From: Eubacterium sp. 1001713B170207_170306_E7
Lineage (GTDB): Bacteria > Bacillota > Clostridia > Eubacteriales > Eubacteriaceae
Reading direction: 5' to 3'
Length of the DNA: 24,000 bases
Assembly (NCBI RefSeq): GCF_015547515.1
Contig: NZ_JADMVE010000001.1
Span: 1,064,253-1,088,252 of the forward strand
Shown: positions 1-24,000 of the stretch, in pieces
Layout: each line of letters opens with the position of its first letter
Position numbering within the stretch: the stretch's first letter is position 1
Notes under the pieces: generated by a model
Databases searched by the model: none
What the model was told of the DNA's origin: nothing
The model's input: only the letters and a program-made list of their open reading frames with translations
Translations under genes and position numbers: made by a program

Positions 1-35
1 TGGAAGAACGCTTATCCGGAAAGGAGCACGCATAA

Positions 36-1583
36 ATGTATAAAATAGGAATTGACGTTGGCGGCACCAATACTGACGCTGTTGTCGTAGATGAAAACCG
101 GAACATCATCGCCGGTATCAAGCACCCCACCTCTGAAGATATTTATTCCGGCATTCTGGGCGCTTTGAAGGATGTGCTCCGCGAAGCCGATATTGACCGG
201 TCAAAGGTCAATCAGGCCATGCTCGGCACTACCCAGTGTACCAATGCCATTGTGGAGCGTAAAAAACTGGCGCCAGTGGCTGTGATTCGGCTGGCTGCTC
301 CGGCAATGCAGGGCATCATGCCCATGGTGGACTGGCCCGTGGATTTAACTGATTTTGTCATTGCCACCACGACAGTGGCCGGGGGGTATGAGTTTGACGG
401 CAAAGAAATTGCCCCGCTGGATGAATGTGCTGTACGTGCCTTTTTTGAAAGTATCAAGGGCAAAACCCAGTCCATTGCTATTTCCTGCGTTTTCTCTCCT
501 GTGCGGAACGAGCACGAAGAGCGCTGCGCTCAGCTGGCCCGGGATGTGCTGGGGCCAGACGTTCACATTTCAAAATCCAGTGAAATCGGAACGTTAAGCT
601 TTGTTGAAAGAGAGAACGCGACCATTCTAAACGCCGCCCTGTACGCGGTTGCCGACAGCTTTACCGAGGGCTTTGCCAAAAGCCTGGCAGACGAAGGCAT
701 TGAAAACGCCGATATTTTTCTGAGCCAGAACGACGGAACCCTGATGACTATGGACTTCGCAAGGCGCTATCCCATTCTCACCATCGCCTGCGGCCCGACC
801 AACTCGATCCGCGGCGCCTCCTATCTGAGCCGTCTCCACGACGCTGTTGTCATTGACGTTGGCGGCACAACCACAGACTTTGGCGTTATCCAGCATGACT
901 TTCCGCGTGAAAGCAGTGTCGCCGCCACCATTGGCGGTGTACGGACAAACTTCCGAATGCCGGACGTTATCTCCATCGGCCTTGGCGGCGGCTCCATTGT
1001 CCGTGAAGAAAACGGTGAGATCACCGTGGGGCCAGACAGTGTGGGTTATCAGATCACTGAAAAAGCCCTGGTTTTCGGGGGGGATACCATGACGGCCACC
1101 GATATCGCTGTCCGCCTTGGTCTGGCCGAGGTGGGCGATCCTTCAAGAGCCGCTCTCATTGACCAGGATTTTGCCGAAAGGGCTATGGCTGTTATCCGTG
1201 AAATGATCGAGGACAGCATTGACCAGATGAAAATTTCCAATGATGATATCGACGTGGTCCTGGTGGGCGGCGGCTCCATCATTGTCCCGGAAGCGCTCGC
1301 AGGTACCCGCCAGGTAGCCAAGCCAGAATATTTCGGTATTGCCAATGCCATCGGCTCCGCCATCTCCAAGGTCAGCGGGACCTATGAAAAGCTGGTATCT
1401 TATGATGAAATCCCCAGGGATGAGGCTCTGGAAAACGCCCGCGCAGAGGCCTCAAGCCTGGCTGTTGAGGCCGGGGCGATCCCCGAGACCGTCGCCATCA
1501 TTGATGTTGAGGATGTTCCTCTGGCCTACTATCCCGGCAATACCAGCCGCTTAAAGGTCAAGGCGGCCGGTGATCTGGCCTAG
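36..1583 (+). CDS. hydantoinase/oxoprolinase-family (HyuA-like) protein
   Basis: 515-aa ORF with an AAAGGAG RBS upstream of the ATG. It has two sugar-kinase/hydantoinase-type phosphate-binding motifs (IGIDVGGTNTD near the N-terminus, VIDVGGTTTD mid-protein). It is GC-rich like the rest of the left flank. Confidence 0.8.
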   Translation: MYKIGIDVGGTNTDAVVVDENRNIIAGIKHPTSEDIYSGILGALKDVLREADIDRSKVNQAMLGTTQCTNAIVERKKLAPVAVIRLAAPAMQGIMPMVDWPVDLTDFVIATTTVAGGYEFDGKEIAPLDECAVRAFFESIKGKTQSIAISCVFSPVRNEHEERCAQLARDVLGPDVHISKSSEIGTLSFVERENATILNAALYAVADSFTEGFAKSLADEGIENADIFLSQNDGTLMTMDFARRYPILTIACGPTNSIRGASYLSRLHDAVVIDVGGTTTDFGVIQHDFPRESSVAATIGGVRTNFRMPDVISIGLGGGSIVREENGEITVGPDSVGYQITEKALVFGGDTMTATDIAVRLGLAEVGDPSRAALIDQDFAERAMAVIREMIEDSIDQMKISNDDIDVVLVGGGSIIVPEALAGTRQVAKPEYFGIANAIGSAISKVSGTYEKLVSYDEIPRDEALENARAEASSLAVEAGAIPETVAIIDVEDVPLAYYPGNTSRLKVKAAGDLA

Positions 1584-1603
1584 TTTTTTACGCTTTAGCC
1601 AAA

Positions 1604-1639
1604 GAGGGCCCCGGCTGTTTCGTGACAGCCGGGGCTCTT
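1604..1639. terminator. GC-rich hairpin between convergent genes (bidirectional terminator candidate)
   Basis: CCCCGGCTGT (1609-1618) pairs with ACAGCCGGGG (1625-1634) across a 6-nt loop. A T-rich run follows on the plus strand. The hairpin lies between the convergent 36-1583(+) and 1647-2447(-) genes. Confidence 0.6.
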
Positions 1640-1646
1640 GTCCTGT

Positions 1647-2447
1647 TTATTTTTTAACCGGGACATAAATCTCCGTAATATTTTCTTCTGGCCGAACCTG
1701 CGTGGGGTCTGTCTGGTAAATTTCATAGGGGGCTCCCGAAACCGTATAGCCTTCCTCCTCGATCCATTCCCTTATCTTTGCGTAAACTGATGGCAACTCT
1801 GTATAGGGTCCTTTTAAAACGGACACCGCACATGGGCCCCCCTCCAAAATACGGGTGCTTTCTTCCGCTTCCTTAATGGCGACTGCGTCCTCCATATCGT
1901 AGTTTTCAGGATTATAAACCTCATCGTGAAAAATACTCATGGGGCCGGCGGTCAGCGACAGCCCTTTCTCCTGAACGGTTTTCATCAGTTCCATAATATA
2001 TTTTTGCGAATCCTTGACATTCATTTTTTTCCTTATGGATAAAATGGGCATGGGTTTCGTTTCAACGAGCTTGACTTCAATCTGTTCTAAATAGGCCATA
2101 ATGTGTTTACCTCTTTCTAAATTTGAAATATCTTTTTCCAGCAGGGAGAGCAGCAGCTGATAATGCTGTGCCATCTCCCTCAGTCCAGTCTCCTTCTCTC
2201 TGATCTGCGAGAGAATAAAGGCATTATCCTCGGGATTCTTAAGCACTTCGGCAATTTCGTCCAGTGAGAAGCCGTACCATTTCAGCTTGCCTATGAGCAG
2301 GACCGTCTCCAGCTGGGTGGCCGAATAATAACGGTATCCGTTCTCATCATTGACATAAACCGGTTTGATCAGGCCGATTTCATCGTAATACCGCAGTGTT
2401 TTAGTGGTAACATTACTGATTTTTGAAAATGCACCAATGGTCAGCAT
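1647..2447 (-). CDS. MerR-family transcriptional regulator with C-terminal GyrI-like effector-binding domain (BmrR-like)
   Basis: The N-terminus MLTIGAFSKISNVTTKTLRYYDEIGL is a classic MerR HTH, followed by a coiled-coil linker and a ~150-aa GyrI-like C-terminal domain. I moved the start to the ATG at 2447, which has a GGGAGGAA RBS. The track ORF extends to 2519 without an RBS. Confidence 0.85.
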   Translation of the reverse strand: MLTIGAFSKISNVTTKTLRYYDEIGLIKPVYVNDENGYRYYSATQLETVLLIGKLKWYGFSLDEIAEVLKNPEDNAFILSQIREKETGLREMAQHYQLLLSLLEKDISNLERGKHIMAYLEQIEVKLVETKPMPILSIRKKMNVKDSQKYIMELMKTVQEKGLSLTAGPMSIFHDEVYNPENYDMEDAVAIKEAEESTRILEGGPCAVSVLKGPYTELPSVYAKIREWIEEEGYTVSGAPYEIYQTDPTQVRPEENITEIYVPVKK

Positions 2448-2540
2448 TGAGTTCCTCCCTTTGTGATTCATTGTTCGAACATGACTTAAGTATACACATT
2501 CCAGCCGCTGGAAAGTCAAGCGTTGTTTTAAAACTTTTTA

Positions 2541-2567
2541 AAAAAGCCTGCCTTTTACCCGGCAGGC
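2541..2567 (-). terminator. rho-independent terminator of the 2579-2896 gene
   Basis: GCCTGCC (2546-2552) pairs with GGCAGGC (2561-2567). A TTTTTT run follows on the minus strand (plus-strand A-run 2540-2545). Confidence 0.75.
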
Positions 2568-2578
2568 ATTATGCTGTT

Positions 2579-2896
2579 TTACTCAAACTTCATTTCAATA
2601 TCCGTCTTTAGAGCCAGTCCCGCTTCGGCCTCCATGGCCTTGATCACACCGACGGCTACCGGACAGGCCGGGTGCTTCATGTGCTTTGCGAAAATCTTAT
2701 ACACGGTGTTGCTGTCATATTTTTCTTTACAGCAGATGCCCAGCGCATCTAAGGGCTCTGCCAGGTCATCATTTACAGCCTTATAATGAGGGCACTCCGA
2801 TTCGACGGTCACCTTCACCTTGTAAGGCTTTTCGGTTTCAGCCTTGATGACGGTGTTAAAACCGCAGGGGCCGGCGTTTAATTTCAGGGTTGTCAT
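2579..2896 (-). CDS. small Cys-rich protein of unknown function (105 aa, 5 Cys)
   Basis: GGAG RBS upstream of the ATG at 2896, with its own terminator. Cys occur at positions 11, 35, 55, 56 and 78, including CPH, CC and ACP contexts. I do not recognise a family with confidence. Confidence 0.6.
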   Translation of the reverse strand: MTTLKLNAGPCGFNTVIKAETEKPYKVKVTVESECPHYKAVNDDLAEPLDALGICCKEKYDSNTVYKIFAKHMKHPACPVAVGVIKAMEAEAGLALKTDIEMKFE

Positions 2897-2984
2897 TTTC
2901 TTTTTACTCCTTCTTAAAATCTTACCCCTATCATATGCCTTTTTTCTCTAAAAAACAACCTTAAACTTTTTAATGGCCGGACAT

Positions 2985-3010
2985 CAAAAAAGCCCCCGGC
3001 GAACCGGGGA
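2985..3010 (-). terminator. rho-independent terminator of pstS
   Basis: CCCCGG (2994-2999) pairs with CCGGGG (3004-3009) across a CGAA tetraloop. TTTTTT follows on the minus strand (plus-strand A-run 2985-2990). Confidence 0.7.
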
Positions 3011-3032
3011 CAAGGGAAGGTGGAGAGCTTAT

Positions 3033-3884
3033 TTACTGTTCGAGCGCAACCTTGATGCCGCCTTCTTTTTCAACAATGGTCTGACCTTCATCGGTCATTA
3101 AGAAGTCTAAGAAAGCTTTTGTCTGGCTGTTAAGGCTGTCTGTTTTATAAACTGCCAGAAATGGTCTGGATACTGGGTAGCTCTTGTTTACAACATTATC
3201 GACAGTCGCTTCGACATTATCGACGGTTACTTTTTTAACGGTATTGTCTACAAAGGTTAAGGATACATAGCCAATGGCGTTTTCATTTCCGGCGACGGTT
3301 GACTGTACATTTCCGTTACCTTCCTTGATGGTAGCGTCCGGTTTTAATTTGTCTTCAAATTTTAACAGCTCTTCGACAGCAGAACGGGTACCGGAGCCAT
3401 CTTCTCTGGATACGACAACGATCGGCGCGTCATTTCCGCCAAGCTGGCTCCAGTTTGTAATCTCGCCCGTATAAATCCCGGTTAAATCCGCTGAGCTGAT
3501 GTTGGTCACCGGATTAGACGGGTGTGTGATCATGGCGATGCCGTCATAAGCAAAGACCAGCTCGGTCAGACCAGATTTTTCTTCATCCTTTAATTCTCTT
3601 GACGCACAGCCAAAAGCGTAGGTGCCTTCCGTGGCGCCCTTGATACCGTCTGATGATCCGGTACCGCTGTATGTAAATTTGACATCCGGGTTCTGGGCCG
3701 CAAACTCATCGCCTGCCGCTTCAATGATTTTCTGGACCGAGGTGGAGCCCCCGCCATTGATTTCACCCGAAATGGCCGCCGAGGAGCTTCCTGTGCTGTC
3801 TCCCCCGCCGCTGCATCCTGCAAATGCAAATGTTCCGACCACTAAAGCCATGGTCAGGCCTGCTAAATGTTTTTTTAATCCCAT
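3033..3884 (-). CDS. pstS: phosphate ABC transporter substrate-binding lipoprotein PstS
   Basis: 283 aa. Signal peptide with lipobox FAGC. It carries the PstS-family motifs GGGSTSV, SGTGSS and DGSGTR. AAAGGAGAAG RBS. Confidence 0.9.
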   Translation of the reverse strand: MGLKKHLAGLTMALVVGTFAFAGCSGGGDSTGSSSAAISGEINGGGSTSVQKIIEAAGDEFAAQNPDVKFTYSGTGSSDGIKGATEGTYAFGCASRELKDEEKSGLTELVFAYDGIAMITHPSNPVTNISSADLTGIYTGEITNWSQLGGNDAPIVVVSREDGSGTRSAVEELLKFEDKLKPDATIKEGNGNVQSTVAGNENAIGYVSLTFVDNTVKKVTVDNVEATVDNVVNKSYPVSRPFLAVYKTDSLNSQTKAFLDFLMTDEGQTIVEKEGGIKVALEQ

Positions 3885-3966
3885 TTCGTTTCTTCTCCTT
3901 TGATCTTTAGTTTCTCAAGTTGTGCTTAACTACGGGATTAATCATATCAGAGAAAAGCGGGCCTTT

Positions 3967-4005
3967 GGTTTTGAATTGGTAAAGAAAGGGTTAAAGCTCT
4001 GTTAA
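3967..4005 (-). promoter_or_regulatory. PhoP-box-like array upstream of pstS
   Basis: The minus strand reads TTAACA-gagct-TTAACC-ctttc-TTTACC-aattc-AAAACC. That is four TT(A/T)AC(A/C)-like hexamers at 11-bp periodicity, as in Bacillus PhoP boxes. A TATGAT -10 candidate lies about 20 nt downstream. Confidence 0.5.
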
Positions 4006-4025
4006 ATCAAAAAAGTGTCTCGAAC

Positions 4026-4063
4026 GTAAGCAACCCCGGCTTGGGGGAGCCGGGGTTGCTTAC
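4026..4063. terminator. perfect 15-bp GC-rich hairpin at the chromosome/island junction (insulating terminator candidate)
   Basis: GTAAGCAACCCCGGC (4026-4040) pairs with GCCGGGGTTGCTTAC (4049-4063). On the minus strand a TTTTTT run lies about 11 nt beyond the stem. It is the last GC-rich sequence before the AT-rich island. Confidence 0.55.
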
Positions 4064-4195
4064 AATAAAAGGTATAAGGAAAATTTTGGGGAGATGTAAG
4101 TAAGAGGTATGCATTAATAATATACCCTGATTTTATCATTTAAACCGCTAATATACGCCATTTATTTTGTTTTTTCTTTTTTTTCTAACAAAATT

Positions 4196-5452
4196 CTAAC
4201 ATACTTTGCTAATTACATCTTTCATATGCTGATCTTCTTGTTCATTTATTAATGTTACGATTTTATTTGGAATTTCATCCTGAATCTTTTCTTCGACATG
4301 TGCGTAAATATTCATTGTTGTATTAATATTTCCATGTCCCATATACTCCATGATCTCTCTTGGAGAAAAAAGTGGACTTCCATCTTTAGTCCGTGCATTA
4401 ATCATCAAAGAACAGCATGTATGTCTTAAATCATAAAAGCGAATCTTCCGAAATCCATTTCGCACAAGAACACTTTGAAAATAACTGCTTACTTTTGTTT
4501 CAAAGAAAGTTTTGCCATTTTCTTGTAGAAAAACAAAATCATGTTCCTGTTTTACATAACAGTTTCCATAATATCTTTTGTTAGCTTCTTGATTCTTTTT
4601 TACATTTTTGAAAATTTCGACTGCCTCTTTTGAAAGCTTAAATGATCTCCTACTGAATTCATTTTTTAATGCATCTTTGTACACCATCCGACCGTCTACC
4701 TGAACAGCACTGAAATTGATATCCATTCTTCCTTGTTTTAAATCAATAGACTGCCATCTTAAACCTAATAGCTCACTCGGCCTTAGACCATAATTTATTG
4801 CTATGTAAACCATGGGATACAGATAAAAAGGCCTAACAATATCTAAAACTGGTCTAACCTCATTAATTCTTAAATAGTCAAAACTACTTTTAAAATTCTT
4901 AGGATTATTTTTAATCTTATTTGGAACAATATACCTTGCTCTCTGATAAGGATTTTCTGTTATTAATTCATTTTCAACTGCTACGTCTAAAATACTTTTC
5001 AAAACACTTCTAATTGTTCTAACAGTCCTTGGATTTTTTCCTTCTTTAAATAATTGTTGGTAGAAAAATTCTAAGTGTCCTTTCTTTACTTCTCCTAAAG
5101 TTAACTTTAAAGGTTTGAAAATAGGAATAACATTTACTTTTATAATATTTTGATATCTCGCTATCGTGACTTCCGCATAACGAAAAGCATTTTCATCTAT
5201 CCATTTTAACGCATAATCTACAAATAAGATATCACAAGATGTGCAGAGTGAAAGTTCAAGTTCCCTCCGCTTTTCCTCAACTAATGAAGCAAGCTTATTC
5301 TTTTCCCGATCACTTCCGGTTTTTACCGGAATACCTGTTTTTAACCACGGCTGTTTTCTCTTTCCATCACCATCCTTATAATCACAGACCACATACCAAA
5401 AATTATTTTTCTTTTGCAACGTAGCTTTTACTTTAAATTCTTGCTTTTTCAT
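4196..5452 (-). CDS. int: tyrosine site-specific recombinase / integrase (Tn916/phage-integrase type)
   Basis: 418 aa with an AGGAG RBS. The N-terminal WYVVCDYKDGDGKRKQ segment looks like an arm-binding domain. Catalytic signature: R in GLRPSELLGLRW, H-x-x-R in LRHTCCS, and H...Y in MGHGNINTTMNIYAHV. Confidence 0.92.
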   Translation of the reverse strand: MKKQEFKVKATLQKKNNFWYVVCDYKDGDGKRKQPWLKTGIPVKTGSDREKNKLASLVEEKRRELELSLCTSCDILFVDYALKWIDENAFRYAEVTIARYQNIIKVNVIPIFKPLKLTLGEVKKGHLEFFYQQLFKEGKNPRTVRTIRSVLKSILDVAVENELITENPYQRARYIVPNKIKNNPKNFKSSFDYLRINEVRPVLDIVRPFYLYPMVYIAINYGLRPSELLGLRWQSIDLKQGRMDINFSAVQVDGRMVYKDALKNEFSRRSFKLSKEAVEIFKNVKKNQEANKRYYGNCYVKQEHDFVFLQENGKTFFETKVSSYFQSVLVRNGFRKIRFYDLRHTCCSLMINARTKDGSPLFSPREIMEYMGHGNINTTMNIYAHVEEKIQDEIPNKIVTLINEQEDQHMKDVISKVC

Positions 5453-5515
5453 AACGATACTCCTATCGTCCCATCACTACAATCTCAGTATATCAGGATT
5501 ATTTGTGTGCGACAA

Positions 5516-5698
5516 TTATGCTTTACCAACGTTGGTATACTCGATCACTGCCGCTTTTTGAATAATCCAGTGTCCTGTCCAGTCTTTTTTAGCTTTTATC
5601 TGACCACTTTGCAGCAAGCGATAAGCTTTGTTTTTTCCGATCTTTAACATTTTCGTTAAATCTTGTACTAAAATAATATCGTCATATTGATTAAACAT
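5516..5698 (-). CDS. xis: excisionase / MerR-superfamily HTH_17 DNA-binding protein
   Basis: 60 aa with a GGTGG RBS, immediately upstream of int. LVQDLTKMLKIGKNKAYRLLQSGQI resembles the excisionase-type winged HTH. Confidence 0.8.
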   Translation of the reverse strand: MFNQYDDIILVQDLTKMLKIGKNKAYRLLQSGQIKAKKDWTGHWIIQKAAVIEYTNVGKA

Positions 5699-6439
5699 TT
5701 TAATACCACCTTTAAGAGTGATTTGTTATCTGAAATATTATTAGCCGGTTTGCCATACACCACCGGCAAGGCATTATCTGGATAAGGTTTTGGGTGAAAA
5801 AACCACGAAAGCAAAGCGAATCCATCTTTCTTCACTCCATATCACAAGAAGTGCAGCACGTAACCGTCGCATTGCCCTCTCTCCAGCGTCATCGCGAAAA
5901 ATCTACCACGATTTTTTTATAGCCATGGTTCATCGTCAAGCGCCCATTCTAACGTCGCTCCATGCCGGATTAAGGGTTTTACCCAGATAATCTTCATTCA
6001 GTTTTCAAAGACCAGGAAAACAATTGCTTCCAATCTGAAAGTTTTATTCGATTATAATCTTTAAAACTCCCTCTATATATACAAAGGAAAAAAAAGCATT
6101 TTTTAAACTAAATTTTTAAAAAAACGTCAAATTTTATTTATTCTTTAAGACTTTTTTAAGTTTTCTTGTTATGCATCATTTTTGAATATTCGTTCTCATA
6201 TTTTCACTTATGTCTGTTTCTAAAAATAAACAACTCCACAAGACAACATTTCATACTTGACTTTTTGTTGTTATCGTTATAAGATTATGCTAAGAAAACT
6301 TATGTTTGCCAATCATAAACAAAAGTTCTTTCACGCTTTTATGCCAACAATGAATTTATGTCTGGATAAAAATTAATAAGTGAGGTCCACGATGTTGAAC
6401 GTTTCTACAAAACAACTCTCACCTGGTACATCAGGGGAA

Positions 6440-7895
6440 ATGTCTGATCACATTTATCTCTGCATAGATTTAAAATCATTCTATGCCTCAGTGGAATGTG
6501 TTGAACGTGGTCTTGATCCTTTGACGACCAACCTGGTTGTCGCTGATGTGACGCGTACTCAGAAAACGATCTGCCTGGCTGTCTCCCCTTCTCTGAAAGC
6601 CTATGGCATTCCCGGCAGGCCCCGTCTTTTCGGGTTGAACAAAAATTAAAAGCAATCAAATTGCGAACAGGCGAGGAGATTGCCTATATTACCGCGTCTC
6701 CAAGAATGCAGCTTTACATTGACTACAGTGCCCGGATATATGCGATATATCTTCAATTGTCTCTGAAGAGGACATCCATGTATACAGTATCGACGAAGTT
6801 TTTATGGACTTAACCCATTACCTTTCGACCAATCGCAATAAAAACGGACACCCCATAACTGCTCGCGAGCTGGCAAAAATGATCATTCAGGACGTTTGGG
6901 CAGCTACGGGTATCACCGCTACTGCTGGTATCGGAACCAACCTTTATCTGGCCAAAATCGCTATGGATATTGTGGCAAAACATGTCAAAGCAGATTCAGA
7001 CGGCGTTCGGATTGCCGAGCTCAATGAAACAAACTACCGACAGCTTCTTTGGGATCACCGCCCGCTCACGGATTTCTGGCGTATCGGATGGGGCATTGCC
7101 AAAAGGCTTGAAAAAAACGGGCTCTACACGACGATGGGAGATATCGCCAGAATGAGCTTACAGGGCGCTGACACAAACGGGTATGGTGAAAATCTGCTTT
7201 TCAATGAATTTGGCATTGACGCAGAACTCCTCATTGATCATGCCTGGGGAATTGAACCCTGTACCATGGCCGACATCAAAAGCTATAAGCCCAGCACGCA
7301 CTCTATTTCCTCCGGGCAGGTGCATTCCCATGCCTATGATTTTGAAAAGGGACGGTTGATCGTCCAGGAAATGGTGGAGCTGCTGGTGTACGATCTGATT
7401 GAAAAAGGGCTGTCGACGTCCAGCGTAACCCTGCATATCGGCTATGATAAGGATGGCTTAAAAGAATCTCATTACCGCGGAGGAATTCACATGGATCATT
7501 TCGGGCGTGCAGTACCAAAGCCGGCGCACGGCACCGAAAAGTTAACCGACGCTGGTGGCCAAACGATCTACAGTCATTCAACCAAGAAAATTATGAACGC
7601 TGCCCTTAAGCTCTATGACCGAATCATTGACAGGAAGCTCATGCTGCGAAGGGTTTCTCTGACTTTCAATGATGTCGAAGCCACTGCTGACCATAAGGTA
7701 ACCTGTCGACAAGTCAGTATGTTCGCAGAAGATATCCTGGAAAAAGAGCAGGAAGCTCAAGAGCAAAGGATACAGCAGACGCTGCTTCAAATAAAGAAGA
7801 AATACGGAAACAATGCTATTTTCAAGGGCATGAACCTACAGGAGGGCGCAACGACGATGGAACGAAATCTTCAAATCGGTGGTCATAAAGCTTAA
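6440..7895 (+). pseudogene. Y-family (DinB/UmuC/ImpB-like) DNA polymerase gene interrupted by two apparent 1-nt deletions
   Basis: The N-terminus MSDHIYLCIDLKSFYASVECVERGLDP is in frame 2. VEQKLKAIKLRTGEEIAYITASPRMQLYIDYSARIYAIYLQ runs from 6634 in frame 1. VSEEDIHVYSIDEVFMDLTHYL... runs from 6759 in frame 0 to 7895. The shifts fall at about 6632-6633 (G-run) and about 6757-6758 (T-run). Confidence 0.8.
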
Positions 7896-7955
7896 AATAC
7901 TTTTCAGCACTGTTTAAAGGACACTCTCAAAAGTGCGGGCGTCCTTTTTAATTCA

Positions 7956-8486
7956 TTAACCTTCAATCATTTTTCTTAATTTTTGTAAAATTCTTTTCTT
8001 CTGTTTGTATATTGTGTGGACAGAAACGTCCTGTCGGTTGGCTAACGCCTTCACTGTCTGATCTTCAAAATAAAGCGCTTTAATCAGTGTTGCTTCATCC
8101 TTATTTAGGCGAGATAATGCTTTCCTGAGCTCTTCAAACAACATACTTGCTTCAACAATTTTATTCACATCCACTTCCTTAAAGCTGATTGCCTCTTTTT
8201 CTCGATGTGTTTGTTCTTTTAAAGTCTCATAAGAAATCGCATAATATTCTTCATCTAATGCTTCTAAATAATCTTGCCGCTCCTTAGCGCGATAAAAATC
8301 TTGATAGTTCTGATAATCAACTTCCAGTAAAGCGCCCCCAATTGGTATAAACCATCTGCTGGAAAAGGCTTCTGGATCAAGTTCTTTCATCCTTTTTAAT
8401 TCACCATAAGTAATTTTATGATATTTTGAATGATCTTTTATATAGCAGGCCGCTTCCAGACTAAATTCTCTTGGTTTTCGTTTCAT
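7956..8486 (-). CDS. sigma-70 region-4-containing regulator (Tn916 orf7-like sigma/HTH protein)
   Basis: The C-terminus LNKDEATLIKALYFEDQTVKALANRQDVSVHTIYKQKKRILQKLRK is a sigma-70 region-4 HTH. I moved the start to the ATG at 8486, behind a GGAGGA RBS. The track ORF starts at a TTG at 8498. Confidence 0.7.
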   Translation of the reverse strand: MKRKPREFSLEAACYIKDHSKYHKITYGELKRMKELDPEAFSSRWFIPIGGALLEVDYQNYQDFYRAKERQDYLEALDEEYYAISYETLKEQTHREKEAISFKEVDVNKIVEASMLFEELRKALSRLNKDEATLIKALYFEDQTVKALANRQDVSVHTIYKQKKRILQKLRKMIEG

Positions 8487-8544
8487 TTTTTCCTCCAATC
8501 CATTTGTTTTTAAACAAACGAATTGGAGGCGGACCTCGGATATA

Positions 8545-8599
8545 AAAACACAAAAAAAGATAGAAAATGAAAGCTAAGTTGAACTTTTCATTTTCTATC
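8545..8599 (-). terminator. strong hairpin plus T-run upstream of the sigma-like gene (attenuator/insulator candidate)
   Basis: Perfect 14-bp arms: GATAGAAAATGAAA (8559-8572) and TTTCATTTTCTATC (8586-8599). On the minus strand TTTTTTTGTGTTTTT follows. It lies about 60 nt upstream of the 8486 start codon. Confidence 0.5.
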
Positions 8600-8774
8600 C
8601 TATTTAATCGTAAGCTATTAATAAAAAACAGCCGAAAAATATTCACTTTTTTAATTTTGTAAATTTATTATTTTTGTATGAAATATAACCTCTTTTTGTT
8701 AGTGCGATATATCGTACTCTTTGACTTTTCAAAAAGTATATAATAATTTTAAAGACACTGCTGGAGGACCCTTT

Positions 8775-9020
8775 ATGAATACTACCGAAGCAGTAATCCA
8801 ACGAATTAATGACCTTTGCCAAGAGAAGGGAATTACTTTTTATAAGCTTTCTTATCGGGCAGCTATGTCAAAATCCACCTTAATGAGTATCGTTGCAGGC
8901 AATAGCACGCCTACGATTAAGTCAATTGCATTAATTTGTCGTGGCCTTGATATAAGTGTAAGGGAATTTTTTAGTTCAGAATTATTTGACATTTGCGAAG
9001 AAGATGATGAGCTGCTTTAA
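8775..9020 (+). CDS. XRE-family helix-turn-helix transcriptional regulator
   Basis: The ATG at 8775 has a GGAGGA RBS. ITFYKLSYRAAMSKSTLMSIVAGNSTPTIKSIALICRGLDISVREFF is an Xre/Cro-type HTH. It is divergent from the sigma-like gene. Confidence 0.8.
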   Translation: MNTTEAVIQRINDLCQEKGITFYKLSYRAAMSKSTLMSIVAGNSTPTIKSIALICRGLDISVREFFSSELFDICEEDDELL

Positions 9021-9148
9021 TTACACTATAATTTTTTGAACATTGCTATCATTTGATGCTTTTTTCGATATCTATCTTTTATTTTAGTAATCAGTTAATT
9101 AATATCTTTAACTAATTAAAAAGTTTCAAGCGTGTTGAAGGAGAAGTC

Positions 9149-9868
9149 ATGAATGTAATATTATGTGATGATGACCCTGGCTTTCTTAACGAGTTAAAAG
9201 ACGTACTTTTGCCTATTTACAAAAATGAGTACCCCTCAGCTAAAATAAGATGGTTTTTTAATGGGAATGATCTACTGTCATGGTATACACTTGAAGGCAA
9301 TACCATCGATATTCTTTATATCGATGTAGAGATGCCTGGATTTAATGGAATTGATGTTTTAAAATCCCTTCGCAATAACGGCTGTAAATGTTATTCTGTA
9401 TTCATTTCTTCATATATCAGTTATGTTGAGACCGCTCTGGATTATGATATTGTTCATTATTTAGTAAAACCTCTAAATATAAAAAAGGTTAGAGATGTCA
9501 CTAATAAAGTCATTTTAAAATATAAAAAACAGCATAAATGCATAGAACTCTCTTCAAATAATAAGCATTCATTAATAGAAGTGCACTCAATCATTTATGT
9601 AGAATCAAATTTTAGGTCCCTTATTTATCATACAACTCAGGGAAATTATACTGTGAATGGGAAGATATCTGATATTGAAAATAAGCTGATCCCTTACAAT
9701 TTTCTTCGCACACATAAAAGCTATCTTGTAAACATGGATTATGTTTTAAACTACGAGGGCTACAAGTTTAATCTTTTAGATGGAATGACTGCTGATATCA
9801 GCCATACTAAACGCTCACTGATCATAGGAAAATACAAACAATATTTATATGATAAACTTATCAACTAA
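9149..9868 (+). CDS. agrA: LytTR-family response regulator (AgrA-like)
   Basis: 239 aa with a GAAGGAG RBS. REC domain (ILCDDD..., phospho-acceptor context ILYIDVEMPGFNG). C-terminal LytTR domain (FLRTHKSYLVNMDYV). Confidence 0.9.
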   Translation: MNVILCDDDPGFLNELKDVLLPIYKNEYPSAKIRWFFNGNDLLSWYTLEGNTIDILYIDVEMPGFNGIDVLKSLRNNGCKCYSVFISSYISYVETALDYDIVHYLVKPLNIKKVRDVTNKVILKYKKQHKCIELSSNNKHSLIEVHSIIYVESNFRSLIYHTTQGNYTVNGKISDIENKLIPYNFLRTHKSYLVNMDYVLNYEGYKFNLLDGMTADISHTKRSLIIGKYKQYLYDKLIN

Positions 9869-9875
9869 CTAAGTT

Positions 9876-9925
9876 ATAAGGCGGGTGATACAATAAATTG
9901 CATCACCCGCCTTATTTATTTTTCG
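9876..9925 (+). terminator. rho-independent terminator after agrA (abuts the agrB stop)
   Basis: ATAAGGCGGGTGAT (9876-9889) pairs with ATCACCCGCCTTAT (9902-9915), followed by TTATTTTT. Confidence 0.7.
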
Positions 9926-10494
9926 TTAAATAAATAACCTGCCAAAGCAAAGAGAGCGATTATTAACAGCGATGTGCTAATTGAATATAAATATTGGTAC
10001 AATGTAGTCCCTAAAACTAAAATCATAGAAATACATACATAAACCACTGATCTTAACCATAATTTTTGTCTCTTTCGACAAATCTCATCATCAGAGTAAC
10101 TTGCATTTTTATGCTCTACCGGAGCAATTTTCCATACAATAAAAAAATAAAGAATTTGGTAGATAATAGATAATAAAGTATAAGCATTTCTAGGCGTATA
10201 TTTTATTGTCAAAATATACACGCAAAAGACTAATACTGTTTTTATTGAACAGTTTAGTCTATTTTTCGCATGGTAACTTCCAGTTAAACCACTTAATGAG
10301 ATATAGCAAACAAAATATATAATCGTTTGATACACATGTGAGGTTAATATACCAATACCTAACATTACTAAAAAATTTACCAAAAAGAAAATTATTTGCT
10401 CCATCCCAAACATAACGATTTGTTCATTTTCTGCTCTGATAAGCCTAAGTTCTTTGCACTTATGTGCAAAGCTTAAAGCTACTTGTGTAATCAT
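9916..10494 (-). CDS. agrB: AgrB-like accessory gene regulator B (membrane endopeptidase that processes AgrD)
   Basis: 192 aa and polytopic. The GSYHAKNRLNC motif has His and Cys 7 residues apart, the same spacing as the catalytic His/Cys pair of staphylococcal AgrB. Its start codon overlaps the agrD stop. Confidence 0.85.
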   Translation of the reverse strand: MITQVALSFAHKCKELRLIRAENEQIVMFGMEQIIFFLVNFLVMLGIGILTSHVYQTIIYFVCYISLSGLTGSYHAKNRLNCSIKTVLVFCVYILTIKYTPRNAYTLLSIIYQILYFFIVWKIAPVEHKNASYSDDEICRKRQKLWLRSVVYVCISMILVLGTTLYQYLYSISTSLLIIALFALAGYLFNEK

Positions 10495-10661
10495 AGATCT
10501 TTAATTGAAAAATTTTCTTTGGCTTTTGGTATCTCCGGTTGGTATTTCCAAATTAAACACGTGTCACCTGTTTGCAATACAGTAAATATTAATGCCGACA
10601 TCACTGCCATTCCTTTAAAAAAGATGTTATTAGCTACTTTTTTAAATTTTTCCTTTTTCAT
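10491..10661 (-). CDS. agrD: AgrD-like autoinducing peptide precursor (56 aa, not in the ORF track)
   Basis: Hand translation of the minus strand gives MKKEKFKKVANNIFFKGMAVMSALIFTVLQTGDTCLIWKYQPEIPKAKENFSIKDL. An AGGAGGAG RBS lies 7 nt upstream. There is a single Cys core followed by a YQPEIPK charged tail. The TGA stop overlaps the agrB ATG (ATGA). Confidence 0.75.
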   Translation of the reverse strand: MKKEKFKKVANNIFFKGMAVMSALIFTVLQTGDTCLIWKYQPEIPKAKENFSIKDL

Positions 10662-10742
10662 GTGATTACTCCTCCTAACTATATTTTACATCTTAAATAT
10701 ATAGCTTTATATTCTTTAAAGCAATATTCTATGCATAAAAAT

Positions 10743-10794
10743 AAAGTTTAGTGTAAAAATCATAAAGTTCCTTAAAGCAGAAACAGTGTATAAT
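10743..10794 (+). promoter_or_regulatory. candidate LytTR (AgrA) direct repeats plus -10 upstream of agrC
   Basis: AAAGTTTAG (10743-10751) fits the LytTR consensus [TA][AC][CA]GTTN[AG][TG]. AAAGTTCCT (10764-10772) starts exactly 21 bp later. TATAAT lies at 10789-10794, and the -35 position is occupied by the second repeat. Confidence 0.4.
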
Positions 10795-10828
10795 AGTATT
10801 GAAATGATATTTTAGTGGAGGTTGATAA

Positions 10829-12109
10829 ATGACCGTAGATATTATATGCTTACTAGTCAAAAACTATATTGAAATAATATTTTTAGATTCTGTTTTAATA
10901 AAAAAGCCAATAAGAAAAAAAATTGTCTTTTACTTATATTTTTTATTCTTATCAATATCTTTTACAGTGTTCATGTTTAAATATAATCCCAGTACTGTTT
11001 TATCCACTTCTATAAGTATTGCTATAATGACATCATATTTATTGTTTTATAAAGATAGCTGGCTCAAAAAATTTATATATTTAGTTATTTTAATTGTACT
11101 TGTTGCGGTATCAGAGTTATTGTCTGGCCTAATTCTATTAACAATGGATATTTCGGTCAACACATTTGAGACAAGCCTTCTTTACGGCTTTATTCTCATT
11201 TCACTTACCAGTATTTTACTTTACTCGAATGTTTTACTAGTAAAGATATTAAGTAACAAAGATGTTACAATTAAAATGAATATTTTGTTGCTATTTTATC
11301 CAATAAGCTCGATTTTAATTCTTTATGCACTTTACTATATTGTTATGTTTAATCTAGACAGTGAAATTAAATACGTAATATTTTTCATAGTCGCTTTATT
11401 GGTACTGTTATCAAATTTATTTTTAGTATATTTAATCACTTATCTTGTAAAAAGCAAAACGGACAAGCTACTTTTAGAATATTATGAAAAATGTGAATCG
11501 ATCGAAAAATCATATTTAAGAGAACTTGATGAATCAAAGCAAGAAATAAAACAAATTAATCACGATCTTAAATCACATTTTTTACATTTATTAGGTCTGA
11601 TCAATGCACAAAATTACGATGGTTGCCGTATTTATGTTATGAAGTTTCTTGATCTTTCTAAGCGGATTGATTATCTATTCTCAACTGGTTACGATGGGCT
11701 TGATGCTGTTTTGTCATCAAAAGCTATCATGTCAAAGTCAAAAAATATTTCTTTAAAAACAGTAATTGCAATGCCAACGCGAGAAACCTTAAAAATAAAT
11801 GAAGCAGATATTTCTATCATTAGTTCAAATATCTTAGATAACGCGATTGAGGCCACTGAGCAATGCCTGATAAATGATCGTATTATTGATTTTCAAATAT
11901 GTTATGATGGTAATCTTTCTTATCTGAGAATTTGTTGCCAAAATCCAACAATAAATACTTCAACATCTTACAAAACCACCAAAAAAGATAAAGAAAACCA
12001 TGGCTACGGTTTGACGATTATTAAAAAGATTGCAGAACAATGGGATGGAATGGTACAATATGAAACTACAAATGGTATTTTTTCTATTATTGTATCTTTA
12101 CACAATTAG
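10829..12109 (+). CDS. agrC: AgrC-like (HPK10-type) membrane sensor histidine kinase
   Basis: 426 aa with a GGAGG RBS. About 6-7 N-terminal TM helices. H-box INHDLKSHF, N-box NILDNAIEA, G-box HGYGL. Confidence 0.85.
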   Translation: MTVDIICLLVKNYIEIIFLDSVLIKKPIRKKIVFYLYFLFLSISFTVFMFKYNPSTVLSTSISIAIMTSYLLFYKDSWLKKFIYLVILIVLVAVSELLSGLILLTMDISVNTFETSLLYGFILISLTSILLYSNVLLVKILSNKDVTIKMNILLLFYPISSILILYALYYIVMFNLDSEIKYVIFFIVALLVLLSNLFLVYLITYLVKSKTDKLLLEYYEKCESIEKSYLRELDESKQEIKQINHDLKSHFLHLLGLINAQNYDGCRIYVMKFLDLSKRIDYLFSTGYDGLDAVLSSKAIMSKSKNISLKTVIAMPTRETLKINEADISIISSNILDNAIEATEQCLINDRIIDFQICYDGNLSYLRICCQNPTINTSTSYKTTKKDKENHGYGLTIIKKIAEQWDGMVQYETTNGIFSIIVSLHN

Positions 12110-12199
12110 ACTTTAGATACAGAGGCAAACTTAAAATTGGATAATTATTCATATCCACCACATGACAAAGCTTATACATCGAGATGAAATCAATAATTT

Positions 12200-13330
12200 T
12201 TAACACTTTATGATTTTAAAAAACGATCATCAAAGTATTCAAAAACTTGGCTATCTTGGAAATTGATAGACTTTGTATAATTGGATCAATCCCCGTGTTT
12301 ATCAACCTGAAATTTTAGAAAGCAGGTTTGAGAAAACAAAAATGGCTCTTGCTGATATCACAAATTATCTATATCCTATAGCTAATGTCGATTCCTAATT
12401 ATTGATAATATAACATGTAATTAGGGCTCTATTGACAAACATATTTTTTATGTAATCGAGTCTTAAATTAATTAAGAGTATGAACTCCTCAAGCTCAAAA
12501 TAGAGAATGCCTATTTAAAAGACAATGCTTAAGCGAAGATCGCTTCTGAAAATACGGCGAGAATCATCCAAAGTTTTTGAGAAGCGTTCAAACTGAAAGA
12601 CAATCTCGCTGCAATCGGTTTTTTCGCAGATCTAAACAAGGAATTAGCGAACAAAATACCCAACCTACATAAGGAACACAAATATTTCGGCCATCGCCGT
12701 ATGCCTGCAATTATTCGTAAACAAGAAGCGCGGATTAACAAAAAGAATTTCCAAAGAATGATGTAATAGCATAATACTCAAGTAACATTCTTTATACGGA
12801 AAAGCCGTAAATACAATTTCTACAAGGGAAAACAGGACAAATTACTCCGAATAGAATTCATCAACGTTTTCTTACCTCTGTTCCACATCAGAAGATCTCG
12901 ATAAATGCTATAGAATTCAAGTATTATAAGATAGTTGTATTCAAGCCCTTTCCTAGATATATTCAATGGAGAATTATTAGGCTATGGCATCATCAGAGCC
13001 CTATTTGTAGTCAATATATTGTTTTCACAAAAACAAGCTATTGAAATCACTTCAGACTGTCTGTACAGAAGTATCTTTCACTCAGACTACAGATAAGTCT
13101 TGCCTACGCTTGTGTATTGAGAAACAACAAAATTTTCCAAAGCATATCTTGTAAAGGAAACTGTTGTAGAAAATTTATTTGGCATTTTAAAACGGAAAAT
13201 ATATTATGGAGTCACTTACTATAGCTTTAAGGAGTTGAAAGTGCAATCAAAGAATGTATAAAATACTATAACGAAAAACGTCTCAAAGAGAAATTAGGCT
13301 AAGCGAGTCCGGTTGCAGACAAACTTAGCC
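12200..13330 (+). mobile_element. degenerate IS3-family (IS150-like) insertion sequence remnant
   Basis: Transposase motifs are scattered over several frames with many stops: TLYNWI, LKIENAYLK, GHRRMPAII...INKKNFQRMM, YKGKQ.., ITPNRIHQRF..SVPHQKIS, CKGNC and YYNEKRLKEKLG. Confidence 0.7.
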
Positions 13331-13439
13331 TCTTAGCTACATAAAATGCATAACAGATTGAAATTCTATTGCATAATAAAAGCCTAAATTGGGAGATTGC
13401 ATCAAAAAGGCTGGTCTGAAAAAATTGAAAAGTAAGGGT

Positions 13440-14230
13440 GTTAGTCCGAAAGTTCAAAAGAAGCTAGATCATCCCAGATCTTAGCATAATAACGGCGAAG
13501 GAACTTATTCATCTCAGCGGTTATTTATAGTGGTAAGGTTTGCCTTCAGTGCAGTTACGATCAAGCAATTAGTTGAGGAGTGAATCGGCACTGGCAAAAG
13601 CATCCAGCGTCTGTTTGTGCTTGAAACGCAATGGATCACCAATCTCACCCATAAGCTGAGAGCCGAGTGATTCACCAACACCGGATATTGCCATGACAAC
13701 CGGATATTCTGGAAGCAAGGTTGTAAGGCGGTTTATTTCAGAATAGTTTGCAAGTGCATACATGTTCGTGGTGTTCGTTTGCTTAAAACAATACCCCTGA
13801 TGCCTGCACCATTTGCAGTAACACTTGGTAAAGACTTTCGGGATGTCTTTACGAACGTGGTCCGCATTCCAGAAGATATAAACGAAATCTACATATTTTT
13901 GAGTACCATCTTTATGTATTGGGCTATCAAAGCACTTACGAACACCGGAAAGGGACGGCTTAAGTAGAGCAATAAGGTTCGTTTTTCTACTATGACTCTA
14001 TTTGGAACAGACAATTTAAAGGTTTTAACCCATAACGTATGGTAGTCACAGTGGTATAATCTCGCAAGTCTTCACAGTTGGCAAGGGTATAGTAGTCTTC
14101 ATCGCGTTCGTCTTATCGGTCTTAACTTTGCGGAGAGTTCTGCTGTTGAGATTTATCTGAAACACAGTTGAACGGCGAAGTCCAGAATATTGCTTTTTCA
14201 CTAGACACTACCGATACGTGGTATGGCACT
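13440..14230 (-). mobile_element. degenerate IS110-family transposase remnant
   Basis: Minus-strand fragments RKVKTDKTNAM (N-terminal DEDD domain-like) and ISGVGESLGSQLMGEIGDPLRFKHKQTLDAFA (transposase_20-like), interrupted by stops and frameshifts. Confidence 0.7.
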
Positions 14231-14413
14231 CTTATTTATATTGAAATGCTGTTACAATTTTTGATCTATTCTTTATAATATCCATATAATTTTTAATATT
14301 TCATTTTCAGTAACGTGTATAACTATTTTTATACATTTTTGTTATATAAATTCTCATCGTTTCTAAAAAATGTAAATGCAAAGTTTTTTATTCTTATGTG
14401 TATTGTGATTATT

Positions 14414-15049
14414 TCAATTTATAATTTTTTTATCTTTTATTTGATATATTTCATCACATAATATTGATATATCTTTTGAATTATGACTTGTAAATATTAA
14501 TGTCCCACCGTTATCCACGTATTTTAATAATATTTCATATATCAAATCAACCGTATCACTATCTAGCCCATTCGTTGGTTCATCCAAAATTAATAATTCT
14601 GGATTTTCGAAAATAGCCTGTGCAATTCGAAGTTTTTGTAGCATTCCTAAAGAATAATCTTTAACTTTTATTTCGCTATACTTATCAAGTTTAAAAGTAC
14701 GTAAAATGTCTTGGATTTGTTTTTCTGTTACAACATTTTTAATTTCTGATATTATTTTCAGGTTTTCGTACCCGGTTAAAGATTCAATAAAAGATGGATT
14801 ATCTATTACAATACCTGAGTTTTGTATAAACTGTATATCCCTTCGAATTATAGAATTATTATACTTCACTATCCCCTCATCTAAACAATAAAAACCAACA
14901 ATCAATTTAAGTAAAACACTTTTTCCTGATCCATTATTCCCTATAATTCCATATTTCTTTCCACGAATAACTTTTAAATTTATATTTTCTAACACAATTT
15001 TGTTATGAAATGACTTCTTACCATCTATAATTTCAATTAAATATTTCAA
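14414..15049 (-). CDS. ABC transporter ATP-binding protein
   Basis: 211 aa. TTG start behind a GGAGA RBS. Walker A GNNGSGKS, signature YSLGMLQKL, Walker B LLILDEP, H-loop TSHN. Confidence 0.9.
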   Translation of the reverse strand: MKYLIEIIDGKKSFHNKIVLENINLKVIRGKKYGIIGNNGSGKSVLLKLIVGFYCLDEGIVKYNNSIIRRDIQFIQNSGIVIDNPSFIESLTGYENLKIISEIKNVVTEKQIQDILRTFKLDKYSEIKVKDYSLGMLQKLRIAQAIFENPELLILDEPTNGLDSDTVDLIYEILLKYVDNGGTLIFTSHNSKDISILCDEIYQIKDKKIIN

Positions 15050-15148
15050 TTTATTTTCTCCTTAACACTTTATATGATATTGTACAGTATCTAGTCATAA
15101 CAGTAGCGGTTCAATTTCTTTATTTATAATTATATGAATCTTATACTT

Positions 15149-15739
15149 TTAAAAATTTAGGTCTGTTAATTTAATTATTTTATGCAATACAATTGCAATA
15201 GTAAATGTAATGATATAAGATATTGATATGCAAATAGTGTTCATTCCAAAGTAAGAGGTGATAAATATAAAGGGTGTCGGAACCGCGAGTATCATCGATA
15301 TAAAAACATATACTAAAAGAACAATTAACGTTTTAATCTTACCGTATTTTATGAATAACAATGCTTCTAAAAATCCAAAAAGGTTCATATTAACAAATGT
15401 AAATAGTGTAAAATATAATAGATCCTGTATCGAGAGTGGTGCAATTTTTGTATTGAGTATATTTCCAAAATAGTATGGAAAAACACATAAAATTATTACA
15501 AAACAACTAAGCTTTAAATTTTTTTTTATTGAATATTTATAATAACTTTTTAAAGTACCATATCGAATTAAAGAAAAATAACGACTCATTTTAGGAGGAA
15601 AAAAATTACAAATAATAAAAATGCCATATATAATTAATGTACTAAAAAAAATACTAAAAAACCAAGTTGGTTTTGTAATGAAACCTAGTAAACCAAAAAC
15701 TAACCATGTTAATAAACCAATCCTTTTATTAATAGCCAT
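15149..15739 (-). CDS. small polytopic membrane protein (putative ABC-2/LanG-like permease subunit)
   Basis: 196 aa with about 5-6 hydrophobic helices and a GGAGAGG RBS. It overlaps the upstream gene by 11 nt. No family is recognised by eye. Confidence 0.65.
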   Translation of the reverse strand: MAINKRIGLLTWLVFGLLGFITKPTWFFSIFFSTLIIYGIFIICNFFPPKMSRYFSLIRYGTLKSYYKYSIKKNLKLSCFVIILCVFPYYFGNILNTKIAPLSIQDLLYFTLFTFVNMNLFGFLEALLFIKYGKIKTLIVLLVYVFISMILAVPTPFIFITSYFGMNTICISISYIITFTIAIVLHKIIKLTDLNF

Positions 15740-16538
15740 CTATATCGCCTCTCCTTTTTAGATATCTTTGAATATATGCAACAAAAATAATCGGTGGCAC
15801 AAATGGAAATAATATTACCCATAATGGTTGACCATTCTGATATGAAGTAAATGATTGAATAATTGTCGGTGATAAAGCAAAGACTTTAAAACAAATACCG
15901 AAAATTATTGAGAAAATATAATAATACAGTAACGGAATTATTATTGATAGGTATTTCTTTTTTGTAATGCACACAATAGAATTAGAAAAAAGGCTATATA
16001 TGAAACAAAATACGAAATACTTAAGGATTCCTTCTATAAAATAATACATGTATAAATGCTCCGTTGAAAAATTTTTTCCAAATATAAAATCAAATGAAAT
16101 TCTTGGTATTTCAGTATAATTCTTAGTAACAAATATACCAATGATGAAAAAAATCAAATATGCAATTAGAAATGTCAAGGCAGTATAAAGTGCATTAATA
16201 AAAAGTGCTTTACGAATAGTTTTTATATAGGTTTTATTTCTAGAAAAACAGTATATAAAATAACCTTCCTTTTCTTGATAAAAACTTAATGATAATATAG
16301 AACAAAAAATAGGTAAAATTAGCATGGAATAATTAAACGATGTACTAATATAACTATCAAAGTTAAGATAATGCTCGAGTAAAAATATTTTATTATCAAT
16401 GCCATCGTTATCGAAAATTATTCTTAATAAATAAAAATCATAACTACTAAATAAAGATAAAAAGGTTCCAATCAAAAAGCATAAAAAAAGAGTTACTCTA
16501 TACTTGTTTATTATCCGATATTTTGAAATTAATTTCAT
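15729..16538 (-). CDS. polytopic membrane protein (putative ABC-2/LanE-like permease subunit)
   Basis: I chose the ATG at 16538 (MKLISKYR...) behind an AAGAGG RBS. About 6 hydrophobic helices. It is translationally coupled to the next gene. Confidence 0.65.
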   Translation of the reverse strand: MKLISKYRIINKYRVTLFLCFLIGTFLSLFSSYDFYLLRIIFDNDGIDNKIFLLEHYLNFDSYISTSFNYSMLILPIFCSILSLSFYQEKEGYFIYCFSRNKTYIKTIRKALFINALYTALTFLIAYLIFFIIGIFVTKNYTEIPRISFDFIFGKNFSTEHLYMYYFIEGILKYFVFCFIYSLFSNSIVCITKKKYLSIIIPLLYYYIFSIIFGICFKVFALSPTIIQSFTSYQNGQPLWVILFPFVPPIIFVAYIQRYLKRRGDIDGY

Positions 16539-16667
16539 AGTGCAAACCTCTTTTGTATAAAATATATTATAGTATAAAATGAAATAGAGCATATCTACTA
16601 AAGTCTAACTTCTTTACTTGTAATCCTAAAAATATAGTATTTGAAATTCTTACTCTAGCTTTTATGG

Positions 16668-16708
16668 TTTTTAAAAATCACAAAGAGAGCGAAAGTCACT
16701 CTCTTTGT
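16668..16708 (-). terminator. rho-independent terminator between the secreted-protein gene and the ABC genes
   Basis: ACAAAGAGAG (16680-16689) pairs with CTCTCTTTGT (16699-16708). TTTTT follows on the minus strand. Confidence 0.8.
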
Positions 16709-16716
16709 AAAACCTT

Positions 16717-17259
16717 CTAAAATGGAGACCAGGTGCCTTCACAATACTCATAAGAATCCCAGCTATTTTCTCTGACAAACATCATTTGATAAGCGTAGTT
16801 CTTTGTTGCTGTGGACCATCCAGAGTTTGCTGATTGAGCGGCAACTTTGCACGCACCTCTTGCATAACCATCTGAATTAAGTAAATTTGTAACTAATACC
16901 AATGAATTCCCACCGGTTGCGTATTTGAAAGTTACATAATACTCTTGAGTATCCTCTTGTTTTGTTTGAAATGTACTGTAACCACGGTTTGTACCACTTA
17001 CTTGTCCGCTCCACGAATGTACAAACCACATTCTAGGAGAAATTGATTCGTCAAAAATTTCATAGGTTTCCTGACCAGGATTAGCCTCCACAACATCTTT
17101 GATCTTTTTATCTAGATCTGGTTTATCGCCTAAACCTTCGGAAATAATCGGCTGCTCCATTTTGTCTGGACTTTGAACTTCCATTTCATTAGCAAATACT
17201 GGTACAGCAACAAATAAAGCTAACAAAAGTGTGCTAACGCTAACAATTAACTTTTTCAT
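16717..17259 (-). CDS. Sec-secreted protein of unknown family (candidate bacteriocin/toxin-like effector)
   Basis: I chose the ATG at 17259. Signal peptide MKKLIVSVSTLLLALFVAVPVFA with a predicted cut before NE. An acidic ~55-aa linker precedes a ~110-aa W/Y/G/S-rich C-terminal domain with two Cys. Confidence 0.7.
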   Translation of the reverse strand: MKKLIVSVSTLLLALFVAVPVFANEMEVQSPDKMEQPIISEGLGDKPDLDKKIKDVVEANPGQETYEIFDESISPRMWFVHSWSGQVSGTNRGYSTFQTKQEDTQEYYVTFKYATGGNSLVLVTNLLNSDGYARGACKVAAQSANSGWSTATKNYAYQMMFVRENSWDSYEYCEGTWSPF

Positions 17260-17373
17260 TTTAGTATCCTTTCTATGAATTAAATACAAATATCCAATAT
17301 TAGGTATTTATTTTACATTTCAATGGAATCACCTTCTTTTTTTTGAGTAATTACAAATTAATTTGTTGATTGC

Positions 17374-17402
17374 ATTATATAACGATTACATTCAATACTC
17401 AA
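17374..17402 (-). promoter_or_regulatory. sigma-A-type promoter candidate for the secreted-protein gene
   Basis: The minus strand has TTGAGT (plus-strand coordinates 17397-17402), a 17-nt spacer, then TATAAT (17374-17379). Confidence 0.45.
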
Positions 17403-17427
17403 CAGCCTTTTATCGAACGCAATATAT

Positions 17428-17500
17428 CTTGTAACAAAAAGATAATAACTTATAATAAAGGACTTGTTAACAAAACTAGCTTTTCGTTTTTTGTTACATC
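17428..17500. promoter_or_regulatory. array of three TTGT-N(1-2)-ACAA palindromic motifs upstream of the -35
   Basis: TTGTAACAA at 17429-17437, TTGTTAACAA at 17464-17473 (a perfect 10-bp palindrome), and TTGTTACA at 17491-17498. The outer pair form a perfect 11-bp inverted repeat, TGTAACAAAAA / TTTTTGTTACA. Confidence 0.4.
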
Positions 17501-18404
17501 TAAAATAGCAATACCCTATAAACGAATGGTTGATCTTCGGTTGATTCTGTAATCATGACTAAAGTGTTGCTTGTTAGATTTTGGTACAGCATAAAATCAG
17601 AAAGTTAGGATAGAGATTCAGTCAAATTTTACATATCGTTAGCTCTTTAGACTATATTTAGAGGATATAGTACAGAATCATTCTGTATATAATCGGAGCC
17701 ACTGTAGACGCTTTTATAATGATGTTTTTTATGTTCGATTTCCACTGAAATTGTAATGAAATATATTGAATTCGATTTTGTGACGACTGAAGAAATTATG
17801 GCGGATGATACTTATCTGCTGTAAATGACGTTCAATAACTCATTCAAGACAGACCGTATCGAAAGGAATGTAGCGCTATCTGGATGCTTTGGATTAGGAA
17901 TTTTCGAAGCAGACTGGCTTTAGTAACCCGAGACAGGAGTCAGAGAAGTAACGGTACAAATAAGTGCAACAGATAGAGATTGTTGTTGTATCAATCAGCA
18001 TTATAAAAAATTAACTAGATGTTTCATGGAAGGGACTATAGATTGTTATTGTTGCATCATAATGGAAGGCCATATTTTTCTACAAACTAAAGGCGCTTAT
18101 GTTTAGCTGAGCCCACCCGAAAGCTAAATAAGAATAAAAGATACAGGATAAAATGAAAGAATTAACGGACCTATTCGTTTAAACAATAAGCAATCAATAA
18201 AAATATTTTAGCAAGAGTAACCTTTATCCTTATAGGGTCATTTTAACTATTTCTTTTTACTTCTTCTTCAGTAAATCTTTGTTTGTATATATATAATAAT
18301 TTTATAAACAAATATATTTTTATAATTAAAATATTAAATTCAATTTTTTAAAAAAGTCGTCTTTTTTTGATAAACAAAAAAAGAGAAAAGCCATCTCCTG
18401 TTTA

Positions 18405-19045
18405 AAAAGGACGAATTAAAACGGAATGTCAAAGAGTTGGTCAATACAGATGCCTTGGTGCCTGAGAACCATTTGCTGCGCCATATTGATCAGACCGCTG
18501 TCTTTACTTGTGTTTATGACTTTGTTGAAGGGCTTTATTGTCCCGATAATGGTCGCCCCAGTATGGAGACTATGGTGCTTGATTAAGATAGTTTTGATCC
18601 AACATCTTTATGGCCTTCCTTCGCTGCGCCAGACCGTTCGAGACATTGACATGAACATTACTTATCGGTGGTTTCTGGCGATTCCACTCAATAAACCCAT
18701 TCCTCATTTTGCAACCATCGACTATACGTTCAGACATCAGTTTACTAAAAAGGTAGTGGAACAAGTCTTTACCTGGATTTTATTCGAAGTGGAAGCCGCC
18801 GGTTATCTCAAACCCGAGGTGGGCTTTGTGAACCCAAAACCAACGCCAACCTGAAAAAAGTCAGTAAAGCCATTTTCGGCGCCGCAAACCCTATGAGAAA
18901 CAGCTGTTCGAAGAAGTCAACCAGGATCGGGTGATCAACGCATCGACAACGGATCCGGAAAGCGAAGTTTTCCATAAAGGCAAGCAACGCCAGTGCTTTG
19001 CTTACAATGTACACACCGTATGTGAGAGAAACAACTTTGTGATCT
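18405..19045 (+). mobile_element. truncated, frameshifted IS1182/IS5-like transposase remnant (N-terminal part only)
   Basis: LVPENHLLRHIDQTAVF..YDFVEGLYCPDNGRPSMETMVL is followed by a frameshift, then IKIVLIQHLYGLPSLRQTVRDIDMNITYRWFL...PHFATI. Later fragments are STTDPESEVFHKGKQRQCFAYNVHTVCERNNFVI. Confidence 0.7.
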
Positions 19046-19260
19046 GAAAATCTTTCCACTCCTTTGTTTCTGTATCTTTTTCTTAGCAGGTTTTATTGAT
19101 TGAGTAATCTCCAAAATTGTATAATCAGATAACTCGTTTTTCATAACTTTTTCTCTTTTTTAAATCAACATTTTGTCTTATGATTCTTTTGACATAACTA
19201 TTTAATAATTATTTTTTCATGATTATCATACTAATCTAAAATTTCCTGGATTCCACAACC

Positions 19261-19689
19261 TTATCTCATTTTTTTATCAGCTTTTGAGGATATATTCCGG
19301 ATATAACCATAATCATGTCCTAATTCTATAGATATTTCAACTAAGCTTTTCCCTAAATAACGATGTGCATAGAAAACTTTTTTTTCTAAACTTCCCATAT
19401 GATTAATTGCTTCTTCTATCGTTTTTTTTGTTTTATTTAATAAATAAATTTCTCTGTCTTTTTCTTCGATTTTTTTTTGTAATAAACATATTTCCTGTTC
19501 AATGGAAATTCGTTCTTCAATGTGCTTGTAAGAAATAAATTTTTTCTTTTCAAATAACCTTTCTTTTCTTCTTATATAGCGATCTTTTTCAGCTTGCTGA
19601 ATTGCTAATTCCTGTTTTAAATCTACTATATTTATATCTTTATAAGTTTTGCTAGGCTTTTCTTTATCCTTTTTTTGCCGCATATTCAT
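19261..19689 (-). CDS. coiled-coil protein with C-terminal sigma-70 region-4-like HTH (phage late-regulator-like)
   Basis: 142 aa. LEKKVFYAHRYLGKSLVEISIELGHDYGYIRNISSKADKK resembles a sigma region 4. The RBS is weak. Confidence 0.55.
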   Translation of the reverse strand: MNMRQKKDKEKPSKTYKDINIVDLKQELAIQQAEKDRYIRRKERLFEKKKFISYKHIEERISIEQEICLLQKKIEEKDREIYLLNKTKKTIEEAINHMGSLEKKVFYAHRYLGKSLVEISIELGHDYGYIRNISSKADKKMR

Positions 19690-19795
19690 CTTTATTTTTA
19701 GGAACCTTTCTCAATAATAAAAAGTCAGATTGACAAAATGCTTTTACTCAAATCCTTATTATTAATATCTATATAACTATACTAAAACTAATCAT

Positions 19796-20434
19796 TTAAT
19801 AATTGTTAACGCTCTGGTCTATTCTCAACATAATGCTAAATTGAATTTCATTTGCTGTACATACATCAGGTGTATAGCTAATCCCTTCTACTTTATCAAT
19901 CAACAAAGTGTTCTGTTGAGCATTTTCGATCAATACTTTTAACTTTTCATCTTGATATTGTGGCATAACCGGCTCAATCAAATATCTTACAACATTTTCA
20001 ATGTATTCTGTGCGATCATCTTCAAATTTTGCTAATCCTTTATACGTGATATGAAAGATCACTATTTTTTCTTTCTCCCCTTCATCATTAAGATAAAGGC
20101 CATCGTTATCAGACAACGTTACGATGGTAGACTTTATTCCGGATACATTCAAGATATTTTCATAAACTGTTTGAGAGTTTGAACTGTCTATTGGTTCCCA
20201 ACTTGTATAATTTTCAGTTGCTGCATAAAGCTCATTATATGACTCAATATATATATCGGATGAAGTTTTTGGATTAGTTTTTATGTTTTTCTTTTCATTC
20301 TCGATTTCTTTAGTAATAGAAGTATCTGAATTAATTTGACTTAATACTCCCCATGAAAGAAGCACAAAGGAAAGAAATAGCAATAATAATACAACTGAAA
20401 GACATAAAAAACAAATTTTTAACTTTTTTTTCAT
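19796..20434 (-). CDS. N-terminally membrane-anchored extracytoplasmic protein, unknown function
   Basis: 212 aa. MKKKLKICFLCLSVVLLLLFLSFVLLSW forms an anchor or uncleaved signal. The remainder is acidic and soluble. No family is recognised. Confidence 0.65.
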   Translation of the reverse strand: MKKKLKICFLCLSVVLLLLFLSFVLLSWGVLSQINSDTSITKEIENEKKNIKTNPKTSSDIYIESYNELYAATENYTSWEPIDSSNSQTVYENILNVSGIKSTIVTLSDNDGLYLNDEGEKEKIVIFHITYKGLAKFEDDRTEYIENVVRYLIEPVMPQYQDEKLKVLIENAQQNTLLIDKVEGISYTPDVCTANEIQFSIMLRIDQSVNNY

Positions 20435-20471
20435 AGTTTAACCCCTATACTTAAATATTAAATAATTCAAG

Positions 20472-20497
20472 AGAGAAGGAGCCCTAGCTCCTTCTCT
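20472..20497 (-). terminator. hairpin terminator after the 626-aa gene
   Basis: AGAGAAGGAGC (20472-20482) pairs with GCTCCTTCTCT (20487-20497) across a 4-nt loop. The downstream tract is only moderately T-rich. Confidence 0.6.
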
Positions 20498-20501
20498 AAA
20501 A

Positions 20502-22382
20502 CTAAATTAAATAATCTGTTGTAATCCAAACATCAAAATTCCCTGGCGTTAGACCCATTCCTGGTACCTTTGATGTATATCTAAAATAGTAAATTTCGCC
20601 ATAGACAACGCTGAAATGCACCTCGCTTGTTCCACCATTCGATATAGAAATAAAACCTAATGTTTCTCCTGTACTGGCGCATACTAATTCTAATTCGCCA
20701 ACCCCACTTGTGTTATTTGAAAAGTAATCAGCATGAACACGCATACCTGTTGCTAAAACTCTAAATCCACGTCCACTACCACTTGTAAATTGTTTTAAAC
20801 TACCCAAGTAAGTATAAGAGTCACCGTCACGGATATTTCTGGTTGCTGCCTCAACAAAAACAGGATTGCTCAATAAACTTGTAACAGCTGGATACTGTCC
20901 TGAATAAGCCACCTTGTCTAAATCCCAATTATCAACACTATATTCGTGAAATTGATCATAAGTCCAATTATCGGGAATTCTGTAACCCATATTACCGCTA
21001 TAACCTGTAGACATGTCACTAACAAAGGAAGTAACTGCATAATGATTACTGATTACTGCACGACTCGTTGCTCTAGTTCCATAAACACCAATTTTATAGG
21101 GTGATCCTAATGTATCCATCTTGTCTTTCAGTGCCTCAAAATATGGCAAAACGGTACTGTTAATCATATCTTCTGTAGCATCAAAATCGACAGCGAAAAA
21201 TATTACATTACCGCTTGGAATTCCGTGAACATTCGCTTGATGAACTGCTGTTTCCGCATCACGCCTTCCATTTTGTTCTGTAAAGTATTCTAGTGCCGCC
21301 TCAATGTTACCGGGAGATTCCTGAAAAATCGGAAAGAATTGAACTCCTGCCGATAAGATTCTTTGCGGCTCGCCCATTCTAAGTTCTTTAAAATCTCCAC
21401 CAGTAAGATATCTCCCTACAATTTGGTGACCTTGTGAAAGAATATACTGTAATCGCCCTGTTGTCATCTCAAAACGCGTATCACAGGCCAAACTACCTCG
21501 ATCTGGATTTCCTTTACTTAATAATAAAGACATCCAGGTATTGACATCTACTGTGCCTGTTTCTGGTAAAGCTAAATCACTTTGGAATTCGGTAATTTTA
21601 GCTGCTAATGCTGAATCCCAAGTTGAACTCAGTATGTTGACATCATAACCATTGCATACCAACGCATAGCGTGCAAGAAATACTGCTTCACTATTACCCG
21701 AAGACGGTAGTAAAATATGAATTAAATTTGCTTTCGTTCCATCTCCAAAATTTCCAGTCGCATCTTCAACACTATATCCTTCAATAGCTTGGAGAACTTT
21801 AATCATCGAGTCATTCATTTTGCGTCCATAAAGACCATCGCAAGGCGATAATCCAATATAATTTTCATATTTTGAATTTAACGTCCGTTGTATTGCCGCA
21901 ATTTGTATCGTACCACCATAGTCACTCAATACTTTAAATTGATCCATTGATAATAGCGCTTTCATAACGTTTAAAGTAACTGTACCATTTGTCGCATTAA
22001 TCCCAGCGTCTTCTTTTAATTCCATCACACCAGCAGCAGTTCCAGATCTGAAAAATTTGGTAATTTCACTGGTTCCCGTAGAATATCCTTTACACCATAA
22101 CCCGCACTGAATAATTCCATACACATTATTCAGTGTTTTATCGTTGTCTTCTTGTGGCACAACTCCATTTGGGTATCTTTGCTTGAATTTTGAAATTGTC
22201 CCATCACCAAAGTTATCTGCAGTCTCTTGTATTCCTAATTCAATCTGCAAAGCTCTTATCAAACCATTTATTGTTCCCCAACCGGTTTGTCCATCTTCAG
22301 TTACTGTTGGAAATCGATCGTAACCATAGCTTCCATAATTTGAATTCAACCACATTTGTGATTTTTTTACCATTGCATCCAT
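20502..22382 (-). CDS. leaderless multidomain cell-wall protein: PG-binding-like repeats, DUF1906 (Rv2525c-like glycoside-hydrolase fold) and an unknown C-terminal beta-rich domain
   Basis: I chose the ATG at 22382 behind an AGGAAGGAAG RBS. Repeated ...GxxGxGT...L(I/Q)xxLG... modules are followed by GRYLTGG...FPIFQ...VIFFAVDFDA...IGVYG, which is typical of DUF1906. There is no signal peptide. Confidence 0.75.
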   Translation of the reverse strand: MDAMVKKSQMWLNSNYGSYGYDRFPTVTEDGQTGWGTINGLIRALQIELGIQETADNFGDGTISKFKQRYPNGVVPQEDNDKTLNNVYGIIQCGLWCKGYSTGTSEITKFFRSGTAAGVMELKEDAGINATNGTVTLNVMKALLSMDQFKVLSDYGGTIQIAAIQRTLNSKYENYIGLSPCDGLYGRKMNDSMIKVLQAIEGYSVEDATGNFGDGTKANLIHILLPSSGNSEAVFLARYALVCNGYDVNILSSTWDSALAAKITEFQSDLALPETGTVDVNTWMSLLLSKGNPDRGSLACDTRFEMTTGRLQYILSQGHQIVGRYLTGGDFKELRMGEPQRILSAGVQFFPIFQESPGNIEAALEYFTEQNGRRDAETAVHQANVHGIPSGNVIFFAVDFDATEDMINSTVLPYFEALKDKMDTLGSPYKIGVYGTRATSRAVISNHYAVTSFVSDMSTGYSGNMGYRIPDNWTYDQFHEYSVDNWDLDKVAYSGQYPAVTSLLSNPVFVEAATRNIRDGDSYTYLGSLKQFTSGSGRGFRVLATGMRVHADYFSNNTSGVGELELVCASTGETLGFISISNGGTSEVHFSVVYGEIYYFRYTSKVPGMGLTPGNFDVWITTDYLI

Positions 22383-22587
22383 TTTAACAACTTCCTTCCT
22401 AAATTTTTTCAAAAAGTCTTTCAAAAATATTTTTGTACTAGCACACCTTAATATTACCCTGTTTATAGAGCGCATTCAAGTATTTTACCCTATTTTTATA
22501 TCAAAATGTAATCAACGCAAATAATCATGTAACTAAGTTCCAATTAAACTTCGCTGTAATCTATCCATTTAGTTCAGTTCCATAAAC

Positions 22588-22622
22588 ATAAAATAAAAAG
22601 CTGACACCATAAATTTGTCAGC
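22588..22622 (-). terminator. orphan minus-strand terminator upstream of the 626-aa gene
   Basis: GCTGACA (22600-22606) pairs with TGTCAGC (22616-22622). TTTTTATTTT follows on the minus strand. No minus-strand gene lies upstream of it. Confidence 0.5.
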
Positions 22623-22763
22623 CCAGTTTATAATCAATTATTAATATTATCATACTTAGCCAGACTGAAAAAACATGTGACAATTTGTGTACAGCATATT
22701 GTCAAAAATCATGCTAAGATAAAAGTGTCAGTTGAAGAGCCTGCTTTATCTGGAGGTGATCAT

Positions 22764-23000
22764 GTGTCTGAGTTTCAGACCATCATAATAATTGTGGGAA
22801 TCCTCACAAGTATAGCCTTCGGATTTGTTATTTATCGCGATAATGTTAAAAATGAAGGAAAACAGATGGGTGCTTTAAAAAACGATATAAAGCATTTGAA
22901 TGAACAAGTCATTTCTAATCAAAATGAAATAAGGGAATTAGATAAGAAAATACAAAAAACGACAGAGCAATTGACACGTTTTGAGGAACGGATTAAGTAG
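22764..23000 (+). CDS. small N-terminal-TM plus coiled-coil protein of the lysis cassette
   Basis: I chose the GTG at 22764, 7 nt after a GGAGGTG RBS. TM segment IIIIVGILTSIAFGFVIY, then a heptad-like KNDIKHLNEQVISNQNEIRELDKKIQKTTEQL. The position just before the holin is typical of phage lysis accessory proteins. Confidence 0.55.
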   Translation: MSEFQTIIIIVGILTSIAFGFVIYRDNVKNEGKQMGALKNDIKHLNEQVISNQNEIRELDKKIQKTTEQLTRFEERIK

Positions 23001-23032
23001 GCTCTCTGTCATAATAATGAGGTGATGCTTAT

Positions 23033-23266
23033 TTGAAATGGAAAAACCGCTTAAAAAACAAAGCGTTTTGGGCTGCATGTGTGGGTTTGGTAGTTTTAAT
23101 ATTGCAGTATATACAAAGTTATTTAACCTTTGAACTGAATATTTCTTTAATAGAGAAAATATTGTCGGCCATTGTTTTATGTGCAGTTACATTGGGGATT
23201 TTGATTGATCCTACAACGCCAGGTGTTAAAGATTCTGATAAAGACAAAGATGGAGGTGAAAAATAA
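23033..23266 (+). CDS. phage holin (phiLC3 / Phage_holin_1-like)
   Basis: TTG start 7 nt after a GGTGA RBS. KWKNRLKNKAFW, two TM helices, DPTTPG, and a charged tail. This resembles the phiLC3-family holin signature. Confidence 0.8.
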   Translation: MKWKNRLKNKAFWAACVGLVVLILQYIQSYLTFELNISLIEKILSAIVLCAVTLGILIDPTTPGVKDSDKDKDGGEK

Positions 23267-24000
23267 TGGAGATGACCTTAACGCAGGTTCAGGAAGCCCT
23301 TAAGCTCTGCAACTACGCGCCGGGGACGGTCGATGGCTTCGACGGTCCCGAAACCCAGGCGGCGGTGAGGCGGGCCCAGGAAGGCTATGGCATTGAGACT
23401 GACGGCATTGCCGGTCCGGTGACAAAAAACCACCTGTCCGAGCAGGTGCGCGGCATACAGGCGCAGTTAAACGCAAAAGGCTGCGGCTGCCCGGTGGATG
23501 GCCTTCCAGGCCCCTTAACCGATGCGGCCGTCAAAGCATTGCAGGCCGATTTTGGACTCAACGCTGACGGCATCGTCGGCTATAACACTGAAGCCGCCCT
23601 GTTTGACTATGCCGCAGGCGATCCGGCGCCGGCTTTTGACCCACAGGAACAGGTAACCGAGCATTTTAATATGCAGGAGTTTAAATGTGAGTGCGGCGGC
23701 AAATACTGCGATGGGTTTCCAGTCCCGATGAACCGGACGCTCATCGAAAAACTGGAGGAGGTTCGGAGAGACCTGGGGATTCCCCTGGTTGTGACCTCCG
23801 GCGTAAGGTGTGAAATCCTCAACGCAGAAGTCGGCGGCGTGCCGGATTCCTACCATAAACTGGGACGGGCGGCCGATATTGCCGTCTATGCCGACAATGG
23901 CTACACCGTCGATGCGGTGGCAGACGCGGGTGAGCGGTATGGCCTGAAGACCATCCGCTATTATGACAGAAGCTTTGTGCATTTTCAGTGGAATGATTAA
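23266..24000 (+). CDS. endolysin: two PG_binding_1 repeats plus peptidase M15 (zinc D-Ala-D-Ala carboxypeptidase-type) domain
   Basis: 244 aa. The ATG overlaps the holin stop (TAATG). There are DG..GP.T..AV..FQ-type repeats, Zn ligands in SYHKLGRAAD (H-x6-D) and a C-terminal VHFQ. The gene is GC-rich, unlike the holin. Confidence 0.9.
   Translation: MEMTLTQVQEALKLCNYAPGTVDGFDGPETQAAVRRAQEGYGIETDGIAGPVTKNHLSEQVRGIQAQLNAKGCGCPVDGLPGPLTDAAVKALQADFGLNADGIVGYNTEAALFDYAAGDPAPAFDPQEQVTEHFNMQEFKCECGGKYCDGFPVPMNRTLIEKLEEVRRDLGIPLVVTSGVRCEILNAEVGGVPDSYHKLGRAADIAVYADNGYTVDAVADAGERYGLKTIRYYDRSFVHFQWND

Follow-up and report, generated by a model that had tools for sequence, protein, structure and literature searches.

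A probable agr-type autoinducing-peptide cassette in a split layout on a phage-derived integrative island of Eubacterium

We propose, at a probability of roughly 60%, that the DNA analysed here (a stretch of 24,000 nucleotides, hereafter the window) carries a functional agr-type quorum-sensing cassette that uses an autoinducing peptide (AIP), and that a phage-derived integrative island of the Eubacterium limosum/callanderi group carries this cassette as an exchangeable module. The four open reading frames of the original prediction, agrA (referred to below as RR1), agrB, agrD and agrC, are all present with the same boundaries, and the module with its immediate neighbours comprises the following features.

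7956-8498, minus strand: ECF-like sigma factor of the sigma-70 family, transcribed away from Xre-RR1 (TIGR02937, 46.7 bits, cut-off 42.9; Sigma70_r4)
8775-9020, plus strand: Xre-type helix-turn-helix gene, 81 aa, preceding RR1 (HTH_26, E 3.3e-7)
9149-9868, plus strand: REC+LytTR response regulator RR1, 239 aa (Pfam Response_reg, E 2.3e-13; LytTR, E 5.9e-15)
9876-9915, both strands: bidirectional terminator hairpin that separates the convergent genes RR1 and agrB (fold energy)
9916-10494, minus strand: agrB, AgrD-processing membrane peptidase, 192 aa (PF04647, E 3.1e-28)
10491-10661, minus strand: agrD, AIP precursor, 56 aa (small conserved frame, upstream of agrB and coupled to it)
10662-10828, no strand: divergent agrD/agrC control region, 167 bp (intergenic sequence, aligned across islands)
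10743-10772, plus strand: candidate LytTR site, direct repeats AAAGTTTAG-N12-AAAGTTCCT (consensus match)
10829-12109, plus strand: agrC, AIP sensor histidine kinase of the GHKL type, 426 aa (HATPase_c_5, PF14501, E 1.5e-18)

Read along the plus strand the gene order is A, B, D, C on strands +, -, - and +; the Xre-RR1 pair converges on agrB, agrD lies upstream of agrB, and agrC points away from agrD. This locus is not the single colinear agrB-agrD-agrC-agrA transcription unit of the canonical staphylococcal/listerial operon. The predicted divergent and convergent layout, with at least three transcription units, is borne out by the strands and by the hairpin between RR1 and agrB, which folds at -25.2 kcal/mol on the plus strand and -30.4 on the minus strand (z -7.6 and -8.7; none of 200 shuffles as good) and has a U-run 3' of it on the plus strand. 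The 167-bp divergent region is likewise confirmed, and agrC is apparently monocistronic in this island. The layout is also unusual, as had been claimed, in that phage phiCDHM1 and the more distant AgrB relatives have colinear operons. Profile matches to AgrB, response-regulator and kinase models show that the domains had been assigned correctly. The four agr frames and the Xre, sigma, int and xis genes are full length with intact motifs, and the four agr genes and the Xre gene are under purifying selection (dN/dS 0.05-0.31 against relatives). No sequence-level match was found by phmmer between RR1, AgrB or AgrC and the solved staphylococcal Agr proteins, and an Rfam search found no RNAIII-like element.

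AgrB scores 98.8 bits against PF04647 (cut-off 23) and has about five hydrophobic segments. Residues G72, H75 and C82 do not vary among 41 diverse representatives of the family, the AgrB of phiCDHM1 being one of them, and the catalytic pair H75/C82, spaced as H-x6-C, is what we take to be the equivalent of S. aureus H77/C84. The gene has a dN/dS of 0.21-0.31. Against the NCBIfam AgrB equivalog the protein scores 34.9, far under the cut-off of 282, and no sequence from outside the island clade is more than 41% identical to it. The agrD gene has a GGAGG ribosome-binding site, and its stop codon overlaps the agrB start as ATGA, an arrangement of translational coupling. AgrD has no Pfam match; residues 26-47 align to TIGR04223 (AgrD family) with E 0.022 and 14.9 bits, under the 19-bit threshold. 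Its hydrophobic segment spans residues 13-31, and the ring position, C35-x4, is followed by YQPEIP. The peptide is conserved in all relatives (dN/dS 0.05-0.24), with a conserved follower (x-Q-P-x-x-P...NFSIKDL) and a variable ring (CLIWK, CFVWK, CLIWF, CFIWI, CFFIS). The window AgrD matches clostridial AIPs in shape (PMC12312760), and its follower matches a described Pro-X-X-Pro motif (PMC8748961).

AgrC has about six hydrophobic or transmembrane (TM) segments within residues 1-209, and across 27 homologs there is little or no variation at H245, the N box (N334-E341), H391/G392/G394 and G407 (dN/dS 0.14-0.15); no match to it was found among 50,697 phage records. In the control region, the candidate LytTR repeats end 16 nt 5' of TATAAT (10789-10794), the -10 element of agrC. 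They are the sole match to a generic LytTR consensus pair in 24 kb, where 0.51 such pairs per window are expected by chance with at most one mismatch and 0.06 for a pattern relaxed post hoc; statistically, the site has modest support. The first half-site is kept in the related island L017, the half-sites are only partly conserved (GTT becomes ATT or TAT in L005-7 and L017), and a perfect pair lies upstream of agrB in the distant locus L030. No LytTR pair is evident for the agrDB promoter, and no further target was found in the 24-kb window.

A plausible working of the circuit is that the agrD-agrB operon yields the 56-aa precursor, which AgrB, by means of H75 and C82, would cut after the ring and cyclise into a thiolactone AIP whose ring is predicted to be C-L-I-W-K. 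The exported AIP would be sensed by the approximately six-TM AgrC, leading to autophosphorylation on H245, and the phosphate would pass to D59 of RR1, the sole LytTR regulator present, encoded across agrDB in the Xre-RR1 unit. Phosphorylated RR1 may then bind the repeats, which abut the -35 position of the agrC promoter, so that expression of the sensor would feed back positively, and perhaps that from the divergent agrDB promoter too; as outputs, the likeliest would be the neighbouring sigma factor, the secreted and membrane proteins of the variable cargo, or both.

Comparison with related islands indicates that the conserved unit is larger than the four agr genes and includes the Xre and sigma-factor genes. 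The Xre gene, which has a GGAGG and an ATG at 8775, lies directly upstream of RR1 in L001, L004, L005, L017 and L019, and synteny is kept in every relative. The sigma gene is the last gene of the conserved island backbone and still reaches 77-81% identity in L022, L005 and L017, also where that of the agr cassette is no more than 38-53%. Relative to L017 there is a nucleotide breakpoint at 8512, and, set against the backbone, RR1 is exchanged along with agrBD and agrC; relative to L005 a recombination breakpoint lies at 10776, inside the control region. AgrC is 36-44% identical between ring types, of which there are five variants. The conserved unit is exchanged between islands as a cassette with differing AIP rings. 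Among backbones that are otherwise 80% identical, the swapped cassettes would constitute distinct pherotypes (ring variants CLIWK, CFVWK, CLIWF, CFIWI).

The set had been described as a complete four-gene agr system that includes agrA; the REC+LytTR gene is there, although its orthology is such that its partnership with AgrC is one that we infer. In RR1 the residues D59, K107 and the D7/D8 pocket are invariant (alignment A8) and dN/dS is 0.10; no NCBIfam equivalog matches it, the AgrA-specific model included, and phmmer found no match in the PDB to a full-length REC+LytTR regulator. Relatives L017, L019 and L005 have, directly after agrC and coexisting with RR1, a second LytTR regulator that we call RR2, and by identity the gene at 9149-9868 is the ortholog of RR1 (95-87% to close island relatives, 54% and 51% to RR1 of L017 and L019) and not of the agrC-linked RR2 (36-38% in L005 and L017, about 25% in L019). 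In these more distant relatives agrC and RR2 form the canonical agrCA pair, and it is RR2 rather than RR1 that looks like the cognate AgrA. RR2 is absent from the window island lineage, lost or never present, which leaves RR1 as the only candidate partner of AgrC on the island; no other kinase or regulator partner for AgrC or RR1 was found within the 24-kb window. Given the orthology of RR1 and the missing RR2, the split layout is a two-regulator architecture minus one, and not a rearranged agrBDCA operon.

These comparisons also bear on a rather unlikely alternative, in which the island would carry a three-gene agrD-agrB/agrC set like that of phiCDHM1, RR2 would have gone with a cargo swap, RR1 would belong to a separate Xre-RR1-sigma switch with another input, and AgrC would signal to a host regulator or to nothing. 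The place of RR2 in the three relatives and its low identity to RR1 fit this alternative, as does the end of window-type island homology exactly at the stop codon of agrC, the place expected for RR2; yet RR1 adjoins agrB in every island-borne cassette and moves with agrBD and agrC at the 8512 breakpoint. The L005 island is a hybrid that pairs window-like RR1, AgrB and AgrD with an unrelated AgrC-RR2, and as its RR1 is 87% identical to that of the window and its AgrC only 44%, it argues against tight co-evolution of RR1 and AgrC, whereas the strong purifying selection on both proteins in islands that lack RR2, together with the candidate LytTR-type site in the agr control region, is consistent with their working together. 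Phage agr sets without agrA are a published precedent for the three-gene arrangement (PMC3901668; PMC11945551), but no second histidine kinase was found on the island.

That the module is cargo of an integrase-bearing and compositionally foreign island, as originally predicted, is upheld by the GC contrast (0.29 in the agr module, 0.33 in the island, 0.49 in the Eubacterium flanks) and by E. callanderi FD, which lacks the island at its pstS-adjacent site. The features of the island outside the agr module are these.

4196-5452, minus strand: tyrosine integrase (Phage_integrase, E 5.6e-23; phrog_1, E 1.2e-57)
5516-5698, minus strand: excisionase-like HTH_17 gene (TIGR01764 excise domain, E 3e-4)
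12110-19155, no strand: variable cargo region, from the agrC stop codon onwards (comparison with L001, L004, L005 and L017)
13569-13763: IS110-family fragment in the cargo region
14414-15049: ABC ATPase in the cargo region, closest to the lantibiotic-protection type
15149-16592: multi-TM proteins in the cargo region
16717-17289: Sec-signal protein, 190 aa, in the cargo region
18426-18854: DUF772 transposase piece in the cargo region
19261-24000, minus then plus strand: conserved right-hand block (Pfam, NCBIfam and PHROG matches)

The int/xis pair forms the left end of the island, 3.5-5 kb upstream of the agr module. The island starts 22 bp from the integrase stop codon, with the left junction at 4173/4174, and homology of the host flank to E. 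callanderi FD ends at 4173. An integrase and an excisionase at one end, foreign GC, and variable presence and site mark it as an integrative element. Its ends are not defined by att sequences, as no repeat of the left junction of at least 14 nt was found elsewhere in the window, which places the right end beyond base 24000. The agr module had been said to abut IS debris directly; it does not, the nearest recognisable IS110 fragment being 1.4 kb beyond agrC, with no assignable content in between. Homology to the sister islands breaks off where agrC ends, L001, L004, L005 and L017 show essentially no resemblance to the cargo at the nucleotide or translated level, and the conserved right-hand block resumes at 19155-19258. 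This block, with 90-94% nucleotide identity to L001/L022/L024, encodes on the minus strand a sigma-like protein of 142 aa, a protein of 212 aa and a 657-aa PG_binding+Rv2525c-like hydrolase, and on the plus strand a 107-aa protein, a holin (23033-23266) and an M15 endolysin (23266-24000). The cassette slot is fixed between the Xre/sigma switch and the variable cargo, and the element is bracketed by int/xis and holin-endolysin.

Between int and the window end the only phage-like genes are the lysis genes and phrog_15213; no replication, packaging, head or tail module was found between int and holin/endolysin in the window, nor in L022/L024. The island copy is partly decayed, with a broken Y-family polymerase gene, a deleted neighbouring 158-167-aa frame, and the IS110 and DUF772 transposase remnants. 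Taken with the missing RR2, this could suggest a decaying prophage remnant whose agr genes are inert passengers, no more expressed or useful in the host, which we regard as improbable in view of the full-length agr, Xre, sigma, int and xis frames and the dN/dS values given above; the cassette has also kept its ribosome-binding sites, ATGA coupling and terminator, and identical proteins occur in several Eubacterium genomes.

Related islands show the same gene order, at four or more insertion sites (purH/TetR, radical-SAM/MatE, adenylosuccinate synthase and pstS), and related copies of the cassette always adjoin int/xis. The layout is therefore an island feature and not a core-genome locus, which sustains the expectation that it is island-borne; it is not idiosyncratic to one island, being conserved across the island family. 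The alternative of a core-genome locus, the usual agr system of the genus, as close homologs annotated in several Eubacterium genomes ('MULTISPECIES' entries among them) might suggest, is effectively refuted by a GC of 29% against 49% in the flanks, by the empty site in E. callanderi FD, by the varied insertion sites beside int/xis, and by a pattern-limited scan of 185,579 GTDB species representatives that found no close AgrB relative.

The functional cassette that we favour shares with S. aureus agrBDCA an AgrB-family peptidase with conserved His/Cys, a polytopic HPK10-type GHKL kinase, a REC+LytTR regulator, a small AgrD with a Cys-containing five-residue ring position and a Pro-containing follower, and candidate LytTR-type direct repeats of 12-bp spacing beside a promoter with a poor -35; it differs in its split order and strands, its location on a mobile island, and proteins too divergent for a phmmer match. 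Among clostridia, C. acetobutylicum has agrBD and agrCA in separate operons, C. difficile has agrD1B1 and agr2, and C. autoethanogenum has agrD1-C1-B1 without agrA. Split operons, agrD before agrB, missing or unlinked regulators and the Q-P-x-x-P follower are shared with these systems (PMC12312760, PMC8748961, PMC3901668), and the clostridial rings CPWII and CLWFT resemble the predicted C-L-I-W-K. Unlike them, the window has its regulator apart from the kinase, across agrDB and operon-like with an Xre gene, and its relatives have two LytTR regulators flanking the cassette. The agr3 set of phage phiCDHM1 is similar in its temperate mobile carrier, a GC below its surroundings, its position beside a lysis module, and small regulators and a putative sigma gene nearby. 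However, it is a colinear agrC-agrB-agrD set without a response regulator, its AgrB is only 28% identical to that of the window, and the window element encodes a LytTR regulator, while neither structural nor replication genes are seen in its part inside the window. In the published agr sets of phiCDHM1 and of phages of Paenibacillus and Bacillus there is no response regulator, and they are assumed to rely on that of the host (PMC3901668; PMC11945551). agrB is also found on Paraclostridium and Clostridioides plasmids.

A more speculative extension, which we hold to be unlikely, is that the island family uses the cassette to communicate on its own account, much as in arbitrium or Rap-Phr but by way of a cyclic AIP and a two-component relay. 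Phosphorylated RR1, acting via the island sigma factor, would time island behaviour (expression of the secreted-protein/immunity cargo, release that depends on the lysis module, or excision) according to how dense the cells with that island type are. Arbitrium AimP/AimR and Rap-Phr are alike in having a fixed cassette slot in a family of mobile elements with diversifying signal and receptor, and unlike in using linear peptides and cytoplasmic receptors rather than a predicted cyclic thiolactone and a two-component system.

Agr genes on mobile elements are already known, and what is new here is an intact agr cassette in a split layout. Small gut Eubacterium islands carry signal synthesis, sensor and LytTR regulator together, so that the circuit could be self-contained, and the presence of RR1 and RR2 in relatives offers a concrete, testable branched agr output. 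Should the circuit turn out to govern functions of the island, it would represent a Gram-positive, cyclic-peptide equivalent of the systems by which phages and ICEs communicate, and a tractable case in a cultured human-gut acetogen.

All four agr open reading frames lie exactly where the original prediction had placed them, and the divergent spacer between agrD and agrC is indeed 167 bp long.

9149-9868, + strand: RR1 (agrA in the original prediction), 239 aa, receiver and LytTR domains
9916-10494, - strand: agrB, 192 aa, AgrB family (PF04647, E 3.1e-28)
10491-10661, - strand: agrD, sub-threshold match to TIGR04223 (E 0.022, residues 26-47)
10829-12109, + strand: agrC, 426 aa kinase with a HATPase_c_5 GHKL domain

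The spacer fits the proposed layout, as does a hairpin of very high stability (dG -25/-30 kcal/mol, z about -8) between the converging RR1 and agrB genes. In Eubacterium sp. 1001713B170207_170306_E7, the source of the window, PGAP recognizes AgrB by name, and its product labels are 'GHKL domain-containing' for the kinase, 'LytTR family' for the regulator and 'hypothetical' for AgrD. A Pfam search of the 10491-10661 frame returned 0 matches. Because this small frame has an upstream GGAGG ribosome-binding site, shares the ATGA of its stop codon with the agrB start, is present and conserved in all related loci and shows a dN/dS of 0.05-0.24 against relatives, we regard it as a real agrD. The constant parts of the peptide are Cys35, a Q-P-x-x-P follower and a C-terminal NFSIKDL, with the variable part being the ring residues. 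AgrB retains G72, H75 and C82, the sole invariant columns in an alignment of 41 diverse family representatives. AgrC has about six hydrophobic segments within residues 1-209, with H245 and the N and G boxes invariant, and RR1 retains D59 and K107.

Bases 1-4173 are host DNA (49% GC, 87% identical to E. callanderi FD, with PstS proteins 97% identical), and the homology to FD breaks off 22 bp short of the stop codon of the integrase gene. From this junction to the holin the GC content is 33%, and in the agr genes it is 29%. The features of the island are as follows.

4196-5698, - strand: integrase and excisionase-like gene
6380-7895, + strand: broken Y-family polymerase gene
7956-8498, - strand: sigma-70-family factor
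8775-9020, + strand: Xre helix-turn-helix gene
9149-12109, mixed strands: agr module
12110-19155, mixed strands: variable region, 7 kb
19261-22475, - strand: sigma-like ORF, 212-aa protein and 657-aa PG-binding/Rv2525c-like hydrolase
22677-24000, + strand: 107-aa protein, holin and complete M15 endolysin

The window contains no genes for replication, packaging or virions. The left junction has no repeat longer than 13 nt elsewhere in the window, and with no attR found there the right end of the island lies past base 24000. At the island position E. callanderi FD has unrelated small genes, and since this distinct, low-GC insert (L011:7000-10000; about 35% GC, DUF4279 and DUF1905 genes) occupies the site of the window's island, the region upstream of pstS may be an integration hotspot.

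The best reading of the cassette is that of a working circuit based on a cyclic autoinducing peptide (AIP). In this model agrDB would make and export a thiolactone whose predicted ring is C-L-I-W-K, AgrC would sense the AIP, and RR1, the sole LytTR regulator on the island, would be the likely phosphoacceptor. Candidate outputs would be the divergent sigma gene, which is conserved with the backbone, and the variable cargo that starts at the agrC stop codon.

The original prediction of a complete four-gene set including agrA depends on the receiver-LytTR gene encoding the partner of AgrC; this gene is RR1 and not RR2, the second LytTR regulator linked to agrC in relatives, and we infer its pairing with AgrC. 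RR2 directly follows agrC in the related islands L017 (12296-13024) and L019 (11324-12028), and a phosphopantetheinyl transferase gene lies between the two in a third, L005 (RR2 at 3797-4555); beyond agrC the window shows no remnant of RR2. The window RR1 shares 51-54% identity with the RR1 proteins of L017 and L019; its identity with RR2 is 36-38% in the case of L005 and L017 and about 25% in that of L019. Because of the position of RR2 after agrC in these islands, and its 25-38% identity to RR1, two regulators appear to be ancestral in the cassette. The main alternative is that RR1 is not the partner of AgrC and that the window type is a three-gene set, like that of the C. difficile phage phiCDHM1, left after loss of RR2. 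The synteny of RR2 favors this alternative, as does the hybrid nature of L005, whose breakpoint with the window falls at 10776, within the agrD-agrC spacer (identities: RR1 87%, AgrB 81%, AgrD 64%, AgrC 44%). However, the linkage of RR1 to agrB is constant, RR1 swaps together with the cassette, there is strong purifying selection in the islands that lack RR2, and no other kinase is present, and we consider the alternative a tentative one that deserves some weight. It is rather unlikely that the cassette is an inert remnant, a reading weakened by the intact reading frames and the dN/dS values.

Contigs from metagenomes and from Eubacterium encode AgrB homologs that are 81-93% identical, in the gene order of the window. 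The cassettes of these close relatives adjoin int/xis, but their places in the chromosome differ (purH/TetR, radical-SAM/MatE and adenylosuccinate synthase); in one of them the integrase is unrelated. Because the same order recurs beside int/xis at different sites, the split layout is, judged by synteny, a trait of the island, and its interpretation as a core-genome locus of the genus is effectively excluded. Islands of the window type are homologous to one another as far as the stop codon of agrC. The cassettes of L017 and L019 are more distant (AgrC 36-43% identical) and keep the same arrangement, in which sigma is followed by Xre-RR1, converging on agrB-agrD, and then by the divergent agrC. 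Between the window and L017 the int-xis-polymerase-sigma backbone is 79-83% identical, and identity drops sharply at 8512, where the agr cassette begins. The predicted rings among the cassettes are CLIWK, CFVWK, CLIWF, CFIWI and CFFIS.

More distant AgrB relatives (26-31% identity) are encoded in colinear RR-HK-AgrB operons and phiCDHM1, in contrast to the window, has a colinear agrC-agrB-agrD operon, from which the split layout is, on present comparisons, specific to the clade of the window. Outside the close group, identity is about 40% to the nearest 50%-cluster representatives of AgrB. No close AgrB relatives were found in IMG/VR or in a pattern-limited scan of GTDB genomes, and a scan of JGI metagenomes yielded six loci, all distant. 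In phage and plasmid databases AgrC has no match and AgrB has matches at <=28% identity only. Exact-sequence searches of contigs with the window's AgrB, AgrC, PstS and 190-aa cargo protein gave no match. A chromosomal, non-island relative by a his operon (L018:9099-13494) has the divergent agrB-agrD/agrC core and no RR1; after the core come a truncated GHKL protein and a protein with LytTR only.

Across the 24 kb of the window there is a single instance of the generic LytTR consensus pair, AAAGTTTAG-N12-AAAGTTCCT at 10743-10772. This candidate site ends 16 nt ahead of a TG-preceded TATAAT (10789-10794), and the -35 position is poor and overlapped by the second LytTR repeat, as is typical of activator-dependent promoters. 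The statistics are modest, with 0.51 sites expected per window at one mismatch, and by our own arithmetic the chance of the site falling within the 167 bp is about 0.004. The half-sites drift among relatives, and the distant agr locus L030 has a perfect pair upstream of agrB. No further sites above chance (12- or 13-bp spacers, <=2 mismatches) were found in the window outside the agr intergenic region, so that we infer the outputs of the circuit and propose no regulon from the sequence.

The agr control region also contains two copies, 56 bp apart (10712-10723 and 10768-10779), of a repeat TTC(T/C)TTAAAGCA that includes the palindrome CTTTAAAG; one copy overlaps the second LytTR half-site, and we considered the repeat as a possible Xre operator. 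Between the sigma and Xre genes lie a perfect 14-bp inverted repeat, GATAGAAAATGAAA...TTTCATTTTCTATC (8560-8600), and a second palindrome, AGTGCGATATATCGTACT (8701-8718), whose end is 3 nt ahead of a TTGACT hexamer; either could be an operator of the Xre protein. The sigma factor itself resembles neither the phiCDHM1 'sigma' gp38 nor the second sigma-like ORF, and its PDB matches are uninformative.

In the variable region there are an IS110 fragment, an ABC ATPase with two multi-TM proteins, a 190-aa Sec-signal protein and a DUF772 transposase piece, and the IS debris has no nucleotide match in plasmids. Sec-signal proteins of 160-190 aa occur together with multi-TM proteins in three islands, and NRPS/PPTase genes take the place of this set in L017 and L005. 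The window cargo looks like a bacteriocin/immunity set of no assigned family. For the cargo protein only one identical homolog was available for alignment. The 190-aa protein (16717-17289) is distant kin of small secreted proteins of sister islands (163 aa in L024, E 1e-7), and a 188-aa secreted protein of L022 resembles a 168-aa one of L024. The multi-TM proteins lie at 15149-16592, and the ABC ATPase is nearest to lantibiotic-protection transporters. In L017 a small biosynthetic cluster of 27% GC (14339-21323) adjoins the agr cassette, with an NRPS-like gene (AMP-binding/PP-binding/thioesterase), an MFS transporter, an ATP-grasp enzyme, an arginase and a transglutaminase-core protein.

Elsewhere on the island, the polymerase gene (ImpB/UmuC-like) is split into 89-aa and 363-aa pieces and is intact (499 aa) in L022, L024 and L017, and relatives have next after it a 158-167-aa ORF that is deleted here (L022 6560-7081 is without counterpart). 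The 657-aa protein (20502-22475) combines PG_binding_1 with an Rv2525c-like glycoside-hydrolase-like domain and is a match to phrog_15213, of unknown function (E 1e-207); its L022 counterpart is split into 472-aa and 124-aa ORFs. The endolysin gene (23266-24000; M15/PG_binding) is 58% GC versus 33% for the island and adjoining holin, and all metagenomic contigs of related islands stop either at the holin or less than 200 bp into the endolysin gene, which suggests a repeat or strain-variable junction there. Relatives that occupy two different insertion sites have, immediately outside the integrase, Peptidase_M15_3 genes (85-111 aa, about 60% GC; L022:2750-3085, L024:2471-2800, L017:2381-2638), which are absent from the window. 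We rejected these as att-duplicated endolysin ends, as they are stand-alone genes on the wrong strand with no detectable nucleotide similarity to the window endolysin. PADLOC gave generic ABC/HTH matches only, and Rfam and tRNA scans gave 0 matches.

Split agrBD and agrCA operons, an agrD-before-agrB order, agr sets without agrA and phage-borne agr genes are documented (PMC12312760, PMC8748961, PMC3901668, PMC11945551), and our plasmid search directly revealed agrB on large clostridial plasmids. What is new is a LytTR regulator carried together with agrDB and agrC by a mobile island, its placement across agrDB in an Xre-linked unit, the two-regulator architecture in relatives, and the exchange of the cassette between conserved island backbones as distinct pherotypes. 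There is a minority chance that the cassette would serve as a communication system at the level of the element itself.

Follow-up and report, generated by a model that had tools for sequence, protein, structure and literature searches.

The locus raises the question of whether a short ORF lying directly ahead of agrB, in the 24,000-nt stretch of DNA that was analysed as a whole (the window), is a genuine agrD gene and, if so, which signal and which circuit it serves. The ORF at 10491-10661 on the reverse strand was assessed, with a probability of roughly 90%, as a genuine agrD that encodes an autoinducing-peptide precursor of 56 aa. The coordinates of the locus are listed in Table 1.

Table 1. 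Features of the agr locus, in positions of the window.
Feature	Position	Strand	Basis or remark
LytTR response regulator, AgrA-like, 239 aa	9149..9868	+	LytTR E = 5.9e-15, Response_reg E = 2.3e-13; convergent with agrB
Hairpin with an 18-bp stem in the gap separating agrB from the convergent response-regulator gene	9876..9915		Fold
agrB, 192-aa polytopic membrane peptidase/cyclase	9916..10494	-	PF04647 E = 3.1e-28, 98.8 bits (cut-off 23)
agrD, 56-aa autoinducing-peptide precursor	10491..10661	-	56-codon ORF and translation
ATGA overlap of agrD and agrB, 4 nt	10491..10494	-	TGA at 10493-10491, agrB ATG at 10494-10492
Codons C35-L-I-W-K39, predicted five-residue macrocycle	10545..10559	-	Suggested by the alignment register
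Shine-Dalgarno sequence AGGAGGAG	10669..10676	-	7-nt spacer TAATCAC to the agrD ATG at 10661
Possible agrD promoter, TTGCTT (-35, weak), 17 nt, TATATT (-10)	10696..10724	-	Read from the sequence
Direct repeat AACTTTAT-N13-AACTTTAT, 21-nt period	10741..10769	-	Divergent promoter region of agrD and the kinase gene
Sensor histidine kinase, AgrC-like, 426 aa	10829..12109	+	GHKL HATPase_c_5 E = 1.5e-18; divergent from agrD

The preliminary description had reported a 56-aa ORF hidden from an ORF track with a 60-aa cut-off, and this was reproduced: the sole ORF of at least 60 aa at the agrD position is the antisense one, 10483-10665(+). That antisense ORF was ruled out as a real gene by in-frame stops in the related loci L001, L006, and L014. 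Translation of the reverse complement of 10491-10661 yields MKKEKFKKVANNIFFKGMAVMSALIFTVLQTGDTCLIWKYQPEIPKAKENFSIKDL followed by a stop codon. The product comprises a leader (residues 1 to about 31, with a basic N-terminus and a hydrophobic part), a core around Cys35, and the charged follower YQPEIPKAKENFSIKDL. Within the leader, the basic MKKEKFKK precedes a hydrophobic region (residues 12-37 by a Kyte-Doolittle window), and this pattern is kept in the peptide family despite its varying sequence. The earlier reading of the layout as a basic leader, a Cys, and a charged tail, here with Q41-P42-E-I-P45-K, was reproduced, as were those of a ribosome-binding site 7 nt before the ATG and of an ATGA stop/start overlap with agrB (Table 1). 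The alleles and L019 all keep the GGAG core of the Shine-Dalgarno sequence, whereas only a weak AAAGA lies upstream of the agrB ATG. The overlap is likely to couple the translation of agrB to that of agrD, and the junction of the two genes is tight in every member of the AgrB clade (-4, -1, 0, or +2 nt).

A direct search with the single peptide found just one cluster at 95% identity, and the family was therefore assembled from contigs that carry AgrB homologues. An ORF of 53-58 codons, adjoining agrB on the same strand, occupies the agrD position in 25 of the 25 related metagenomic loci that retain DNA 5' of agrB (they encode 13 distinct peptides, and their AgrB identity runs from about 30% to 93%), which argues that the ORF is not there by chance. 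Neither the ORF nor its Cys has been lost in any of these 25 loci. Pairwise dN/dS among the agrD alleles ranged from 0.05 to 0.35 (0.05-0.23 in the closest pairs), indicating that purifying selection acts on the gene, and its variable sites were distributed over codon positions 1, 2, and 3 as 15, 9, and 29. Cys35 and Trp38 are invariant across the 13 distinct peptides, and P42 and P45 of the Q41-P42-E-I-P45-K motif across the peptide family. Ring positions 2, 3, and 5 vary (L/F/I, I/V/L, and K/Q/F/A/H/L, respectively), and the end of the follower is conserved as F-x-I-[KRN]-[DEN]-L. The AgrD/AgrB clade consists of seven clusters at 90% identity, found in metagenome assemblies only, and no name was found for members of the subfamily in any public source. 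A search with an alignment of eight AgrB sequences returned only the distant genome locus L021 and the human-gut fragment L022, and the viral contigs searched with the peptide profile gave no match. The species representatives of GTDB included no close relative.

The membership of the peptide in the AgrD family was evaluated using profile models. TIGR04223 was the top match for the window peptide, with 14.9 bits against a cut-off of 19 bits (E = 0.022), over residues 26-47, a region that takes in Cys35 and QPEIP. Orthologues from four lineages exceeded the cut-off (L018, 28.9 bits; L024, 29.0; L023, 25.3; L019, 20.2) and two remained under it (L017, 17.2; P0160, 16.4), and TIGR04223 was the best family for nine of the nine members first tested. 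Pfam AgrD (PF05931) matched neither the window peptide nor any family member tested. This model is, however, specific to Staphylococcus ("Staphylococcal AgrD"), and its missing match was not counted against an AgrD because none of the five annotated clostridial AgrDs taken as a control reached the PF05931 cut-off. For the family hit that the preliminary description looked for, the outcome was mixed: TIGR04223 gave it for the four orthologous lineages, the window peptide itself stayed below the threshold, and Pfam was negative. The expected alignment to clostridial AgrDs was obtained in register: the family profile matched annotated AgrDs in hhalign with a probability of 91.5% (E = 8.4e-7), the Cys and QPxxP being superimposed. 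The Cys of the 13 peptides aligns with the Cys/Ser of the annotated AgrDs, and [YHN][QE]P starts five residues on. The P-x-x-P element has been described as an AgrB-binding feature (Hargreaves et al. 2014). From these results, the window peptide is supported as an AgrD-type precursor paired with AgrB.

The same register, C+5 followed by [YHN][QE]PxxP, occurs in annotated AgrDs (CLWYN followed by HQPKVP) and in C. perfringens ([CLWFT] followed by H), and a five-residue ring is favoured because the register is common to them. The predicted signal is a CLIWK thiolactone ring with a short exocyclic tail. The computed [M+H]+ of the bare [CLIWK] ring is 644.359; with exocyclic residues it becomes 745.407 (T[CLIWK]), 860.434 (DT[CLIWK]), or 917.455 (GDT[CLIWK]), and the six-residue [CLIWKY] ring has 807.422. 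The C. perfringens core quoted in the preliminary description was borne out as far as CLWFT and the next H (the 6-mer CLWFTH); the continuation QPEEPK was not found in the texts consulted. A tentative alternative that keeps a sizeable share of the probability is that the peptide is an AgrD precursor whose mature signal differs from the tailed CLIWK thiolactone, being either a six-residue CLIWKY ring or a tail-less lactam. For the lactam, the leader would be cut directly before Cys35, and an S-to-N acyl shift would give a homodetic cyclic peptide (cAIP). Tail-less thiolactones of clostridia have been found to be transient, with lactams as the true signals (Molloy et al. 2021), and according to the 2025 Primer the ring of C. 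acetobutylicum has six residues and those of C. perfringens and L. plantarum are tail-less; moreover, the N-terminal cut site is not readable from sequence. The six-residue form is disfavoured by the position of [YHN]-[QE]-P-x-x-P at Cys+5, which points to the five-residue CLIWK ring.

The remaining components of an Agr system surround the peptide gene. AgrB has about five or six hydrophobic segments, and its His75 and Cys82, seven residues apart, are invariant in 15 clade members; these residues are presumably the catalytic pair, after H77/C84 of S. aureus. The kinase carries multiple hydrophobic segments within residues 1 to about 210. The L010 kinase, which accompanies the ring CFIWK, shows 73% identity in its sensor half and 88% in its kinase half, whereas in kinases of same-ring alleles the two halves are about 90% and about 90% identical. 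The sensor half thus diverges beyond the kinase half only in the changed-ring allele, for which L010 is the single example. A response regulator is found at the same position in every related locus long enough to show it. A second LytTR regulator, located 3' of the kinase gene in L006, L019, and L032, is absent here, and no pseudogenised second response regulator was detected after the kinase by tblastn. Each of the four agr genes is full length and shares 90-98% identity with copies in other samples. The agrD gene is real, is under selection, and belongs to the AgrD family, and the set of four Agr components is intact.

The AACTTTAT repeat is the sole match in the window at no more than two mismatches, where 0.17 matches are expected by chance; at this stringency, 17% of shuffles give one repeat match somewhere in 24 kb. 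It is kept 5' of agrD in 13 close-allele loci and sits in the best-conserved intergenic block, which can also be aligned in L006 and L019. The repeat is a candidate site for the LytTR regulator, and its sequence is presumably unlike the S. aureus AgrA box. The TTGCTT-17-TATATT element may be the agrD promoter; it was not called by a consensus promoter scan because its -35 box matches at only three of six positions. The hairpin between agrB and the regulator gene (-30.4 kcal/mol, z = -9.1) was equalled in stability by 0 of 200 shuffles and is kept in L001 with differences at two loop positions only, and it probably acts as a bidirectional terminator. No Rfam match was obtained for an RNAIII-like or other known RNA. 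Judging from their sequences, the kinase, the LytTR regulator, the direct repeat, and the terminator complete an agr circuit, in which the role of the repeat is that of a candidate.

The way in which such a circuit would operate can be proposed by analogy with the Agr mechanism (Molloy et al. 2021; 2025 Primer); for this locus, the cleavage sites, ring chemistry, cognate sensing, and regulator site are predicted. The strong Shine-Dalgarno sequence on agrD, the ATGA overlap, and the terminal hairpin suggest a two-gene operon of agrD and agrB, in which the substrate AgrD would be translated first and the enzyme AgrB by coupling. The basic and hydrophobic leader would take the precursor to the membrane, where AgrB, through His75/Cys82, would cut off the charged follower and link the C-terminus thus created (most likely Lys39) to the Cys35 thiol, forming the five-residue ring C-L-I-W-K. 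A second peptidase would then trim the leader. The secreted peptide would be sensed by the AgrC-like kinase, which would phosphorylate the LytTR regulator, and binding of the latter to the 21-nt-spaced repeats would probably close an autoinduction loop.

The preliminary description had also stated that the gene order is reversed, with the peptide gene before agrB, and this order is real. It is the rule here and throughout the AgrB clade, in place of the canonical order of agrB followed by agrD. The canonical order is typical of Agr systems and does not define them. Of eight loci outside the clade, two have agrD before agrB, five have agrB before agrD, and one has no detectable peptide, and the peptide-first order with TIGR04223-positive peptides occurs in two unrelated loci (L021, 38.6 bits; L030, 40.4 bits). 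The agr2 locus of C. difficile R20291 was reported as agrACDB, with agrD ahead of agrB, probably in a single transcript (Martin et al. 2013), and is written agrB2D2C2A2 in the 2025 Primer; the literature therefore disagrees on the R20291 order. The peptide-first order is thus clade-wide and yet has precedents in L021, L030, and, as reported, C. difficile R20291.

Comparison with known Agr systems revealed several likenesses. The S. aureus agrBDCA system has the same four components, an AgrB with a catalytic His and Cys seven residues apart, and a five-residue ring ahead of an acidic follower that contains a conserved Pro-Lys; its hypervariable ring and sensor regions define specificity groups. 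Its genes form a single operon with a divergent RNAIII, whereas the order and orientation here are different, with no Rfam match for RNAIII, and the staphylococcal Pfam AgrD model has no match to the present peptide. C. perfringens AgrBD shares the single Cys, the Trp in a hydrophobic ring, and the aromatic/His residue followed by a Q-P...P follower, and its natural variant CIWFT is a conservative ring polymorphism of the kind seen among the alleles described here. Unlike the present locus, C. perfringens has agrB before agrD and no adjacent agrCA, VirSR being the receptor. In addition, the ring here has Lys last and Trp at position 4 (Trp at position 3 in CLWFT), and the precursor, at 56 aa, has a longer follower with the F-x-I-[KRN]-[DEN]-L end. 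The agr loci on plasmids and phages of Peptostreptococcaceae (P. bifermentans plasmid NZ_CP079738, C. difficile pHSJD-312, and agr3 of phage phiCDHM1) are likewise agr genes on mobile DNA with an adjoining LytTR regulator and GHKL kinase. Their peptides, annotated as "cyclic lactone autoinducer peptide", follow the pattern N-x-T-C-x-W-x-x-[HN]-Q-P-x-x-P, with which the present profile aligns in register. However, they are ordered agrA-agrC-agrB-agrD, so that agrD comes last, they show only 22-28% identity in AgrB, and their peptides have 37-49 aa and reach 42-49 bits with TIGR04223, compared with 13-29 bits in the present subfamily. The agr2 locus of C. difficile R20291 resembles the present one in its peptide-first order as given by Martin et al. 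(2013); its kinase and regulator reportedly lie upstream in the same orientation, whereas the present locus has a divergent kinase gene and a convergent regulator gene. Rc-AIP1 of Ruminiclostridium cellulolyticum also derives from a clostridial AgrD/AgrB pair, which was located in the same way, by looking near agrB for a small ORF with a Cys; chemical work established it as a homodetic cyclopeptide that arises via a transient thiolactone, and the pair described here is known from sequence. The clade is a divergent AgrD/AgrB branch of a well-known signalling system, not another kind of system.

The low-GC island that carries the agr cassette as cargo is bounded by an integrase and occurs in human-gut metagenomes. 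Samples with the element include ERZ28626546 (scaffold_146, 68 kb), and the L019-type peptide P0159 is encoded on a contig of 215 kb. PHROG matches on the island include an integrase, a sigma-like protein, a repressor-like protein, and a 657-aa cell-wall hydrolase (E = 1e-207); these fit a prophage and a conjugative element alike and do not discriminate between them. No capsid, tail, relaxase, or coupling-protein genes were found in the window, no tRNA match indicated an integration site, and the cassette DNA had no match among plasmids. The island also contains a Y-family polymerase gene split into three frames and fragments of IS110 and DUF772 transposases, and in comparison with L001 about 7 kb has been exchanged for other DNA. 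These signs of decay, together with the absence of the second LytTR regulator of L006, L019, and L032, would fit a decaying remnant on a degenerating island, with a peptide gene intact by inertia and a circuit no longer functional in its host. This is very unlikely, in view of four full-length agr genes 90-98% identical to those of other samples, a dN/dS that is low even in the closest pairs (0.05-0.23), and the intact Shine-Dalgarno sequence, repeats, and terminator. Least credible of all is that the small ORF is mainly a translational leader loading ribosomes for the poorly initiated agrB, its peptide having no signalling role: the tight junction in every member and the contrast between the strong Shine-Dalgarno sequence of agrD and the weak AAAGA of agrB agree with such a leader, but a pure leader would not be expected to show a dN/dS of 0.05-0.35 or an in-register AgrD profile match, the Cys, Trp, QP..P, and F.I..L are kept across lineages with only 30-40% identity in AgrB, and coupling can coexist with signalling.

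The finding brings to light a signal-peptide gene missing from the annotation, along with a small, divergent clade of AgrD/AgrB pairs, and leaves the understanding of how Agr systems function unchanged. It also exposes a blind spot, as AgrD genes escape notice under cut-offs on ORF length and a Pfam model centred on Staphylococcus, and annotation that expects agrD 3' of agrB misses peptide-first loci. With the core predicted, the peptide can be made synthetically, so that a four-gene quorum-sensing circuit of uncultured human-gut Clostridia becomes experimentally addressable. Carriage on an island together with allelic ring variants offers a lead on quorum sensing encoded by mobile elements. 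A speculative and rather unlikely extension is that the cassette is a self-contained cargo of integrative elements of gut Clostridia, whose ring alleles are pherotypes by which an element counts its own copies to steer itself. If so, the element and not the host would use the ring alleles to control excision, transfer, or linked cargo, and this would be an element-level communication system with a logic comparable to that of phage arbitrium. The ring alleles observed were CLIWK, CFIWK, CFVWK, CLLWK, CLIWQ, CLIWF, CFIWA, CFIWH, and CIIWL. Some copies of the cassette are adjoined by ABC-transporter or radical-SAM peptide clusters.

The 56-codon reading frame directly upstream of agrB was translated anew, and the reverse complement gave the peptide MKKEKFKKVANNIFFKGMAVMSALIFTVLQTGDTCLIWKYQPEIPKAKENFSIKDL*, identical to that of the preliminary description, in which a hidden AgrD-like precursor had been proposed. 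The ribosome-binding site named there (AGGAGGAG) was located, with the ATG 7 nt further on, as was the ATGA in which the TGA of the peptide overlaps the ATG of agrB. At a 60-aa cut-off, the sole ORF called here is, as had been stated, the antisense one; its frame is broken by in-frame stops in three alleles. Among six allelic forms from contigs with close AgrB proteins, codon positions 1, 2, and 3 of the peptide frame hold 15, 9, and 29 variable sites, respectively, and pairwise dN/dS ranges from 0.05 to 0.35. The frame is a genuine, unannotated agrD, and its initial interpretation was essentially correct. The coordinates are listed in the table.

Coordinates of the features in the window and at related loci
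Locus	Feature	Position	Strand	Remarks
Window	Low-GC island	~3900-23100		~3.9-23.1 kb
Window	Tyrosine integrase	4196-5452	-	Left bound of island
Window	HTH_17 excisionase-like gene	5516-5698	-	Left bound of island
Window	Y-family DNA polymerase (IMS/UmuC-like)	6380-7895	+	ORFs 6380-6649, 6661-6813, 6804-7895
Window	Response regulator	9149-9868	+	REC-LytTR; convergent with agrB
Window	agrB	9916-10494	-	PF04647, 98.8 bits
Window	Antisense ORF	10483-10665	+	
Window	ATGA overlap	10491-10494	-	
Window	agrD	10491-10661	-	
Window	Ribosome-binding site	10676-10669	-	
Window	Repeat site	10741-10769		
Window	Sensor kinase	10829-12109	+	426 aa; divergent from agrD; hydrophobic N-terminal half, HATPase_c_5 domain
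Window	Stretch unlike L001	12110-19260		L001 genes resume at 19264
Window	IS110-type transposase fragment	13569-13763	-	
Window	ABC ATPase	14414-15049	-	
Window	Three proteins without family match	15149-17289	-	One with signal-peptide-like N-terminus
Window	DUF772 transposase fragment	18426-18854		
Window	657-aa protein	20502-22475	-	PG_binding_1 and Rv2525c-like glycoside-hydrolase domains
L006	Second LytTR regulator	561-1319		
L019	Second LytTR regulator	651-1379		
L032	Second LytTR regulator	3747-4484		
L032	Radical-SAM group	1-1829		
L033	Radical-SAM group	2-901		
L027	AgrB gene	2507-3070		Megaplasmid NC_012780
L028	241-aa CDS	2423-3148		AgrB match 2501-2860; AgrD-like part 2996-3148

A word-indexed search with the peptide recovered a single cluster (95% identical), and homologues were therefore sought via the neighbouring AgrB. 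Sixteen metagenomic contigs were gathered from four AgrB clusters (81-93% identical), and all 16 carry a 56-codon ORF with the identical 4-nt overlap. According to an exhaustive HMMER search, the window AgrB falls in a small clade of about a dozen representatives (30-41% identity), the remaining AgrB family being less than about 30% identical to it. The distant clade set comprised the contigs of five representatives (L017, L018, L019/L020, L023, and L024) and the loci L032-L034 of P0160, a peptide reached with the peptide profile. In all of them, an ORF of 53-58 aa immediately precedes agrB, its stop lying -4, -1, 0, or +2 nt from the agrB start; two of these ORFs are absent from the source annotation. 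Loss of the ORF or its cysteine was not seen at these related loci: Cys35, Trp38, Pro42, Pro45, Ile53, and Leu56 are invariant in 13 distinct peptides, whereas Phe26, Gln30 (Gly in P0160), Gln41, and Phe51 (one exception for the latter two, L024) are near-invariant. The core consensus is D-T-C-[LFI]-[IVL]-W-x-[YHN]-[QE]-P-x-x-P. No public source names any member of this peptide family.

Of the two AgrD models suggested for a search in the preliminary description, PF05931 gave no match, and the window peptide has no match in Pfam at all; the miss of PF05931 is uninformative, since the model bears the description 'Staphylococcal AgrD protein' and 0/5 clostridial AgrD controls reach its cut-off. 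TIGR04223 was the best NCBIfam match (residues 26-47, E = 0.022), but with 14.9 bits against a cut-off of 19. It was also the top family for all nine family members first tested, four sister lineages passing the cut-off (L018, 28.9; L024, 29.0; L023, 25.3; L019, 20.2 bits); annotated AgrDs score 42.6-48.5 bits. The family profile was aligned by hhalign to the L021 peptide (Clostridiales bacterium strain 16) together with annotated AgrDs from a P. bifermentans plasmid, C. difficile pHSJD-312, and phage CDMH1; the probability was 91.5% (E = 8.4e-7), and ...DTCLIWKYQPEIPK... was paired with ...NKTCLWYNHQPKVPK.... Thus, the window peptide, sub-threshold by its own score, is tied to AgrD via its family, and on these profile comparisons it very probably belongs to AgrD (about 0.9).

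Family and annotated AgrDs share a register of Cys plus four residues followed by [YHN]-[QE]-P-x-x-P. The C. perfringens core given in the preliminary description (ring CLWFT, next residue H) is borne out in the literature, where a natural ring variant CIWFT is also described, and has the same register; the predicted ring is therefore C-L-I-W-K. Ring positions 2, 3, and 5 differ between lineages (position 5 is K, Q, F, A, H, or L), and position 4 is Trp in every lineage. In other clostridia, rings of six residues are known, as are tail-less ones that rearrange to lactams (Molloy et al. 2021; 2025 Primer). A CLIWK ring in thiolactone form is the somewhat favoured prediction for the product.

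The reversed gene order, noted earlier as a departure from agrB-agrD, is real and clade-wide with tight coupling, but it is not unique, being found outside the clade too. A plausible reason for the order is that coupling with the substrate first would give a high peptide-to-enzyme ratio, as in many RiPP clusters. In L021 (AgrB 27% identical), kinase, 58-aa AgrD, and agrB follow in order with the same ATGA overlap, and in L030 the AgrD lies ~18 nt upstream of agrB; both peptides are strongly TIGR04223-positive (38.6 and 40.4 bits). Outside the clade, the order is D-then-B in two of eight loci and B-then-D in five; in the eighth (E. eligens), the peptide was undetectable. The literature on C. 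difficile R20291 is inconsistent, the same locus being given as agrA, agrC, agrD, agrB by Martin et al. 2013, who call this 'the reverse order' relative to S. aureus, and as agrB2D2C2A2, with agrD1B1 for agr1, in the 2025 Primer.

The product of the downstream gene is AgrB, in which His75 and Cys82 are invariant and seven residues apart, as are the catalytic His and Cys of S. aureus AgrB. An 18-bp hairpin follows the agrB stop (-30.4 kcal/mol, z = -9.1), which makes agrD-agrB an operon of two genes. Between agrD and the kinase gene lie 167 bp in which AACTTTAT occurs twice, 21 nt apart. This site is unique in the window at ≤2 mismatches (0.17 expected), is retained in 13 close-allele loci, and falls in a block that can still be aligned with two distant loci, L006 and L019. 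LytTR regulators use repeats of such geometry, and we infer a candidate binding site of the LytTR regulator. In L010, the one allele with a changed ring (CFIWK) and the same kinase gene, identity is 73% in the sensor half against 88% in the kinase half, whereas same-ring alleles have kinases ~90% identical in both halves; this single case would fit peptide-sensor co-evolution. A second LytTR regulator, additional to the agrB-convergent one and only ~36-38% identical to it, occurs near the kinase 3' end, directly after the kinase in L032-L034 and at a greater distance downstream in L006 and L019; no trace of this gene is left in the window.

The agr cassette lies within a low-GC island (24-38% against ~50% in the flanks). 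Its junction has no tRNA, and the window lacks genes for capsid, tail, relaxase, or coupling proteins; the island may be a prophage remnant or an ICE/IME. Related contigs share a backbone of integrase, xis, Y-family polymerase, small sigma-r4 protein, and HTH repressor-like protein, followed by regulator, agrB, agrD, and kinase. One related fragment originates from a human-gut metagenome; searches of GTDB representatives, plasmids, phages, and IMG/VR found no close relative. The window agrD is a divergent new AgrD in a well-known system, noteworthy rather than categorically new for its clade-wide peptide-first coupling, a follower extended to F-x-I-K-[DE]-L, and a mobile island with ring alleles. 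Quorum sensing at the level of the element, with ring alleles as pherotypes, seems unlikely.

The island polymerase gene is intact (499 aa) in L001, L006, L014, and L019 and split into three reading frames in the window, and is therefore likely a pseudogene here. The ~7 kb that follow the kinase gene differ from the close relative L001 and include an ORF-poor stretch with the IS110-type fragment. The 657-aa protein matches phrog_15213 (unknown function, E = 1e-207); the corresponding region of L001 was called as two genes, one of 82 aa and one for a 485-aa hydrolase.

In L032 and L033, a 426-aa radical-SAM enzyme and small ORFs of 42, 48, and 59 aa, which have no Pfam match, are separated from the agr cassette by a Transposase_mut gene; this group may be a RiPP cluster and quorum-sensing target. 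On the P. bifermentans plasmid, too, radical-SAM and ABC-transporter genes come after the agr locus. In L027 (Lachnospira/[Eubacterium] eligens), the AgrB gene sits tightly between ABC ATPase and LytTR plus kinase genes, and the combined AgrD profile detected no AgrD-like ORF in the entire 5.5-kb stretch. The L028 CDS (P. sordellii plasmid NZ_CP080292), annotated as 'AgrD family cyclic lactone autoinducer peptide', seems to join AgrB and AgrD in a single protein; a LanM lanthipeptide synthetase gene comes directly after it. L030 (MT836496.1) and L031 (MT835918.1), human-faecal scaffolds that lack annotation and were deposited as 'Bacteriophage sp.', each encode AgrB and an AgrD-like ORF, one of the pair being peptide-first (…NRSCMWYFGQDKMPED…) and one peptide-after (…VDCYGWNYQPKRPEA…).

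Follow-up and report, generated by a model that had tools for sequence, protein, structure and literature searches.

The window, the whole 24-kb stretch of DNA that was analysed, carries on its minus strand a compact cassette encoding a secreted protein, two small polytopic membrane proteins, denoted p1 and p2, and an ABC ATPase, with a hairpin separating the secreted-protein gene from the pump genes (Table 1). All four minus-strand ORFs proposed in a preliminary description of this DNA were found where it had placed them. A putative promoter of the first gene (TTGAGT, 17-nt spacer, TATAAT) was detected in a consensus scan, with 10 of 12 positions matching, and about 230 nt around it are conserved in the related locus L001.

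Table 1. Coordinates of the cassette and of surrounding features in the window
Feature	Position	Strand	Remarks
agr response regulator	9149-9868		
AgrB	9916-10494		
AgrD	10491-10661		
agr kinase	10829-12109		
IS110-type Transposase_20 fragment	13569-13763		
3.9-kb segment with whole cassette	14204..18091	.	blastn of L001-L005 against the window
ABC ATPase	14414..15049	-	ORF, 211 aa, TTG start
Gap at the p3 position of relatives	15050..15148	-	99 nt
Membrane protein p2	15149..15739	-	ORF, 196 aa; 11-nt overlap with p1
Membrane protein p1	15729..16538	-	ORF, 269 aa
Hairpin terminator/attenuator	16668..16710	-	15-pair stem and T-run, between secreted gene and pump genes
Secreted protein	16717..17259	-	ORF, 180 aa
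Conserved domain, modelled as jelly-roll	17031-16720	-	residues 77-180, ~104 aa
Acidic linker	17190-17032	-	residues 24-76, 53 aa; pI 4.2; specific to window lineage
Signal peptide	17259-17191	-	residues 1-23
Putative sigma-70-like promoter of secreted-protein gene	17374..17402	-	consensus match
DUF772 transposase fragment	18426-18854		
Island PG_binding and hydrolase proteins	20502-22475 and 23266 onward		separate genes

In its 180-aa form, the product of the first gene is identical to WP_195267921.1, which is annotated in Eubacterium sp. as a hypothetical protein. An in-frame TTG at 17289 gives a 190-aa ORF; the ATG start at 17259 has a GGA-rich ribosome-binding site. The signal peptide, MKKLIVSVSTLLLALFVAVPVFA, followed by NEME, combines a positive start, a hydrophobic core and a V-F-A cleavage site (judged by eye and by a hydropathy scan), in agreement with the earlier assignment of a Sec signal. 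The acidic linker and the two cysteines pointed out in the preliminary description are present in the window protein, but both are specific to the window lineage and are not family traits. The pI is 5.7 for the domain, a mildly acidic value, and 4.6 for the full mature protein. The preliminary description had held that a match to a known non-toxic family would speak against an antimicrobial role. No Pfam or NCBIfam model matched the window protein or seven family members, even at E <= 10; PHROG and PADLOC returned nothing specific for the secreted or the membrane proteins; and no meaningful match emerged when PDB sequences were queried with the single protein or with profiles. The peptidoglycan-hydrolase catalytic domain of class III bacteriolysins of the enterolysin A/zoocin A type is absent from the secreted protein, which has no Pfam domain.

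An AF2 model built from a 6-sequence alignment is all-beta (pLDDT 78.9, pTM 0.71); the single-sequence model was too poor for use (pLDDT 48). The secreted domain models as a generic jelly-roll fold class. The comparison of the AlphaFold model with Foldseek, proposed earlier as a check, gave generic jelly-roll matches only (TM 0.45-0.6, 7-17% identity, among the top 50 PDB matches), the best being YPM (TM 0.56, E = 6e-4) and others including CBM36, a TNF-like lectin, a collagen-binding domain and the Ena2A spore-appendage fibres; in a viral fold library, only generic jelly-roll and tail-fibre matches were found. The jelly-roll fold is used also by lectins, carbohydrate-binding modules, GOLD domains and spore fibres.

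Downstream of the secreted-protein gene, a stem of 15 pairs (16710-16678), then TTTTTAAAAA, folds with an energy of -22.1 kcal/mol (z = -6.1 relative to shuffles), so that the strong hairpin terminator noticed at the outset stands. Perfect hairpins of different sequence occupy the same place in L006, L008/L017, L013, L015 and L016, with stems of 15-19 bp and z values from -4.4 to -9.8 across all six lineages folded. Hairpins after the first gene are common too in importer operons and in operons for abundant subunits.

Hydropathy scans predict about six transmembrane segments in p1 and five to six in p2. The p1 protein, which aligns with its relatives at 29-35% identity (alignment A3), has an N-terminal amphipathic KYRxxNKYR motif and a conserved ExxGxFxxxxxR motif after the second transmembrane segment, and has no match in Pfam, NCBIfam or the PDB. 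The p2 protein likewise has no Pfam or NCBIfam match and shows weak homology to p2 of the relatives (BLASTP E = 0.002; hhalign E = 0.0016 over 162 columns). Neither protein matched FtsX, LanE/LanG (MutE/MutG), ABC2_membrane or other ABC-2 permease models. Relatives encode a third membrane protein of 225-238 aa, p3, which is present in L006, L008/L017, L016 and L019, represented by its start only in L013, and absent from the window and from L001-L003. The window lineage lost p3, and its two-permease version is a reduced form; the two-permease cassette of the preliminary description is therefore correct for the window, with its two polytopic ORFs, but not for the relatives, which have three membrane proteins. 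Paralogy tests among p1, p2 and p3 gave weak, ambiguous hhalign scores, and paralogy of p1 and p2 was not detectable.

The ATPase has intact Walker A, Walker B and H-loop motifs, belongs to the ABC-2/DrrA/LanF type (PF00005 at 4e-28), and has ABCA1, ABCA3 and ABCA4 as the nearest solved nucleotide-binding domains. Its best NCBIfam match is TIGR03740 (lantibiotic protection), at 150 bits for the window and 168 bits for L006 and L008, with a cut-off of 309.75; DrrA scored about 125-130 bits in the three family ATPases scanned. For TIGR03608, the window ATPase reaches 97.8 bits, with a cut-off of 254.85. The signature is YSLGMLQKL, and the Q-loop position is occupied by Asp (VIDNP). Opposite the Q-loop Gln of a canonical ATPase (GFVFQNF), L001 shares this Asp with the window, and L006, L008 and L017 have Glu (alignment A6). 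Glu in place of this Gln, the "E-loop", is described as a hallmark of LanF (bioRxiv 10.1101/2025.10.09.681468); the relatives with Glu agree with it, and the Asp of the window is a conservative substitution. Thus, the earlier label of LanFEG-like genes suits the ATPase, by its best model and its acidic Q-loop residue, but does not extend to p1 and p2, which match no LanE or LanG model.

Four remote relatives of the secreted protein, matching its residues 79-178 only, were identified among 1.8 billion representatives in an exhaustive HMMER search, and a genome scan added a fifth. All relatives have a signal peptide and a domain of about 100 aa (26-35% identity), and all members have an AXA-like cleavage site and no lipobox; mature domains are basic in four of the six members (pI 9.2-10.3). 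Synteny was judged wherever a contig reaches past the secreted gene, in Eubacterium sp., Lachnospira, Christensenellaceae, Ca. Fimimorpha faecalis and two metagenomic lineages (loci L001-L005; L006/L007; L008-L012 and L017/L018, Lachnospira; L013/L014; L015 and L019-L022, Ca. Fimimorpha faecalis; L016, Christensenellaceae). In every checkable lineage, the gene order is secreted gene, perfect hairpin, p1, p2, p3 and ATPase, the window lineage alone lacking p3. Hence the co-occurrence of the four genes across genomes, which the preliminary description had proposed to examine, holds in every lineage checked, at 26-35% identity and with the hairpin kept. A word-indexed protein search with the secreted protein retrieved only itself, the same search with the family profile only known members, and that with p1 two relatives; p1 scans of viral contigs and JGI metagenomes gave no match. 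The alignment of the secreted proteins is too divergent for pattern scans.

All hosts are Clostridia, and the distribution of the family is patchy. The Lachnospira locus adjoins spoIIR. That of Ca. Fimimorpha faecalis lies beside era/recO, apparently in a core region with little variation, and adjoins a second ABC-2 transporter. A neighbouring cluster at L008 encodes a small secreted protein and FtsX/MacB-type ABC genes, the ATPase of which scores 232 bits against the lactococcin-972 ABC model (cut-off 255).

In the signal-peptide codons of Lachnospira, a run of eight A residues is shortened to seven, and translation stops after 8 codons. In the three loci with this frameshift that were read (L023-L025), the remainder of the ORF is intact, as are all pump genes. 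About 65 Lachnospira contigs, roughly half, carry a 110-aa gene call, a product of the frameshift, and about 52 the intact 133-aa form. Because the pump is kept where the secreted gene is frameshifted, it does not depend on the secreted protein; such a pattern would be expected if non-producers retained immunity, or if production were phase-variable.

The window copy of the cassette is carried on a low-GC island with an integrase. The segment that contains the whole cassette sits between IS remnants, a Transposase_20 fragment on one side and a DUF772 transposase fragment on the other, as had been observed before, and is inverted relative to the otherwise collinear islands of L001-L003; no convincing inverted repeats that could explain the inversion were found. 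Among all ORFs of at least 90 aa in the window, none encodes a lanthipeptide or radical-SAM enzyme, and the window contains no lantibiotic or RiPP biosynthesis genes and no Rfam families. All genes tested are under purifying selection: in comparison with a metagenomic relative about 88% identical, dN/dS is 0.12 (secreted gene), 0.15 (p1) and 0.32 (p2).

The agr module does lie about 2.3 kb from the cassette, but the quorum-sensing link drawn from this proximity in the preliminary description is not supported. No agr module adjoins the cassette in other lineages with readable flanks, and neither LytTR-type direct repeats upstream of the secreted gene nor the agr-promoter repeat TTCYTTAAAGCA near the cassette were found, so agr control is without sequence support; no LytTR-type direct repeat is common to the agr and secreted-gene promoters. 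Outside the island of the window (where the AgrD stretch used for AIP prediction is ...DTCLIWKYQPEIP), the agr link has no support.

In lactococcin-972 and streptococcin (scbABC) loci, a Sec-secreted beta-sandwich protein gene is followed by genes for a membrane protein and an ABC ATPase (PMC4055356, PMC11796350). The present cassette is similar in that an unmodified Sec-secreted protein, modelled as an all-beta sandwich, is encoded first and followed by membrane proteins and an ABC ATPase presumed to confer immunity, and in that both lack modification enzymes and a dedicated exporter. The lactococcin 972 family itself was rejected, and the preliminary description had likewise found no match to it: there is no PF09683 or TIGR01653 match, hhalign gives a probability of 0.2% (alignment A4 against Lcn972, the Lcn972 sequence verified as 2LGN), p1 and p2 show no FtsX match, and TIGR03608 stays below its cut-off. 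2LGN is absent from the top 50 PDB matches by fold, and the two proteins resemble each other in class rather than in fold family. The window domain is also larger (about 104 aa, compared with 66 aa for lactococcin 972), two or three small membrane proteins of a novel kind take the place of one large FtsX-like partner, and the ATPase is of the ABC-2/LanF rather than the MacB type.

With LanFEG (NisFEG, NukFEG), the cassette shares one ATPase gene with two or more different small polytopic membrane subunits, TIGR03740 as the best model, an E-loop-like acidic Q-loop residue, an SxGMxQ-type signature, and linkage of the transporter to a secreted antimicrobial-like product. However, the 150-168 bits of the ATPase are below the cut-off of 310, the window protein has Asp instead of Glu, no MutE/MutG or ABC2_membrane model fits the membrane proteins, which number three in most members, the permease genes come first and the ATPase last, and no lanthipeptide precursor, LanB, LanC or LanM genes are present. 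The jelly-roll toxins YPM (superantigen, 1pm4) and PirA (3x0t/7fcn), the best Foldseek matches (E 6e-4 to 6e-3, TM 0.5-0.56), are likewise proteins of about 100-120 aa with a signal peptide and jelly-roll topology. Identity to these toxins is 8-14% with an RMSD of 4-6 A in a fold common to many non-toxic proteins, and they act on animal cells and have no linked ABC immunity genes. A literature search returned nothing relevant on a jelly-roll Sec-dependent bacteriocin with ABC immunity.

Judging from its architecture, the cassette has about an even chance of representing a new family of Sec-dependent protein bacteriocins with LanFEG-like ABC immunity; it would then be a self-contained unit of toxin and self-protection. 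That it is the founding member of Sec-dependent, unmodified jelly-roll bacteriocins of gut Clostridia, with LanF-type immunity, three undescribed membrane subunits and a poly-A on/off switch, is a tentative proposal to which we give somewhat less than even confidence. Toxicity, target, immunity role and pro-region are features that we infer. The first gene would produce a Sec-exported, unmodified protein, the ~12-kDa jelly-roll domain of which would act extracellularly as a protein bacteriocin, probably through attachment to a component of the cell envelope in related bacteria. The hairpin would keep the secreted-gene transcript abundant, while only part of the transcription, or a weak promoter of their own, would serve the downstream genes. 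These may encode a LanFEG-like (type V, ABC-2) complex of a homodimeric, acidic "E-loop" ATPase and two membrane subunits (three in most relatives), which would keep the producer's own membrane clear of the secreted protein. The acidic 53-aa N-terminal extension in the window strain may serve as a pro-region.

The bacteriocin reading is supported by strict synteny, with every detectable relative encoded directly upstream of p1-p2-(p3)-ATPase, by the conserved hairpin after the first gene, and by secreted proteins that are free, given the missing lipobox, and mostly basic in their mature domains. The LanF-like ATPases with an acidic Q-loop residue, the logic shared with lactococcin-972/streptococcin loci, the frameshifted toxin gene with a retained pump in Lachnospira, the low-GC, integrase-bearing island, the second secreted-protein/ABC cluster adjoining L008, and purifying selection on all genes tested point the same way. 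It is weakened by the generic fold and weak YPM match, the acidity of the window domain and mature protein, membrane proteins without a LanE/LanG match, an ATPase far below the TIGR03740 cut-off, and the loss of p3 in the window lineage. The frequency of hairpins after first genes in importer and abundant-subunit operons also weakens it, as does the core-region locus of Ca. Fimimorpha faecalis, unusual for a strain-variable bacteriocin.

Other readings account for part of these observations. The secreted protein could be non-toxic and belong to the envelope or matrix, as a jelly-roll of the surface, biofilm or spore that binds carbohydrates or self-assembles, with the ABC-2 complex exporting its lipid-linked glycan or another ligand. 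We consider this unlikely, although the fold matches to CBM36, the TNF-like lectin, the collagen-binding domain and Ena2A, the proximity of the ATPase to ABCA domains, and the restriction of the family to Clostridia, with the Lachnospira locus beside spoIIR, agree with it, and glycan and lipid export is common for ABC-2/type V transporters. All these fold matches are weak, lineages with readable flanks share no glycosyltransferase or polysaccharide genes near the cassette, the family is patchy with the window copy on a mobile island, and Ena-type proteins are not known to be Sec-secreted. A chance neighbourhood, in which IS activity in the island joined a secreted protein and ABC genes that have no functional relation, is very improbable: the flanking IS remnants, the inverted segment and the terminator dividing the first gene from the rest would permit this, but the gene order and hairpin recur in at least five other lineages in unrelated genomic contexts. 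The ~30% identities among these relatives argue against recent transfer of one block, and conserved synteny contradicts accidental neighbourhood.

A resistance or detoxification module, in which the ABC complex pumps out an antimicrobial of external origin (a lantibiotic or host peptide) and the secreted protein is a LanI/LanH-like extracellular binding helper, appears quite unlikely as well. A protein without a lipobox, as in all family members, would diffuse off and not protect its producer; no LanI structure (SpaI, NisI) is among the top 50 fold matches; and no two-component sensor is conserved beside the cassette in lineages with readable flanks. Moreover, the hairpin implies a large excess of the secreted protein over the pump, and the pump persists in loci with a frameshifted secreted gene. 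The LanF-like ATPase with its E-loop favors such a module nonetheless, as do the cooperation of LanI-type binding proteins with LanFEG (NisFEG preprint, bioRxiv 10.1101/2025.10.09.681468), the core-region locus of Ca. Fimimorpha faecalis beside a second ABC-2 transporter, and the absence of lantibiotic or RiPP biosynthesis genes from the window.

Gut Lachnospiraceae and their relatives are major commensals, the means of mutual competition of which are poorly known. Standard bacteriocin-mining tools, built on known families, would overlook the cassette, since no curated model covers three or four of its proteins. Should the secreted protein be a bacteriocin, it would represent a protein scaffold new to narrow-spectrum killing among anaerobes and extend the LanFEG-type "E-loop" immunity pump from lantibiotics to a folded protein, and a secreted gene, then a hairpin, then p1 would be a simple marker for further systems. 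If it is not a toxin, the strictly conserved association between a secreted jelly-roll protein and an unusual ABC complex still makes up an unexplained module. The family may be ecologically relevant despite comprising few sequence clusters, given that Ca. Fimimorpha faecalis is represented by hundreds of assemblies.

The secreted-protein gene of the window encodes WP_195267921.1, annotated as a hypothetical protein of Eubacterium sp. 1001713B170207_170306_E7. The ORF order, the hairpin, the flanking IS remnants and an agr-type module 2.3 kb from the cassette, all reported in the preliminary description, were confirmed (see the table). Searching 1.84 billion cluster representatives exhaustively with HMMER yielded four remote relatives of the secreted protein (P0004-P0007; 129-136 aa; E-values from 2e-8 to 1e-4), which align with query residues 79-178 only. 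Scanning GTDB genomes with the p1 profile brought in one more member, of 142 aa, from a Christensenellaceae MAG and assigned two relatives, P0005 and P0008, to Lachnospira MAGs; the P0007 cluster has members from Ca. Fimimorpha faecalis and from Clostridiales bacterium CHKCI001, and 812 blocks of the assembly collection list it. Word or pattern seeds were used in searching for p1 relatives, and members can escape such a search; the family probably extends beyond those listed here.

In every lineage, the secreted-protein gene lies directly upstream of a p1 homolog with the same KYRxxNKYR start, followed, where the contig extends, by p2, p3 (225-238 aa) and an ATPase of about 212 aa. Only the lineage of the window and L001, a metagenomic copy of its island, lacks p3, and the spacer between p2 and the ATPase occupies the p3 position. 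The flanking genes have nothing in common from one lineage to the next: the window's cassette sits on a mobile island, that of Lachnospira next to spoIIR and DUF1934, that of Fimimorpha next to era and recO, and that of the Christensenellaceae MAG next to an XRE regulator. Because the flanks differ while the order is kept, the conserved unit consists of exactly the secreted-protein gene and the ABC genes, and the association from which a bacteriocin- or toxin-plus-immunity system had been proposed recurs in every lineage.

Coordinates of the cassette, the surrounding island and selected features of related loci (window positions unless a locus is named)
Feature	Position	Strand	Remark
Tyrosine integrase	4196-5452
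Truncated Y-family polymerase gene	6804-7895
Sigma factor or sigma-like protein	7956-8498
HTH protein			in the low-GC region
AgrD-like gene, 56 aa	10491-10661	minus	L001 4574-4744; upstream of and overlapping agrB
agr sensor kinase	10829-12109	plus	L001 4913-6193
IS110-type remnant	13569-13763		one side of cassette
ABC ATPase, 211 aa	15049-14414	minus
Spacer, 99 nt	15050-15148		between p2 and ATPase
p2, 196-aa ORF	15739-15149	minus	11-nt overlap with p1
p1, 269-aa ORF	16538-15729	minus
Hairpin	16710-16678	minus	15-pair stem, then T-run
Secreted-protein gene, 180-aa ORF	17259-16717	minus
DUF772 remnant	18426-18854		other side of cassette
Small sigma-region-4 or sigma-like protein	19261-19689
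657-aa PG-binding/glycosidase protein	20502-22475		phage-type lysis gene; strong PHROG match
Further phage-type lysis genes	22677-23000; 23266 onward
Genes flanking the L006 cassette	L006 1112-1474; 5366-5758; 5761-6588	all minus	no Pfam match
A8-to-A7 site	L023-L025 about 4950-4960; L017 5502-5530		poly-A run in signal-peptide codons

The window's island is also present on five metagenomic contigs (L001-L005) at about 88% nucleotide identity. Between the window and L001, dN/dS is 0.12 for the secreted-protein gene, 0.15 for p1 and 0.32 for p2, and the ATPases are 92% identical at the protein level, so that all four genes are maintained by selection. Purifying selection on the other cassette genes persists in the lineage without p3.

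The secreted protein begins with a classical Sec signal (MKKLIVSVSTLLLALFVAVPVFA, followed by NEME) with a V-F-A cleavage site, after which come an acidic stretch of 53 aa (pI 4.2) and a C-terminal domain of about 104 aa that is rich in W, Y, G and S and contains two Cys. A signal peptide and a domain of about 100 aa are found in every member, but the acidic linker and the Cys pair, both correctly described for the window protein, are not conserved among the relatives. The mature domain is basic in four of six proteins (pI 9.2-10.3) and mildly acidic in the window (5.7). No matches to the secreted protein, p1 or p2 were detected in Pfam, NCBIfam, PADLOC or PHROGs, nor in PDB sequences with single-sequence or profile queries. 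AlphaFold2, with a six-sequence alignment, predicts a beta-sandwich of 7-8 strands for the secreted domain (pLDDT 78.9, pTM 0.71). Foldseek comparison of this model with the PDB returned generic jelly-roll matches only, namely the YPM superantigen (E = 6e-4, TM 0.56), Ena2A fibres, GOLD domains, PirA, CBM36, the Tk-subtilisin C-terminal jelly-roll and a collagen-binding domain, and a viral fold library gave tail-fibre-like and unannotated matches. Identity with lactococcin 972 was rejected: its structure (2LGN) is absent from the top 50 fold matches, and profile comparison with the verified sequence gave a probability of 0.2%. Judging from the model, the domain thus belongs to the class of small binding or toxin-type jelly-rolls, within which no specific family can be named.

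The window ATPase, an ordinary PF00005 domain, scores best among NCBIfam models with TIGR03740, lantibiotic-protection ATPase (150 bits against a cut-off of 310), followed by DrrA (128 bits), and the LanF model scores highest for all three family ATPases scanned (window, L006 and L008). The closest solved structures are ABCA-type NBDs, which places the ATPase in the ABC-2, or type V, exporter branch. In the ATPase alignment, which takes as its Q-loop reference the motif GFVFQNF of a canonical ATPase encoded on the same Lachnospira contig, the Gln is replaced by Glu in L006, L008 and L017 (IIIES, IIIEQ) and by Asp (VIDNP) in both the window and L001. Such a Glu, the E-loop, has been described as a hallmark of LanF immunity ATPases, required for immunity and not for ATP hydrolysis (bioRxiv 10.1101/2025.10.09.681468). 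The p1 protein combines an amphipathic segment at its N-terminus with about six TM segments; its first outside loop is rich in indels, and an invariant Arg lies in the cytoplasmic stretch following TM2. In the equivalent position p2 and p3 have a similar R-Y/F motif, and this region would be the coupling region opposite the acidic E-loop. Paralogy of p1, p2 and p3 was not demonstrable, and none of the three matches the LanE or LanG models.

The window hairpin has a folding energy of -22.1 kcal/mol (z = -6.1 against shuffles). A perfect stem of 15-19 bp with a T-rich run follows the secreted-protein gene in the window, L006, L008/L017, L013, L015 and L016; z ranges from -4.4 to -9.8, and the stem sequences are unrelated. 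Conservation of structure without conservation of sequence suggests selection for an attenuator or stabiliser. With an attenuator, the first product would far exceed the pump in amount.

The cassette is best read as coding for a protein bacteriocin exported by Sec and a LanFEG-like ABC immunity pump dedicated to it, in which the ABC complex would protect the producer from the secreted protein; we hold this reading with about even confidence. The logic of secreted product and ABC immunity is shared with lactococcin 972/streptococcin loci (PMC4055356, PMC11796350) and LanFEG, whereas the secreted and membrane proteins are unrelated to theirs. Toxicity, target, immunity and any pro-region role of the acidic linker are inferred. 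A resistance module with the secreted protein as a binding helper appears rather improbable, and an envelope, matrix or spore protein without toxicity, encoded beside the exporter of its ligand, is unlikely too, if slightly less so. Many contigs of the Lachnospira lineage bear on the choice, with a 110-aa gene call in place of the 133-aa one (about 65 contigs with 110-aa forms and about 52 with the intact form; about half of the lineage's contigs). At the DNA level, read for P0010 only (L023-L025), the A8 run in signal-peptide codons 7-9 is shortened to A7, which brings a stop after eight codons; the remaining ORF shows no more than two residue changes, and all four genes further downstream are intact. 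This allele could reflect phase-variable production or common non-producers that keep the pump, and either explanation agrees better with a toxin/immunity pair than with a protein without which the pump cannot work. Chance adjacency of the genes, contradicted by the conserved synteny, is extremely improbable; the remaining probability goes to functions outside these four readings.

A secreted antimicrobial protein with ABC self-protection is already known in kind. What is new are three or four proteins without a curated family, the architecture with three membrane subunits in most members and, as predicted from the alignment, an E-loop ATPase outside lantibiotic loci. The cassette represents a concrete, testable candidate family in important gut anaerobes.

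Most of the stretch between positions 4,000 and 23,000 has a GC content of 0.25-0.38, against about 0.5 in the flanks, with a patch of about 0.47 around 6,500-8,000; this region is probably an integrative element or mobile island, or a decayed prophage. A 3.9-kb segment (14204-18091; counterpart in L001, 7182-11252), comprising the cassette and about 600 nt upstream, lies between the IS110-type and DUF772 transposase remnants and is inverted relative to L001-L003, the islands being otherwise collinear; in L001-L003 the cassette and agrC share one orientation, with the cassette about 2 kb downstream. As to the proposed link to agr, no agr module adjoins the cassette in other lineages with readable flanks, no LytTR-type direct repeats occur upstream of the secreted-protein gene, and no copy of the agr-promoter repeat was found there or near the cassette. 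Control by agr in the window's island is possible, although not supported by the sequence.

For AgrD, the predicted pheromone region reads DTCLIWKYQPEIP in the window against DTCFIWKYQPEIP in L001; identity between the two is only 82% for the sensor kinases, compared with 95% for the response regulators, which looks like divergence of agr specificity groups. Exact copies of TTCYTTAAAGCA, 56 nt apart (10712-10723 and 10768-10779), lie in the divergent agrD/agrC promoter region and are possibly a regulator-binding repeat. Two features of the secreted-protein gene's 5' leader (17300-17366, minus strand) are conserved in L001: a perfect palindrome, ACAAATTAATTTGT, just past the -10 box, which occurs once in the window and not above chance expectation, and a 7-codon upstream ORF (TTG AAA TGT AAA ATA AAT ACC TAA) with a strong Shine-Dalgarno sequence.

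Some related loci carry further modules. Directly upstream of the Lachnospira cassette in some strains (L008 2914-7578; missing in L017) are genes for a signal-peptide protein (126 aa), a lipoprotein-like protein (318 aa), two permeases of the FtsX type and a MacB-type ATPase that scores 232 bits with the lactococcin-972 ABC model, just under the cut-off of 255; this may be another secreted-protein/ABC pair. Flanking the L006 cassette are genes for two small, Cys-rich proteins with signal peptides, of 120 and 130 aa, and for a protein of 275 aa with a single TM segment; the locus may be a cluster of secreted effectors. In Ca. Fimimorpha faecalis (L019 10658-12507), a second ABC ATPase and an ABC2_membrane_2/DUF2705 permease follow the cassette; some contigs have the permease in two separate ORFs, and L020 has it as one ORF of 372 aa.
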